The translations under genes were made by a program, and so were the position numbers. Shown piece after piece: positions 1-64,000 of a stretch of DNA of 64,000 nt. The notes beneath the pieces are model-generated. The model did no database searches. It was not told the origin of the DNA and saw nothing but the letters and a program-made list of their open reading frames with translations. Position 1 is the first letter of the stretch, and every line of letters begins with the position of its first letter. The DNA lies in NCBI GenBank assembly GCA_000004695.1, contig CM000151.3, positions 4,672,001-4,736,000 on the forward strand, in the 5' to 3' direction. This stretch comes from Dictyostelium discoideum. Taxonomy: Eukaryota.

Positions 1-654
1 AATTAAATATTTACATTATTGAAGGTATAAAACCAAATAATATTTTAAACATTTTTATAATTTATTTTTTTTGTTATCTGAGTTTTCTGTTTTGTGTGAC
101 TACTTTTTTTTTTTTTTTTTTATTTTTTTTTTTTTAAAAAGGTGGTGAGGTGTGTTAACTTCAATCTTTTTAAAAATATTTTTTTTGTTTTTTTTTTTAT
201 TTTGTAATATCGCCAATAATTTATATTTTTTTTTTCCTTTATTACTGGTAAATAAATATCTTTTTTTTTTTTTTAAAAATTTTAAAATTTTTTTTTTTTT
301 TATCTTTGCTGATAATTTTATATCTATTTTAGATTTTTTAAAAACGATAAAAGGCAAAAGAGGTTAATTAAGATTTGGTATAAATAGTTAAAATGTTAAA
401 AGAAAATTAATTAAAATAGTAAAATTTTTGCCAAAATAAAAAAAATAAAATGGAATAATTTTTATTTTTTTAAAACATTTTGTGTATTTTTAAGTGCTCT
501 ATTTATCGATACTAAATTCATACTAAATATAAAAATAATTAAATTTTTGTTTAAAAATAAAAATAAAAAAAAAAACCCCAACGAAATGAAAAAAATAATG
601 AAATTTTTTTTTGGGTGTTTGGATGTTATTATCATAAATTTTAATAAAATGTTT

Positions 655-695
<41 letters not shown>

Positions 696-729
696 TTATT
701 AATTATTTTAATTCATCACCACACATAAA

Positions 730-1098
730 ATGAATAATTATAACAATGAATTTTCATTTGAAAGATTATTTTGGAAAGTTTTTCATAATAAATATTTATT
801 AAATTTAATAATTCATCATATAGAAAATCAAAATATTGAATATTCAATTGAAGATATTAATAAATGGTATGTTGGTAGTAGAATCAAATGGAAGGATATA
901 AAATCATTGGATTGGTTAGTTGAAAAACAACAATGGTCATTATTAAAATGTAAATTAGAAGCAAATGAATATATTCATGTTAAAGAATCATCATTACATA
1001 AAATCATTCAATATTGTGATAATGATGAATACTTGTTAGAATTATTTTATAATAAATGTTATGAACAAATTAATAATATTATAAATGGTAATAATTTC

Positions 1099-1132
<34 letters not shown>

Positions 1133-3215
1133 GTAATGGTGATAAATTTATATTATCAAAGTTAATAACAAAATATAATAATTTAATATCAACTAAAATT
1201 TTATTACTAAAATTGAATAACCATAATAGTAAATTAATAAAACCAACAATAACAAATACATTATTATTAGAATCATTCAGATCATCAACTTTAGAAATTG
1301 TAAAATTATTATATGAAAATGCTCCAAAAAAAGAGATTGAAAATACAAAGAATCTTTCAATTAAAAGGGCAATTTCTAATATTAAATTTAGCAATCAAAT
1401 AATATCATTCTTGCTAAATGATAGTAATTATTATAATAATAATAATAATTATAATAATGATAATGATAATAATGGTAATACTGATGATAGCAATAATAAA
1501 ATTAGTATATTATCAATATTATCATTAAAATCAATTGAAATTCAAAAGAAAATAATTTCATTAGGTTATGCTTCACCCCCTTTATTAGTTTTTTCAAATA
1601 TTACTTTTAATAAACCAATTTTACAAATGACAATACCAGAATTAATACATTATATTGAAATTATTGAAAAGTATTTTCTATTAAATCAAAATAATAATAA
1701 TAATTTTAAACAAGTAGAAGAAGAAGGAGAAGAAGAGGAAGTAGTAGAAAATAGAGATAATAAAGATGAAGAGAATAATAAAAATCAAAAATTAGAAAAT
1801 TTAAATAAAAGACAATTATTAATAATTTTAATAAAAATGATGGAATTTAAACAAGAATTTTATGAACCTTATTTATATAAATATCAAGAATTTATTAAAA
1901 TTGGTAATATTAAAAGTAATTATAATTATAGAGGTCAACAATCAGTTATTAAATATACTTTTTCAAGATTCGATATTAAAGGTTTAGAATATATTATAAA
2001 TAATTATAATCATTTTAAAGAATATCCATTCAGAGATAAAATTGATTATAGTAAATCATTTAAAGAATTTGAGGATAATAAAGAGTATCAAGAAGAAAAG
2101 ATTATAGAATTTATAAAACTATATTTTAATAGAAAATTAACATTCTTTAAAGAATGGAAATCAATGTTTCAATTCATAATATCAAATTATAGTATAAACT
2201 TAATAGAAAAGTTAACGAATATCAGTGGTATTAAATTAAAGAATTTAGTATTCACAAATTTATTGGGTTTATTTAACTCTTTTATAAAATATAAATGGTA
2301 TTTTTTAAATGTTGTAATTCCAATACAAAATGAAAACTATAAATTAAATAATATTAATAATAATAATAATAACAATAACAATAATAGTAATAATAGTGAT
2401 AATAATAATAATAATAATAATTTAGCAATTGGGAATTTAATGTTTCAAGAGAAACATGAACAAGAAATGAAAATTCAAACTATATATAGTGGTGTGTTAT
2501 CAACAAAGGATATGATAGATTTTATAATAGATATAGTTTTTCCAATCAATAAGACTACTACTATTAATAATGGTCAATATCAATATTTAGCAATTGAAAC
2601 ATATGAATTGGCAGAATATGCATGTTTTGAGAAATTAAAATCATCAAAACCAATACCAGAATTATTCTATTACTCTTTTCATCAATCAATAATTCAGTGT
2701 AATTTAAATAATTTAAAAAAGTTTAAAAATATACAATTTGATATTATTAATAGTTTTGGAAATTCATTTTCATTCAACCTAAATGATCCAGAAAAAGAAA
2801 TCAATCAATTAATTTCATATTTAAATGAAAATAATTATTCAAATTTTACTAAAAAACTATTTTCAAATTTTATTGAAAAATTAATTGACCAACAACAACA
2901 AAACACCAATTTTAGAATAAAGTATATTAATTTTAAAGGATTTGAAAATATAGAAATGGAATTATTATCAAAGTATATAATTGAAATGAAATTTGGATTT
3001 TTAAAGACACTAATTGAATCAAGTGATTCTAATCTATTATTAAAAATTGAAAAGAATTATTTCCAAGATCAAATGAAACGTTTGCGTATAAAATATTATT
3101 TATATAGTAGTAAAGGAATTCCTTTCAAATTTAAATCAACAGAATTAAAATCTGATTATGTTATTGAAATTATTAAATTTTTAATTCTAAAAAGAAATCA
3201 ACAATTTCAAATAAC

Positions 3216-3313
<98 letters not shown>

Positions 3314-3987
3314 GTGGTAATATTTCTTTCATTTTCAATCATTTATATAAAAGATTATTACAATGTGAAGATGTAACATTTGAAAAAGTAAAATATGTTC
3401 ATCAAGAGTTATTCAATATCAAATGTAAAGATAATGAATATTGTAGTGGTGGTGATATTGATATTGAAATTGATCATACTAATACTAGTAGTGTTGTTGT
3501 TTGTGATATTGTCCCTCAAGGTGAAAAAAGAAATGCAATAGAAATTGAAATTGAAGTATTTCATTTATTTTATTTTTTATCATTAAAATCAAGTAAATTC
3601 ATAAAATATATATTATCAAAAGCATCATCATATGAAATATTTTCAGATAGAAAGATTGAATATTACAGTACTTCAGATAGTTATAGATTGTATGTGGAAT
3701 TTGATTTAGGATATTATCTAAATAGTGACTCATTTTCATTCAATATAATTTTCAATACTTCAGATGATGACTTATTTAAATTATTAAGAGAAAAGATATC
3801 ATTATTACCAAGATTACTTAAAAATAGTTTATTATCATTATCAAATACAACAGCTTCAAGAAGATTTAAAACTAACAGATCCGATCTTATTGATATTGAA
3901 AGTGATAAAGAAGATTTCAAATTCCTTTTAGATACAAATCAAATCAAATTAGCAATTTCAATGATGATTGAATATGCCAATAATATA

Positions 3988-4047
<60 letters not shown>

Positions 4048-4440
4048 TCAACCACCAATGATAATAATAATAATTCAAATAATAATATTATTGACAATGA
4101 AAAATATTCAAATTTAATAACTCATTTTTCATTTGATTTGGTTGGAATTATAAATATTGAAAATTATAATGAAAAGGTATGGTTTGAAGAGTTTTTATTA
4201 TTTTTAAAGAATAGATTCACAAAGATTGAAATTAGTATTTTTTATAATATGATGTTAACATCTGTACTGGAAAAATCAAGACTACAAATGATAGACTATC
4301 TTTTAACTTCAAATTGTTTACTAGAATGTAACGTAATCTCATCAGAACTTTTGGAAATAATTAATGGTTTTAAATCTTATCATTTATCTATAAATAATCA
4401 TTTAGATATTTTAAACTATTTAAAAAAAAAAAAACTTTAA
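730..4440 (+). CDS. Hypothetical Asn/Ile-rich protein (1236 aa), single exon; no recognisable catalytic motif
   Basis: Uninterrupted ORF from the six-frame track, with several poly-Asn tracts from (AAT)n, including 36 consecutive Asn encoded at 3204-3312. Coding periodicity is clearly different from the flanking A/T homopolymer intergenic DNA. No conserved domain recognised by eye. Confidence 0.5.
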
Positions 4441-4572
4441 AAAAAAATAAATAAAAATAATGTAATTATATGTATTAAATTTAAATGATTTATTTAATTC
4501 TTTATATTTTATTTATAAAAAAAAAAAAAACAAAAAAAAAAAACAAAAATAGATTGTTCAATTAATAATCTT

Positions 4573-4876
4573 TTATTTTTTCGAAAAGTATTGAGATATA
4601 TTATTGAAGTTATTATTATTATCGTAACCTTGATTACTTTGGAAATATTGAGTGATTACATTTGGATTGTTATCATTATTATTAGGATTATTGGTATTAT
4701 TTTTGTTATTATTGATATTATTATTATTATTATTATTATTGATATTATTATTGATATTATTATTGATATTATTGTTATTATTGTAATTGAGATTAAAATT
4801 AGCATTACCATGACTATTTAAAGTTCCAAAGTTATTTTGGTATTGATGGAATTTAAGATTTCTGTAATTATTACTA

Positions 4877-4908
<32 letters not shown>

Positions 4909-7392
4909 GTTATTATTGTTATTATTATTAATATTATTATTATTTTTATTATTTAAATAATCTTTAAAATTTGGATTAATATTTCGAAATGTAGTTTGAT
5001 TTTTAAAAATAGGAGGTGGTGGCGGTTGTGAAAATTGAAGTGATTGATAATTTTTCTTTTCTTGTTGTTGATCTTTTTTAGATTTATTTTTAGATTTTTT
5101 GGAATTAGAAGATTCTTCCTCATCGTCTTCATCATCCAATTGTTGTTGAAATTGTTGTTGTTGTAAAACTGAAGGATCATCACCAATAATTGAGAAAACC
5201 AATTCGTCTGTATCTTCTTTCTCCAAGTCAATTGTACCATCTTTTCCAATGAAATATTTATTGATTGTATTAACCCTACCTCTCATATCCAAGTTTTGAG
5301 TATGTAAAACCTCTTCTTGTCCATCCAAAGTTTCACCTAAAACCTCGAGTTTATTACAAATGGTTGGCCAAATCCTATCGTCTAGTGTATTCTTACCAAT
5401 TAAGTAATGAATATAACATGTTTTAGTTTGACCAATTCTATGAATTCTATCCTCTGCTTGACGTAATACACCGGGTGTCCAATAAAGTTCAACAAAAACA
5501 ACTAAATTCGATGCTGTTAGTGTTAAACCTGTACCTGCTGCTGTGATACTGAGTAATGCAACTTTACAAGATGCATTATTTTGAAACTTTGTAACGAAAG
5601 CTTGTCTTTGAACTGCTGGTGTCGAACCATCAATACGAATATACCCAGCTCCTGTACTCTTTATTGCTTCCTCTAAACCATTCATAATATCAGCATGATG
5701 AGCGAAAACTAAAAACTTTTCATTCTTTTTAATTAAATTTATAATATAATCACTTGATGCTTTTAATTTGGCTCTACCAGTTTCAACATAAAGGTGCATA
5801 ATTTTATCTTTTTGACCACCACCGCCACCACCACCAATACTATTAGCATTTGGTTGTTTTTGAAATTGTTGAATCATTGATAATTTATTTGATTTTGAAA
5901 ATACTGAACCAACTTCATTTTGAACATCTTTTGGAGTTGGTGTATCAACCACAACTTTTATTCTAACTTTTGGTGGTAAATCCTTTAGCACATCATTTTT
6001 TAACCTACGAATCATAACACCACGAATCAAAACATATAGTTCTTGAAGATGTGAATTACCAGTATAATCCCAACCATAGATTCCTTTGAAAGCATTACAA
6101 TAACGTAAACCAAAATCATTTAATGTTGGATAGATTGAAGCACCCAATGCCAACATTTGAGGAAACAATTCGACAGGTCTTGATAAAGCTGGTGTACCAG
6201 TTAATAAAATTCTAATCTTTGCAGTGTGAACCAATTTCAAAACGTTTTTAGTTCTTTTTGCTTCGGAATTTTTCATATAATGAGATTCATCACATATTAT
6301 AGCCTTGAAAGCTCTTGGTAATAATTCTTTCTCTAATAATCTACCAACTAAATCATAGGAACATATATTGACCATTGCATTTGCTTTATCTTCACCAGTC
6401 ATAATTACATTGATATCGACCGAGGGAAACCATTTCTCAACCTCTTTTGACCATGATAATCTTAATGATGATGGACAAATGATTAATAGTGGCCATTCTG
6501 AACGATAATAGGATGATATTGCCAATGCTTGAATGGTTTTACCCAAACCCATCTCATCACCAATTAAACATTTACCTGACAATTGTTGAGTACAAAATGA
6601 TAATGATTTCATTTGAAATGGAAGTAAGGTTGAGAATAATTCAACGGGTATTCTAGTACAATCGAATGGTAATTTACATTGAAATGCTCTCTCTTGTTGA
6701 TGCTGTAATTGTTGTTTTTTGGTTAACTTTTGTTTCTCAAGATACCATGGATCATGAAGATATCTAAATATTTCTGTTGGAATTGTATTCAATTGAAATC
6801 TTGAGCTCGTACGACTTTGTAATCTTTGTAACATTGTCACTAGGTTTTGGTATTCCGATTTGGGGAATTTCCAAATCTCTTCTTTCTCAAAACGAGTTCC
6901 TTTGGACTGTTTAAATTGTTGTAATATCTCTTCAGTTTCACCCACTATCGGTGGTACAGGATATGTTGTACCAATGATATCTAAATCATATAATTGAAAA
7001 TCAATAATGATTTGATGTGCTTGATTTCTCTTTGGTTTAATTTTACTCATTGGTTTATTATTTGGATTATTCCATTTTAAATCAGTATCAATCGATTCAA
7101 CTCTATAACTTCTTTTATTAATTTGATTACTATCTTCATTGTTTTTAATTGTATCATTAAATTCATTTGTTACATCTGGTATCTCTATTATATCTGAATC
7201 AAATGCTAATCTTGTTTTTTGTTTATTTATTGGTTTTTGTTTATTTGATATTTTACTATCAATAATATCAACTTTATCTTCTTCATCTTCAATTTCAATT
7301 GGTATACATTTAATTCTATCATTATTTTGTTTTTGTTTTTGTCTTTGTTGTTGAGGTTGAGGTTGTTGTTGTGGTTGAAATTGTGGTTGTTC

Positions 7393-7423
<31 letters not shown>

Positions 7424-7859
7424 GTTTCTTGCTTTTTCTGTTGCTGTTGTTTTTGTTGTTGCTGTTGTTGTTGCTGTTGCTGATGTTGCTGCTGTTGTAT
7501 TCTTAATTCTCTTTCATTTTTACTTTTTTCAAAAATTTCATCATAACTATCTGTTATAATATCATCATTAAAATCTATTGACATATTGTTAGTGGAAGAA
7601 GGTGTAGTTGTTTTTGTTGGTGTAGTTATTTTTGTTGGTGCAGTTGGTGAAGTTGGTGAAGTTGGTGAAGTTGGTGAAGTTGGTGAAGTTGGTGAAGTTG
7701 GTGAAGTTGGTGAAGTTGGTGAAGTTGGCTCAGATGGTTTAACTTTTGGTTTAAATGAAATTTCAGGTTGTTTTGATTGGAGAATTGGTGATGATTTGGA
7801 TTGAGGTTTTGATGGTGATATATTGTTGTTTTTTACATTATGTTGTTGTTGATTTATAA

Positions 7860-7938
<79 letters not shown>

Positions 7939-8775
7939 TACATTATTTACAATTGGTTTATTTAAAGTGCTATTATTGAACAACTTTTTTATTGGACTAT
8001 TATTATTACTAGAAGTAAAAGTGGTGGTAGTTGTGGCCATGCTATTGGCTGATGGTGCTATATTTGCTACATTCAAAGAATTTCCTCCATTAGCATTACT
8101 ACTAACGGATTTCAAATTATTATTATTACTATTGTAGTTATTGTTATTGCTATTATTATTATTATCTGATGAATCAAAAACCAACCTCTTTTTAGAGGAG
8201 CTAGGTGCTGTACTATAATCTGTATCAATAGGGTCATCTTCAAAAATCGAACTATCATCTATATTAAATTCATTCATAATATCAAAACTATTACTCAGTC
8301 GTCTTTTTCCAATACTATTATTATTATTAATATTATTAATATTAATATTACTACCATTGTTCGTGTTTACATTATATTTATTAGGGTTGTAAAATTTATC
8401 TGCAGAAGCAAAAATGTCGTCATCATTGAAACTAAACAAATTATTTTGTTGTTGTTGTTGTTGTTGTTGTTGATGTTCTTGTGGTGGAGTGGCAGGTACT
8501 GTTTGTTTATTTTGGTGATTATATAATTCCACATCACTCTCTGTATTGAACCATTTTGAAAATTGACAATCGAGAACTTTACATTTAAAATAAATTCTAT
8601 CTTTATCTTTTCCTGATGAAGGTTGTATTCTTCTACAATATCCAAAATGTGTTGGACATTTAAGTTTGGATACTTTGCTATTATTGTTTACATTATTATT
8701 GTTATTATTATTATTGTTGTTACTATTATTACTATTCGCTGTTGAAGTATTGGTTGTAGTTATAATTGTTGACAT
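4573..8775 (-). CDS. SNF2-family ATPase, SMARCAL1/ZRANB3-like annealing-helicase type, with N-terminal GRF-like zinc finger, poly-Gln tracts and a (SPT)n repeat; single exon, 1400 aa
   Basis: SNF2 N-lobe: 'LLPFQMKSLSFCTQQLSGKCLIGDEMGLGKTIQALAISSYYRSEWPLLIICPSSLRLSWSKEVEKWFPS' closely parallels the SMARCAL1/ZRANB3 block 'LLPFQ...DDMGLGKTIQAI...EWPLL..PSS.R..W'. DExH motif 'ICDESHYMKN'. Helicase-C: 'LVFAHHADIMNGLEE...LLSITAAGTGLTLTASNLVVFVELYWTPGVLRQAEDRIHRIGQ'. A HARP-like segment 'TRFEKEEIWKFPKSEYQNLVTMLQRL' precedes the ATPase. N-terminal zinc finger 'CPTHFGYCRRIQPSSGKDKDRIYFKCKVLDCQFSKWF' has C-x7-C...GRF-like spacing. Confidence 0.8.
7640..7735. repeat. Tandem 9-bp repeat (GAAGTTGGT)x about 10, which encodes (SPT)n on the - strand inside the SNF2 gene
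   Basis: Direct reading: 'gaagttggtgaagttggtgaagttggt...' repeated about ten times. The reverse-strand translation is 'SPTSPTSPTSPTSPTSPTSPTSPTAPT'. Confidence 0.9.
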
Positions 8776-9339
8776 TATTTATTATTCATCGTTTAATTTT
8801 TTTTTTTTTTTTTTTCTTTCTTTCTTTTTATTTTTATTTTGAGTATTGTTTTTATTATTTATTATTATTAGTTGAACCACTAAAAAAGTATATATGATAA
8901 AATTAAAAAAAAAAAATAAAAAATAAAAAATAAAAAATAAAAAATAAAAAATAGAAAAAAAATTCTTGTAAAATGTGTAATTATAAAAATAAATGAAATA
9001 AAAAAAATAAAAATAAAAAAAATCTTTATTTAATAAAAGAGTATATATATATATATATAAAAATATATAAATATAAATAAATTAAAAAAAATTTATCTTT
9101 TTTTTTAAGAAAATTAAGCGCCAAACGTTTTAATTCTAATTCTTTCCCCTTTTAGTTTTTAATAAAAAAAAAATTAAGAAAAAAATAAAAATAAAAAAAA
9201 AAAAATAAAAAAAAATTAAAATTCATTTTCGCAAAAAAAACCTTCGAATTTTTATTTTTTTTTAATTTTTTTATTTTTTTTTATAATTTTTTTATATATT
9301 CAAAATACAGAGAAATATTTTGTTTAAACATTTTAATTT

Positions 9340-12300
9340 ATGACTACAATAGTAGCACCTCCAATAAAATCAATTACTTCAATCGATAATGATGATAACG
9401 TTGATGGTGTTATTGAAAAGTCAGTCAAAAAACCAGTATCTTTAACATTTGATCAAATCATTGATAGATTTTATAAACATATTTTAACATGGGATGCATC
9501 AGATTTATCACCAAAGGTATGTATTTATAAAATAGATAAAACAAATAATAATAATTTCAACAATGGGTGTATACTATAGTATTGGTACTAATACTACTAC
9601 TACTGTATTTATTAATAATAATAATTTTTTTTTTTTTTTAGGAAAAAGAATTAAAACCAGTAAAAGTATCATTTAATAATGAAGAGGATTATATAACAAC
9701 CTATGAACCATTGCTTTTTGAAGAATGTAGAGCACAACTTGAAAGATCAATTGAAGAAGGTGAAAAAGATGATACATCAGAACCTACTTTATCAAGAGTA
9801 CGTTATATTTCAGAAGTAAATGATTTTTTGGTTGTTGGATTAGTAATGGCAGAAAATGTAAATATATTTCAATTTCATGATAATGATTTAATTATGATAT
9901 CACTTCATCATCCTTTAATTGTTTTTGGTATGGATGAAGATGAAGAAATGACTGATGATGAAGATACTGCACCAACTTCTGCTGCAACTCATGTTGGTGC
10001 ACCAACAAAATCAACTACTACAACTACAACAACTACAACAACAACTACTACTACAACTACTACAGCAACTACAAATATAATTGATGATCCAAATAAAACA
10101 ACAGAAGATATAAAGAAAAAGAAAAAGGTTATTCCACCATCAAAAACACCAATAACAGAACAAAATAGAACTTTACATTTAATTGGTACAGTTGAACATT
10201 TAGATAATGGTGGTATAAAGGTTAAATTCTATGTAAAAGGTATTAAAGGTGATCGTGCAAGACAAGTTAGTTTATTATTACGTTATGAAATTGATTGGTG
10301 GACAACTAAATTATGTAATCTTTCAACATTGCAAAGAGAGTTTGCTGCATTGTATCAATGTTCACAATCAAATTTTATGAAGACACTTATGATGAGAGAT
10401 GATGATGGTGAGGATGGTATAGTAATGAAGATTCCACCATTGTTACATGATCAATTCTCTTCAACCTATAATGACAGTCAATTGAATGCACTCACCAGTG
10501 CATTGGAAGGTAATGCAATCACATTGATTCAAGGTCCACCTGGTACGGGTAAAACCCATGTAATTCTCGGTCTCATTAGTGTATTACTTCATTCAACAAT
10601 TGTTCCAAAGGTTAAAAGTGGTGGTAATAATTTAGGTGATCATTTACTAAAGGACAGAGAATTAAGTATGGCAGAGAAGCGTGACCTATGGAATATTTCA
10701 CAACCATGGTTCAATAAGGAATTCCCTCACATTAGAGATAATTATGAATTGATTGATTACGATTTCGAAGAACGTGATCAAAAGAGAAAGAGAGATCTTT
10801 GGAGAAAACTTAGAGATACAGGTTCAGTGAAGGGTGGCTCAACCAAACGTAGAATCTTACTATGTGCACCAAGTAATGGTGCTGTCGATGAAATTGTCTC
10901 TCGTTTAATTCGTGATGGACTTTTGAATGCCGATGGAAGAAAGTACAATCCAAATTTGGTTCGTGTTGGTCCTGGTTCACATAGCGATGTGGAGAGTGTT
11001 TCATTGGATTATATGGTTAGATGTCGTCAACAATTAATGAACTCAAATTCTGCTATACCTTCTTCATCCGCTTCGACAGCCGCTGCAACAAGTGGTTCAA
11101 GTCGTTCCACTCAAGATACTTCCTCGATTAGAACGTTGGTTTTGGATGAAGCTGATATTGTCGCCACAACATTATCATTTAGTGGTGCATCATTGTTGAC
11201 AAAGATGGCAGGTGGTTTCGATATTGTAATCATTGATGAGGCTGCACAAGCCGTAGAAACCTCGACATTAATTCCCATTCAACATGGTTGTAAAAAGGTG
11301 GTGTTGGTTGGTGATCCAAAACAATTGCCTGCCACTATTATCTCGCCATTGGCTATCAAGTATAAATATGATCAATCGTTATTCCAACGTTTACAAGAGA
11401 AGAATTCACCACATATGTTGACCACACAATATCGTATGCATTCATTGATTCGTGCATTCCCCTCACGTCATTTCTATCAAGATCTCTTATTGGATGGTCC
11501 AAACATTCCATCAAGAGCTACACACTATCATTCAAATCCTTTCTTTGGTCCATTGGTATTCTATGATCTATCATGGAGTACTGAAACCAAACCCGGTGGT
11601 GGTTCAGTTTTCAATGAGCATGAATGTAAGATGGCTATGTATCTATTCCAATTGTTTACCAAAGTTTATCCTGATGAAGATTTTGCAAGTCGTATTGGTA
11701 TCATTTCACCATATCGTCAACAGGTTTTAGCATTACGTGAAATCTTTAAAAACTATCCTGGTATCTCTATTGATACCGTAGATGGTTTCCAAGGTAGAGA
11801 GAGAGAAATCATCATTTTCAGTTGTGTTAGAGCACCAGTTGAAGAGGGTGCAGGTATTGGTTTTCTTTCAGATGTTCGTCGTATGAATGTAGCTTTAACA
11901 CGTCCAAGATCATCTCTATTGATCCTTGGTAATACTAAAGCATTAAGTATCAACAAAGATTGGAATGAATTAATTCAACATACTCAAAACAATCAACAAT
12001 TAATTCCTGTTACCAAAGATCAACCATTAGAAATTATCATACCAACTTTTACAACTCGTGAATTATTTACCGAACTCTCTGAAAAAGGTCAACAAATTGT
12101 AATTCCAAAACCAAGAACTGAAGAAGAAATTAATCTTCAAAAACAAAAAGATATTGAAAAAAGAAAGAAACAACATAAAAGACAAAAACAAAAATCAAAA
12201 GAAAATGATAAAAAGAAACAATTAAAAAAAAGAAAAGAATTAAATAATAATGATAATAATAATAATAATAAAGAAAGTAGTAATAAAGAAGTTCAAGAAA

Positions 12301-12368
12301 TTACTAATGCAGAAGTTGTTAAAGACACTGAAATAAATAATACTAAAAGGGCTAGAACAAGAAGATAA
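9340..12368 (+). CDS. Superfamily-1 DNA/RNA helicase of the Upf1/Sen1 (DNA2/NAM7) family; 2 exons: join(9340..9516, 9642..12368)
   Basis: Motifs: Walker A 'GPPGTGKTH'; Ia 'LLCAPSNGAVDEIVSRL'; II 'IVIIDEAAQAVE'; III 'VVLVGDPKQLPAT'; IV 'LTTQYRMH'; V 'IDTVDGFQGREREIIIFSCVRA'; VI 'FLSDVRRMNVALTRPRSSLLILGN'. Intron 9517-9641 begins GTATGT and ends TTTTTTTTTAG. Exon 1 has 59 codons, and exon 2 continues in phase 0 with 'EKELKPVKVSFNNEEDYITTYEPLLFEECRAQ'. C-terminal Lys-rich tail. Confidence 0.8.
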
Positions 12369-12462
12369 TAAAAAAATAAAATAAAAATAAAAAATAAAAA
12401 AAATATTTAAAATCAACTATTTTTTGCTTTTACTAAAAAAAAAAAAAATTTTTTATTTTTTT

Positions 12463-12467
12463 TGTAT

Positions 12468-12506
<39 letters not shown>

Positions 12507-12510
12507 TTAA
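12463..12510. repeat. (TTTA)n microsatellite in the convergent 3' intergenic region
   Basis: 'tatttatttatttatttatttatttatttatttatt' read directly. Confidence 0.9.
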
Positions 12511-12531
12511 AATAATCAATATTTAATTTTA

Positions 12532-13313
12532 TTATTTTTCCTGAACTGGTAAATATAAAGATGGTAAAGTTGGACAAATATCAATATTTTGACAAATTAA
12601 TGATGGTGATTCACTATTATTAATTAAATCAATAACGATTGGAGTATTTTGTAAAACTAAAATTTGACATGTTAAAACCAAATCTTTTGAATCAAGGAGT
12701 TCACATTCCTCATCTAAATATGATATAATCTCTTTCTCTGTAGAGTTTGTTTGTTGGAGATAGTATTCTACCTTTTTGGTTAAATGTTTACAAAATGTAC
12801 ATCCTGAATTCTCTGCTTCTAAATCATTATTATTATTATTATTATTGACTATTAAATTATTAAATTCATATTTATTTACTTTTTTACATAATCCCAACAT
12901 ATTACAAATTTTTGATGGATGTTCTGAATTTCTTATAAGTTTGATTATTAAATCACCATTACACTATTTTTTTAAAAAAAAAAAAAATAATAATCATAAA
13001 ATTGTAAGAAAAAAGTAAAAAAAAAAAAAACTAATATGAAAAAGGGTATTGATTTACATACAAAATCAATCCATTTATCTGGAAGTAAAATATAAGAAGT
13101 TTCAAATTCATTCATTATATAATTTTTTGGTTTTTGTTGTAGTATTAATTCTTTAATATATGATATTAGGAAATTACAATGCTCACATTCCGTCATTTTC
13201 TGTTGTTGTTTGATTGATTTTTGTTGGATTGAATTTTGTTGTTTATTTCCAAAACTAATACCAATAAAACCATTTAATATTAATAATAAACAAACTAAAA
13301 AAATTAATTTCAA
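12532..13313 (-). CDS. Secreted saposin-like (SapB/amoebapore-like) protein with two saposin domains, 227 aa; join(13313..13062, 12963..12532) on the - strand
   Basis: N-terminal signal peptide 'MKLIFLVCLLLILNGFIGISFG'. Two six-Cys saposin-B patterns: 'CEHC...C...(intron)...C...C..C' and 'CTFCKHL...C...C...C.....C'. Intron 13061-12964 (98 nt) begins GTATGT and ends ATAG. Exon 1 ends '...KWIDF' (84 codons). Exon 2 begins 'CNGDLIIKLIRNSEHPSKICNMLGLC', in phase 0. Confidence 0.7.
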
Positions 13314-13315
13314 TT

Positions 13316-13349
<34 letters not shown>

Positions 13350-14285
13350 CTTTAAAGAAAAAACAAGAACAAAAAAATGGAAATTAATTACTTTATATAC
13401 TGTAAAACAAACAAAAAAAAAAATTAATAATTATAGAAAAAAAATGTGAAAATAAAAAAAAAAAGAAAATTTTTAAAGGTTAATTTTTGTTTATTTTATT
13501 TTGTTCATTGGGGTTTATTTTTGTTTCAGATTTAATTTTATAACACTTTTTAAATAAAAAAAAAATTAATAAAAAAATAAAAAAACAAAATAAAACAAAA
13601 CAAAACAACAAAATAAAATAAAATAAAATAAAATGAAACAATATAAAACAAAATAAATCAAAAATAAATCAAACAAAACTAAACATAAAAAAATAAAATA
13701 ATAGAGCACTCAAAAATGCATAAAATGATATAAAAAAATAAAAATAATGAAAGTATTTTTTGGGGATTTACATAAAATAAAAGATTTTTTATTATAATTT
13801 GATAAGAAAACATTTATAAAGATCTTTATAAATTTAATATTAGCATATCACCTAATAGAGAAGTTGTCAAAGCAGTATTTGGTTTGGTTCGTGTTGTTAT
13901 TGCAACCTTTAAAGATACCAAATGTTGAACATTAACACAATAATTTATATAAATGATTTATTAATTAAATTAAATTAGTTAAAAATACTAGCCTAAATTA
14001 TTGCTCATGTTTTATCGGAATCTTGTAATAGAAAAATATAATAAAATTAAATAAATAAATAGATATAAATAAAAATAAAGTAATAAGTTGATGCTATTAT
14101 CGAAAATATCTAAAATTTATTATGAATATTTTTTACTATTGAAAATTTTTATACTTGAGATTTAAAATTATGTTTATGAGTTTTTCAATCGACATTAAAA
14201 ACTCACCACGTGGCTTTTTCCCACATAGGTGAGAAAAGTCTAATTTTTTTCAAAATAAATATTTTGGTGAATAATTTCAAAAATC

Positions 14286-15921
14286 TTAATCTTTATCTTC
14301 TGCCTTATATTTTTTAATTGGTGTTTGAAATACTTCGTTTGAAATTTCATGAGTATTTTTTGTTGGTTGTGGTGATGTTTCTTCTTTTTCTTTACGAGTT
14401 TTACTACGAGTTAATGGTGGTTGTGGTTGTGGTTTACCAGTTTGTGGTGGTAGTTGTATTTGTTTAACAGTTTGTGGTGGTGGATCTTTTGTTCGTCCTT
14501 CATCTATTAAAGTTTGGTACATTTCATTGCTGACAGCATCAATATCTAGTGGATCTATAGGATCTACAGATGAAAGGTCTATAAATACAACGACTCTATC
14601 ATTGTTGGGGGTAGAATGTCTAGCAACATGTCTTCTCTTAAGGTCTAAATGCTTGTAGCCAGCTCTCGCAAATCTAAGACAGGCTAATTCGACGAGTTTT
14701 AAAAATCTATGGTCTTTCCAATCATCTTCATCCTCATCAACAATTTTCAAGAATGGCATCAGTAAACATTGGTAATTATTCATAGAAACTGAAAGAGTTG
14801 TTATATCCCATGCATTCTTCCAGATAACTGTTTCTTTTTCTACTTTCTCTTTGGTAAAAGTATTATTGAAGAATTTGACTACAGTTAAATTCCTGTTTAC
14901 TGTTGTCTCTTTCCAAACATAACCATCTCTACCGCTGCCCAATCTAGAAATCAAAACTTATTTTTCTAAATCTTTAGTATCTTTAGAGAAATTTACCATT
15001 TCTTTGAGATCTGATTTAATTGTATATCTATCGAGATTCACCCAACGTGAACCTGTACTATCTATAACTTGATAAGATTTTAATGAACTAGAGGTTTCTA
15101 ATGCATCAATTAAACAAGCTTTCATTTTAAAAATGGCTGTACACAAGACATTGATTAAATCTGGGTCATTATGATGATAAACTCTTGAACAACATAATTC
15201 TCTTTTAAGATTAGAGTCACTTTCAAGAAGTGATTTTAAACTAGTTGATGGAGATTCAATTCTATTTGGTATTTTATTTCTATTTTCTTCTGGTAGTTTT
15301 TGCATTTGTTGTTTGCCACAATTTATTTCAATATCTTTAAATTTATCCAATTGATCAGCACCCATAGTCCATACTATTTTAAAAGAATTGTAAGTTGAAA
15401 AAATACCAAATACATGCTCAAGTGAAGAGCAGTTCTTAACCATCATGAGATAGTCAAAACATTGGCCCATAGCTTCGCTTGAATCCATAGCTCTCATTTC
15501 CTGAGTAGATATTTACAATCGATGGAAGTTTAACTTGTACAAAACCAATAGGTCGATCTACCATGCATATTAAAATAAAATCTGGAATCATACCGGATAT
15601 ACCTTTTTGTTTTTTCAATATGATATGGCTTTCCATTCCTGTTAAATATATAATATCACAAAGTAATCCATGGATCTTTTCGGATATGTCCATTTCATTT
15701 TCAAAATGGTATGGATCATCTGTTTGTAACAATTCCAAACCAAAATGTGTGTATAATTTTGATGCTTTTTTATGATCAGCAATATGTTTAATATGTTTTT
15801 TAAATTTGTTAAAATACCAAATTCTTTTGTATGGCATCACAAATTTTATGATGACTTGTTGATAATCTACCACGTATAGCTGGAATGCAACCTCTTTCAT
15901 ATAAAGATATAAAAAATACAA
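14286..15921 (-). pseudogene. Disrupted coding locus: three collinear ORF segments interrupted by one frameshift and one in-frame TAA; possible atypical kinase-like protein (very tentative)
   Basis: ORFs 15921-15454, 15497-14958 and 14954-14286 are collinear. The first two overlap by 44 nt in different frames, with no AT-rich intron-like sequence between them. The last two are in the same frame, separated only by TAA at 14960-14958. The C-terminal segment contains 'YKHLDLKRRHVARH', reminiscent of an H-x-D-x-K-x-x-N/H kinase catalytic loop; this is weak and the family is not identified. Confidence 0.4.
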
Positions 15922-17181
15922 AAAAGAAAAGTAAACTGGTTAGATTATGTTGTTGAATTGCGTTCCGTTTAACGGCTATATAGATAAATACTTTTTAAAG
16001 AAACCTTCATTTCTTGTTGTTGTTGTTGTTGTTTCTCATTTTGTAATTTTAATGTTTCTTCTTCTTGCTTTTTTCTTCTGCTTTTTCTTCTGCTTTTTCT
16101 TGTGCTTGTTGTATTTTTTCTTCTGCTTTTTCTTGCATCTTTTTTATTTTCTCTTCTTTAATATATGTATTATTATTTATTTTTTTGATTACTTTTTTTT
16201 TTTTTAAAAAAATCAATAAAAATTTATTGTTGATTTTTCCAGAATATTATGATGTGTTTATAGAAAATTCTCTATTTAAAAATCTAAAAAAATCTTATAA
16301 AAAATTATAAAAACTTTAATTTTTAAGTAAAATTGATTATCTTTGGAAGATTAAAGGTCATTCTTTAAAATAAAAATAAATTCGAATAAAATAATAAAAA
16401 TAAACTTAAATTTTGGAAATACTGTTCTTTTTTTATTATTTGTTGAAATTTTATTTGAGGGGAGGGGTATACTCAATTAGATTTTTTAAAAATTCTCCAA
16501 ACTCAATGAGTGTATTTGATTTTGTAATATAACTGGCAGTGAATGTTATTGACCATCAAAAGAAATTACATTCCAAAAAAAGAAAGTTCTCCAATGGTGA
16601 AAGCCCCTGAGGGTATACCAATACGATAAAATTTTCTATTAATGATGTCCACGTGGAATTAAAATAGTTTCTATAAATGTAAAATAGGATGGGTCCCTTT
16701 TTTGTATAGAATCATTTTCTTTTTCAAACGTTTTTTTATTGATTTTTGACCAATACTTAAATAATAAAATATATTTAGTAAGAAAGATAAGAAGATTTTT
16801 ACTGAAAATTTTTTATTTAAATTTTAAAATTTTTATAATTATTTTTCTTTTTTTGTCCAAAATATCTACTAAATTTTTTTTTTTTATTTTTCTATTTTTT
16901 TTTTTTATTTTATTTTATTTTTAAAAAAAAAAAAAAAAATTTTTTAATTAAACCCCTTTTTTTTTTTTTTATCATTGTTTTTTTTTTTTTTTTTTATTAT
17001 TTTTTTTTTTTTTAAATTTTTTATATTTCATATAGCAATAGAATCAAGTTTGATAAAAATACTATTATTATATAAATAAAATTATTTAAAATTTTTTATT
17101 TTTTTATTTTTTTTTTTCAGAAAAGTTTTTAATCCCGTATAAAAAAAGTAAAAAAAATAAATAAATAAAAAATCAAATAAA

Positions 17182-19451
<2,270 letters not shown>

Positions 19452-19676
19452 CTAAAAAAAATAAATAAATAATGAAAATAGTAAAAAAAAAAAAACAAAA
19501 AATAAAGAAATTGTATTAAATCAATAAATTGTTTATATTTTTTTTTTTTATTATTATCATTATTTCTTAAAAGTACATTTGATTATAGATAGGTTTTATA
19601 AATATATATATATATATAGATATGTATTACATTATTAATTATTAATTATTATTAATTATTAATTATTAATTATTAA

Positions 19677-21839
19677 CTAATTATTTAATTTAAGTTTTTC
19701 AAAAGCATTTTGTAATCTAATACGATCACCAATTGTTGAAGTTAAATGTGATAAATCAATTGAAGATAAACTTGAAAGAAGATCAAAAGTTACAAGTTCA
19801 TTTTCAAAAGTTTGAATTAAATGTGGAAGTTGATTATCTTTTAAAATGGTCCTAACTGATAAAACACGATCAATTTCAATTTTAATTGCATTATGAATTT
19901 CAGTGGTACGTGTACCAGCACCTTTTAAAACTTTTTCAAGTAAAATAGTATCTGGAATTGAAAGTAATTCATTACCAGATAAACAATATTGATAAAATTC
20001 AGGATTTGAAGTTACAACCTCTGGACAATTCATTCTAAAGTATAACCATGATAATAGATTTCTTGGTGTCCAATCTTGAATATAACGTGGAATCTTTGAC
20101 AGTTCATCCAATGGATTTGGTAGGATTACACGTTTTGGATCTGGTAATACTATATTAACCGGAAAGATTGTATATAAATCAATACAATCCAAGATATCTA
20201 AAACTGCTCTTACTTTATACTCGATTTTAATGATACCAGATTGATAAATTGAATTCAATAGAGTTTGTGGTGTTTCCATTACAACGATTTGAGTTGATTG
20301 TTGATTTTGTTGAATTTTTGGAAAGAAATTTTTTGAAACTTTTAAAACTTGTGTTGGTACACCTTTTTCGTGTTGAATTGAAATGGTGCGTTGTAATTCC
20401 AATTCAATCTTTTTAACCTTTTTTTTACTACTATTATTGACGTGAACTTGTAATTCAATATCTTCACCTGGATAATAGGAATTCTTTGGTGCCGTGATTG
20501 TCATTTCAATAGTACCACCTGTCAATGGTGATTTAGAACATTTCTCATGGATTTGTGATTGAGTCATACGATGAACTGTATCTTCGATATTTACAACGGT
20601 AATCTCTCTTTCCAATTGAATATCTGGTAGATTTACAATATCAGCATTGAATTGGAATCTATAGAGTACTTTATAGTTTCCAACACCATCGATTGAGGAA
20701 TTACAATGTTTTGGAATAAAGAATTCAAATGGGTAGATATGTTTACCAATATCCAATGCAACCTTTTGATTTTGTGAATTTGGTGAACTTGGTCCAATTG
20801 ATGTGTGTAGTAAATTTCTTAAATCTTGAATCAATTCTTTTTGTTTTTTACCACAAACTGATGTTTTACCCTTTAATGAAACGAAAAGACTTCTAACTAC
20901 AATTGGTTGATTAACATATAAAACCAATGATGCTCTAACTGGTTCACCTGTAACATATATGGTTTTTTGATAAAGATCATTTGGTAATATAAATTCTGCT
21001 TCTAATACTGTTGGATGAGTTTTCAAATAAATTGGTTCATAATAAACTGGTGGTGGTAATTGACCATTGGAACTAATTAAATTTTGTTGTTGAATTTGAT
21101 TTTGAATTATATTTGGATTACCATCTGGACTAATATGTTGTTGTAATGGATATGGTGGATTAAATTGAAATCCAACACGAACATAACCTTTTTTATCTAA
21201 ATTTAACCATTTATCAGTTTGTCCAAATGTTGCTGCTTCCCTTAATATTGCTATTGGTAATTGTACTTTACCTAAACTATCATGTTTACCAAATCTATCC
21301 CAATCTAAGCATTCAACTTCAATAATTGCATTAGGATCATTAACATTAATTATACCACTTTTTTTTTAAAAAAAATAATAAATAAAATTAATATTTTTTT
21401 ATTCTTTATTTTTATTTTTTAAAAAAAAAAAAAAAAAAAAATGTGTTTGAACACACACCAAAATAGTTTATAGAGAGTGATAAAACTATTATTAAACTTA
21501 CATATCAAATGATTGATTCCAAACTGGTGATAAAGTATTTTTAATGGTTTCAGTTTTAAAACTATTACCATTAAATTTTAATTTAACATATGGATCACTA
21601 CTCGATCCACCATTATCTGAACCTTTTAATTCTTTGCCTTCAACAATAAATAATCTTAATCCTTTATATATAAAGTTAAAATTGTATATTATTATTATTA
21701 TTATTAAGAAAAAAAAAAAAACTTTATTGCAAAAAATAATATACATGTATATATTCACTAAACAAATAAAAAAAAATAAAAAATAAAAAAATTAAAAAAA
21801 ATAATAAAAAATTATATTGCACATACCTCTGTTATCCAT
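19677..21839 (-). CDS. Arrestin-domain-containing protein with an N-terminal C2 domain and a C-terminal SAM domain (Dictyostelium AdcB/AdcC architecture); 3 exons: join(21839..21827, 21661..21502, 21357..19677) on the - strand
   Basis: The 13-nt first coding exon is 'ATGGATAACAGAG' followed by a GTATGT donor. Exon 2 encodes the N-terminal half of the C2 domain, 'GLRLFIVEGKELKGSDNGGSSSDPYVKLKFNGNSFKTETIKNTLSPVWNQSFD'; it starts in phase 1 and ends at a GTAAGT donor. Exon 3 continues with 'IGIINVNDPNAIIEVECLDWDRFGKHDSLGKVQLPIAIL', the C-terminal half of the C2 domain, then arrestin-N/C-like beta-sandwich sequence, then a SAM-like end 'LSIPDTILLEKVLKGAGTRTTEIHNAIKIEIDRV'. Introns are 165 and 144 nt, AT-rich, and end in AG. 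Confidence 0.8.
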
Positions 21840-21883
21840 TTCCAAATATACTAAATGATCTGAAAGCAAATTTTAAAAAATTT

Positions 21884-21922
<39 letters not shown>

Positions 21923-22309
21923 GGGTTTGAAAAATTAACAAGGGGTTGCCATTAACAAAAAAAAAAAAAAAAAAATTTTTGAGATTTATTAATGACAAAC
22001 ACCCCCTTTGAAAATCAAAAATATCCTTTTTTTTTTTTTTTTAAAAAAATTTTTTTTTAATTTATTTTTTTTGGTCATGGTTGGATTAAAATTTTCAACC
22101 GACCTAAAACACTCATTTTTTATTATTATCTTTTTTTTTTTTGAATTTTTTATTTGAAATCAACTCGATTTTCCACCACAAACAATTTAATAAAAAAAAA
22201 AAATTAAAAATAAATAAATGAGAAAAAAATCAAAAAAATCAAAATAATTAGAAAAACCAAAAAAAAAAAAAAAATAAAATTAAAAATAAAATTGAAAATA
22301 AAATTAAAA

Positions 22310-22359
<50 letters not shown>

Positions 22360-22420
22360 TTTAAAATTAAATAACCCAACATCTTCACAAAATCCAAATA
22401 AAAAATAAAAAATTGACAAT

Positions 22421-22495
22421 TTGGGAACAAGGTTTATGTGATTGATCTTCTGGTATCAGAGTTTGTTGTATCAGTTAATTATGACCAGTAAGTAT
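22421..22495 (+). pseudogene. Decayed fragment of a PLAC8 paralogue: exon 1 and exon 2 equivalents fused without intron 1, retaining a GTAAGT donor, with frame-disrupting changes
   Basis: 'caATTTGGGAACAAGGTTTATGTGATTGATCTTCTGGTATCAGAGTTTGTTGTATCAGTTAATTATGACCAGTAAGTAT' aligns to exon 1 'ATGTCAAATTGGGAACACG' plus exon 2 'GTTTATGCGATTGCACTTCAGATATCAGAGTTTGCTGTATCTCTTATTTATGGCCACAAG' plus 'gtaactat' of the intact gene at 24068-24388. There is no ATG, a 1-nt insertion, and an in-frame TGA. Confidence 0.5.
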
Positions 22496-23214
22496 TTAAA
22501 AATTTAAATATTTAAATAATTTGATTAAATCTCTTATTAATTTTATTTTTTAAAAAATAATAATTATAATAATAACAAGAATAATAGATAATATCTATTT
22601 TATAAAGTACACTAAAAAGATAAATTTGATGGATAATTATCAATTTAAAAAAAAAAAAAAAAAAAAAGATATTTTTTTTTTTTTATTATGACGTGTTAAA
22701 ATTTTAAAAGAAAAAAAAAGTTGTGTTTACTTCACCCATAGAAGTTTCCACATACTGATAATTACTTTTTTTTTTTTTTTTTTGATAAATTGAGATTGTA
22801 TTATAATACTACTAGTATAATACAACCTCAATAAAAATAAAATGAAATATCTGATTAAACCAAACAAAGGTATTTTTTATTTTATGATATTTTACAATTC
22901 TTGAAATATATTTCACTTGAATAATTTAAATAATAAAATTTTTTAGTATGAGTGAAAAAAAAAAAAAAAATCAATCTGATTTAAAAGGATATTTTTATGT
23001 TTATCATAGGTTGAATGTGTGAATAAAATTTTATTTTTTGTAGTGTTAAGCAATGAATAGGTAAGAAACGAGTTTGATTTTTTAATATAATTTCAAATTT
23101 ATTTAAATATATTAATAATAAAATCTAAAAAATCAACATTGTTTTGAAATTATTCAAAAAAAAATAATCAATCTCCCAAATATAATTCAGAAAAATTTGC
23201 AGACTCATTCTTTG

Positions 23215-23263
<49 letters not shown>

Positions 23264-24067
23264 TATTTATTATTTTTTTGTGACGTGAGCAAATTTTTAA
23301 AAAAATTATCAAAATGTGCACAATAACAGTAATTGGTTGTGTAATCCCACTTTATATATTCTCACACACGAATCTTTTCAATGATTATATATTTATATAT
23401 ATATTTACAACTCTATACTATTTATTTATTATTTTTTAAAAACAAAAAAATTTAGTTATGTATGAAAACTTAAAAAAAAAAAAAGTTGCTTTGGCTTAGT
23501 TGGTTAAGCGCTTGCCAAGCCAAAAAAAAGTTAGTTTTTCCAATTCAAAAAAAAGTTATGTATGAAAACTAAATTTTCAATAAAGTTATGAAAAAAAAAC
23601 TAAATTTGATCTTTTTAATGGAAAAATTATTAAAATTTTAATGGTCAATAACTGAAAAAATATTTTAAGAAAAAAAAAAGATATTTTTCTCAAAAAAATA
23701 GGGGAGTGTTGACAAGCATAAATTTTTTTGTACAGTTTTTCATCATTGTCTTAACCGCAAAAAATTTAAAATAAAAAAAAAAAAAAAAAAAAATTTCATC
23801 ACTAAATTCATCATATCTACCCGGGAAAAAAACACAAAAAAAAAAAAAAAAAATGAAAATTTAAAAAAATAATTTAAAATATCCATCATTTTGATATTTT
23901 AAAACTCGTATTGCCAAGAAAAAATTTATTTAATTTTGAATTAAATTATTTATTTTATTTTTCCTCTTTTTTTTTTTTTCTTACGAAAAAAAACTATTTT
24001 TAAAGACAGTAGACTACTTTTTTTTTTTTTTTTTTCTAATCATTGTTAGGTTACACACAAATATATA

Positions 24068-24774
24068 TAAATACATAATGTCAAATTGGGAACACGGTAA
24101 ATATTTTTTTGTTTATATGATGCCATCACATGGCACAAAAAAATAAAAAAAATAAAAAAAAAATAAAAAAGAAACAAAATAAACCAAAAGAAAATATAAT
24201 CGTCATGCACAATATTATTAATATAGTTCTAACGGTTATAAATTACTTTTTTTTTTTTTTTTTTTTTTTTTTATCATCATCATAATTATTTTTATAACCT
24301 ACTTTTTTTATCATAATAAATAGGTTTATGCGATTGCACTTCAGATATCAGAGTTTGCTGTATCTCTTATTTATGGCCACAAGTAACTATCTATAATAAT
24401 TATGATATTTTTAAAATAAATTAATTGAAATATTAACATTTATCTCTGTTTTCTTTAATAATAACTAATTTTTCACATTTATCTTTGTTATTTCTAATGA
24501 AAACCAAATTTTTGACCCCAAGCTTCAAGTTATGCAACAAAGAGCAACCGTAGATGGTCGTCAATGTGAGATTACAGATTGCCTCTTTACCGCTTTATGT
24601 TTCCCATGTGTTACTTGTTTAACTCGTTCACAAATCAGAGAAAAACACGGTATTGAAGGTTCAGGTGTTATGGATTGTTTAACCGTTTGTTATTGTACCC
24701 TTTGTGTTATTCACCAACAAACCATGCAACTCCAAGCTAAAGGTGAAAAACCATCTGGTCTTTTCATGAACTAA
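24068..24774 (+). CDS. PLAC8-family (Cys-rich, DUF614) protein, 110 aa; 3 exons: join(24068..24086, 24324..24382, 24523..24774)
   Basis: The spliced product 'MSNWEHGLCDCTSDIRVCCISYLWPQLQVMQQRATVDGRQCEITDCLFTALCFPCVTCLTRSQIREKHGIEGSGVMDCLTVCYCTLCVIHQQTMQLQAKGEKPSGLFMN' matches the PLAC8 signature (N-W-x-x-G-[LM]-C-D-C ... C-x-P-C ... R-x-x-[IY]-R-x-K-x-x-I-x-G ... D-C ... C-C-x-x-C ... Q). Intron 1 runs GTAAAT...AAATAG (phase 1). Intron 2 runs GTAACT...CCCAAG (phase 0). Confidence 0.75.
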
Positions 24775-25524
24775 ATTATTTTTTTTTTCTTAAATTAAAA
24801 AAAATAAAAAATAAAATAAATTAAATATATAAATAAATAAATATACCGACTTTAAATTTTTTAATAATTTTTTTTTTTTTTTTTAAAAAAACTTTTGTTT
24901 ATAAATAAAAAGTTGTTTTAAGTTCTCTCTGACCAATATACTAATAGTCATCAAAATATATTCAGCAACTGGCCAATCAATCAACACAAATGTTTCCACT
25001 GAAGCATTCTTTACTCTTGGTGATTCAACCAATAAATGCTAGTTTTTAGTTGTTAAAGATAATAGGTGTATTTATGGTTTGTCAGTATTAGAAAAAGTTG
25101 GTATCAATATTGGAGTTTAATTTACTGTCCAAAGACTGGTAGTTCCCATCGAATGGTGGTAGAAAATGGAATTACCGCTTAAACAAAATTTTAAAGCAAC
25201 CAAGATTAGATAATTTAAATAAAAATAAAATCAAAGAACCATTAGATAATAATAATAAAAAATTAATGATATTAGAACACAAAGTATAAATTAGAAAAAC
25301 AAAATCAACAACTTGTTACTCATGAGAAAGAGTATCAAGAGAAAATAGCATTATCTAATTCTCATTTTTAGTTATTACAAAAGTTATGTAATCAATTACA
25401 TGGTCAACCTAGCTTCTTCAACAAAAACAAGAACAAGATCAACAAGAACAAGATCAACAACATATTCAACAACCAAATGAAAAACAAGATTTATCGAAAT
25501 TAAATCATAATCCAAATCTAAGTG

Positions 25525-25564
<40 letters not shown>

Positions 25565-25573
25565 AATTCAAAT

Positions 25574-25745
25574 ATTTTTGACCCCAAGCTTGAGAAAAAC
25601 ACGGTATTGAAGGTTCGGGTGTTGTGGATTGTTTGACCGTTTGTTATTGTACCCTTTGTGTTATTCACCAACAAACCATGCAACTCCAAGCTAAAGGTGA
25701 AAAACCATCTGGTCTTTTCATGAACTAAATTATTTTTTTTCCCCA
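25574..25745 (+). pseudogene. Truncated duplicate of PLAC8 exon 3 plus its 3' flank, with an internal deletion of about 115 bp; it lies in a 2.4-kb tract of decayed coding-like sequence
   Basis: 'atttttgaccccaagctt|gagaaaaacacggtattgaaggttcgggtgttgtggattgtttgaccgtttgttattgtaccctttgtgttattcaccaacaaaccatgcaactccaagctaaaggtgaaaaaccatctggtcttttcatgaactaaattattttttt' is near-identical to 24505-24785, except that the segment 'cttcaagttatgcaacaa...tcacaaatcagag' is missing. Confidence 0.65.
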
Positions 25746-27285
25746 AATAAAAAATAAAAAATAAAATAAATTAAAATTATTAAATACAAAGAATATGAAA
25801 AAGGAAAAAAGAAAGAGGAATTTTGGAAATTCGATTTTAGTTTATACTCTGTCCACATAATAAAAATTATGAAGTTTTTAGAAAACTTGGTACTATGGTT
25901 TGAAATAAACAAGAAATATTTTAAGAATTATGTTATTGTGAAAGGTGCGATGATCCAAAATTGGTTAAAATATCTAAAGAACAGTTTAAACAAATTAAAA
26001 ATACGTACTCATTGGTTGCTAAAAATCATAAAGTAAACCCAACATTTATTGAAAAAGAAATTGCAAGATATAATAATGAAAATTCAATGTACATAATAAT
26101 AGTTCATAAAGATTTTGTTTTTGTGGTAACGAAGACCCTATCATAGAATTAATCCCTTATTCATTAAATAATAAAACAAGAAGGGAAGAAATTGATTAAA
26201 AAGACGCTACTTTTGCAACATTAAAACAAATGTTTAGAATGCTTAAAGTTTGAATATAAAAAGCATTCCAGATAAATCAATGTCCAAATCTAAAGAAACA
26301 ATTAATGAATGATCAAAGTTAAAAACAAATGTTGAAAATTCATCAGAAGTTTTTGATGCATTAAAAAACGGTTCACTCTACACATCAATGTTATTTTAAA
26401 GTTGTTTGTTCAATCGATCGATTGTAAGAATTTAGAAATCCAGATTTAAATTTCAATGACCATCATACTAGCAAGTGCATTGGTTGTAATATAGGATATA
26501 TTTTAACAAAATTATTCACAACAATTGATATTATTTGCAATAGTTAACCAATTTCAACAAACTCTGAAAGTATTAAGGAAATCAAGAAAAAAAATGAAAT
26601 CACTCACCGATAAATATTTTAATAAATTTGAAATTAGCTTTTTAGATATTTGTGGCCATTCCATTAGTTTTAATTCAGCATCATTATTGCATGGTGGAAC
26701 TTCTATTTCTACTATTTTAGAATCAATTTCAAAATGTCCAACATGCTCATCAATAGAAAGTATTAAATATGGATTAAAAGCTTTTGTTACCATGAATTCA
26801 GATAAAATCGAATACTGAAGATGAAACGGAGAAATTTTTTCACCAATCTTACCATCAGAATTGAATGAATTATTTAAATTCGTAGCAATTCATTATCTTT
26901 TAAAATTCAAACCATAACTACATGTAATCATAAAATAAAAACAAACAATACATAAATAAATAAATAATTTAGGTTCTTCAGCTAATTTAGATGATGTCCT
27001 TTTTCTTGTTGATGAGTCCAATTGAGCAACAGTATTTGGGTGTGATGTTTTTATTTCAACTCTTCTTGGTTTATAAAGAGTTTAAATTTCCTAATCACCA
27101 TAGTTGAAAGGAGGTGTAATGGTAGTTGAAGAGGAAACTATTTTTGAGTATTTAGTGGAACTACTCTTGAATTTGATTTTTTGATTAAACTAGTGTTTAA
27201 TGATCTTGTTTTAAAACCACTAGATTGATTTTAATTTCTAAATCTAATTCTGATTTTAAGTTTTTGACTTTAATCATATTTGCAG

Positions 27286-27317
<32 letters not shown>

Positions 27318-27493
27318 CACCAAAAGCGATTTTTTTATTTTAATTTATTTTTTTTTTTTTTATTGAAATAAATTTTAAAAATTTTTATTTGACCAAAAAA
27401 AAAAAAAAAGATATTTTTGGGAATTGTGATTTTTTTTTTCTTTTTTTCACTTTTTTTTTTTTAAATTTTTTTTTTATTTATTATTTTACCACG

Positions 27494-27745
27494 ATGAGAA
27501 TTATTTTATTGCTTTTTTTAATTGTTTTCGTTGTTGCTCAAAGTTCATCATCATCATCCTCTTCAGGATGTCCATGTGATTCATCATATTTATGTGAACC
27601 ACTTCAAATTGCACCAAGACAAGAGTTTTTAGGTTTTTCATTAAATAGCACGCAATATCCAAATTATTATTGGAATCAATTAACAACACTTGCGAGTAAA
27701 TATTTTATATTATTATATTTTATATTATTAAATTTAGTTATAGAT

Positions 27746-27786
<41 letters not shown>

Positions 27787-28859
27787 AATAAATAGTATTT
27801 TATGAAACAATTGAAGATGAATTATTATGTATTGCACATGAAAATGATGTTAGATTAGTATGGGGTACAACATTTCCAATTGAAAATCTTGGTAATTCAA
27901 GTTATATTGAAGAATGGATTCAAGAACAAATTGAAAAAGTTCAAAGTACATTTACAGATGGTTTAAATTTTGATGTTGAAAGTCCAATTACAGATCCAAC
28001 CATCGCTCAACAATATACAGAATTAGTATCAGCAACTAATAAAGCATTTAAAGCAATTAATCCATTCTATCAAATTTCAATCGATGTAGCATGGTCACCA
28101 TCATGCATTGATAAACGTTGTTATGATTATGCTGGTTTAGCTTCAAATTCCGATTTCCTTGTAGCAATGGACTATGATGAGAGAAGTCAAGTTTTTGGTG
28201 AGAAGGTGTGTACTGCTGGTGCAAATTCTTCACCCTCAAATGCCTTGGCTGGTATAAATAATTTTACTGATTTAGGTATTAGCACTGATCAATTGGTAAT
28301 GGGTTTACCATGGTATGGTTATATTTATAAGAATTGTTTAAATGGTGATGAAGCAGGTTTGGAAACTGTTGTTTGTCAAATTGAATCTGTACCATTTAGA
28401 GGTGCAAATTGTTCAGATGCAGCTGGTTCAGAATATGATTATAGTTATTTGGTTCAATTATTACAAGATCAAACTATAAACTCTTCTGCAGTTCAATGGA
28501 ATACTGAATGGCAATCACCTTATTTTAATTATATTGACCCTATAACTGGTAATGTTGATCAAGTTTGGTTTGATAATCCACAATCATTATCAATTAAAGT
28601 TCAATTAGCTCAAAAATTAAATTTAAGAGGTAAATATTTTTATTTTTTTTTGAAAAAAAAAAAAAAGATTATTTAAAAATATTCATTCCAACAATCTTTT
28701 TTTTTTTTTTTTTTTTTTTTTTTTCCAAAACTTATAGGTGTTGCAGTTTGGAATATTGATTTTTTAGATTTTTCAGATCAATACAATTCTCGTCCAATGT
28801 GGGATGCATTAGCTTCTTTTTTCCCACAATCAGCTTCAAGTGAACAATCATTAAATTAA
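27494..28859 (+). CDS. Glycoside hydrolase family 18 di-N-acetylchitobiase (CTBS) homologue, secreted or lysosomal; 3 exons: join(27494..27695, 27796..28629, 28738..28859)
   Basis: Signal peptide 'MRIILLLFLIVFVVAQS'. Collinear with human CTBS: 'CPCDSSYLCEPL' matches 'CPCPEPELCRPI'; 'WNQLTTLAIFYETIEDELLCIAHENDVRLVW' matches 'WSQITTVATFGKYDSELMCYAHSKGARVVL'; 'FDVAWSP..IDKRCYDYAGLA...DFLVAMDYDERSQ' matches 'FDVAWSPKNIDRRCYNYTGIA...DFLFVMSYDEQSQ'; 'LVMGLPWYGY.Y.C......VC.I..VPFRGANCSDAAG' matches 'LVMGVPWYGYDYTC.......C.IAKVPFRGAPCSDAAG'; 'QVWFDNPQSLSIK' matches 'QVWYDNPQSISLK'; 'LRGVAVWNIDFLDFS' matches 'LRGIGMWNANCLDYS'. Both introns start GTAAAT and are phase 1. Confidence 0.85.
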
Positions 28860-28981
28860 AAAAAAAAAACTTTAAAAAAAAAAAATTAATAAATATTTAA
28901 TTTGTATAAGAAGAACCTATTTATTTTATTATTATTTATTATATTATATTATATTATATTTTATTTTATTATTTATAAAAT

Positions 28982-30637
28982 TTAATTTGTATTTAATTTA
29001 TTAATAACAATTGCAGAGAATACACCAATATCCTCTTGTTGATAAGAATCATTACCAGTATATTCTTGTGGTCTACTTAAGAGACATCTTAAATTACCAT
29101 ATTTAGAACCACAAAATAATATTGTGTGAGGTGTTACTTTATTATTTTTACTTTTATCAGGTTCATTCATAGTTTTATTTGAAACCTTTTCAATGATTAA
29201 TTGATTATCACCTCTATTATTAATTAAGAAGGTAAAAACTTGAACTCTTTCACTGCCAAAATAATTTTTAATTTCATTCCAAATCAAAAGATCTAAACCT
29301 TTCAAATGATTTTCATTAACATTTGATTTATAAAGATGAGAAAGGAATATACCACAATTTACTGATCTTTCATTGATTACATTTTCAAAAATTGAAATCA
29401 TCTTTTGTAAATGTTTTTTATTGGCCTTGATTGAACAATCTTTTTCAGATTCATTCTTATTTTGATAATTTAAAGTTAAGAATTTATCTTTTTCAGAATA
29501 TTCGGTTGGTTCATTTCTATATTCAAAGAAATCATCCATTCTTTTAAAAGTTATAAGTGGTTCATTTTCTTTTCTTTCTTCATTAATAAATAGAATATTA
29601 AATTGTAATACAATTCTAACACCTTTGGTAACTGGAGTAACCGTATGAATACAATCATTATAGAATGCAATCCATTTGAAATCGATTGAATCTTGTAGTT
29701 TATTATCATTTGCTTCAATTTTATAATTAATGGTTGTTTGATCGAATGTATCATTTTCAGAGATTATAAATTCACCACCTTCATATGTATCAACACCTAA
29801 TGGAACAATATAGGTACCAATATGATTTTTAGAATGAATGGTATCGATATGTGGTTGAAAATGACCACCTTCATTATAAATATGAATTTTATATAATTCA
29901 AGATCATAGTTTGTTTTCTTATAAAAGAATTGATTTTCTTTTAATGGATGTTTGAAATCAAATTGATTCATTACTTTATAATCTTTATAATTTTCTGCTT
30001 TTTCTTGGAAAAATGGTACTTTAACTCTATTACCTTCAATATGATAACCTTTTCTAATGTTTTCATCGTAAACTGTGTCAACACCATTTCCAAAACTTGA
30101 TTTCTTTGAAAAACTTTGAATTAAATTTAAATCTGGTTCAAAAATTGTACCACATTCTTTATCATCAATATAAATGTTAAAATCATAATTAACTTCATTT
30201 TCATTTTTAAAAGTTTTCACTTTTTTAAAATCTTTACTTGCTTTTGGATCCTTTGGATGATAATTTTCATTAAAACGAATTGTTTCCTTTGGTATTTTAT
30301 AAGTGCCAGTTAGCAATGATGGAACATCTAATGATGAATAATAAAAACTAATGTCTTTATTTTCTTCGACTCTATAACCAGTTTCATGGTTACTATTAAA
30401 TAATGAATGAATCTTATCTCTAACTTTTAAATATGAATAAATGTAATCATCACCTTTGAAAATATAATCATCTAATTGTAATTTTGGTAATATAAATAAA
30501 TTCCAACTTTTACAAACCAATGAGATTTTACAATAAAAATCAAATTGTTTACCTTCATAAAATGATTCTTGGATTGATAATTTCAAAATTTTTACAAATA
30601 TTAAATTTGGAAAACAAATTGATTTATTATTATTCAT
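28982..30637 (-). CDS. F-box protein with a C-terminal-half 2-oxoglutarate/Fe(II)-dependent dioxygenase domain of the prolyl-4-hydroxylase (P4Hc) type; single exon, 551 aa
   Basis: N-terminal F-box-like motif 'CFPNLIFVKILKLSIQESFYEGKQFDFYCKISLVCKSWNLFILPKL', with the pattern LP-x-[EL]-[IL]-x-x-x-I-L...VCK-x-W. Oxygenase core 'YNEGGHFQPHIDT...GTYIVPLGVDTYEGGEFII' shows the H-x-D metal-binding dyad and the GGE[TF] motif; the distal His and 2OG-binding Arg are 'DCIHTVTPVTKGVRIVLQF'. Confidence 0.65.
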   Translation of the reverse strand: MNNNKSICFPNLIFVKILKLSIQESFYEGKQFDFYCKISLVCKSWNLFILPKLQLDDYIFKGDDYIYSYLKVRDKIHSLFNSNHETGYRVEENKDISFYYSSLDVPSLLTGTYKIPKETIRFNENYHPKDPKASKDFKKVKTFKNENEVNYDFNIYIDDKECGTIFEPDLNLIQSFSKKSSFGNGVDTVYDENIRKGYHIEGNRVKVPFFQEKAENYKDYKVMNQFDFKHPLKENQFFYKKTNYDLELYKIHIYNEGGHFQPHIDTIHSKNHIGTYIVPLGVDTYEGGEFIISENDTFDQTTINYKIEANDNKLQDSIDFKWIAFYNDCIHTVTPVTKGVRIVLQFNILFINEERKENEPLITFKRMDDFFEYRNEPTEYSEKDKFLTLNYQNKNESEKDCSIKANKKHLQKMISIFENVINERSVNCGIFLSHLYKSNVNENHLKGLDLLIWNEIKNYFGSERVQVFTFLINNRGDNQLIIEKVSNKTMNEPDKSKNNKVTPHTILFCGSKYGNLRCLLSRPQEYTGNDSYQQEDIGVFSAIVINKLNTN

Positions 30638-31191
30638 TATTAATTTATTAATTTAATAATTATTATTATTATTATTTTTTTTTTTTTTATATTACTGCTT
30701 TTTTTTTTTTATGTTATTGTTACTTTTATTTTAATTAATTTAATTATTACTTTTAAAATTATTGTTGGTTTGATTTCTATATTTATCTTTTATTATTCAA
30801 AAAAGTTAATATGAAATGAAAAAAAAAAATTAAAAAAAATTGCTTAAAAATAAAAAAAAAAAACACTGTTGAAAAATCAATAGACATGAAAAATCCAAGA
30901 TATTTCCGACTTTGGGGATTTTTTCTGTTTATTTTTTTATTTTTATTTTTTTATAATTTATTTATTTCTAAATTAAATATAGGGAAAAATCTTATAAATT
31001 AAATTAAAATTATTTTTAATATTTTTTATTGTGTATAATTTAAATAAGTCAACTTTTGGTTGGATTAGCCCGAGATTTGACTTTTTTTAATATAGTTTTT
31101 GTAAACTTGTTTTTTTTTTAAAATTTTTTTTTTTAATTATTTTTTTATTTATTTATTAAATGTTTTTAAAAGAAAATTATTATTTTTATAA

Positions 31192-34100
31192 TTATTCAAA
31201 TAAATTTTCATTTTCAGGTTGATTTTCTTCATCATCATTTGCTGAAGGAGCCATTTGAGTCCAATTTTGGAAATGAGCAGGTCTATGAGATTCATCATAA
31301 AAGTTTTTAGGATAATCTAATTTCAAACCATAGGTCATATTTGTGGAATGTTTAACACCCATGAAATTATAATTCCAAGAACCACGATCAGGTACCATAT
31401 AGAAACCAAGGAAACGATCGGATAATAACATTTGAACCTTCTCATAGAATTGTGGTTGATAACCTTGATAATTGAGAGAATCTTTATTATTTTTACCCCA
31501 TTCAAAACCACTTGGAGTCAAATGGTAAGCAGTTAGAGTACAAGGCCAAGCCACAGAGACAGAGATGATAACAGTTTTCTCACCATCCCAACTCTTATTG
31601 TCAGACATAATCTTTGAATGAGTGATAACATCTTGTGGTGATAGTTGTGGTAATTCAGTTGGTTGAGTGTGAATCCAACCCAATGGTTCTAAATCTTTGA
31701 GATATTCATGTTCTGGTAATTGATTTGGTACGGTTACATGAACTGGTGTACCCCATTGTGGTGGCATTACAATACAACGAATTTCTTTTACTGATGGATT
31801 ATCGGGTGGTGAGATACCATAACAATAACCCATGATTTGAGTACGAAGATCGGCAATGGTAATGAATTTCTTTAAGATATTCTTTGGGAAAACATAAGTG
31901 AAACCACCAGTTTCTTTAGCGTTATCAGAGTTTACATAGATTTGATTGGTACGTAAATGAAGATTAGTTGCACTGATAGCACGTACACGCCAATCTGTTT
32001 TTGAAGAGAATACTTTTTGTTCATGTGGTGATGTAGCGGTTGTGATAATCTCTTCACCATGAATATTGGTTGAACGAACTGTAACGGCTGTTAAATGAGA
32101 TGCTTCTGTTTTTTGTTTTTCAATCTCTGCGATTTGATCTTCACGTTGTTGTGATGGTGCAGAAATTTCCATACCCAAAATGATATCTCTAATCTCTGAT
32201 TGAGTGAGCGAAGCAACGTTTACATTATTTCTTTTACCAAAATCTGCTAAAATCAAATCTTTCAATGAACCTTCAACGGTTAACCATTCTTGTTCTGTTA
32301 GAGTTGGCCAAATATGATGAGGTTGAGTGATAACATTTTTATTTGGTTTCAATATGATTTTAGTACGTTCTAAATTGACATGAAGTGCACGTAAGATTAG
32401 AATCAAACGAAGGAAAGCAGTGTAAGAATGAATTGTTGATAACCAATCATCATAGATATTGAAGAGTACCATCTTTGGTTCGGTTGCTTTCAAAATGAGA
32501 TCACCAAACTTCTCTACTTTCAAACAAGCTTGGAATGGTAATTGAAGTTCACTACCTTGAATGACGATATTTGGGAAATCTAAAAGATGTACCTCCAATG
32601 GATCCATCATACCTTTACGAGTGGCAATGATTTGTTTTGGTTGTTCTTCCACTGGTAAGGAACGAATTAATGCAGCAACCTCCTCGGCAGTCTTCCATTT
32701 TGCTAATTGACCTAAACGTTTTTGACCTAACCAAACATCGGTATGAATGATCTTGAGGAATAATTGACCAGTACGTGGATTGAAAATGAAAATTGCACCA
32801 TTGATTGGTTTAGTTGTTAAATTACCTTCAAAAGTTTTATGAATGGTTACACGATAAACATTGGAATCATCAACGAACCACATAATTTTATTACTAAATA
32901 ATTCACCAAAGTTTTGACTTGATAAGTAAGGTTCAGTTGGTTCGGATGAATATAATTGTAAACCTTTACGAATACGTTCACGTAGTACATAGAGTGCAGG
33001 ATTGGATTTCAAAATTTTTGCCATTGCTTTTTGAACCAAAGGTTTAACACCAAGGAACCAATTACCAAAGGAACTGTAGATATTGTAAGCCAAATCTAAA
33101 CCAATCAAACAACCAGTTGGTGATGGATACAATGACATACTATCGGTTGTATAATCCAAGAATTTGGCACGACTGTATCTCTCGATATCATGAGAATCGA
33201 AATCACCCCATTTCAATTGAACATCCAACCAATATTGAGTGGTGGTATTATCATAGGTATCACGATTATCATTTAACAATGATGGACGACTAACTTGCCA
33301 TTTATGAGTTGCACGTAAAAGAATATCAGCACATGATGAATTCATTTTATAAGATTTACGTGGATGAATTGCTTCTTTATTTACTACTGATATCTCTAGA
33401 TTATCCAATTCTTGATCGAAAACTTGACATAAATCCATTACTAATGATTCATGAATCTTTTGCCAAAGATGTGCACGGAAAATTTGAATCAATGAAATCT
33501 TTAGTGTTGGAATTTTACCATGCATGAAAATACCTGTTAAATCCAATTGAACTTGGAAACCAACATAAACATTCTTACGATTGATAGTTGGAGACCACCA
33601 AAGTGTGAAACGACGATTTGGAATTTGATTAAGACCTGAACGTTGAGCGTGTGTAAGTTTTTTATATTTCATAGACTCTTCGAAACCTGATGCTTTCTCC
33701 CAAAATAAACCTTCCCAAGTTGGGAAATAAGTACCTTTGAATAGAGTATGCTCTAGAATACCTTCAACACCACCCAATGCTTGAATGATATCTGTACGAT
33801 AATTATTAAGATTCCAAAGTTTACCATCATGACGTTGATTAGTCCACCAGAATGGATTATTCTTTAGGACTTGATATTGTTTCCAATCGGTTCTTACTCT
33901 CCAACCTTTATCATAAGCTAAAGTATGACGACTCTTTTGGAATAATGTATTGATACGTGGTATACCACGATCCCAACTATCTTCAAGATCCTCCAATGTA
34001 AGATTCTTATTTTGTGATTTAGCCTCTTCATATTTGATTGCATATTCTGCCCAAACACGTTGACTATCTTTAATTTCTTGTTCCCATGGTTGAATGTAAC

Positions 34101-37100
34101 GATAAAGATTTGGAATTAATTGATCTTCATCATGACTCATACCACTTGTGAAATGAGTTATACCAGTATCGGTTTGTTTTGAATATTTCAAATCCGATTG
34201 TGGAATCAATACATGACCCATACTTAACATACCTAAACCACCCAACTCCTTTGGTGTATAGAATACCACTGGTGGGAAACGATTTGGCATCTTACTATTC
34301 AATCCAATCTTTACACGAGTTTGAATTTTATTTTCACAACGCACTAAAATATCCAACATTTCACGAGTTGTAACCACCGCCTCACGATAATAAGTCATTA
34401 AACCAATCAATGCTGTATTCCATTTATTTACAATCTTTGTGAATGTTGTTGAACCACTTGCCATGAGGATCATACGAATACGATTTTCAAAACGTTCTTG
34501 TGATTCTGTATCGACCCTAAGGAATGCTTGAGCCGTACGTTCTTTGGTATTAACATTTTGAAGACTCCAAACTGCATCCTTTGGTGCCAATTGATCCAAG
34601 GGTGTACGACATTTTGGAAGTATACGAATATCGAAACCTGCCATATTCATCAATAGATTTGGATTATCTTTACTATAGACCGATACGAATGAATCCTCCC
34701 AATCAATGGTTGTCAATGAACGTGGTAATCTATTTTTAATTTGCCAAAATACTGCTCTACCCAAGTTAACATCATGTTTCATTAAACGCATACGACAATC
34801 ACGTGGCCAACATTTCTTATTGTTATAACCAACCACATTTTCATTGTTTGGATCTGGATGTTCTGACATATACTTTTGAATTAATTTTCTTGCTTCATCC
34901 GCTGTAAATTTATAGAGTACATGAATACGATCAACATAACGACTATACAAACGAATTGGATGGGCGGTTTCAGTTTGAACTGATGGGAATGTAAGGAATG
35001 AATTTGGTAAGTTTGGTGGTCCTGCAAGTGCTGATGCACGTTCTAAACCCAATACTAAAAGATCCAATACCAAACCATAATATTGGAAAATAAATGATGC
35101 AAATTGTAAACCTCTAATTAAACCATAAGAGTTGGTATGATTCATATCCTTATAGTTGATTACTACATTATTCTTACCAGACATATAATCGGCAATATTT
35201 TGATCAACAATTAAACGTAACAAACGATTCATCAAAGTTAAATCCATCTTTTCATAAACTTTACTAAATTGAGTCTCTAATAAAACAACACATTCACCTT
35301 GACTAGTCTCCCAAACTTGATCTAAATTATTAATACCTTGACACCATTTATGAATGAGTACAGGTGGTGGTTCATTATCGGATGGTTTAACCCAATTTGG
35401 AAAGAGTTGACGTTTATCTGCTTCATACCATAGATATTGATCCAAATAGGCATCGGTGATCTTTTCAAATGGATCTACATCATAGATTGGTACTAGATGA
35501 GTGTACATATCCATAAATTCAATACCAACCTCTTTAAAGGTACGTTGAGTGAGTAAATGTCTTTTGATACGAGCTAATGCATCATGAGGATTATCATAAG
35601 CTTGTTCAACCAATGATAACTCCTCACGTTGTGATTGATTTAAACGTGATTTAACACTGTATGCCTCTTTAAGACGTTCCAATGCCAATGTGAGAATTTT
35701 AATATCGTGTTTGTATGAAGTTTGAGGGAATGGAATCGCAGAGAATCTACGTTTCTCCAACCAATGAACAGTGGTGGTATAAATGGCAACAGCTTCCTCT
35801 GCCGATACGTATGGACCATCCTTTAGATAATTATGTTGACGTTCTTGTTCTGCCTTTAACCAAAGTCTAGTTAAACGACCCAAATTCTTTTTACTTGCAG
35901 TTTTATCGATGGTAGCACCACGTTTAATACGTTCACGATTGTAATGAGCTATATTTGTCCACCAATCTGCTTTTGATTTAACATAACGTAGAATCATATT
36001 CTCTATTGGTATTGGTAAACCTGGTACTTTCCATGGGATATTTGATTTCCAACATCTCCAAGCCTCTGAAAGATGTTGTAAGATAATACGTGATTTATTT
36101 GCTTTGATTCCTTCTGGCATCATATCGAGGATATCATGCATTACTGCTGCACGTAATTCATAATCGAAATGAGATTCAACACGTTGTTTAGTGACTGTTT
36201 TGGCCATACCTTTGGTTTGTCTACCTTCGAATTGTCTTGCCAATAGATTTCCAAGCCAACGTTCCAACAAAGGTACTATACCACGTAAAAAGAATAACCA
36301 AACTCTCCACATTGGTGCCCAAAAACCACAACCTGGACCTTTACCAACAGCGCCAGTATTGAAACGATAGTAGATTAAATGTTTCAAATCTTTACACATA
36401 CGAATTTGTCTCATTAAACGATACTTGTATTTATACATACCAGTCAATAGACCCAAATGACTAAATAAATATTGAATAGCATCTGCCAATTGAAAAGCAT
36501 CTGCATCACCTAATCTAAATTTCACATGAACATCAACCACCAATTTAGTTAAACGTAATATCTCTCTACACAAATGGAATGCATTACCAAATCTTGATTT
36601 CTTTCTCTCCTTTGTTGTTAGAGTTTTAATTGGTTTCAAATAGAAATTGTAATCCAAATGTAAATAATTCAAATTCTTTCTATGAATTAATAGATTTAAC
36701 ATATTGTAACCTTGACGACAAACTTGTAAACCTGCCTCTACCCAATCAATCTCTGTAGATTGAAAGAATTTAGTTGCTTTCAATGATTTAAATAAATTTC
36801 TTTTAGTTTGTGCTTTTGGTTTACGATGATGTAATTTATTCAATACATGACATTTCAATAACTTTTGATAACTAACTCTAACTTTAACTGGATGTTCACT
36901 TGGACAATGTTCTTTATACCATGATTTAACTAATGGAATATCCTCTGCTCTTCTAGTTGTACCTGATCTTAATGAAAATGGTCTTGGTGCCCAATATAAT
37001 TGTATACCATTTGCTAAATTATCATGTTCAATCTCTGTTTTTGATAATATTGTTTCAATTTCTTCTGGTAATTGAAATTCATCATCTTCTGTACCATCTT

Positions 37101-38497
37101 TATTAAAAAAAAAATAAAAAAATAAAAAAATAAAAAAAAAAAATAATAATTTAAATTAGTATATGTATATATATTAATAATTTATCTTTAATTAAACTTA
37201 CATTCAGATTGTTCATTTTTATTACCACTTGTTTTATATGATGGAATTGGATTTAATGCAGCACCAAAATAAAAACCAGGTAAATCTGGTGAATCATTTT
37301 TAATATAACAATTATTTGGAGTATGATAAGTTGGTGTTTTAACTTTACGTGGTCTACTATTGTATAGATATGGGAATGCAATTTTATATTCTGTTCTAAT
37401 CTTATTTCTAATAATCACTTTATTGATATCATTGAATTCATTCCAATCTTCATCATCATCATCAACATCCCTAAATAATGGTTCAAACTTTGGTCCACCT
37501 GGTATTGCCATATTCAATGCTTTTGATGTGAAAAAACTATTATCATCAAATAAATAAAAATAATTACTATCTGTTAAATCACTTAATAATGGTGATGCCA
37601 ATCTAAATAATGTTGACATAATTGGTAAATTTAATCTCCATTTTCTAAAATTTATAAATTTAAAAAAAAAAAATAAAAAAATAAAAAAAAATTAGTAAAA
37701 ATTATTTAAAAATAAAGTGTGTGTATGTATGTATTTTTATATATTAAAAATTTACCTATAACTTGAACCATTTACAAATTTTGTATTAACTAATGGTTTT
37801 GAATCATATAACCAATCTATTACTTCAGAATCATCATTTTCATCTAATTCCATTTGAATTGGATCTTCAACTTCATTATCTAAAATGTTATCAGAGTAAT
37901 CTAATGGTGGTTCTTCATCATCGAATAATGGGAATTTCATACGACGAAAATGGGTACGATCCCTTTTCTCTCTTCTCATTGTAACCCACATAGTTGCCCA
38001 TTGTGCAATATAGATTGGTTCAATTACGAATGGTATTTCATTTACAAATGTGATTGCACCTGATAAATGATATAATACTTTAACATATTTAACTTGTTCC
38101 CATGGCATTGGTATATTCTCTAAAAGTTTTAAAATTGCATGTGGCATATATTTCAATGCTCCTAAATAAACACGTTTATCATCTCTAAACCTTCTATTTG
38201 ACATATCACCATGATCTTTTATAATCTTTCTTAAATGCTCTGGAGGCATATCCTCTTTTCTAATCTCTACAGCTCCAAATTTTCTTTTTTCACTATATTT
38301 TTTATTATTTAATTGAATCCATTTTTTTGCTATAATTTTTTTAATAAAAAAAACAAAAAAAATAAAAAAAAATTAGTAATTTTCCAATTAAAGAATTAAT
38401 AAAAAAAAAAAAATATAATAAAAATAAAAAATTTACCTTTTTCTTCTAAATGTTGTGATTCATTTGATTGATTAATATTACTATTAGTATCATCCAT
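31192..38497 (-). CDS. prpf8: Pre-mRNA-processing splicing factor 8 (Prp8, U5 snRNP), about 2330 aa; 4 exons: join(38497..38437, 38329..37756, 37644..37193, 37097..31192) on the - strand
   Basis: Near-collinear identity with human PRPF8 across the whole length, for example '[52 protein letters not shown]', '[45 protein letters not shown]', '[31 protein letters not shown]', and the C-terminal MPN/JAB domain ending '[19 protein letters not shown]'. Introns 1-3 start GTAAAT, GTAAAT and GTAAGT and end in AG. Exon junctions reconstruct '[36 protein letters not shown]', '[22 protein letters not shown]' and '[18 protein letters not shown]', which track human '[33 protein letters not shown]', '[22 protein letters not shown]' and 'PDDDEEFELPEF'. 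Confidence 0.93.
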
Positions 38498-38806
38498 TTA
38501 TTTTATATTAATAAATAAATAGAGTTTATTTAAATATTAAAAAAAAATAATTTGGTGATCCTCTGAAAAAGTGAATGAAAATGAAAAAAAAAAAAAAAAT
38601 TTAAAAAAAAAAAAATGTGAAAAAAAAAAGCATTCTTTTTCAATTGTCGAAATTTTTTAAAGCGCACAAATTTGGAGGCCCTATATATATTTTATTAAGT
38701 TTTTTTTTTTTTTTTTTTTTTTCCCTTAATCGTACAGTAATTGAATAATTTTATTCAAATGTTTTTTTTTTTTTTTTTTTTTTTTTCCTTTATTAGTGCG
38801 CGATAT

Positions 38807-39154
38807 TTAGATTGAAACTACAATTTTTATTGGACTTTTGATAGTTTTAACATATTCGATTTTATATCTTAATGATTCTGATTCCAAAGTAAGAACTTTA
38901 ACTTTATCATTTAAAATTTCAACCATTGTTTTACTACTGATACTATCAATTACATTATTTATAACTTTTAATTCATATTCATTTTGAGCCAATAAATTTT
39001 TCAAACCAACACTTTTCATAAACACAATTTGAGAGAATGAGAATGCAAATCCTGGTCTTATTTTAGTTGTTTTCAAATAACCTAAACAATTTACATATCT
39101 ATAATCATTTACATCTACATTTTGTTCAATTAAATCATTTAAATACTAATAATA

Positions 39155-39201
<47 letters not shown>

Positions 39202-39396
39202 AAAATTAAAATTAAAATTATGTATTATTATTATTATTAATAAAAATAAAAAAAAAAATTTTAATAAAATAAATACACAAAAATGATTGTAATAAATATC
39301 TCTTAAAAGGGTGATTTCAATTGAAACTTTTGAAGGAAAACTCTTTAAAACTTTTGGTGATAATGAAGAAGTATTATTATTTGAATTTGCTTTCAT
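38807..39396 (-). CDS. Small hypothetical protein, 152 aa, 2 exons: join(39396..39277, 39145..38807) on the - strand; function unknown
   Basis: Exon 1 'MKANSNNNTSSLSPKVLKSFPSKVSIEITLLRDIYYNHFC' ends at a GTATTT donor. A 131-nt AT-rich intron ends TATTATTAG. Exon 2 continues in phase 0: 'YLNDLIEQNVDVNDYRYVNCLGYLKTTKIRPGFAFSFSQIVFMKSVGLKNLLAQNEYELKVINNVIDSISSKTMVEILNDKVKVLTLESESLRYKIEYVKTIKSPIKIVVSI'. No family recognised. The start could instead be the upstream ATG at 39420. Confidence 0.45.
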
Positions 39397-40729
39397 TTTT
39401 TTTTTTTTTTTTATAAACACTATTTTTATTGTTGTTGTTGTTGCTGTTGAAATGAATAAAAAAATAAAAAAAAAATCATTTTATAGATCTCCCTTTATGG
39501 AAATGGAAATTTTTGTTTTTTGTTTTGCCACTGACACTGACACCATATGGTTTTTTTATTTGGATTTTTTTTTTAATTTTTATTTTTATTTTTATTTCAA
39601 AAAAAAAAAAAATTTCAAAAAAATAAAAAAATGATTTGTCCCATAAAAAAGTGATCAAAACTTTATTTATATATCAAAATTTGTTTTAAATTTATTCTTT
39701 ACTGAAAGTCCTGCGTATCCCATTTGAGTACCATGTTGTTGTTTGTCATCATCAATATGCCCTCGACGCAGAGAGATTAAATGAACCTTTTTGCTATACT
39801 TATTTTCTCGAAATTCGTTGTTGATTTATAAGTGCGTCCTGGTTCTTACAACAATTAAATATTAAAATAATTTAAATGAAAAAAAAAAAAAAACATAAAT
39901 AATAAGTATTTATAGAGTTGGTGAAAAGTAATTTATGCGGAGCTGGTCCTTTTTTATTTTCTGTGCGACTTTCCTTATAAAAAAATCACCAAAAGCCTCA
40001 GTGACCTTGGTTGAGGGAGCAGTGTTTAAATAAAAAATAAAAGTAAAAAAAAAAAAAAAAGAGTTGACATGTGCCTCATAAAATTACTTTTCACCTAATG
40101 CTGAAATTTTTTTATCCAACCAACCATAATCTTGGTCAGACTTCGAATAAACAATCTTGGTTAGAAATATCAAAAAAAAATAAATAAATAAAAAAATAAA
40201 ATCGTAAAAGAAATTATATTTTTAAAATTATTTGTTTTTAATTTTTATTTATTAATTATTTATTAATTTTTAATTTTTTTTTTTTTTTTTTTTGATACTA
40301 TTTTTTTTTAAAAAAAAAAAAAAAAGATATTATTTCTTAACAGTTTTAAAAAATTAGGAATTTGTGTGAGCGGTTTGGGAAAAAAGCATAACACATCTCG
40401 GTGCTTTTAAGAAATTTAATATCTTTATTGGAAATTTTTTATTTTTATTTTTTTTTTTCACTAATCGATTGCAGATTTTTTGGGTTAAAATTTTACCGAT
40501 GGAATTTTATTTTTTTTTATTTTTTTTTTATTTTTTTTTTTATTTTTTTTTTTAATAATTCGACGCTTTTGATTTTTTAGTTTTCATCATACCCTCAACT
40601 GTGATCAACCTATGAATTTGGTCAGCGCTGATTTCTTAAAAAATAAAAAAAAAATAATAATAATCATAAAATCCAAAAAAAAAAAAAAAAAAAATCTAAC
40701 CAAATTTTTTTTTTTTTTTTTTTGGGAAA

Positions 40730-40737
40730 TATAAATA
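40730..40737 (+). promoter_or_regulatory. TATA-box-like element (TATAAATA) followed by oligo(dT), about 138 bp upstream of the ATG at 40875
   Basis: 'tttttttttttttttgggaaatataaatagaacaatttttttttttttt' read directly. Dictyostelium promoters typically pair a TATA box with a downstream oligo(dT) run. Confidence 0.4.
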
Positions 40738-40874
40738 GAACAATTTTTTTTTTTTTTTATTATTTTATTCATCACAATTAAATATAAATTTAAATATATA
40801 AATATAAATAAAAATGTCAATTTCATGGGAAGGTAATAAAATATAATAATTTTTTTTTTTTTTTTTTTTTTCTC

Positions 40875-41944
40875 TTGAAATCAAATTTTTTTTTTTTTGT
40901 TTTCTTTTTGACTCTAGTTCTAATCCCTATAGCATATAATGCAGCACAAGGTAGACCAGCCGATTGGAGACCAAACCAACCAACTCAACCAACCCAACCA
41001 ACCTACCAACCACAAGTCCAACAACCAACTTACCAACCACAAGTTCAACAACAAGTTACTTATAATCAATTTGGTCAACCAGTTTATGGACAACAACCAA
41101 ATTATAATCAACAAGCATGGGGCTCATCTACCGGTGCTACACCATCAATTACTCAACATTCATACCCAAGTACAACACCAACACAAGCTGAACTTGACTC
41201 TCAATCAGCTGCAAGTGGTGCCGCAATAGTTAGTGGTCAATTAAATTTTGATAATTCATATGGTGAAGTAAAAACTGATATGAGATTCATAGTTACTTCA
41301 CATTCTAATCCATATGATTGCGCCATTACTTTTATGGTACCATATGATGAAGAGCCAAAGGAATTATCATATTTAGTTTATAGTAAGTATTTTTATTATT
41401 TTTTATTGATCTTAAATTTTCCTACTAAAATAATTTTTTTTTTTTTTTTTTTTTTTTTTAATAGATAATGATAGATCTAGGGTTTATACTTCAAGTGTAC
41501 AAGTTGGAACCATTCGTAGTAGAAACATATTCCATGGTAAAGATTCTCAAGATGCAAAGGTTAAATGGGAAATGATTACAATTCCACAATCAATTAACCA
41601 ACAATTTTCACCATACACCTTGGACACAAAAATTGAAATCAATTTAAAAAGAATTCCAACTGGTTCAATGATTTTAGGTAATATTGTTTCATACCCTGGT
41701 CCAACTGCTGTTATTGGTAGAATGTTAAATATTTCATTTAATCAACTTAAAGGAAAAAATCGTAAGTAAATAAATAAATAAAAAAAAAAAAAATAAAAAA
41801 AAAAAAAATTCTATTCTAATTTTTAATATTTTTATAGTTATTATCCAATGGAGTTCTCAAAATAAATATTTTTTCAATGGTGGTAATTATACAAGTACTT
41901 CATCATTATTACCACAAGGTGGTTTTGAAAACGCAGGATTTTAA
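40875..41944 (+). CDS. Secreted protein with signal peptide, Pro/Gln-rich (PTQ/QPxY) repeat region and a C-terminal globular domain of unknown family; 3 exons: join(40875..41382, 41465..41761, 41838..41944)
   Basis: Signal peptide 'MKSNFFFFVFFLTLVLIPIAYNA'. Repeats 'QPTQPTQPTYQPQVQQPTYQPQVQQQ'. Both introns start GTAAGT and are phase 1. Splicing gives '...ELSYLVYNNDRSRVYTSSVQVGTIRSRNIFHGKDSQDAKVKWEMITIPQSINQQFSPYTLDTKIEINLKRIPTGSMILGNIVSYPGPTAVIGRMLNISFNQLKGKNLIIQWSSQNKYFFNGGNYTSTSSLLPQGGFENAGF'. Confidence 0.6.
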
Positions 41945-42056
41945 ATTGTTTTTAAAAATAAAAAAATAAATATATAATTATATATTCACATACAATTTTT
42001 TTAAAATATATTGATTTTTTTATTTTTTATTTTTTTTTTTTTAAAATTCTTAATTT

Positions 42057-44839
42057 TTAAACTAATTGATCAGCATATATTGATTTACTATCAAAATCAT
42101 CAATACTATTGATTGGTGAAATTGATGGTTGTAATCTTGATTGTGGTGGAGGTAATGGAGGTGATGACATTGAATCAATTGATGAATGTAATATATTATC
42201 ATTTGATTGATTTATTGAATTACCATTCTTTGATTTCTTTGTAGGTTTATTCTTTTTAAAATTTTTCTTTATTCTATTTTTTAATAAAATTCTTGAAGTT
42301 TTACTATACAATTTAAATTTAATATTTAATACTAATCCAACAACTAAAATTACACCTATTACAATTATTGCTATTACCCAACCATTCTTTTCAATAAAAC
42401 CTTTTTGAACATTTTTCGAAATTTTAGAATTATTATTTTCACCACCAATACTATTATTATTATAATTATTATTATTATTATTTGAAAATAATAAATCATG
42501 ATTATATATTGTTAATTCCTTTCCACCACTTTTACCATTAATTATTACATTTACAAATAATAATTTATCAATTATTAAATTTGTTTGTTGTTCAACTAAA
42601 CAAGTTATACATGATGAATTTATAAATGAAATATTTGAACAATTATAATATCCAATTGAAATATAATCAATTTGTTTATAAAATTCATTTCCTGTAATTA
42701 TTACTAAACCAGTTGATTTTGAAATTGTAGTATTTAAAACTAATGGTGGGTAAAATTTAATTGAGATATTTTCATGTTTATTATTAAATACAACTTCCAA
42801 ATATTGATCATTTGGGCCATTAATATTCATTTGGCAAGAAATTGTTGAGAAATTTATAAATGTACAATTATAATCTAAATTATTGGTAACACAATGAAGG
42901 TGAGAATTTTCAATTGTTTCTTTTACAAAGTTTTTACCAATAATTAAAATTGAGCCACCTGTTGAATTAAAAATTGGATTTGTTTGAAAATAGTCAACAC
43001 TTGGTGAGATATCAACTTTTAATGGTACTGTGAATTCATTACAAACTTCAAGTTTAAATTCACTAGATCCATACTCTGGTTTCAATGGGAATGAAATTAA
43101 TGAATTTGTAAATTTGATTGATATATTTGCAACATTATCAACAATTATTGAATTTGAAAAAATAATCTTAATTTTACCACTTTTATATAAATCAATAAAA
43201 TCTTGATATTGACCAACACATTCAATCATTTGATTATTTCCAATTGAACAATTATTAACAATTGGTAAATTGTAATTAAATTCTGAATGAATTGTATCAT
43301 TACCAATTGATATCAAAAATCCATTTCTACCACACCCTTTTGGAATTGTAAATGAATATGTATGTTTTGAGAAATCAGTAGAGTTTTTTAAATCAATACC
43401 AGTGATTTTACTATTATCAGATTGTAGTGTAATTATTGGTGTTGAATTATAATTTAATGGATTTATATTATAAAGTGTGAAATTTACAATTTGACCATTT
43501 ACAGATGGAGATGCTGGATTTTGTATCGAATAAAATGGAGAGGTTATTTCAGCAATGTTTGATTTTAAACCATTTACAACTACATTTATTTTTGATTTTG
43601 TTATTTGATTTGGTTTAAATAAAATTGAAGTTTGATTTTCATTAACAAGAATTTTTAAATTAGTTTGTTGAACATCATCAATAAATATTTGAGTAGTTTC
43701 ATTTGTACCAAAGAAATTACCAGATAGTTTCACTTCACCTTGTATAATTATTATGTTTGTTATAATAGGTTGATCAAATGAGAATAGTAATTTATTTTCA
43801 TTTGAAATTGAATTAATGGTTAATTTGATAGGTAAATTAACTGAATCACCATTATTAATAATAGGATCAATTCTACAAATTAATTGTTGATTTATAAATG
43901 TTACATTTTTACAATCATATGTACCAATTTTAACAAGTATAGTCGAATTGGCTAGCAATGATGGTGGTGGAGATAGTCTTGAACCTGTTATTGTTATTAG
44001 ACCACCATACTTTTTTGAAACACTATTGGCACTGTTTAAAATTGGTTTATAATCAAATGAAACATGATTGGATCCTAAGCCACCAGATATTATATGCAAT
44101 GATACTGATTTACTATATGGTTGGATGTATGCTATTTCAAAAATTTCATGATCAATTAGAGTTATATTAGATTTATCAATTTTGATACCCTCTATGAAAA
44201 TTGTTACATAATCTATAATGTTACAAAAGTTTGATCCATTTGCAATTATTTTAGTATCACTTGATGAAACACTTGAAATGTTTGGTTTTTGATGATTAAA
44301 TGTATAGTTGAAATTATTTGGCCAAGTGAATGTTCTAGGACCACAACCTCCTTTATAATCAAGAGTTAAGTTTGTAATATCAATTGTTGAAGATTCAAGA
44401 TCACCAATAATTGGCACCTTTGTTGAAGGAAGGATAGTAAATTTTGTAATACCAAAAACTAAATAATATCCTTGAATATTAACATAACCACCTTTAGTAG
44501 GTGGTTTAAATTCACCATCTATTATTGGTTGTGGATAATAATCTTTCCACAAAAATGAATTACATTCAGATGCTCCGTTTGTACTTGTAATACAATTTAA
44601 AATTTGACCTTTAAATTTCTTAACTATTGTTTCATTAACAGAACCAACACAAGTTCTAATAACTGTATTATTTGTACAAGAAAATGGTAAATCTACATCT
44701 GTAAATTCCCATTTTGAAAAATAATTACTATTTTTATCAAATATATAAGTTATTGAATCTTTTGTAAAATTTGATCCTTTTTATAAAAATAAAAAACTAA
44801 CATTATTAATTTTTTTGTTTATTTTTATTATTATTTTCC

Positions 44840-44891
<52 letters not shown>

Positions 44892-44986
44892 AATTATTTA
44901 CCTTTAATAATTATTGGATCTAACTGGCAATTTATCCCAATTATAAAAATTGAAATTAATATATTAAAAAATATTAGATTCTTCAT
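42057..44986 (-). CDS. Type-I membrane glycoprotein with tandem IPT/TIG-like immunoglobulin-fold repeats, one TM helix and a short basic cytoplasmic tail (Tgr 'tiger'-family-like), about 934 aa; join(44986..44902, 44776..42057) on the - strand
   Basis: Exon 1 encodes signal peptide 'MKNLIFFNILISIFIIGINCQLDPIIIK' and ends at a GTAAAT donor (phase 1). A 125-nt intron ends AAAAAG. Ectodomain has repeated IPT/TIG hallmarks 'ITITGSRL', 'ILIIGKNF', 'LVIITGNEF', 'IISGGLGSNHVSF', and many N-x-[ST] sequons. TM helix 'GWVIAIIVIGVILVVGLVL' is followed by 'NIKFKLYSKTSRILLKNRIKKNFKKNKPTKKSKNG'. Confidence 0.7.
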
Positions 44987-45073
44987 TTTATTATAATAAA
45001 TAATAAATTAATATAAATCAATAAAATAAATAATGATGGTATTTTTTTATTTTTATTTTTGTTTTTATTATTT

Positions 45074-45104
<31 letters not shown>

Positions 45105-45633
45105 TTTTTTGTTTTTTATTTTATAATATTTTTTTTTATTAATATTGTTTTTGTTTTTATTAATAAATACTTGTTCATCATATTTTTTGTTTATTTTTTT
45201 TTTTTTTTTTTAATTATTATTATTATTTTTTTTATTAAATCTGACAATACACACACTCTCACCACATTTTTTGGTCGATTTATGGCTATTGGGATTATTT
45301 TACAAAAACACACAACTGCAATACCACACCAAACAAATTATTATAAAACAAAGAATAATTTAAATACCAATATTTAATGGCAAAAAAAAAAAAAAAAATG
45401 TTATCACGATTAAAAAAAAAAAAAAAAAAAAATTTAATAAAATATTATATTGGAATTTAATTTTATTATTTTTTTAGTTTTTTAACATAATGAAAACAAT
45501 GAAACTATTCTTTAAAAAAAATTTTTTAGGTTGACTTTTAAAAAATAATAATACAACACAGTATTTCTTGAAAGTGTGGGTTTTTTTTATTTTTTATTAA
45601 TTCTATTTTTAAAAATTAATAATTGTTTTTATA

Positions 45634-45642
<9 letters not shown>

Positions 45643-45708
<66 letters not shown>
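45643..45708. repeat. (ATT)n microsatellite
   Basis: 'attattattatt...' for about 65 bp, read directly. Confidence 0.9.
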
Positions 45709-45709
<1 letters not shown>

Positions 45710-46639
45710 TTAAAGAACATATTTATTTTCTAACAGATGATCAATTATATTTTTTTTATTAATTTTATTTTATAAGTTTCTGATAAAAAACACTCTTGCC
45801 AATTTTTATTTTTTATTTTTTAATTTTTTAAAGTTTAGATAAGGATTTAGTGTGGTAAAATTAAATTTAATAAAAAAAATAAATGAAAAATAAATATAAA
45901 TTAATAAAATAATATTAATCATAATTGGGTTTTGTTTTAAAAGTTAAAAAAACGATCAGTGAATAGATTTAATTTTATTATTTTCACAATAGAACTATTT
46001 TAATTATTTAGTTTTTAATTATGTGGACTTTTAATGAAAAATTGATTAAAAAGATTCCTCATATTGATTTTTGATTCGCATTATCAAGATAGTTTAAGGT
46101 GATGATGAAAACTTTGATCCACCAACTCAAACTGGATATTTAATATTTTTTGTGGTGCGAAATGATTTTAGTTTTAGTAACACCACAAAAAATACCTTAA
46201 AGAATAATTGTGGCACAACATAATAAAAGGTAATTTAACTTTTTTTTTTTGACCCTTATATTAGTAAAAAAAAAAAAAAAAAAAAAAAAAATAATAATAT
46301 GTTTCTTCTAATTTTCCATACTTTAATTTATTTAGTTTTTTCTATTTTTTAAAAAAAATAAAAATATCAAATAATTATTGATTTTAAATTAATTTGTTAA
46401 AATATGAATTTTAACTTAATTATTTTTTTTTTTTTTTTGTATTAAACTTTGTAAATAATCTTTTACTTCACTGGTTTCTTTAACAATTATGAACAATAAT
46501 TTTATGTGAATTTTTTAGAAAAAAAAAAATTTATTTTTAAAGACTATAAACATTATAAATCAAAAAATCAAAAAAAAAAAAATTTAAAAAACCTCAGTGT
46601 TCGAAGGTTAAAGGTCAAAGACTGCTCAAAGAAAAATTA

Positions 46640-48060
<1,421 letters not shown>

Positions 48061-48550
48061 CGGTTTGATATTTTTCAATCATTTTCAAATAAAATTACAA
48101 AAAATAGTACCACTATTTATTTTCAAAAAAAAAAAGACTTTGTTGAAAAAAAAAAAAGATAGATATCATAGATTTATAATTATTCATTAGTTTGAAACAA
48201 AGTGATTTTAACTTTATTTAAACTAAAGTTAATTAAAAAACTTATTAAAAAAAAATAAAAAAATAAAAAAAATAAAAAAATAAAAAAAAGTTCTAGAACG
48301 AATTTTTAACACGTTTGTTTTTTTTTTTTATAAAAATAAAATTTAAAAATAGAAGGTGCCTTCAGAAGATTAATTAAAAAATTATGATGTAATTTTAAAT
48401 GAATAAAAATTTTTTTTAAATAATTTAATTTAATATAAAAATGATTTTTTTTTTTTTATTCAAAGCATCAAATTAAAAAACTAAAAATAGTAAACAACAA
48501 ATAATAATAAACAAATAATTATATATATTTTTTTAAAAAAAAAAAAAAAA

Positions 48551-48802
48551 ATGATAGAAATTAATAATAAAGTAGATTATATATTCTATACAAACAATAC
48601 TCCAAATACTTATAAAATTAAATTAATTTTACTTGAGTTAGAAAAGAAACATAGTATTACTTTTGAAAGTAGATATATTAATATTACAAAAAAAGAAAAT
48701 TATTCAGATGAATTTGTAAAGGTAATTATAATATTTATTATCTTTGTTTTTAAAAAAAAATAATAAAAATTAATTTATCATTTTATTAATTTTATTATTA
48801 TT

Positions 48803-48843
<41 letters not shown>

Positions 48844-49540
48844 TTAATCCAAATAAAAAAGTTCCAGCAATTGTCGATCAAACTGGTGAAAAACCATTTG
48901 TTGTATTCGAATCTGTATCAATTTTAATATATTTAGCACAAAAGTATAATACTTTCCTTCCAGACTTTAAAACCAATCCACATGAAAATTCAGACGTTAT
49001 TACATGGGCAGTTTGGCAAGCAGGTATGTTTAAAAAGATAAAGAAATATTATTAAAAAAATCATTAATAATTTTTAACAATAATATCTTTTTTTTTTTTA
49101 ATAAATTAGCCAACCTTGGACCAGCATTTGGACAATATTTCCATTTTTCATACTTTTCACCAACTGTCCAAGAATATTCTTTACATAGATTCAATAATGA
49201 AGCTCAACGTGTTCTTAGATTATTAGATGATAGATTATCAGTATCACAATATATTGGTGGAAATGAATTCTCAATTGCAGATATTGCAAGTGCAGGTTGG
49301 TTATTATACTTAAACTTTGCACCAATATATAAAGCAACTAAAGAACGTTTCCCACATATTTTTAAATGGTTAGATTTAATTAATCAAAGAGATGCTGTTA
49401 AAGAAATTAACCAATCAATTTCAGAAGGTTTTAAAACTTTTAATCCAAGTGCACTTCGTGCATTATTTACAGATGATCCTGAATTAATCAATGCTAAAGC
49501 TCCGATTGGTATTGAAAATGTTGTTTTAAAATATGATTAA
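48551..49540 (+). CDS. Glutathione S-transferase, Nu-class/Ure2p-like, about 260 aa; 3 exons: join(48551..48721, 48843..49023, 49110..49540)
   Basis: N-terminal thioredoxin-like GST fold 'INPNKKVPAIVDQTGEKPFVVFESVSILIYLAQKY'. Nu-class motif 'ANLGPAFGQYFHFSYF'. C-terminal helical domain 'VLRLLDDRLSVSQYIGGNEFSIADIASAGWL'. Introns start GTAATT and GTATGT and end AAAAAG and AAATTAG; phases are 0 and 1. Confidence 0.7.
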
Positions 49541-49859
49541 AAATATAAAATTATAAAATATAAAATAAAGTATTTGTTTAACTCTTTCCCCACTCAATCG
49601 CAAATTAAAAAAAAAAAAAAGGTGTTTCTCTTTTTTTTTTTTATCCAAACTCTTTACTATTCAAAAAAATAAATAATATAAAATATAATATGATAAATAA
49701 TAAAATAAAAAATAAAAAAAATAATAAACAAAACACAATTTTGGTTTTTTTTTAAACAAATTATCATTGAATTGACAAAAAAAAAGTTTGAAAATGGGAA
49801 GTGGGTCAAAAAAAAAAAAGAAAAAAAGGGATTATTTTTTGTAATTTTATTTGAAAAGA

Positions 49860-51290
<1,431 letters not shown>

Positions 51291-51515
51291 AAATTTGTTT
51301 ACTTTTATTTTATTTATTATTTTTATTATTAAAAAAAAAGGTTGTTTTAAATTTGGAGATTAGATTTATTGTTGATTTAATAAATACCCATTATTTTAAT
51401 TTTCAAAAAAATTTAATTAATAAATTTAATGGTTAATTTTTTTTTTTTTTTTTTTTTTTTATTTAATTTTTTTTTTTTTTTATTTTTTTATTTTTTAAAT
51501 ATTTTGAAATAATAA

Positions 51516-52640
51516 ATGGAATGTGGAGATGTTCAAGCTTTAGTAATCGATAATGGTTCTAGTATAAGTAAAGCCGGTTTTGCGGGTGATGATGCTCCAC
51601 GTGCTGTTTTCCCATCAATTGTTGGTCGTCAAAGATATAGGGATGTTATGGTTGGTATGGGTCAAAAGGATTCATATGTAGGTGATGAGGCTCAATCAAA
51701 AAGAGGTATCTTAAATCTCAAATATCCAATTGAACGTGGTATCATAACCAATTGGGATGATATGGAAAAGATCTGGCATCATACTTTCTACAATGAACTA
51801 CGTGTTGCACCAGAGGAGCATCCAATACATTTAACCCTATCTCCATCAAGTTCAAAAGCAAACAGAGAAAAGATGACTCAAATCATGTTTGAAACTTTCA
51901 GTAATCCAGCAATGTACATATCAATTCAATCAGCTTTATCATTATATGCATCTGGTCTTACCACTGGTATTGTCATTGATTCAGGTGATGGTGTTTCCCA
52001 CACTGTACCAATCCTTGAAGGTCATTCAATAAACCATGCTATCTCACGTTTGGATTTGGCTGGTAATGATCTCACTGATTATTTGGGTAAATTATTATCT
52101 GGACGTGGCTATCCATTCATATCAATTGACGAAACAGAAATAGTCAGAGATATCAAAGAAAAACTATCATATATCACATTAGATTTCCAAAATGAAATTA
52201 AAATTGTTTCATCAGCATTAGAGAAATCATATGAATTACCAGATGGTAAAGTGATTTCAATTGGTAATGAACTTTTTCGTTGTCCAGAAGCTCTCTTCCA
52301 ACCATCATTCTTAGGTATGGAATCAGCTGGTATTCACGAAACCACATACAATTCAATTATGAAATGTGATGTCGATATTCGTAAAGACCTATATGATAAT
52401 GTTGTATTATCAGGTGGTACAACTATGTTCCCAGGTATTGCTGATCGTATGAACAAAGAATTAACTGCATTAGCACCATCAACAATGAAAATCAAAATCA
52501 TTGCACCACCAGAACGTAAATACTCAGTTTGGATTGGTGGATCAATGTTATCATCGCTCTCAACTTTCCAACAAATGTGGATTTCCAAAGAAGAATATGA
52601 CGAATCTGGTCCATCAATTGTTCACAGAAAATGTTTCTAA
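51516..52640 (+). CDS. Divergent actin paralogue, 374 aa, intronless: the N-terminal two-thirds is diverged, and the C-terminal one-third plus the start of the 3'UTR is near-identical in nucleotides to the upstream canonical actin
   Basis: '[52 protein letters not shown]...' carries substitutions in the phosphate-1 loop (GSGMCKAG to GSSISKAG) and around residues 38-42 (PRHTG to QRYRD), and a 2-codon deletion near 'MQTAASS'. From about codon 245 onward ('ELPDG...SIVHRKCF'), the DNA at 52230-52700 matches 50750-51200 almost base for base. Confidence 0.85.
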
Positions 52641-52818
52641 ATTAATTAATTAAAAATTTTAATGATGAAATTGTTTCTCACAAACAAACAATTTAATAAA
52701 TGCACAATAAAAAAAAAATAATAATAATAATTATTTTTTTTTGAATAATAATTGACTTTAATATAAAAAAAGATATAGAAATTTTTTTATTTTAATTGAT
52801 TTTAAATTAAAACTTGCC

Positions 52819-52849
<31 letters not shown>

Positions 52850-53008
52850 GAGTTTTGAGTTTTGAGTTGAAATATTGTTTATTTTAAAAAAGGAAAAAAA
52901 AACTGAAAAAAAAATTGAAAAAAAAAAAATTGAAAAAAAATTACCAAAAAAAGGCTTCATTTCTGGTAAAAAAAAAAAAAAAAAAATTAAAATAAAATAA
53001 AATAAAAA

Positions 53009-53039
<31 letters not shown>

Positions 53040-53094
53040 AAATATTTTTTTTTTTTTTTTTTTTTTTTAATTTCATTTTTTCATTTTCGCAAAA

Positions 53095-55242
<2,148 letters not shown>

Positions 55243-56090
55243 AAAAAAAAAAAAAAAAAAACTCCTCAACCAAAAAGTATATTTAATAAATAAATTTTTT
55301 TTTTTTTTTTTTTTTTTGGAATTTTAAGTGTTCAAAATTATCTATATCTAGGTGTCTTGGTTTTATTTTTATTTTTAAAAAAAAACCTCAATCTTAAAAT
55401 TGTTTTTAATTTTATCTTCAAATAGATTTTTTTTATTTATTTTATTTTGATTTAATTAATAACAAACCATTTTATTTAGGTAGATAAAACTTTAATTGAT
55501 AAAAAAAAACATATAAATAGATTTACACAAGACCTCTCGAACCATAATTTTATAAAATAGTATAAGAAACTTAAATTTGAAAATGGTGAAAACCTGATCA
55601 CTTAAGATTTAGCAATTTATAAATCATCCAAAGTACATCTAGTCCAATATTGTCCATTTAATACAAACATCTGAAAAAAAAAATAATAATTTAATAATAA
55701 TTTTTCAATAATAATTATTATTATTTTTCAAATTTAATTGTTCAATTTTTTTAATAACCTTAATATGTTCAACAATTTTTTTTTTTTTTTTTTTTTTGAT
55801 ACTGCAAATAAATAATAATAAAAAAAAAAAAAAAAAAAAATTCAATTTTAAATTAATAATTATCAATATTATCTATATTTTAAGAGTAGATAATAGATAA
55901 AAAAACAAAAAAAAAGTATAAATTATTTAGTAGATATATAACAGGTGTATATATTTTTTAATAAATTTTTTAGATATTGAAAATTTCAAATACCAATAAT
56001 TTAATAATACCAAAAAGGATAATTTTTTATTTTTTAATTTATTTTGATTGTAATTTATGACCCCAAATAAAATAACGAGTGGGACGAACG

Positions 56091-56147
<57 letters not shown>

Positions 56148-56669
56148 AAATTTTAATTCGGAATTAATTAAAATTGATATTAAATAAGATTTCTTCTACC
56201 TTCAACATTTTAAAAGGACTTAAATTTATATAACATTTTGAAAATTAAAGATTTTTTTAATAATAAAAAAAAAAAAATAAAAAAAAAATAAAAAAAAAAT
56301 AAAAAAAAAATAAAAAAAAATCACAGATTTATTTCAGATTTTGTTTTTTTTTTATTGTAAAAATTGCACTATATTATTTTTTTTTCACATTAATTTTCAA
56401 CAATTAAATTTTGATTAAATAATAAAAAAAAATATATAAAAAAATAAAAGGGGTTCCATGAAACCACTAAAAATAGGTACTCTTCGTTAGTTTCTAGGGT
56501 GTTTTTTTTATTTTTTTTTATTTTTTTTTATAATTACAATTATATTGTTTTTTTTTTTTTTTTTTTTTTTTATATATTTTCAACTCTTGTTTTGTTATTT
56601 TTTTTTATTCACTGTTTATTTTGATAATTAAAATTTTCTATTTTTTTTTATATTAATATTAATTAATCA

Positions 56670-58554
56670 ATGGAGTCTATTATAAATTTAATATTTTATA
56701 TAATTATTTTTTTAATTTTAATTGATTTTGTAAATATTTATATTTTGAAAACTATATATTATAATAAAATATAATAATATATATTATATTAAAATAATTT
56801 TTTTTTTTTTTTAAATACAGTTAAAAAAGAATATATCTTTTAGGAAAAATGAGCCACCAAGAGGAGGTGTTGCATTTCCAATATTTGGAGATTTACCAAA
56901 ATTAGGAGAGAACCCTCACAGATATTTAACAAACTTGGCAATGAAAAAAGGAGGAATCTATTCAGTTTGGTTAGGAGATGAAAAAGTTTTCATTTTAACT
57001 GACCCAGAAGCAGTTAGAGATGCATGGGTTAAACAGTTTAGAAATTTTAGTGACCATCCAAAAACAAAAAGTGTTAGAATATTTTCCGGTAATTTTAATG
57101 ATATGGCCTTCGCTGAATATTCTCAATGGAAAATAAATAGTAAATGGGTATCATCTGCCTTCACAAAGACAAAATTAAAAACTATTGGTGATTTAATTGA
57201 AAAGGAATCAAATTATTTTATTGAACATTTAAAAGCTTATTCAAATTCTGGTCAACCAGTAAGTAATTTTATTTTATTTTATTTATTTAAACTAATTTTT
57301 GATCAAAATAGAATTAATAGTTTACCACTTGAAGTTTTTTGTTTTTTTTAAAAAAAAAAAAAAAAAACATTTATAAATTTAAACCTGTTTTTTTTTAAAA
57401 AAGCTTTATAAAAGTAATTTAAAATTAATATTAATTTTTTTTAATTTATTTTTTGATAGATATTCCCAAAACCATACATAAGTAAATTTGGAATTAATGT
57501 TATTAGTGGTATGATGTTTAGTCAAGTTATATCAAAAGATGAAAGTGTTGATAAAGGTGCAATGGAGAAATTAACAGTTCCAATTCAAGCAGTTTTTAAA
57601 AGATTAGGAGCTGATAATCTTGATGATTTCATTAGCATTTTACAACCAGTATTTTATTTTCAAAATGAAAAATTTAAAAGACAAGTTCAAGAAATTTATG
57701 ATTATTTAGAAGGAATTTATAATCAACATGATACAAATTTAGATACTGAAAATCCAAAGGATTTAATGGACTTATTAATTATCTCAACTGAAGGTAAAGA
57801 AAGAGATATGATTATTCATATTGGTATGGATTGTTTATTGGCTGGTAGTGATAGTACTTCTGCCACATGTGAATGGTTTTGTCTATTTATGATAAATAAT
57901 CCAGATGTTCAAAAGAAAGCATATCAAGAATTAATTAATGCACTTAAAGATGAAGATAATAAAAAATTCATCCCAATCTCTAAAAAAGATAATTGTCCAT
58001 ATATGTTATCCATCTTTAAAGAAGTTCTCCGTTTAAGACCAGTTGGTGTATTAGGTATTCCTCGTGTTGCTTTAGAAGAAACAACTATAATGGGTTATAC
58101 AATTCCAAAAGGATCTCAAATATTTCAAAATGTTTATGGAATGAGTCATCTCTTTGTATCTGATCCTTATAAATTTAAACCAGAAAGATGGATTGAATAT
58201 AAAAAACAAAAAGATCTTTTAAAAGAAAAAGAAATGCAACAATTACAAGAAGGTGCTGATGTTGTTATTGATAATAAAAATAACATTAAAAATAACAACT
58301 CAAGTAACAAACCTAATTCAAAAACAAATTCTATTTTTGATGATTTAGATAAAGTTTCCATTCCATATTCAGTAGGTAATAGAAAATGTCCAGGTGCATC
58401 TCTCTCTGAATTGGCATTATTTTCATTGTGTTCAAATATTCTTCTCAATTTTGAACTTAAATCAATAGATGGAAAACCAATTGATGATACTGAGGTTTAT
58501 GGTTTAACAATTCATACTAAAGTACATCCAATTAGTTTAACACTAAGACCATAA
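56670..58554 (+). CDS. Cytochrome P450 monooxygenase; 3 exons: join(56670..56729, 56821..57258, 57460..58554)
   Basis: Exon 1 is the membrane anchor 'MESIINLIFYIIIFLILIDF', ending at a GTAAAT donor. Exon 2 begins after 'AAATACAG' with 'LKKNISFRKNEPPRGGVAFPIFGDLPKLGENPHRYL', the PPGP/G-x-P-x-x-G-N hinge typical of microsomal P450s, and ends at a GTAAGT donor. Exon 3 carries the I-helix 'AGSDSTSATCEW', the K-helix 'EVLRLRP', PERW 'KPERW', and the heme-Cys loop 'YSVGNRKCPGASLSE' (F/Y-x-x-G-x-R-x-C-x-G). All introns are phase 0. Confidence 0.78.
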
Positions 58555-58587
58555 TCATTAATCTTTTTATTTAATAATTATTAAATT

Positions 58588-58629
<42 letters not shown>

Positions 58630-58778
58630 AAAACAATTTTTTTATTTTCCAAGATATATTTACTCTTTTTTTTTACATAAAAAAAAAATAATAAAATACT
58701 TTATATATTTATCCATTAAATTTAATAAATAACTTTTTTTATTTTTTATTTATTTATTTTTTATTTTTTATTTTTTTT

Positions 58779-61700
58779 TTATTTACCCTTTAAAACTGAT
58801 GCAATTTCTCTTGTTCTATATTCTTTTGATGCTTGATAAGAAACAAAGATAGCGATACAAATTGACATAATGAGTACACCAATGAACCAAAAGTATGGGA
58901 ATTCAAAACTAAAAGGTAACTCTGTGAAAAGATCGAATTGAAGGGTAAGAGTTAGGGCGATACCTAAACCAATTGAAAGACCAAGTATCATTGAAGAAAA
59001 GATTAAAACCAATGCTTCATAGATATAGATACGAGTAACTTGAAAACTTGTTAAACCAATTGAACGTAAAACACCAAATTCCCAAGAGTTTTCATGAATA
59101 TTTGCACTGAATGAAACCCATAGCATAAAGAAACACAAAACAATGGAAGCCACTGAAACTGTGTAAAAGAAGATATTTAAAATTGTGACGGCAGTCTCTG
59201 TTGTGTCCAAAAGATGTTGAGTATCCATAACTTGAATATTATCAGTTTTAATGAAATTTCTAACACCATTGATGACGTACTCTCTTTCAATTTCAGAGGT
59301 ACCTTGTTTTAATTTAATGAGTACTTTTGATTTTGGAGCAACACTTGGTAAAACAACCGATGGATCGTTGGTAACAGAGTAAACCATCTGCATAATTCTA
59401 TAGAATTCATCATCATTGACCAAAATGGGAGAACCATAGGAAGTTTGAGAATAAGTTGAGAAAAAGAATGATGGGAACATTCTAACCATTGATTGACCTT
59501 TTGCTAACAATGTAATATGATTCACTGCGTTACTATATTGTTTATACTCTATATCCAAATTGAATGGTGAATCTGTATCTACACCACAAGTCAATCTAAA
59601 TGCTTCACTGAAAATGATATCTGTATAATTTTGATAGATGTAAGTGTTGTTCAAATGATTCTTTAACCATTTCCAAACTGGACTATTTGTAGGATATTGT
59701 TGACTACCATTTGATACAATGTTTGGTGGTGGAGTGATTACACCATTGAAATCCTCTGAAATGATATCACGATGTTCATTAACATATAAACTATTGATAA
59801 CATCGGGTATCTTCTTACCAGCACCATTATCTATGGTTGGGAAAGTTATTGTTTTGGACATTTCAGTTACTTCATAGAAATCTAAATAAGCACTTGAAAG
59901 GAAATTACTTTCGACACCATACATTCTAACATTTACCGATGGATATTCAGCCAATGGCATTAAATGAGTGGATCTAATATTCATAACTTTATCCAATGGG
60001 AATGTGATAACGGTATAATCGCTAATGACAGAGTTGGTATTGTTTGCTATATCATTATCCAAGAAAGCTCTAATATCAGCCTCTGGAATTGGATTCTTAA
60101 TACTTGTGGCCAATACGGAAATATCAGAACCAATACCTAAACGTACCAACTCTTGAATGTTATGACCCTGTAAACGGAATACACAACCTGTGAAAATGAT
60201 AAATGTTAAACTAATGGTTAACATTGTGGCAGTCTTTGAATTTCTAGTACTATGAGAGAAAAGATTCTTTCTAACCAATTGATAAAGTGATCTTCTATCG
60301 GGACCAACAATTAATGTGAAAATGACGGCTTTCTCTAATAATGGTTGAACTGCTTGTGCCAACATTGACATACCAAATAACATACCCATTAGAATACCAG
60401 TGAGAATACCAAAGAAAAGTCCCATATTTCTAAATGTAAATGATAGCGGTATTAAATAATAGACGGTGAAACCAACAGCCACAGCCAACAATGCCAACAA
60501 TGTTTGAAGTACATCTAAACCAACTTCTTCTAGTTTTTCGATTTTAACCAATGTTTCATTCTTTACTTGATGATAAACATCGAGTGCATCACGTAGTGTA
60601 CGTGATAAAGCACGTTGAATTGGTGCGATATTTGCAACGATTGGCATAAGAAAACCCATGAGCAAACCTGATACAATACTTGTGGTATGATATGTTAAAT
60701 CGATTGGTAATAATACAAATTGAACATAGACAAAGTAGGCAACGATTGCATAAAGGCACCAACCAATGAATAGACCAAAAACAATACCAGGAATACTGAA
60801 ATAGAGTGATTGAGTCAAGAGCAATAGAATCAAAGCATATTGACGCATACCTTGAGCACGTAACATACCATATTCAAATGTTTTACCTTCAACATCACTT
60901 AAAAGCAAACTATAGACCATTAATGCACCCAATACCAATAAGACTGCAGCGACACAATTGAAAATCTGATTCAATGATAACTTTGTATAAATGAACAATT
61001 GAAGTGTTGTTGCTAATGGAGTTGTGAAAGAAACTGGATAACTTATACCCAATAAAGTGGAGACTTGATTTGTGAATGCCATCATACCCTTGACCATATC
61101 TTCATTGGAGGAGGTGTAAACCTTTACACGATTCTCTAGCATTATCACTGGTGTCATTGAAAAATCATTTAATTTGAATGATTTTCTAAACGATTCAAAT
61201 TTATCTACGAATCTATTATATTGACCAATGTAATCGGTAACATTTGATAAACCAAACTCTTGTGCTTCAACCTCTAAGAATGTTAAAAAATCCTTATAGT
61301 CTTTACTTGTGATTTGATTATTAAATTGCTCCAATTTCTCCTTTATCAATGTTTCCAAATATGATGATTCCAATATACCAACATTACCAATTGTATTTGG
61401 ATATTTACCACCTGGCTCATCGATTGAACCCATAACCACCAAATCGTGATCAATTGATAAATCCGATCGAATTGAATTATAAAACTCTCTCAATGCAACC
61501 AATGGATAGAATGTCATTGTACCACTTTTCGAATCGATAACGAATCCTTTTGGACCAAACAAATCACTTAGGGTATCTTCAATATGAGTTCCAGGGTTCA
61601 TTAGGTCATAAGTTTCAATCAAATCGGTAACATCCATTTCTTTGGGTATTTTGAATCCAATTTGTAATTGAATAGAGTCAACTAAACTTTCAAAACTTGG

Positions 61701-62994
61701 AAAAGTAGCTGGCAATCCTAAACGTTGTAAAATATCAATGAAATCCATATGTAAATGTACCACTTGATTATTCATTGCTTTAACATTAATTCTTCTTAAA
61801 AATGGTGCACTAATATGAATTTGATTACCAACCAATGGTGGTAATGTCCAACCTCTTCCCAATCCTAATTCTTTTTCCAATGTTGAATTAATTGACATAA
61901 TTAATAATGTTGCACCATTTTTATTAATATTATTATTATTATTATCATCGTCAGAACTATCACTTGATGATAAACTACCACTTGATGATAAACTACTACT
62001 AGTGGTTGATGTTGTGTTTGAGGTTGTAATTGCAGCAATTGAAATCCAACGTGGAGCAACACCATGAACAGTTAAGGCATCAGCTAATTTTTGAGTTAAA
62101 TAAGTTGAATTTACAAAATAACCTGAATAATCCATTGTTAAAAATGATAATTGATCACTGATACCACCCAAAAAACCATTGAATAAATAGAATGGACTCT
62201 TTGATAATCTCTCTTCAACCAAACCTTGTTGTTTAATTAATTCCAATGCTTTTTTAATTCTCGTTGAAGTACTTGATTTACTTGTTTTATCTAAATATTG
62301 ATCCTCTTCTGAATCTGTATTTACAACTGTTAAACTTTGACTTTGATTACTTGAAACATAATTACCAGGATCACCAATCAATACTAAATCTAACTCTCCT
62401 GCTTGATCCTCTGATAATTTTAAAAATACAATTGGTGATGATTGAATTAAATTTTGTAAAAAACTAAAAAAAAAAAAAAAAGTAAAAAAAATAAAAAAAT
62501 AAAAATTAAAAACTTTTATATTAATATATAAAAATAAATTATAATAATTTAAATTATTTAAAACTTACCTTATAAATAATACAACTAAAAATACTGTAAA
62601 TAAACCTAATAATAAACTTTTTCGATTCTTTTTTGAGTTATTGTGAACATATTTTACAGCCACTCTAAGATCACCATACAAAGTATATCTTAATGAGAAA
62701 TAAATATAATAAATGAAACCTTTTACAGTGTTTAAATCAAAAACACCACTCGATAAAGGATTATCATTATCGTTGTTATTGTTGTATATATTTTTATAAT
62801 TATTGTTACTACTGCTACTACTACCAATGTTATTGCTATTATTTAAACTATATGTGTCGAATGTTCTATTTGATTTTAAAAATGGTGAATTTGTGTGTGG
62901 TGTAGAATGTGATGTTACACTATTTAATATGCTACCGCCACCATTACCACTACCACTACCACTACCACCATCATACTCGTTATCGCTATCGTAA

Positions 62995-63029
<35 letters not shown>

Positions 63030-63212
63030 GTTATTATTTTTATTATTATTATCTATATCTAATCTTTCATATCTTTTAGTATGTCTATTTGAATTTAAAT
63101 TGTTATTATATATTCGGTTATTTCTATTTGTATTTGGTGTATTTGAACTTGTATTACTACTTTCACTCTCATCTTCATATAGCAGATGATGGTGATTAGA
63201 TGAAATATTCAT
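58779..63212 (-). CDS. Polytopic membrane protein with two FtsX/MacB-like permease modules (tandem DUF214, YbbP-like topology) and no nucleotide-binding domain, about 1442 aa; join(63212..62569, 62463..58779) on the - strand
   Basis: Exon 1 is low-complexity (poly-Asn, 'GGSGSGSGNGGGS') and ends in a TM helix 'SLLLGLFTVFLVVLFI' at a GTAAGT donor (phase 2). A 105-nt AT-rich intron ends TTTTTAG. FtsX module 1: 'GMLRAQGMRQYALILLLLTQSLYFSIPGIVFGLFIGWCLYAIVAYFVYV...'. FtsX module 2: 'GVLRSIGLTSFQVTRIYIYEALVLIFSSMILGLSIGLGIALTLTLQFDLF...FWFIGVLIMSICIAIFVSYQASKEYRTREIA'. Each module is preceded by a large hydrophilic, presumably extracytoplasmic, domain. Confidence 0.7.
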
Positions 63213-63488
63213 ATCACTTAATTCAACTAAAGGTTCCTTTTGAATTTTATTTTCTCTTTCAGTGTTTGAATTCCTTTAAAAAAAAAAAAAAAAAATTAGA
63301 ATAAAGGTAATAGCACAAAAAAAAAAAAAAAAGGAATTTTTTTTTTTTTAATTTTTAATGTTAATTGAATAAATAAATAAAAATAAAAAAACAAAAATAA
63401 ATTAATATATAAATTAATATATAAATTAATGTATTAATTAATTAAAAACAAAAACAATTTTAAAAAATTAACGAAAATAATAAGTGAG

Positions 63489-63519
<31 letters not shown>

Positions 63520-63881
63520 AATATCACACTAAAGCTATATGGTCACTGGCTCTTAAATCTTAATTTTATTATTGCTTTTTTGTTTTTTGTATGGAACGGA
63601 ACAAATTAAAATAAAAAAAAAAAAAAACACACAGACACACACAATAAAATAAAAGAATTGGGTTGTTTTCAATTTTTCATGTTTTTTTATTATTATAATT
63701 TTTTATTATGTTTATTAATTTATTTTGTCTATTTTTATTTTTTATTATTTTTTTTATTTTTTATTTTTTCGTATTGGTTTCAGACAATTAAGATTAATTA
63801 ATCAAAAAAAAACTTATATAAATTACATATATAAGTTTTTTGATTAATATATGTACATATATATATATAATATGTAATAAA

Positions 63882-63914
<33 letters not shown>

Positions 63915-64000
63915 AACTAATTTCACACACACACAACAACACACAGCATACAAAGGTCAACTAATCGACTTTGAAAAATAATGTTTATATGAATGTACAT

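Follow-up and report, generated by a model that had tools for sequence, protein, structure and literature searches.

The window analysed here, a stretch of 64,000 nucleotides from Dictyostelium discoideum, contains a SNF2 ATPase gene (gene A, 1400 aa) and a Sen1-type helicase gene (gene B, 967 aa) arranged head to head across a 564-bp spacer. They are probably two independent and ordinary neighbours, a SMARCAL1-family gene carrying a diverged, functional GRF finger, and a helicase gene of the MAGATAMA3 kind. The main interest lies in the GRF finger, located at the N-terminus of a SMARCAL1-type fork remodeller.

The coordinates and orientation of both genes in the initial annotation (ORF at 4573-8775 on the minus strand, and ATG at 9340 on the plus strand) were right, as was its description of an extremely A/T-rich 564-bp intergenic region at 8776-9339 with oligo(dA) and oligo(dT) runs. 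Gene A starts with an ATG at 8773-8775 on the minus strand, and its orthologues in D. firmibasis, D. citrinum and D. cf. discoideum were also called as single exons, of 1407-1460 aa. Gene B is split into two exons, which was not mentioned in that annotation, and its orthologues span 100% of the spliced model (Table 1).

Table 1. Coordinates of the genes, protein domains and spacer elements, as positions in the window.
Feature	Position	Strand	Details
Gene A, SMARCAL1-family	4573..8775	-	Single uninterrupted ORF, one exon, 1400 aa + stop
SNF2 ATPase core, residues 722-1115	5431..6612	-	Motifs I, DESH, VI
Single HARP domain, residues 588-673	6757..7014	-	Directly N-terminal of ATPase
(PTS)9 repeat, residues 350-376	7648..7728	-	Within low-complexity linker, from sequence
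Diverged GRF-type zinc finger, residues 40-75, CPTHFGYCRRIQPSSGKDKDRIYFKCKVLDCQFSKW	8551..8658	-	PF06839, custom HMM and conserved ligands
Divergent intergenic spacer	8776..9339	.	564 bp, 9.9% GC, 271 A, 237 T
Invariant island AACCACTAAAA	8875..8885	.	Four-species alignment
Invariant island AAAAAATTC..GTAAAATGTGTA	8957..8979	.	Four-species alignment
AGCGCCAAACGTTT, longest four-species invariant block	9117..9130	-	Contains TTTGGCGC
TTTGGCGC, E2F consensus TTTSSCGC match	9118-9125	-	Sequence match, candidate site
Invariant islands AAATTCATTTTC, CGAATTTTTAT	9219..9255	.	Four-species alignment
Gene B exon 1	9340..9516	+	59 codons, ATG at 9340
Gene B intron	9517..9641	+	125 nt, GT..AG, phase 0
Gene B exon 2, including stop codon	9642..12368	+	AAA_11/AAA_12 helicase core ~10467-11936

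The gene A protein is composed of a GRF finger, a low-complexity linker of ~500 aa, a HARP domain, the SNF2 ATPase and a low-complexity tail. Pfam matches to SNF2-rel_dom (3.4e-32) and Helicase_C (1.9e-15) were found, together with motif I (DEMGLGKT at 740), the DESH box (829) and motif VI (QAEDRIHRIGQ at 1106), and SMARCAL1 was the best-scoring family in every homologue search. The Pfam HARP match was sub-threshold (14.4 bits, E=0.029), but a custom profile made from 22 homologues, excluding the gene A protein and its Synstelium orthologue, scored 33.8 bits, with shuffled sequences reaching at most 9.2. The family profile also matches the solved HARP domain of SMARCAL1 (4o66, 1.5e-9). Membership in the SMARCAL1 family, as first proposed, is thus confirmed. 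The accompanying label "ZRANB3-like" was unsupported and was dropped, because NZF and HNH domains are absent and HARP is on the N-terminal side of the ATPase.

The SNF2 core is 37-47% identical to that of animal SMARCAL1, and in both proteins HARP directly precedes the ATPase. However, gene A has one detectable HARP domain where animal SMARCAL1 has two, and it adds the N-terminal finger, the ~500-aa linker and a 200-aa tail. The (PTS)9 repeat within the linker is a run of Ser/Thr-Pro sites. The canonical RPA-binding motif was said to be missing, and a profile of the vertebrate RPA32C-binding motif indeed scored -25.6 bits on the gene A protein; a short, diverged motif may lie elsewhere in the linker.

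The only Pfam match at the N-terminal Cys/His cluster was PF06839, which aligns over model positions 3-44 of 45. The GRF-like nature assigned to this cluster holds as a GRF-type finger by a custom HMM built from the GRF fingers of SMARCAL1 homologues (16.4 bits; maximum of 2000 composition-matched shuffles, 12.5), by its conserved ligands and by the canonical GRF fingers that relatives carry at the same position, although it fails the Pfam threshold (15.6 bits, E=0.018; cut-off 25.9). C40, H43, C65 and C70 are the putative ligands through which the finger would bind zinc. Other dictyostelid orthologues carry the finger too, since the pattern C-x2-H...C-x4-C...F-x2-W is kept in five other dictyostelids (D. 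firmibasis, D. citrinum, D. cf. discoideum, D. purpureum and T. lacteum).

A profile of the N-terminal fingers of the family matches the solved GRF fingers of NEIL3 (2.7e-25), APE2 (4e-11) and ZCCHC4 (5e-6). Like the fingers of these three proteins, that of gene A is predicted to form a three-stranded sheet with a basic surface, the strand order being the same in a single-sequence AF2 model, and its pattern resembles the APE2/NEIL3 subtype (C-x2-H ... C-x(4-12)-C ... F-x-W). It differs from them in having DRIY for GRxF and a shorter C-terminal loop.

GRF fingers are not peculiar to gene A, because ~15% of the SMARCAL1-family clusters carry them N-terminally, in many eukaryotic groups. Among the best 150 cluster representatives of the family, 22 have one to three GRF fingers, which always precede motif I; bearers include Hemimastix, Chromosphaera, Hildenbrandia, chytrids, Anaeromyces, Paraphysoderma and Gigaspora. 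PF06839 was detected in 9 of the top 120 homologue matches of gene A, and three more were found by pattern. The RPA32C-binding motif is present in 26 of the same 150 representatives and never together with a GRF finger (0/150); as vertebrate sequences were the source of the motif profile, phylogeny confounds this exclusivity. The gene A finger is a local version of an old domain order, GRF finger(s) followed by HARP and SNF2, present in many non-animal eukaryotes, in which the finger occupies the N-terminal place held by the RPA32C-binding motif in animal SMARCAL1.

It is highly improbable that these Cys/His residues are an eroding remnant or a coincidental pattern devoid of present function. 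The sub-threshold Pfam score would fit such a view, as would a fold search with an independent single-sequence model, which was unspecific and retrieved no GRF structures, and the lack of the N-terminus in the Synstelium orthologue, which may be a truncated gene model. Against this, the Cys/His ligands and F/W positions are kept in six dictyostelid species including D. discoideum, as far away as T. lacteum, with only 58% identity in the core; they persist amid fast-evolving low-complexity flanks that are almost wholly changed among the orthologues, and the finger scored above all of the 2000 shuffles.

An unlikely, though less remote, alternative is that the finger is a receptor for proteins (e.g. 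phosphopeptides) and not for ssDNA. The model for this is TTF2/lodestar, which belongs to another SNF2 subfamily than SMARCAL1 and lacks HARP, but has the same layout of an N-terminal finger, a long disordered linker and then the SNF2 ATPase. The GRF-like fingers of TTF2 bind phospho-TRAIP, and their binding to ss/dsDNA was undetectable (bioRxiv 10.1101/2024.12.01.626218), in contrast to the ssDNA binding proposed for gene A. The gene A finger also departs from the GRF consensus, with the G replaced by Asp in D. discoideum and GK..L in place of GR..F in D. purpureum, and the NEIL3 DNA contact R521 is a Pro. However, R49 and W75 are conserved and align with the NEIL3 GRF1 contacts R518 and W547, the finger has a net charge of +7, and the fingers of APE2 and NEIL3 bind ssDNA and forks (PMC9561275). 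For an enzyme that remodels forks, the use of an ssDNA anchor would be obvious.

Gene B belongs to the Sen1 branch of SF1 helicases, in agreement with the initial annotation: the Pfam domains AAA_11 (1.4e-62) and AAA_12 (1.6e-59) were found, and Sen1 structures (8ftm, 1.9e-95; 5mzn, 3.8e-87) match far better than UPF1 (2e-50). The protein has no equivalent of the large N-terminal domain found in Sen1/SETX and is 39-41% identical to Arabidopsis MAGATAMA3 (MAA3) over 65-70% of its length (E ~1e-130), pointing to a short Sen1-type SF1B helicase of this plant kind; a role in R-loops or termination would be an extrapolation by analogy. ZGRF1 is a GRF finger fused to an Upf1-like SF1 helicase, of a family related to gene B. 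The locus likewise brings together a finger of this type and a helicase of genome maintenance, but here the finger is on the SNF2 neighbour and not on the SF1 helicase, and there is no sign of joint action by the two proteins.

The spacer contains 22 A or T runs of at least six bases, among them T19 at 8797-8815 and A13 at 9193-9205. The TA repeat previously placed at about 9045-9060 is present, its exact position being 9042-9059, as (TA)9. This composition is typical, no more AT-rich than the ordinary level of the genome: intergenic DNA of D. discoideum averages ~700 bp and 13% GC and contains long homopolymer tracts (PMC5295588), and 51 segments of the window are below 15% GC. No Rfam families or tRNAs were found in the spacer.

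The shared-promoter reading, in which the spacer is a true bidirectional promoter co-regulating both helicases, for instance in S phase or under replication stress, is weak and we consider it doubtful. The genes are divergent and less than 1 kb apart, and an alignment of D. discoideum, D. cf. discoideum, D. citrinum and D. firmibasis revealed four invariant GC-containing islands against a background of ~75% identity with many indels; some of this conservation may be neutral because the four species are close relatives. The longest island, between both genes, holds the sole TTTSSCGC match of the window (expected count ~0.006 per 564 bp, scaled from 0.68 per window), and S-phase and repair genes are under Rb/E2F control in Dictyostelium (PMC3386910). 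However, the block was not found in the corresponding upstream regions of D. purpureum and T. lacteum, the former also lacking any E2F match, and DDB_G0274399 and the DDB_G027437x-42x genes are not among the listed rows of the table of rblA-regulated genes. Each gene also appears, from its sequence, to possess a TATA/T-run core promoter of its own, the two lying ~400 bp apart. AACCACTAAAA is likely the core promoter or start-site region of gene A, because TATATA and a T-run precede it on the minus strand, and AAATTCATTTTC and CGAATTTTTAT are upstream of a TATAAT and T-run preceding the gene B ATG. Both genes could respond to elements between them, including the conserved match to the E2F consensus, and any co-regulation would be putative.

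Comparison across species argues against selection for the head-to-head arrangement, which, among the dictyostelids compared, is kept solely in the D. discoideum complex. In D. purpureum an isochorismatase gene lies between the two homologues. The Sen1-like genes of T. lacteum, C. fasciculata and H. album diverge from different neighbours, and none of them has a SMARCAL1 homologue less than 10 kb away; T. lacteum carries its SMARCAL1 orthologue on a separate contig. Divergent pairs with spacers of ~700 bp are moreover the norm in the D. discoideum genome (PMC5295588). The arrangement is probably recent, within group-4 Dictyostelium, and a chance product of a compact genome.

With the two genes taken as independent neighbours, the linker of ~500 residues would tether the gene A finger to HARP and the ATPase. 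By analogy with those of APE2 and NEIL3, the finger would make direct contact with exposed ssDNA or with fork junctions, which would concentrate the HARP-ATPase motor at stalled forks with no need for the RPA32C contact, and the protein may thus be independent of RPA. The locus represents a modestly interesting variant of domain architecture in an ordinary gene arrangement.

The open reading frame of the SMARCAL1-like SNF2 gene (gene A) and the start codon and gene end of the Sen1/MAGATAMA3-type SF1 helicase gene that faces it (gene B) were recovered exactly where the initial annotation had placed them. An intron that had not been mentioned was found in gene B, and its spliced product has 967 aa. 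The window has 24% GC and coding tracts with poly-Asn/Gln, of the Dictyostelium type. An exact-sequence look-up of the gene A protein in the assembly collection returned no record.

Coordinates of features in the window and in two related loci (L001, D. purpureum; L008, T. lacteum orthologue of gene A)
Feature	Position	Strand	Remarks
Asn-rich ORF	730-4440	+	1236 aa; convergent with gene A, 132 bp between the stop codons
Gene A ORF	4573-8775	-	ATG at 8775; one uninterrupted 1400-codon frame
(PTS)9 repeat of gene A	7648-7728	-	residues 350-376
Spacer between start codons	8776-9339		564 bp
(AAAATAA)9 array	8899-8962		period 7
(TA)9	9042-9059
Longest invariant island	9117-9130
E2F-consensus match	9118-9125		GCGCCAAA
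Gene B exon 1	9340-9516	+	ATG at 9340
Gene B intron	9517-9641	+	GT..AG, 125 nt
Gene B exon 2	9642-12368	+	gene end
Prp8 spliceosome gene	31192-36858	-	most of the gene
Isochorismatase tblastx match	38642-38737		weak, single
TgrO1-like gene	42057-44552	-	Ig domain
Actin	46776-47906	-	376 aa
Actin	50018-51148	+	376 aa
Actin	51516-52640	+	374 aa
FtsX-domain ORF	58779-62381	-	1200 aa
D. purpureum finger	L001 7953-8087		in gene A orthologue
D. purpureum isochorismatase gene	L001 8662-9324	-	Pfam-positive; between gene A and gene B orthologues
D. purpureum gene B orthologue	begins L001 10001
T. lacteum divergent spacer	L008 5868-6000		133 bp

Several other genes lie in the window. The Asn-rich frame next to gene A had no Pfam match, and a homologue looked for in the D. 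purpureum locus was not found. The Prp8 gene must have its N-terminal part in another exon. Three actin genes form a cluster, two of them encoding identical products and lying head to head with a spacer of ~2.1 kb. In the 1200-aa frame Pfam detected only the FtsX-like permease C-terminal domain (1.8e-27), a mainly bacterial domain found here within a eukaryotic gene.

Gene A encodes a SMARCAL1-family ATPase. SMARCAL1 proteins were its top database matches, while SNF2 remodellers of other subfamilies in the PDB were far weaker (only ~1e-40). Pfam detected SNF2-rel_dom (112 bits, 3e-32) and Helicase_C (57.5 bits, 2e-15), and SNF2 helicase motifs I-VI were located in the ATPase core. Directly N-terminal of the ATPase is one HARP domain (residues 588-673), which scored 33.8 bits with a profile of 22 homologues, the gene A protein and its Synstelium orthologue being left out, against a maximum of 9.2 among 2000 shuffles. 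Pfam's own HARP model gave 14.4 bits, under the 25-bit cut-off, and the family profile matched the solved SMARCAL1 HARP domain 4o66 at 1.5e-9; no second HARP was detectable in gene A. The initial description of the gene as SMARCAL1/ZRANB3-like therefore holds for SMARCAL1 but not for ZRANB3, which was rejected because NZF and HNH are absent: a Pfam search with E up to 1 found no domains of the ZRANB3 set (NZF, HNH nuclease, PIP/APIM) C-terminal of the ATPase.

Animal SMARCAL1 has an N-terminal RPA32C-binding motif, whereas gene A lacks it, in agreement with what had been proposed: an HMM of this motif, built from 55 vertebrate N-termini and one protist, gave -25.6 bits on gene A, and none of the GRF-bearing homologues scored with it exceeded 0.4 bits. 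Much of the gene A protein, including its C-terminal 200 aa, is low in complexity: N, Q, S and T make up 74% of the residues that precede the finger, 51% of the 500-aa linker and 58% of the tail. The linker contains a perfect (PTS)9 repeat, whose nine consecutive Ser/Thr-Pro sites could possibly form a phosphorylation array.

The N-terminal zinc finger (residues 40-75, CPTHFGYCRRIQPSSGKDKDRIYFKCKVLDCQFSKW) is best described, from its sequence, as a real but diverged GRF finger. It scored 15.6 bits with the Pfam model PF06839 and so falls under the 25.9-bit gathering threshold, but GRF, the type originally suggested, was the sole Pfam family matched, over model positions 3-44 out of 45. The GRF ligand spacing and the terminal C-x-F-x-W are present (C40, H43, C65, C70, F72, W75), with 10 basic and 3 acidic residues in the finger. 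An HMM made from the GRF fingers of SMARCAL1 homologues gave 16.4 bits, compared with a maximum of 12.5 among 2000 composition-matched shuffles. Searched alone against PDB sequences with phmmer the finger had no match; a 15-row profile of SMARCAL1-associated fingers, the window segment among them, recovered the solved GRF fingers of NEIL3 (2.7e-25), APE2 (4e-11) and ZCCHC4 (5e-6), with no other noteworthy match. In the finger alignment, the NEIL3 ssDNA contacts R518 and W547 have counterparts in R49 and W75, whereas the contact residue R521 is lost, its counterpart being P52 (PMC9561275).

Close orthologues of gene A were absent from the protein index and were recovered with tblastn on loci reached through the neighbouring helicase. 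Five orthologues (D. firmibasis, D. citrinum, D. cf. discoideum, D. purpureum and T. lacteum) retain the finger ligands and a C-x-F-x-K/N-W ending, and the flanks of the finger are almost wholly changed. At the G-R-x-F position, DRIY is shared by the gene A protein, D. citrinum and D. cf. discoideum, D. purpureum reads GKIL and T. lacteum GKFS; D. firmibasis has GRIY, within a canonical GRIYF.

The finger was also found well beyond the dictyostelids. Among the top 120 SMARCAL1 homologues, an N-terminal GRF finger was annotated by Pfam in 9 and found by pattern in 3 more. The family was then surveyed exhaustively with HMMER, the HARP-ATPase core serving as query, and the best 150 cluster representatives at 50% identity were scanned with custom profiles. 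HARP was detected in 98 of these 150; 22 had between one and three GRF fingers, in every case N-terminal of motif I, and 26 had the vertebrate-type RPA32C-binding motif at the N-terminus. No representative (0/150) carried both the finger and the motif, an exclusivity that is partly phylogenetic, since the RPA profile was built almost wholly from vertebrates. GRF-bearing members occur in Dictyostelium and Tieghemostelium, Hemimastix kukwesjijk, the ichthyosporean Chromosphaera perkinsii, the red alga Hildenbrandia rubra, and the fungi Cladochytrium, Polychytrium, Anaeromyces, Paraphysoderma and Gigaspora. Given this spread over many groups, the N-terminal GRF finger is a widespread alternative module in the SMARCAL1 family and not a peculiarity of gene A.

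Within Amoebozoa, the finger is present in Dictyostelium and Tieghemostelium but absent from the Pelomyxa and Entamoeba homologues and from a second dictyostelid SMARCAL1 paralogue with HARP and ATPase, found in P. violaceum, T. lacteum, A. subglobosum and D. purpureum (proteins P0022, P0026, P0248 and P0249). The RPA32C profile found no motif in P0022 and P0026, the two that were scored. One further SMARCAL1-like protein (P0015, 1103 aa) has a RanBP2-type zinc finger (PF00641) C-terminal of the ATPase, a ZRANB3-style module joined to a SMARCAL1-type core. The GRF-SMARCAL1 architecture is already latent in public domain annotations; a literature search on SMARCAL1 or HARP-SNF2 proteins with a GRF finger, including those of Dictyostelium, found no paper describing it.

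Gene B had been assigned to the Sen1/Upf1 family, which is borne out by an AAA_11 and AAA_12 helicase core (Pfam); its matches to structures of the Sen1 helicase (2e-95 to 4e-87) are clearly better than that to UPF1 (2e-50), placing it closest to Sen1. Several matches bear the name 'probable helicase DDB_G0274399', which we take to be the UniProt entry of gene B itself. Gene B shares 90-94% identity with its orthologues from the D. discoideum complex, 76% with that of D. purpureum and 63-65% with those of other dictyostelids. Outside Amoebozoa, gene B comes closest to the MAGATAMA3 proteins of plants (E about 1e-130, ~820 aa), short Sen1-like helicases without the big N-terminal domain of Sen1/SETX. 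Gene B likewise lacks this large helical domain, and full-length Sen1 (2231 aa) aligns with it only across Sen1 residues 1551-1953. A role of gene B at R-loops would thus be only an extrapolation from Sen1/SETX.

The pairing of the two genes is young and without visible constraint. Gene A orthologues lie upstream of gene B orthologues in the same head-to-head order in D. firmibasis, D. citrinum and D. cf. discoideum, and among the species compared the pairing is confined to the D. discoideum complex. It is interrupted in D. purpureum, where an isochorismatase gene intervenes, and absent from three other species, in which the upstream neighbour of gene B is a Saf4/Yju2 gene (C. fasciculata), a DONSON gene (H. 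album) or an unknown gene (T. lacteum). SMARCAL1 was not found within 10 kb in C. fasciculata and H. album, and in T. lacteum a different contig carries the GRF-SMARCAL1 orthologue. There the orthologue is divergently paired with an unrelated gene of 581 aa across only 133 bp, which indicates that such pairs form readily. An isochorismatase remnant in the spacer was considered and rejected, as tblastx found no match there or in the three close species; the D. purpureum gene had one weak match elsewhere in the window.

The spacer between genes A and B is indeed as AT-rich as had been noted, with 9.9% GC and numerous A and T runs. This composition is nothing unusual for D. discoideum, given that 51 segments of the window are under 15% GC and that the intergenic DNA of the species has long homopolymer tracts, a mean length of ~700 bp and 13% GC (PMC5295588). 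Spacers of the D. discoideum complex are ~75% identical, with numerous indels, and the length of the (AAAATAA)9 array differs between the four close species. Four GC-bearing islands are invariant within the complex, and the longest, AGCGCCAAACGTTT, contains TTTGGCGC, a match to the E2F consensus TTTSSCGC. This consensus has one match in the entire window and one in each of three related loci, all in this island, and none in the upstream regions of D. purpureum and T. lacteum. Gene B is not among the entries listed in the accessible part of an rblA/E2F target table (PMC3386910), and neither is gene A, which was sought without an identifier of its own. Scanning 4000-13500 for Rfam families and tRNAs gave no hits, and a bacterial-type promoter and terminator scan of the spacer, irrelevant to a eukaryote, gave fewer sites than shuffles.

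A bidirectional promoter co-regulating both genes, as first proposed, is possible for a spacer this short between divergent genes. However, the arrangement is not maintained across species, and a TATA with a T-run can be read near the ATG of each gene, the two sets being ~400 bp apart, which would suit separate promoters. Shared regulation is the weakest part of the initial annotation, and the arrangement, being of recent origin and of a kind usual in a compact genome, counts for little. The gene order is ordinary, and the main interest of the locus is the domain architecture of gene A.

Recruitment of SMARCAL1 to stalled forks is understood almost wholly through the contact of the animal protein with RPA32. 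For gene A, we infer a route independent of RPA: the finger, as a zinc-bound, basic, three-stranded module, would bind exposed ssDNA or fork junctions by analogy with other GRF fingers, and the long disordered linker would let the HARP-ATPase motor act at the adjacent junction, so that the finger could stand in for the RPA32C tether. Such an alternative recruitment route is a reasonable reading for a SMARCAL1-type enzyme, and the family-wide exclusivity of finger and RPA motif strengthens it. Its strongest rival is that the finger may be a receptor for protein, for example phosphopeptide, by analogy with TTF2, an SNF2 ATPase that likewise has GRF-like fingers at its N-terminus as well as a long disordered linker, and whose fingers read phosphopeptide with no detectable DNA binding (bioRxiv 10.1101/2024.12.01.626218). 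A finger reduced to a functionless relic is unlikely, since it is conserved down to T. lacteum.

If the finger does serve DNA-directed recruitment, a broader and quite tentative reading, which we hold to be rather improbable as a whole, is that the GRF finger was the ancestral, RPA-independent ssDNA-finding mode of SMARCAL1-type remodellers, and that animals later swapped in the RPA32C peptide; the amoebozoans, early-diverging fungi, an ichthyosporean, a red alga and Hemimastix would then be lineages that retained the finger. Should a large share of the non-animal members use an ssDNA- or fork-binding GRF finger, RPA tethering would be one of two interchangeable solutions, and a DNA-reading module alone could aim a HARP-ATPase motor. 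Dictyostelium is haploid and genetically tractable, and with its GRF-bearing and GRF-less paralogues it would lend itself to a comparison of both recruitment modes within a single organism.

Follow-up and report, generated by a model that had tools for sequence, protein, structure and literature searches.

The Dictyostelium discoideum gene DDB_G0274231 apparently encodes, judging from its sequence, a catalytically competent PHD-type Fe(II)/2-oxoglutarate (2OG) oxygenase, and its product is probably an oxygen-using enzyme, hitherto overlooked, that is attached to the SCF ubiquitin ligase. The attachment is considered probable because a closely similar N-terminus occurs in two sister proteins that have been pulled down with Skp1. 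On balance, we favour a cytosolic or nuclear PHD/P4H-class oxygenase that is docked on Skp1 by a divergent F-box. The coordinates of the relevant features within the window, the whole stretch of 64,000 nucleotides that was analysed, are collected in Table 1.

Table 1. Features of the DDB_G0274231 locus, in window coordinates.
Feature	Residues	Position	Strand	Basis
CDS, single exon	551 aa + stop	28982..30637	-	DDB_G0274231 / XP_644239.1 / UniProt Q8T294
Divergent F-box-like element	7-53	30479..30619	-	sub-threshold Pfam, hhalign, similarity to Skp1 interactors
Family-specific N-terminal alpha/beta subdomain	62-125	30263..30454	-	alignment occupancy, pLDDT
PHD/P4H-type double-stranded beta-helix (DSBH) oxygenase domain	150-350	29588..30190	-	profile, conservation, predicted fold
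Pfam PF13640 match	250-348	29594-29890	-	above Pfam cut-off
H263-I-D265, predicted proximal iron ligands (HxD)	263-265	29843..29851	-	read from sequence; H and D each in 106/107 homologues
H331 (predicted distal iron ligand) to R341 (predicted 2OG C5-carboxylate binder)	331-341	29615..29647	-	H in 106/107, R in 104/107 homologues
Conserved family-specific C-terminal alpha/beta domain	401-548	28994..29437	-	conservation, pLDDT, occupancy

The original prediction described a single-exon ORF of 551 amino acids at this locus, and it is a complete CDS, running from ATG to stop; because its translation is identical to XP_644239.1 of D. discoideum AX4 (DDB_G0274231, UniProt Q8T294), the public single-exon model and the ORF agree. 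The UniProt name reads only "Fe2OG dioxygenase domain-containing protein", and a literature search on DDB_G0274231, DDB_G0278939 and DDB_G0286243 returned no paper text. Within the 64-kb window there is no second copy of the gene, either as a paralogue or in tandem.

Profile, conservation and fold evidence fully bear out the assignment of the protein as a P4H/PHD-type 2OG oxygenase. Pfam 2OG-FeII_Oxy_3 (PF13640) matches residues 250-348 with an E-value of 9.3e-10 (39.8 bits, cut-off 27), and the catalytic signature originally read as complete, comprising HFQPHID (259-265), EGGEF (286-290), CIHTV (329-333) and KGVRIVLQF (338-346), holds across the family, with the three iron ligands and R341 retained in 104–106 of the 107 aligned homologues. 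R341 is the basic residue ~10 residues past the distal H331 that the PF13640 branch requires, and ~20 more positions besides the HxD...H...R residues are near-invariant in the same alignment. A pseudo-enzyme was ruled out, as every catalytic residue is intact. When the family profile was compared to the PDB, the best sequence-level relatives were the PKHD hydroxylases 3dkq and PiuC (E about 1e-4), and the H331-R341 segment lined up with the PKHD/PiuC motifs; a phmmer search of the protein against PDB sequences returned no match, 6T8M (PhyA) included. The AlphaFold2 model (mean pLDDT, 77; pTM, 0.77; most of the DSBH >90) has a predicted DSBH fold closest to the prolyl hydroxylases, with soluble PHD-type enzymes as its nearest structural neighbours; a prediction from the single sequence was uninformative (pLDDT 30). 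Neither JmjC nor Cupin_8 has a Pfam match on the protein, and the structural neighbours are of the PHD/P4H rather than the JmjC type.

The core of the protein consists of an N-terminal subdomain, the DSBH and a C-terminal domain, and is part of a sizeable eukaryotic family, so far uncharacterised, that takes in amoebozoans, one heterolobosean and basidiomycete fungi as well as numerous metagenomic sequences. No relatives came up when bacterial and archaeal genomes were scanned with a pattern, and the same type of scan of a viral collection matched one contig. The original prediction had missed both the membership of this family and the two conserved regions flanking the DSBH. The first, at residues ~62-125, occurs also in homologues that do not carry the F-box-like element, with an alignment occupancy of 0.64-0.91 over residues 61-110 that drops to 0.08-0.27 over residues 111-130, and with a mean pLDDT per 10-residue block of 84-93 across residues 71-120. 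The second, at residues ~401-548, is recognisable by the signature residues H434, Y436, L445, K446, D449 and T527-G-N-D/E530; its profile found no relative in the PDB, and no Pfam model, including Ofd1_CTDD, matched it. The oxygenase family thus delimited is eukaryotic, large and uncharacterised, and its C-terminal domain is new. One unrelated member of the family carries a fused BTB_2 (KCTD-type) domain; domains of this kind can act as adaptors for Cul3, and the fusion would be an independent link of the family to cullin-RING ligases.

The N-terminal element that precedes this core had been called a convincing F-box; by sequence it is not convincing, and the assignment is confirmed only in part. 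Its resemblance to F-boxes is above chance, as none of 200 and none of 150 column shuffles attained the real hhalign score, but all of the Pfam scores are sub-threshold and the 'LP' proline is variable in the orthologues (FP, IS, FP and LS). No part of DDB_G0274231 reaches the Pfam threshold for an F-box (PF00646/PF12937), and the full-length protein had no F-box model reported even at E<=10. The isolated 64-aa N-terminus matched only three models, F-box-like, F-box and F-box_5 (E-values of 0.016, 0.053 and 0.24; 15.4, 13.9 and 11.4 bits vs cut-offs of 24.3, 20.5 and 25.5), a borderline outcome by the original prediction's own refutation criterion, in which the thresholds were missed but nothing other than F-boxes matched below them. 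Orthologue fragments from D. purpureum and D. dimigraforme had zero F-box matches in Pfam, and a profile of the N-terminus found no F-box protein in the PDB, with YvdD, a spurious hit, as its sole match. Using hhalign, the probability was 60.6-68.5% against a PDB-validated F-box alignment and 70% against a Dictyostelium F-box training set, with residues 7-49 covered (to 63 with the Dictyostelium set) only if an insertion of 8-9 residues was allowed between helices 1 and 2; at default settings the alignment spanned 13 columns only, around VCKSW. The reference F-box profile retrieves the F-boxes of KDM2A/KDM2B. In the proposed layout, H1 ('NLIFVKILKLS') is followed by the loop insertion of 8-9 residues ('IQESFYEG'), H2 ('KQFDFYCKISLV') and H3 ('CKSWNLFILPKL'), with the resemblance carried mainly by 'SLVCKSW'; AlphaFold modelled two helices, not three, with a pLDDT of 39-63 across residues 1-60.

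A reading that we regard as doubtful takes the N-terminal 60 residues to be a lineage-specific helical extension that is F-box-like only via 'LVCKSW' and does not bind Skp1, so that the protein would be a free cytosolic PHD-like hydroxylase, similar to the F-box-less majority of the family. The sub-threshold scores, the PDB search, the 13-column default alignment and the low AlphaFold confidence at the N-terminus are all consistent with it, as is the distribution of the element: amongst the 150 homologues listed, a VCKSW-type motif near the N-terminus was present in just three, all Dictyostelium species, and a Pfam scan of 30 longer homologues found no F-box. The core family is wider than the F-box-like element, which was seen only in homologues from Dictyostelium sensu stricto. 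Within this group, however, the element is kept across four Dictyostelium species, conserved at least as well as the remaining protein in D. citrinum, D. purpureum and D. dimigraforme, and is also kept in a paralogue clade that has no catalysis, which, together with the shuffle controls, argues against such an extension.

Further evidence against a free enzyme comes from published Skp1 interactors. DDB_G0286243 and DDB_G0278939 were recovered in Skp1 co-immunoprecipitations (co-IPs) from D. discoideum (Boland et al. 2022, PMC9485057 Fig. S3), and the F-box-like sequences aligned in that figure are 54% and 39% identical, respectively, to the N-terminus of DDB_G0274231, with an H1-H2 loop of similar length (8-9 residues) in all three proteins. 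The corresponding domain column gives 'beta sheet' for one interactor and is blank for the other, and an oxygenase-like domain was recognised in neither (PMC9485057). A protein from D. dimigraforme (P0005) is 84% identical to the DDB_G0286243 motif shown there and is a full-length homologue of DDB_G0274231, with four matching stretches from the N-terminal element on (E-value 2e-44). P0005 does not have either of the iron-binding histidines and retains the N-terminal element and the C-terminal domain, and the DDB_G0286243-like clade is thus considered a pseudo-enzyme, in contrast to DDB_G0274231, in which all catalytic residues are present. Based on the N-terminal motif, and in the case of DDB_G0286243 also via P0005, which has the whole architecture, we infer that both interactors are paralogues of DDB_G0274231, and a fold and probable chemistry may now be assigned to Skp1 interactors that had been left as 'beta sheet' or unannotated. 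The co-IP data lend indirect support to the F-box reading of the DDB_G0274231 N-terminus, and Skp1 binding by this protein appears plausible. DDB_G0274231 itself was not found in the supplement text of PMC9485057 that carries the Fig. S3 F-box alignment; within that scope, its absence is in keeping with a free oxygenase.

DDB_G0274231 is predicted to act on a side chain of a protein, most probably on proline. Some enzymes in PF13640 and in the PKHD/PiuC-like group have unknown or non-protein substrates, and PolD, PasI and halogenases are amongst the high-ranking structural neighbours of the predicted fold; a DSBH that acts on a metabolite, with any link to Skp1 setting the abundance of the enzyme only, is nevertheless unlikely. 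A secretory or ER collagen-type P4H, with the hydrophobic N-terminus 'ICFPNLIFVKILKL' as a signal peptide or membrane anchor, is very improbable and effectively rejected: the N-terminus is moderately hydrophobic, and lumenal or type II membrane forms are common amongst P4Hs, but the stretch is broken by P, N and K residues, the motif lies ~100 residues in, behind hydrophilic sequence, in P0005 and in a D. discoideum strain variant (P0155), the F-box-less relatives begin with hydrophilic sequence, and the nearest structural neighbours are soluble.

If DDB_G0274231 is indeed an oxygenase docked on Skp1, one branch of the family would have gained, in Dictyostelium sensu stricto, an N-terminal divergent F-box of ~50 residues that carries an insertion of 8-9 residues between helices 1 and 2. 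This element would most likely dock the enzyme on Skp1 and make it an Fbxo-type SCF component. As to the purpose of docking, we lean slightly towards an F-box that serves mainly for regulation or turnover, tying the level of the enzyme to the pool of PhyA-modified Skp1, as has been concluded for the F-box dioxygenase JcdI. A tentative alternative, to be taken seriously, is that the oxygenase and the C-terminal module form a true receptor for substrates, to which proteins that this SCF ubiquitinates would bind and by which they may be hydroxylated. The oxygen-sensing or substrate-marking module suggested in the original prediction is a hypothesis. A more far-reaching scenario, which seems decidedly unlikely, is a small clade of PHD-like hydroxylases resident on the SCF in Dictyostelium sensu stricto, made up of this active enzyme and at least one dead paralogue, that dock on Skp1 by a variant F-box and carry out O2-dependent hydroxylation of SCF subunits or SCF-bound substrates. 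Such a clade would constitute a second, direct O2 input into the SCF, parallel to the PhyA-dependent hydroxylation/glycosylation of Skp1 and to JcdI, with the dead paralogue as a receptor that competes or traps substrates.

In the model organism Dictyostelium, O2 controls development via the prolyl hydroxylation of Skp1. Cells null for phyA keep residual O2 sensing, indicating that additional sensors exist, and JcdI has already been implicated (PMC9485057). A PHD-class oxygenase with its own F-box would, if attached to Skp1, be a second O2-sensor candidate with a mechanism different from that of JcdI, and DDB_G0274231 and its putative paralogues, two of them in the Skp1 interactome and one a pseudo-enzyme, provide a ready genetic test set.

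Amongst known oxygenases, PhyA (the Skp1 prolyl 4-hydroxylase, PDB 6T8M) and the PHD2/PPHD clade share 13-19% identity with DDB_G0274231 and are catalytic domains of ~200 residues that have neither the family-specific N- and C-terminal domains nor an F-box. An identity to PhyA of 16-19% in the structural alignments, the failure of phmmer to find 6T8M and the different architecture rule out a PhyA orthologue. The PKHD-type hydroxylases (PiuC/YbiX) include the closest sequence relatives in the PDB, but the NCBIfam PKHD (PRK05467) models score only 14-17.5 bits on DDB_G0274231 against cut-offs of 143-399 (17.5 vs 399), far below equivalog level. Of the OGFOD1/Tpa1/Ofd1 group, OGFOD1 and Tpa1 are P4H-like enzymes with an additional C-terminal domain as well; membership of the OGFOD1/Tpa1 family was rejected. 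The C-terminal domain of DDB_G0274231 has no sequence match in the PDB and none to Ofd1_CTDD.

With respect to the combination of domains, KDM2A/KDM2B (FBXL11/FBXL10) likewise carry an F-box on the same chain as a 2OG oxygenase, but are JmjC histone demethylases with CxxC, PHD and LRR domains whose homology to DDB_G0274231 is at the superfamily level only. In KDM2 the JmjC domain is N-terminal and the F-box C-terminal, an order that differs from that of DDB_G0274231. A closer parallel is JcdI/Fbxo13 (and JcdH), also from D. discoideum, in which a non-heme dioxygenase domain of the Fe(II)/2OG type comes after a divergent N-terminal F-box; for JcdI, Skp1 binding has been validated, O2 dependence shown, and enzyme activity and Km(O2) measured, and its F-box seems to regulate the enzyme level and not to define a classical receptor (PMC9485057). 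The catalytic domain of JcdI is a JmjC (JMJD6-like), whereas that of DDB_G0274231 is of the PHD/P4H type; JcdI, including its F-box, is conserved across protists, while the F-box-like element of DDB_G0274231 was seen only in Dictyostelium sensu stricto; and JcdI has been characterised biochemically, while DDB_G0274231 is known here from sequence and predicted structure. The fusion of an F-box to a P4H-type hydroxylase had originally been described as unfamiliar, a claim to be toned down, since JcdI already establishes the pairing of an F-box with a non-heme dioxygenase in D. discoideum. DDB_G0274231 is therefore a variation on the known F-box-dioxygenase theme represented by KDM2 and JcdI.

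DDB_G0274231, the gene under study, was read from the window as an uninterrupted reading frame from ATG to stop, as originally predicted, and its translation matches D. discoideum AX4 XP_644239.1 (UniProt Q8T294) residue for residue. The source records name this protein either "hypothetical protein" or "Fe2OG dioxygenase domain-containing protein", so that this gene model and its oxygenase domain were already public; an F-box is absent from every source name. The spacers on either side are AT-rich (14–18% GC). The Prp8-like ORF ends ~550 bp upstream of the start on the same strand; its listed start is an internal TTG codon, and the actual gene is thus probably longer. The AX4 window holds one copy of DDB_G0274231, with no further copy found in it, while adjacent duplicates (judged from consecutive locus tags) occur in other D. 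discoideum strains (P0154/P0157 and P0155/P0156) and in D. purpureum (P0161/P0162). Given two adjacent copies in other strains and one in the AX4 window, the gene looks to vary in copy number between strains. One strain variant, P0155 (646 aa), carries a ~105-residue N-terminal extension.

Features of DDB_G0274231 and its neighbourhood (nucleotides numbered in the window, residues in the protein)
Feature	Position	Strand	Description
DDB_G0274231 ORF	28982..30637	-	ATG to stop, 551 aa
N-terminal alpha/beta subdomain	residues ~62-110		confidently modelled; in most homologues
C-terminal alpha/beta domain	residues ~401-548		confidently modelled; near-invariant H434, Y436, L445, K446, D449, T527-G-N-E/D
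Prp8-like ORF	31192..36858	-	1888 aa, clear Prp8 (spliceosome) character
Convergent ORF	28167..28676	+	169 aa, convergent with the DDB_G0274231 3' end; local GC higher (0.34); resembles an exon of a GH18 chitinase or chitobiase-like gene ('GLPWYGYIY...')

The sole Pfam family for the full-length protein was 2OG-FeII_Oxy_3 (PF13640; residues 250–348, E 9.3e-10), with 39.8 bits where the gathering score is 27. Across 107 aligned homologues, H263, D265 and H331 are conserved in 106 apiece and R341 in 104, and ~20 more positions are near-invariant, including F182, G183, D191, R195, K250, Y254, G257, G258 and F260. Searched against the PDB, the profile of this alignment reached PKHD-type hydroxylases (3dkq and PiuC, E ~1e-4), and the AlphaFold2 model computed with the alignment (mean pLDDT 77.4, pTM 0.77) is mostly >90 over residues 150–350; a single-sequence run was uninformative (pLDDT 30). 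Together, the Pfam score, conserved residues, PDB matches and predicted structure confirm the proposed 2OG oxygenase of the P4H type and its complete catalytic signature. The NCBIfam PKHD equivalog models scored far under their cut-offs.

Among 1.84 billion representatives searched exhaustively with HMMER, 2537 qualified as relatives at E ≤1e-3, and 438 still did so at E ≤1e-10. Based on the 107-sequence alignment and the AlphaFold2 model, the conserved unit exceeds the double-stranded beta-helix domain, a feature overlooked in the original prediction, and takes in both alpha/beta regions, the C-terminal of which had no Pfam match and no PDB sequence relative by profile search. Named members, all annotated "hypothetical", come from other Dictyostelia (Cavenderia fasciculata and Synstelium), Thecamoeba, the heterolobosean Willaertia, and the basidiomycetes Tulasnella, Leucoagaricus and Suillus. 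Bacterial and archaeal genomes yielded none in a pattern scan. These oxygenases form a eukaryotic family that is so far uncharacterised. A member encoded on the viral-classed contig IMGVR_UViG_3300028571_001403 (75.5 kb; L001 6001-6447; 44% identity to the core, E 2e-31) could come from a giant virus or from a eukaryotic fragment that was binned in error. Several members have additional architecture: two PF13640 stretches in the basidiomycete P0039 (Tulasnella, 902 aa) and P0082 (Leucoagaricus, 848 aa), an N-terminal SAP domain in P0050 (727 aa), and ~400 residues ahead of the core, with a P-loop-like 'GIGRNGKG' and an LRR-like region, in P0008 (Synstelium polycarpum, 751 aa), which may be a gene-model fusion. 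P0145 (547 aa, NCBI WGS LNAP01) has an N-terminal BTB_2 domain (KCTD-type, PF02214; residues 29–118; 35.6 bits, cut-off 21.4). KCTD-type BTB_2 domains can act as Cul3 adaptors or, alternatively, as plain oligomerisation domains, and this fusion hints, independently of the F-box case, that the oxygenase module works in a cullin-RING setting.

The N-terminus had been described as a convincing F-box, a description that survives in part. No Pfam F-box model matched the full-length protein, even at E ≤10, and the isolated 64-aa N-terminus gave three Pfam matches in all, to F-box-like (E 0.016; 15.4 bits, cut-off 24.3), F-box (E 0.053; 13.9 bits, cut-off 20.5) and F-box_5 (E 0.24), all below the thresholds for family membership. 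The D. citrinum fragment behaved in the same way, and those of D. purpureum and D. dimigraforme had no Pfam match. Searched against the PDB, a four-sequence profile of the N-terminus picked up no F-box protein. The reference for further comparison, an alignment of 11 F-boxes, was considered valid because all 45 of its PDB matches contain F-boxes (including Skp2, TIR1, FBXW7, beta-TrCP, Cdc4 and KDM2A/B); hhalign matched the N-terminal profile to it with a probability of 60.6% over 13 columns around "SLVCKSW", or 68.5% over residues 7–49 at a greedier setting, with helices 1 and 2 separated by a gap of 9 residues. The real score (24.7) exceeded those of all 200 column shuffles (maximum, 18.0). 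Against Dictyostelium F-boxes typed from Fig. S3 of Boland et al. 2022 (PMC9485057), 42 columns aligned at a probability of 70%, with 8 residues inserted, and 0 of 150 shuffles reached that score. The LP proline is variable (FP, IS, FP, LS; FP or FS within the species), and AlphaFold places only two helices here (pLDDT 39–63). Among the best 150 family representatives the element occurs only in Dictyostelium sensu stricto (D. citrinum, D. purpureum and D. dimigraforme) and in none of the others, Cavenderia and Synstelium included; Pfam scans of 30 longer homologues found no F-box. The sequence evidence is weak but consistent. The sub-threshold scores speak for a stand-alone oxygenase with a fortuitous F-box-like extension and the shuffles against it; this reading is the less likely one.

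Published co-immunoprecipitation data change the balance on this question. The catalogue of Dictyostelium Skp1 interactors and F-box-like sequences in Boland et al. 2022 (PMC9485057) explicitly permitted loops between helices 1 and 2, and its Fig. S3 lists DDB_G0278939 (vegetative Skp1 co-IP; 'veg' in the 'PhyA enhanced' column; domain note "beta sheet"; NIQLANILIIKILDYR[LKSLSHNE]LYDFVNSIQIVCKSWNLFTVNKLNLGKYLTK) and DDB_G0286243 (slug Skp1 co-IP; NRVLSNITIKILKYS[IKLSLLDNT]HEQFTETLSLVCKSWNLFIIPKLNLSRYRFN). Compared by N-terminal motif only, these are 39% (22/56) and 54% (26/48, ungapped) identical to DDB_G0274231 residues 6–61 and 13–60, respectively, with loops of similar length (8–9 residues) in all three. 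The N-terminus of P0005 (D. dimigraforme, 835 aa) and the listed DDB_G0286243 motif share 84% identity, and P0005 is homologous to DDB_G0274231 from the N-terminal element onwards (four matching stretches, E 2.2e-44), retaining the element and the C-terminal domain. In P0005, glutamine occupies all three columns of H263, D265 and H331, so that both iron-binding histidines are lost and the P0005 clade, whose D. discoideum counterpart is the Skp1 interactor DDB_G0286243, is a probable pseudo-oxygenase. From the motif identities and the P0005 homology, the element travels with the oxygenase-like scaffold and coincides with Skp1 association in one paralogue at least and probably in a second. The study did not note an oxygenase-like domain in DDB_G0278939 or DDB_G0286243, and DDB_G0274231 was not found in the part of its supplement that includes the Fig. 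S3 alignment.

On balance we lean towards an active Fe(II)/2OG oxygenase of the PHD class that would be attached to Skp1 through a divergent N-terminal F-box and would act on a protein substrate. Of this reading, the analysis shows the ORF, the fold, the active site, the family architecture and the similarity of the motif; Skp1 binding, the protein substrate and the reason for docking are inferred. The F-box might be a turnover or regulatory handle, a purpose slightly favoured by analogy because the F-box of JcdI, a Dictyostelium JmjC dioxygenase, affects its abundance and not its O2-sensitising activity (PMC9485057). In the other direction, retention of the scaffold in a catalytically dead, Skp1-associated paralogue argues that it can serve as a binding (receptor) module. 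A small-molecule substrate is rather improbable, and would overlap with the favoured reading, not exclude it. A signal peptide, or an ER-type P4H, is scarcely credible and was rejected because in P0005 and P0155 the motif is preceded by ~100 residues. Docking of DDB_G0274231 on Skp1 would be easily tested, and the gene bears directly on the question of extra O2 sensors at or near the SCF in Dictyostelium.

With 13–19% identity and a different architecture, DDB_G0274231 is ruled out as an orthologue of PhyA, the Dictyostelium Skp1 prolyl 4-hydroxylase. The unfamiliarity claimed for the F-box and P4H-type combination held in literature searches, which found no F-box on a PHD/P4H-class domain, but fusions of an F-box to a 2OG dioxygenase are known from KDM2A/B. 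The concept therefore has precedent, and the putative Skp1 binding of DDB_G0274231 is sub-threshold by sequence. Dictyostelium itself has such fusions in JcdI/JcdH (PMC9485057). In all of these the dioxygenase is a JmjC domain, whereas that of DDB_G0274231 is of the PHD/P4H class.

Follow-up and report, generated by a model that had tools for sequence, protein, structure and literature searches.

The gene located on the minus strand at 58779-63212 of the analysed window (the whole stretch of 64,000 nucleotides of Dictyostelium discoideum, GenBank contig CM000151.3, positions 4,672,001 to 4,736,000) is a genuine coding gene. Its product is, with very little doubt left by the predicted model, a single-chain pseudo-dimer of YbbP architecture with a cytosolic N-terminus and ten transmembrane (TM) helices. 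This protein probably serves as the membrane subunit in a eukaryotic ABC system of type VII (MacB/FtsX fold). The gene is an ordinary member of a catalogued family (Pfam FtsX and, almost certainly, TCDB 3.A.1.207) and does not represent a novel type of system. The family is old, occurs widely among eukaryotes and is no import peculiar to Dictyostelium.

Gene structure

All features given below are on the minus strand. Splicing of the window sequence (exon 63212..62569, intron 62568..62464, exon 62463..58779) gives an uninterrupted frame of 1442 codons plus a stop codon. The intron (105 nt, AT-rich, GTAAGT...TTTAG, phase 2) splits TM1. Once it is removed the frame is open again, and all dictyostelid orthologues share LFISFLQNL, the peptide at the junction; the canonical AT-rich intron described in an earlier note on this DNA is confirmed. 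The first exon of the 1442-aa model (62569..63212) encodes the low-complexity N-terminus, an amphipathic helix and the start of TM1. The main exon (58779..62463) encodes residues 215-1442 and the stop: the remainder of TM1, the first extracytoplasmic domain (ECD1), TM2-TM10 and the second extracytoplasmic domain (ECD2).

The ATG at 63212, previously taken as the start of a 1442-aa product, is probably internal, since 20 conserved codons are found upstream and an 8-nt first exon is predicted beyond the end of the window. The probable upstream coding extension (63213..63273) is in frame and encodes (R)NSNTERENKIQKEPLVELSD, a conserved peptide; the product is probably about 1465 aa long. Codons 63272..63213 give a peptide that agrees with the N-terminus of the gene models from D. 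citrinum, D. dimigraforme and D. firmibasis, and its VEL(S/N) motif is conserved across dictyostelids. In the orthologous locus of D. citrinum (L011), the predicted first exon has 8 nt, ATGAATAG, followed by a GT donor. The final bases of the window align to the first intron of this locus from nucleotide 3 onward. According to this alignment, most of the first intron, of roughly 730 nt, is probably located at 63274..64000 (acceptor ...TTTAAAG followed by G, at 63274/63273). Since the end of the window aligns inside the D. citrinum intron, the 8-nt first exon and its GT donor would lie just outside the window, at about 64001-64010. The placement of this exon and intron follows the predicted gene model of the sister species.

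Domain composition and predicted structure

Pfam-A FtsX (PF02687) matches the protein in two stretches (E 1.5e-26, 93.2 bits for a gathering threshold of 25.5), in agreement with the tandem FtsX permease proposed in the earlier note. The best stretch (residues 1316-1434) corresponds to positions 2-119 of the 120 positions of the profile. Compared with each other by BLASTP, the two halves of the protein show a weak alignment over TM2-4 (E 6e-4). No match to MacB_PCD (PF12704) was found in the protein at E<=1 in the Pfam-A scan. The protein is not assigned to MacB: NF007826 scores 16.4 bits for a cut-off of 966, and both PF12704 and an NBD are lacking; the resemblance to MacB/LolCE is limited to the fold of ECD1.

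The AF2 model (pLDDT 87.2, pTM 0.75) includes ten long helices and two alpha/beta ectodomains, and the charge distribution agrees with an N-in topology. The top Foldseek match in the PDB is YbbP (9ge7_A, E 4.9e-21, 1200 alignment columns), followed by BceB (about 1e-13), LolE and MacB; the leading PDB matches are without exception permeases of type VII. Two independent methods both place Escherichia coli YbbP first among full-length structural matches, which upholds the YbbP-like arrangement suggested from the sequence. The predicted structure displays the features of a type VII permease (4-TM module with N-in orientation, ectodomain carried on stalks between TM1 and TM2, coupling helix between TM2 and TM3). 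It also displays those of the YbbP-type architecture: ten TM helices, two 4-TM modules with a TM5-6 linker, and two ectodomains.

Residues 1-160 constitute a cytosolic low-complexity N-terminus (poly-Asn and Gly-Ser), followed by an amphipathic helix at 163-195. The charge ahead of TM1 is +6/-1, as expected from the positive-inside rule. The previous description of two four-helix modules, each preceded by a large hydrophilic domain, needs amending: the hydrophobic helices number ten rather than eight. In each module the large hydrophilic domain is inserted after TM1 and ahead of TM2, which places it before the Pfam FtsX region (TM2-4), and the TM5-TM6 hairpin joins the two FtsX modules.

ECD1 (60993..62399, residues 237-705) has a predicted MacB/LolCE-type periplasmic core (Porter + Sabre), to which helical inserts and a pair of low-complexity loops are added. 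It carries at 61377-61415 the motif GKYPxxxGNV, which is found family-wide. The first Pfam FtsX region (60612..60992; Pfam/NCBIfam 709-843 and model helices) includes TM2, coupling helix 1, TM3 and TM4; coupling helix 1, LSDVEGKTFEYGMLRAQGM, is located at 60846-60902, between TM2 and TM3. The cytosolic segment that follows TM4 (60522..60611), ALSRTLRDALDVYHQVKNETLVKIEKLEEV, is conserved: it has residues that are invariant or nearly so in alignments A1 and A2, and it reaches 2.77 bits in the alignment of 61 eukaryotic sequences. In the model, it is a helix continuous with TM4, then a low-pLDDT loop. We take this segment to be the 'PAxxAAxxxPxxALR'-like C-terminal tail of FtsX modules with a family-specific extension.

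The TM5-TM6 hairpin (60312..60512; model helices 866-891 and 895-932) is followed by a second predicted amphipathic cytosolic helix (LYQLVRKNLFS) and TM7 (60168..60299). In this helix and TM7 segment, K, N, H and R are nearly invariant and the charge is +6/-1, which fits a cytosolic position. ECD2 (59223..60131, residues 993-1295) is mixed alpha/beta and confident in the full model; the superposition of the full-length protein on YbbP suggests a MacB-type domain. The second Pfam FtsX region (58806..59222; Pfam 1316-1434 and model) includes TM8, coupling helix 2, TM9 and TM10; coupling helix 2, SWEFGVLRSI, is located at 59058-59087, between TM8 and TM9.

Comparison with known permeases

YbbP (E. 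coli; PDB 9GE6/9GE7/9GE8) is the permease of the YbbAP-TesA type VII ABC system (PMC12646458). YbbP and the Dictyostelium protein have in common ten TM helices, two pseudo-symmetric 4-TM FtsX modules and a TM5-6 hairpin linker (PMC12646458). In both, each module carries an extracytoplasmic domain raised on stalk helices, a coupling helix lies in each of the TM2-3 and TM8-9 loops, and the permease chain has no NBD. They differ in size (about 1465 aa versus 804 aa, i.e. about 1.8 times longer in Dictyostelium), the ectodomains of the Dictyostelium protein being much larger, with helical inserts, and its cytosolic N-terminus including 160 low-complexity residues. The Dictyostelium gene is eukaryotic, has introns and is found in a window that encodes no ybbA-like ATPase. 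Sequence similarity with E. coli YbbP is not significant (hhalign, 61-sequence profile: E 0.09, probability 0.6%), and the analogy is therefore architectural only. Orthology with YbbP was dropped on this ground and for lack of a YbbA-like gene in the window.

BceB, from the BceAB(-S) system of Bacillus subtilis, likewise has a 10-TM tandem FtsX fold and a separate ATPase (BceA2:BceB1); its target is lipid-linked and located at the outer leaflet. A BceB-type permease has a single large ectodomain, between TM7 and TM8; this class was rejected for the Dictyostelium protein, which has two (237-705 and 993-1295). MacB, LolC/LolE, FtsX, HrtB and YtrF are homo- or heterodimers of 4-TM chains, whereas the Dictyostelium modules are fused in one chain; MacB has a fused N-terminal NBD and the Dictyostelium protein does not. 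ADOP (NCBIfam TIGR03434) is likewise a duplicated FtsX permease and matches weakly at 711-843 (E 0.003, 15.7 bits). ADOP membership was not retained: the family is bacterial and 15.7 bits is far under the cut-off of 622.

The family TCDB 3.A.1.207, Eukaryotic ABC3 (E-ABC3), has already been catalogued (PMC7997004). Its eukaryotic members are porters of ABC3/FtsX type with 10 TMS, among them C4LT38 from Entamoeba, which is listed with no ATPase component. The orthologues bear the UniRef name 'ABC3 transporter permease C-terminal domain-containing protein'. Judged by its features (10 TMS, eukaryotic, FtsX/ABC3) and by UniRef names, the Dictyostelium gene almost certainly belongs to this family.

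Energy source and proposed mechanism

The motifs G-x4-GK[ST], [LFY]SGG[QEM] and hhhhD[DE] were found nowhere in the protein by motif scan. The absence of an ATPase domain reported in the earlier note therefore stands: the protein has no Walker A, Walker B or LSGGQ motif. No pair of Walker A and signature motifs was found in the six frames of the 64-kb window, and tblastn of E. coli YbbA against the window gave no match. No fused ATPase was found in 173 relatives (motif scan) or in the six longest ones (Pfam), and no neighbouring ATPase at nine homologue loci (motif scan). A 217-aa ORF overlapping the 3' end of the homologue P0089 was rejected as an NBD: it encodes a secreted protein. Within the protein, the 64-kb window and the 173 relatives, no NBD, fused or partner, completes a type VII ABC system.

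In the YbbAP system, two YbbA monomers attach to YbbP at the coupling helices that link TM2 to TM3 and TM8 to TM9 (PMC12646458). The corresponding helices of the Dictyostelium protein (residues 736-754 and 1341-1350) have a motif of the form E-x-G-x-L-R-A-x-G. In an alignment of 61 eukaryotic homologues divided into 20-residue bins, the coupling-helix-1 bin is the most conserved (3.26 bits) and the coupling-helix-2 segment is the second most conserved (3.15 bits); the ectodomains range from 0.6 to 2.3 bits. Since the loops equivalent to the docking loops of YbbP are the best conserved of the family, the protein is most likely energised by an ABC ATPase encoded in a separate gene, an assignment that we regard as somewhat better than even. 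The TM2-3 loop motif could instead be conserved because folding or gating of the FtsX fold constrains it. Prokaryotic entries of TCDB 3.A.1.207 consist of a 10-TMS permease paired with a 0-TMS subunit (Heimdall OLS18414 + OLS18415).

In the proposed mechanism, two copies of a cytosolic ABC ATPase, for which one of the NBD-only 'ABCH' proteins of Dictyostelium is a candidate, would dock on the coupling helices TM2-3 and TM8-9. ATP binding would zip the stalk helices together and this 'mechanotransmission' would move both extracytoplasmic domains; work would therefore be done on the exoplasmic or luminal side, and not by passage of a solute across the bilayer. By analogy with YbbAP, LolCDE and BceAB, the protein may extract or present a hydrophobic or amphipathic molecule of the outer leaflet. 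This substrate class is proposed with low confidence; candidates would be lysolipids, lipid-anchored molecules and membrane-active peptides.

Set against an ABC system is the lack of an ATPase partner in the window, beside the homologues examined or fused in the 173 relatives; the sampled eukaryotic TCDB entry, C4LT38, is listed as a single component. The same observations would fit a derivative that has lost its ABC partner and acts as a passive lipid or amphiphile handler, a BceB-like sensor or receptor, or a scaffold for exoplasmic enzymes. Another cytosolic partner could also drive such a derivative through the post-TM4 segment, whose strongly conserved, family-specific sequence TLRDALDxYHxxxxETxVxxxKLE has to our knowledge no obvious counterpart among bacterial permeases. 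The weak match to the bacterial 'ADOP family duplicated permease' points in the same direction, the full name of ADOP marking, as we understand it, an orphan permease without an adjacent ATPase gene. We nevertheless consider independence from an ATPase unlikely. Eukaryotic genes are not organised in operons, so that absent adjacency means little; the NBD-docking loops are the best conserved in both halves, which is unexpected after loss of the partner; and every structurally characterised relative is ATP-driven. It is more doubtful still that the whole eukaryotic family runs a MacB-type fold without any ABC ATPase, being either ATP-independent or coupled to a non-ABC partner on the coupling helices and the post-TM4 segment. 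If true, this would be the first type VII ABC-fold machine uncoupled from the ABC cassette, since early eukaryotic evolution.

Type VII ABC systems (MacAB, LolCDE, FtsEX, BceAB, YbbAP) are currently treated as bacterial envelope machines (PMC12646458). The same fold is encoded here by a single-copy conserved gene of a tractable model eukaryote. No functional study of any eukaryotic member was found in the literature (FtsX in Dictyostelium/eukaryotes, DUF214, E-ABC3, 3.A.1.207). The value of the gene is that of a pointer to a functional question and not of a discovery: for the membrane subunit of a type VII ABC system, as favoured here, the energising subunit and the substrate would reveal the role of a mechanotransmission ABC machine in a cell devoid of periplasm, and might in addition point to a membrane target specific to parasites. 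Judging by the searches, amoebae, chytrids, kinetoplastids (Trypanosoma cruzi and Leishmania among them) and metamonads all have members of the family.

Distribution and origin of the family

Word-indexed searches with the protein and the dictyostelid alignment gave almost only dictyostelids; the wider family appeared in an exhaustive phmmer search, which gave 514 clusters (50% identity) at E<1e-30. Most of the top 150 are long proteins, with a median of about 1100 aa, and in many of them the alignment covers the greater part of the query. The named members sampled are all eukaryotic (Mastigella, Vermistella, Balamuthia, Rigifila, Anaeramoeba, Powellomyces, Polychytrium, Pterocystis, Trypanosoma, Leishmania, Angomonas). 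They include representatives of Amoebozoa, chytrid fungi, CRuMs, Metamonada, kinetoplastids and centrohelids, and at least six eukaryotic lineages of supergroup rank have full-length homologues (25-45% identity). The statement that FtsX-fold permeases are rare in eukaryotes is not borne out. Among kinetoplastids, a word-limited search lists homologues from T. cruzi, T. vivax, Leishmania and Angomonas, with T. brucei absent from the matches listed. No animal member was found among 30 clusters looked up by name. Metagenome contigs bearing homologues also carry UTP25, RICTOR, Sin3 and HECT genes.

A scan of 185,579 prokaryotic species genomes with two coupling-helix peptide patterns gave only four loci, all in MAG bins. 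None of the four was retained as evidence of bacterial relatives. Two of them (L007 and L008) are intron-containing eukaryotic genes on mis-binned contigs, since their match is broken up across several ORFs and frames; a third (L006) consists of a single ORF, alone on a contig of 4 kb. Solved bacterial permeases match weakly and over TM2-4 only (E about 1e-3).

A recent or lineage-specific acquisition of a bacterial YbbP/MacB-type permease by dictyostelids, since domesticated, is extremely improbable, and transfer specific to dictyostelids is essentially refuted. One indication for it is that metagenomic relatives receive bacterial COG-style names from the JGI annotation pipeline. It conflicts with the full-length homologues in the lineages mentioned above, with the near absence of prokaryotic loci (at least two of the four being interrupted by introns), with the weak and partial matches of solved bacterial permeases, and with the introns, host-like composition and low complexity of the gene. 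The gene thus lacks the marks of a horizontally acquired bacterial gene: its eukaryotic range is wide and no convincing close prokaryotic relative was found. The bacterial acquisition envisaged in the earlier note, which itself named homologues widespread in eukaryotes as the argument against transfer, is abandoned.

An older origin is likely: eukaryotes would have inherited the family from their archaeal or bacterial ancestor, or acquired it in one transfer that predates their radiation, with loss from animals, plants and Dikarya. The broad distribution across eukaryotes favours it, as does the grouping in TCDB of Heimdallarchaeota and MK-D1 systems with the family, the match to the eukaryotic entry being weak (E 6e-12, 19.9% identity). 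Multiple transfers between eukaryotes could however produce such a distribution, and the loss from animals, plants and Dikarya is putative, none of these groups having appeared among the 30 clusters looked up by name. An older origin concerns the descent of the family only and is compatible with a function as type VII membrane subunit.

Gene model and start of the permease gene

The window is very AT-rich, as is typical for Dictyostelium (GC about 30-35% in exons, 11-19% in spacers). A GTAAGT...TTTAG intron lies between two minus-strand ORFs, one of 215 codons (63212..62565) and the other of 1200 codons (62381..58779). Joining 62569 to 62463 gives a single uninterrupted frame of 1442 codons plus the stop. 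The gene model of the earlier note is right as far as it goes, because this frame is continuous and the splice-junction peptide LFISFLQNL is kept in every dictyostelid orthologue.

Sequence comparison indicates that this model, starting at the ATG at 63212, is probably short at its 5′ end. The 20 in-frame codons 5′ of this ATG encode NSNTERENKIQKEPLVELSD; the proteins of D. citrinum, D. dimigraforme and D. firmibasis begin with a matching peptide (MNRNSNTERETKSQKEPLVELSDMNIS...). In the predicted model of the D. citrinum gene (locus L011), a first exon of 8 nt, ATGAATAG, precedes an intron of about 570 nt. The end of the window (64000 downward) aligns with this intron from its nucleotide 3, so the real first exon would lie a few bases beyond the window. 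If the predicted gene of the sister species is followed, the stretch 63213-64000 on the minus strand, together with the bases past the window end, probably holds the real 5′ end of the gene: an 8-nt exon (ATGAATAG) at about 64003-64010 and then a first intron of roughly 730 nt. The Met at 63212 would then be internal, the 1442-aa product short by 23 residues and the full protein about 1465 aa long.

Domain content and predicted structure

FtsX (PF02687) is found twice by Pfam (E 1.5e-26) and is the only Pfam domain; the tandem FtsX call is thus borne out, and MacB_PCD is not detectable by sequence in either half. The NCBIfam models DevC, MacB and ADOP duplicated permease match weakly, below threshold, in the TM2-4 regions. 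The first half is a distant relative of the second (E 6e-4). The protein was said to lack any ATPase domain, and the motif scan agrees: neither Walker A, Walker B nor an ABC signature is present in it. No Walker A plus ABC signature pair was found anywhere in the 64-kb window, and E. coli YbbA gave no tblastn match there.

A trimmed query of 1188 aa (residues 157-1442 less two low-complexity, poorly conserved loops of extracytoplasmic domain 1, ECD1) was aligned with 60 homologues and modelled with AlphaFold2 (mean pLDDT 87.2, pTM 0.75). Read from its N-terminal end, the model starts with an amphipathic helix in the cytosol, followed by TM1, a stalk and ECD1 (residues 237-705). A short cytosolic helix separates TM2 from TM3, and TM4 is followed by a conserved cytosolic extension. 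The TM5-TM6 hairpin then leads to another amphipathic helix, TM7 and ECD2 (residues 993-1295), and the chain closes with TM8, a short helix, TM9 and TM10. The charge is +6/-1 ahead of TM1 and likewise ahead of TM7, and the exoplasmic loops are acidic or neutral, which fits an N-in topology. The YbbP or MacB-dimer-like arrangement recognised earlier is therefore correct, with one refinement: the model has ten helices, and places the ectodomains between TM1 and TM2 of each module.

As modelled, the permease has the type VII ABC permease fold with YbbP architecture. This likeness is architectural and the protein is not a YbbP orthologue: hhalign of the family against YbbP detects no relation at the sequence level (E 0.09), and solved bacterial permeases match in TM2-4 only (E about 1e-3). 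It is not a MacB, since it has no ATPase domain (NBD) and no sequence-detectable MacB_PCD, and it differs from BceB in carrying two ectodomains.

Family and distribution

The domain call is correct. The permease is an unexceptional representative of a family that is known but neglected, almost certainly TCDB 3.A.1.207, already catalogued as 'Eukaryotic ABC3 (E-ABC3)' (PMC7997004). In that family the Entamoeba entry is a single 10-TMS component, and two-component entries, one from Heimdallarchaeota, pair a 0-TMS or 1-TMS subunit with a 10-TMS permease (PMC7997004).

Word-indexed searches returned dictyostelid orthologues, with identity falling from 95% (D. citrinum) to 49% (Acytostelium), and one metagenomic protein (25% identical). 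Acytostelium subglobosum has two paralogues, P0010 and P0011 (56% and 49% identity to the D. discoideum permease); one copy each was returned from the other dictyostelids. P0011 is missing about 57 alignment columns of ECD1, possibly through an error in the gene model.

Among 1.84 billion cluster representatives, searched exhaustively with phmmer, 4091 match at E<1e-3; 1337 of these reach E<1e-10 and 514 reach E<1e-30. The top 150 of the 4091 all have E<1e-73 and are mostly long (median about 1100 aa, with some shorter fragments); in many of them the match takes in both ectodomains as well as both TM modules, with 26-45% identity. Names were checked for 30 clusters, and all those with an organism name are eukaryotic: Mastigella, Vermistella and Balamuthia (Amoebozoa), Rigifila (CRuMs), Anaeramoeba (Metamonada), Powellomyces and Polychytrium (chytrid fungi), Pterocystis (centrohelid), an MMETSP transcript and Trypanosoma cruzi. 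A further search adds T. rangeli, T. conorhini, T. grayi, T. vivax, Leishmania enriettii and Angomonas. Animals, plants and Dikarya are absent from these 30 clusters. Metagenomic contigs bearing relatives also encode UTP25, RICTOR, Sin3 and a HUWE1-like HECT ligase.

Two peptide patterns from the coupling helices, scanned against 185,579 prokaryotic species (one genome each), gave four loci, all in metagenome bins (MAGs). Three of them (L006, L007, L008) carry full-length relatives on contigs binned to Glaciecola, Verrucomicrobiaceae and 'uncultured Gammaproteobacteria'. They have the look of eukaryotic contigs wrongly assigned to bacterial MAGs; in two of the four loci (L007, L008) the gene is split across several ORFs in more than one frame, suggesting introns.

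FtsX-fold permeases had been described as rare in eukaryotes, and a bacterial acquisition in this lineage had been raised as a possibility. Neither is supported, because the named relatives are eukaryotic and span many lineages (with 514 matches at E<1e-30), the prokaryotic scan gave four loci only, and TCDB already lists E-ABC3. A wide spread of homologues in eukaryotes is the very outcome that the earlier note had named as counting against horizontal transfer.

Conservation and energising

In an alignment of 61 eukaryotic sequences, the two most conserved 20-residue bins are residues 735-754 (SDVEGKTFEYGMLRAQGM, 3.26 bits) and 1335-1354 (ANIHENSWEFGVLRSIGLTS, 3.15 bits), equivalent to the TM2-3 and TM8-9 coupling helices of YbbP. 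The ectodomains score 0.6-2.3 bits. An amphipathic helix ahead of TM7 (KNLxxHxxRNxKT) and a family-specific cytosolic segment past TM4 (TLRDALDxYHxxxxETxVxxxKLE) are also strongly conserved. By alignment, the strongest constraint falls on the cytosolic face, tiny in mass, as expected if a cytosolic partner still docks there. Three ECD1 motifs, PxGKYPxxLGNV, VxGxxPRW and GLGRxW, are nearly invariant in all 61 homologues (sites at residues 565-577, 61377-61415, and 346-353). No counterpart of them is known from the periplasmic domains of bacterial MacB/LolCE, and a site for a substrate or partner may lie here.

In YbbAP, one YbbP is bound by two YbbA ATPases via the TM2-3 and TM8-9 coupling helices; when ATP binds, the four stalk helices close and the periplasmic domains move (mechanotransmission), and the proposed role is extraction of outer-leaflet hydrophobic molecules for the bound hydrolase TesA (PMC12646458). 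NBD-only 'ABCH' proteins occur in Dictyostelium, Tetrahymena and trypanosomatids, with no membrane partner assigned. Because such proteins exist and the cytosolic face is conserved, the reading leaned towards is a separately encoded ABC ATPase, two copies of which would serve each permease; the complex would act on a hydrophobic or amphipathic substrate at the exoplasmic or luminal face. The main rival, that the family functions without an ABC ATPase, draws on the absence of a fused or adjacent NBD in every relative examined, and is judged rather unlikely.

A literature search returned no characterised eukaryotic member of the family, and a 2025 paper on the fold still calls type VII systems bacterial (PMC12646458). 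The permease is moderately interesting because a tractable model organism could show what powers a eukaryotic mechanotransmission permease, and what its role is.

Genomic neighbourhood

The other ORFs scanned include two unrelated to the permease on the minus strand, an SNF2-family helicase (4573-8775) and a 2OG-Fe(II) oxygenase (28982-30637), and a likewise unrelated UPF1/SEN1-like AAA_11/AAA_12 helicase (9711-12368, plus), the sole P-loop match in the window scan. TgrO1-like immunoglobulin-like domains of the Dictyostelium Tgr family lie at 42057-44552 (minus; Pfam E 3.6e-32). Two 376-aa actins, at 46776-47906 (minus) and 50018-51148 (plus), have the same Pfam Actin score (E 7e-152), and a 374-aa ORF at 51516-52640 (plus) is actin-like in size and clusters with them. 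The C-terminal exon of a cytochrome P450 (57511-58554, plus) is convergent with the permease gene, and about 225 bp separate the two stop codons. The P450 and actin neighbours recur in synteny near the D. citrinum orthologue; the shared P450 indicates conserved local synteny.

The T. cruzi homologues P0159 and P0178 are XP_816783.1 and XP_813195.1. T. cruzi 'ABCG5' is XP_816786 and XP_813191, on TcChr22 (PMC9505544, table). With RefSeq numbers 3-4 apart, the two genes are probably near neighbours on both haplotypes, which may be coincidence in a polycistronic genome.

The permease homologue P0089, from a GC-rich eukaryote, is overlapped at its 3′ end by a same-strand ORF of 217 aa (L002 13564-14217; L003 3706-4359), which starts 4 bp ahead of the P0089 stop codon. 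The ORF product begins with a signal-peptide-like segment, matches nothing in Pfam and is no ATPase; it may be a secreted partner, or a neighbour by chance.
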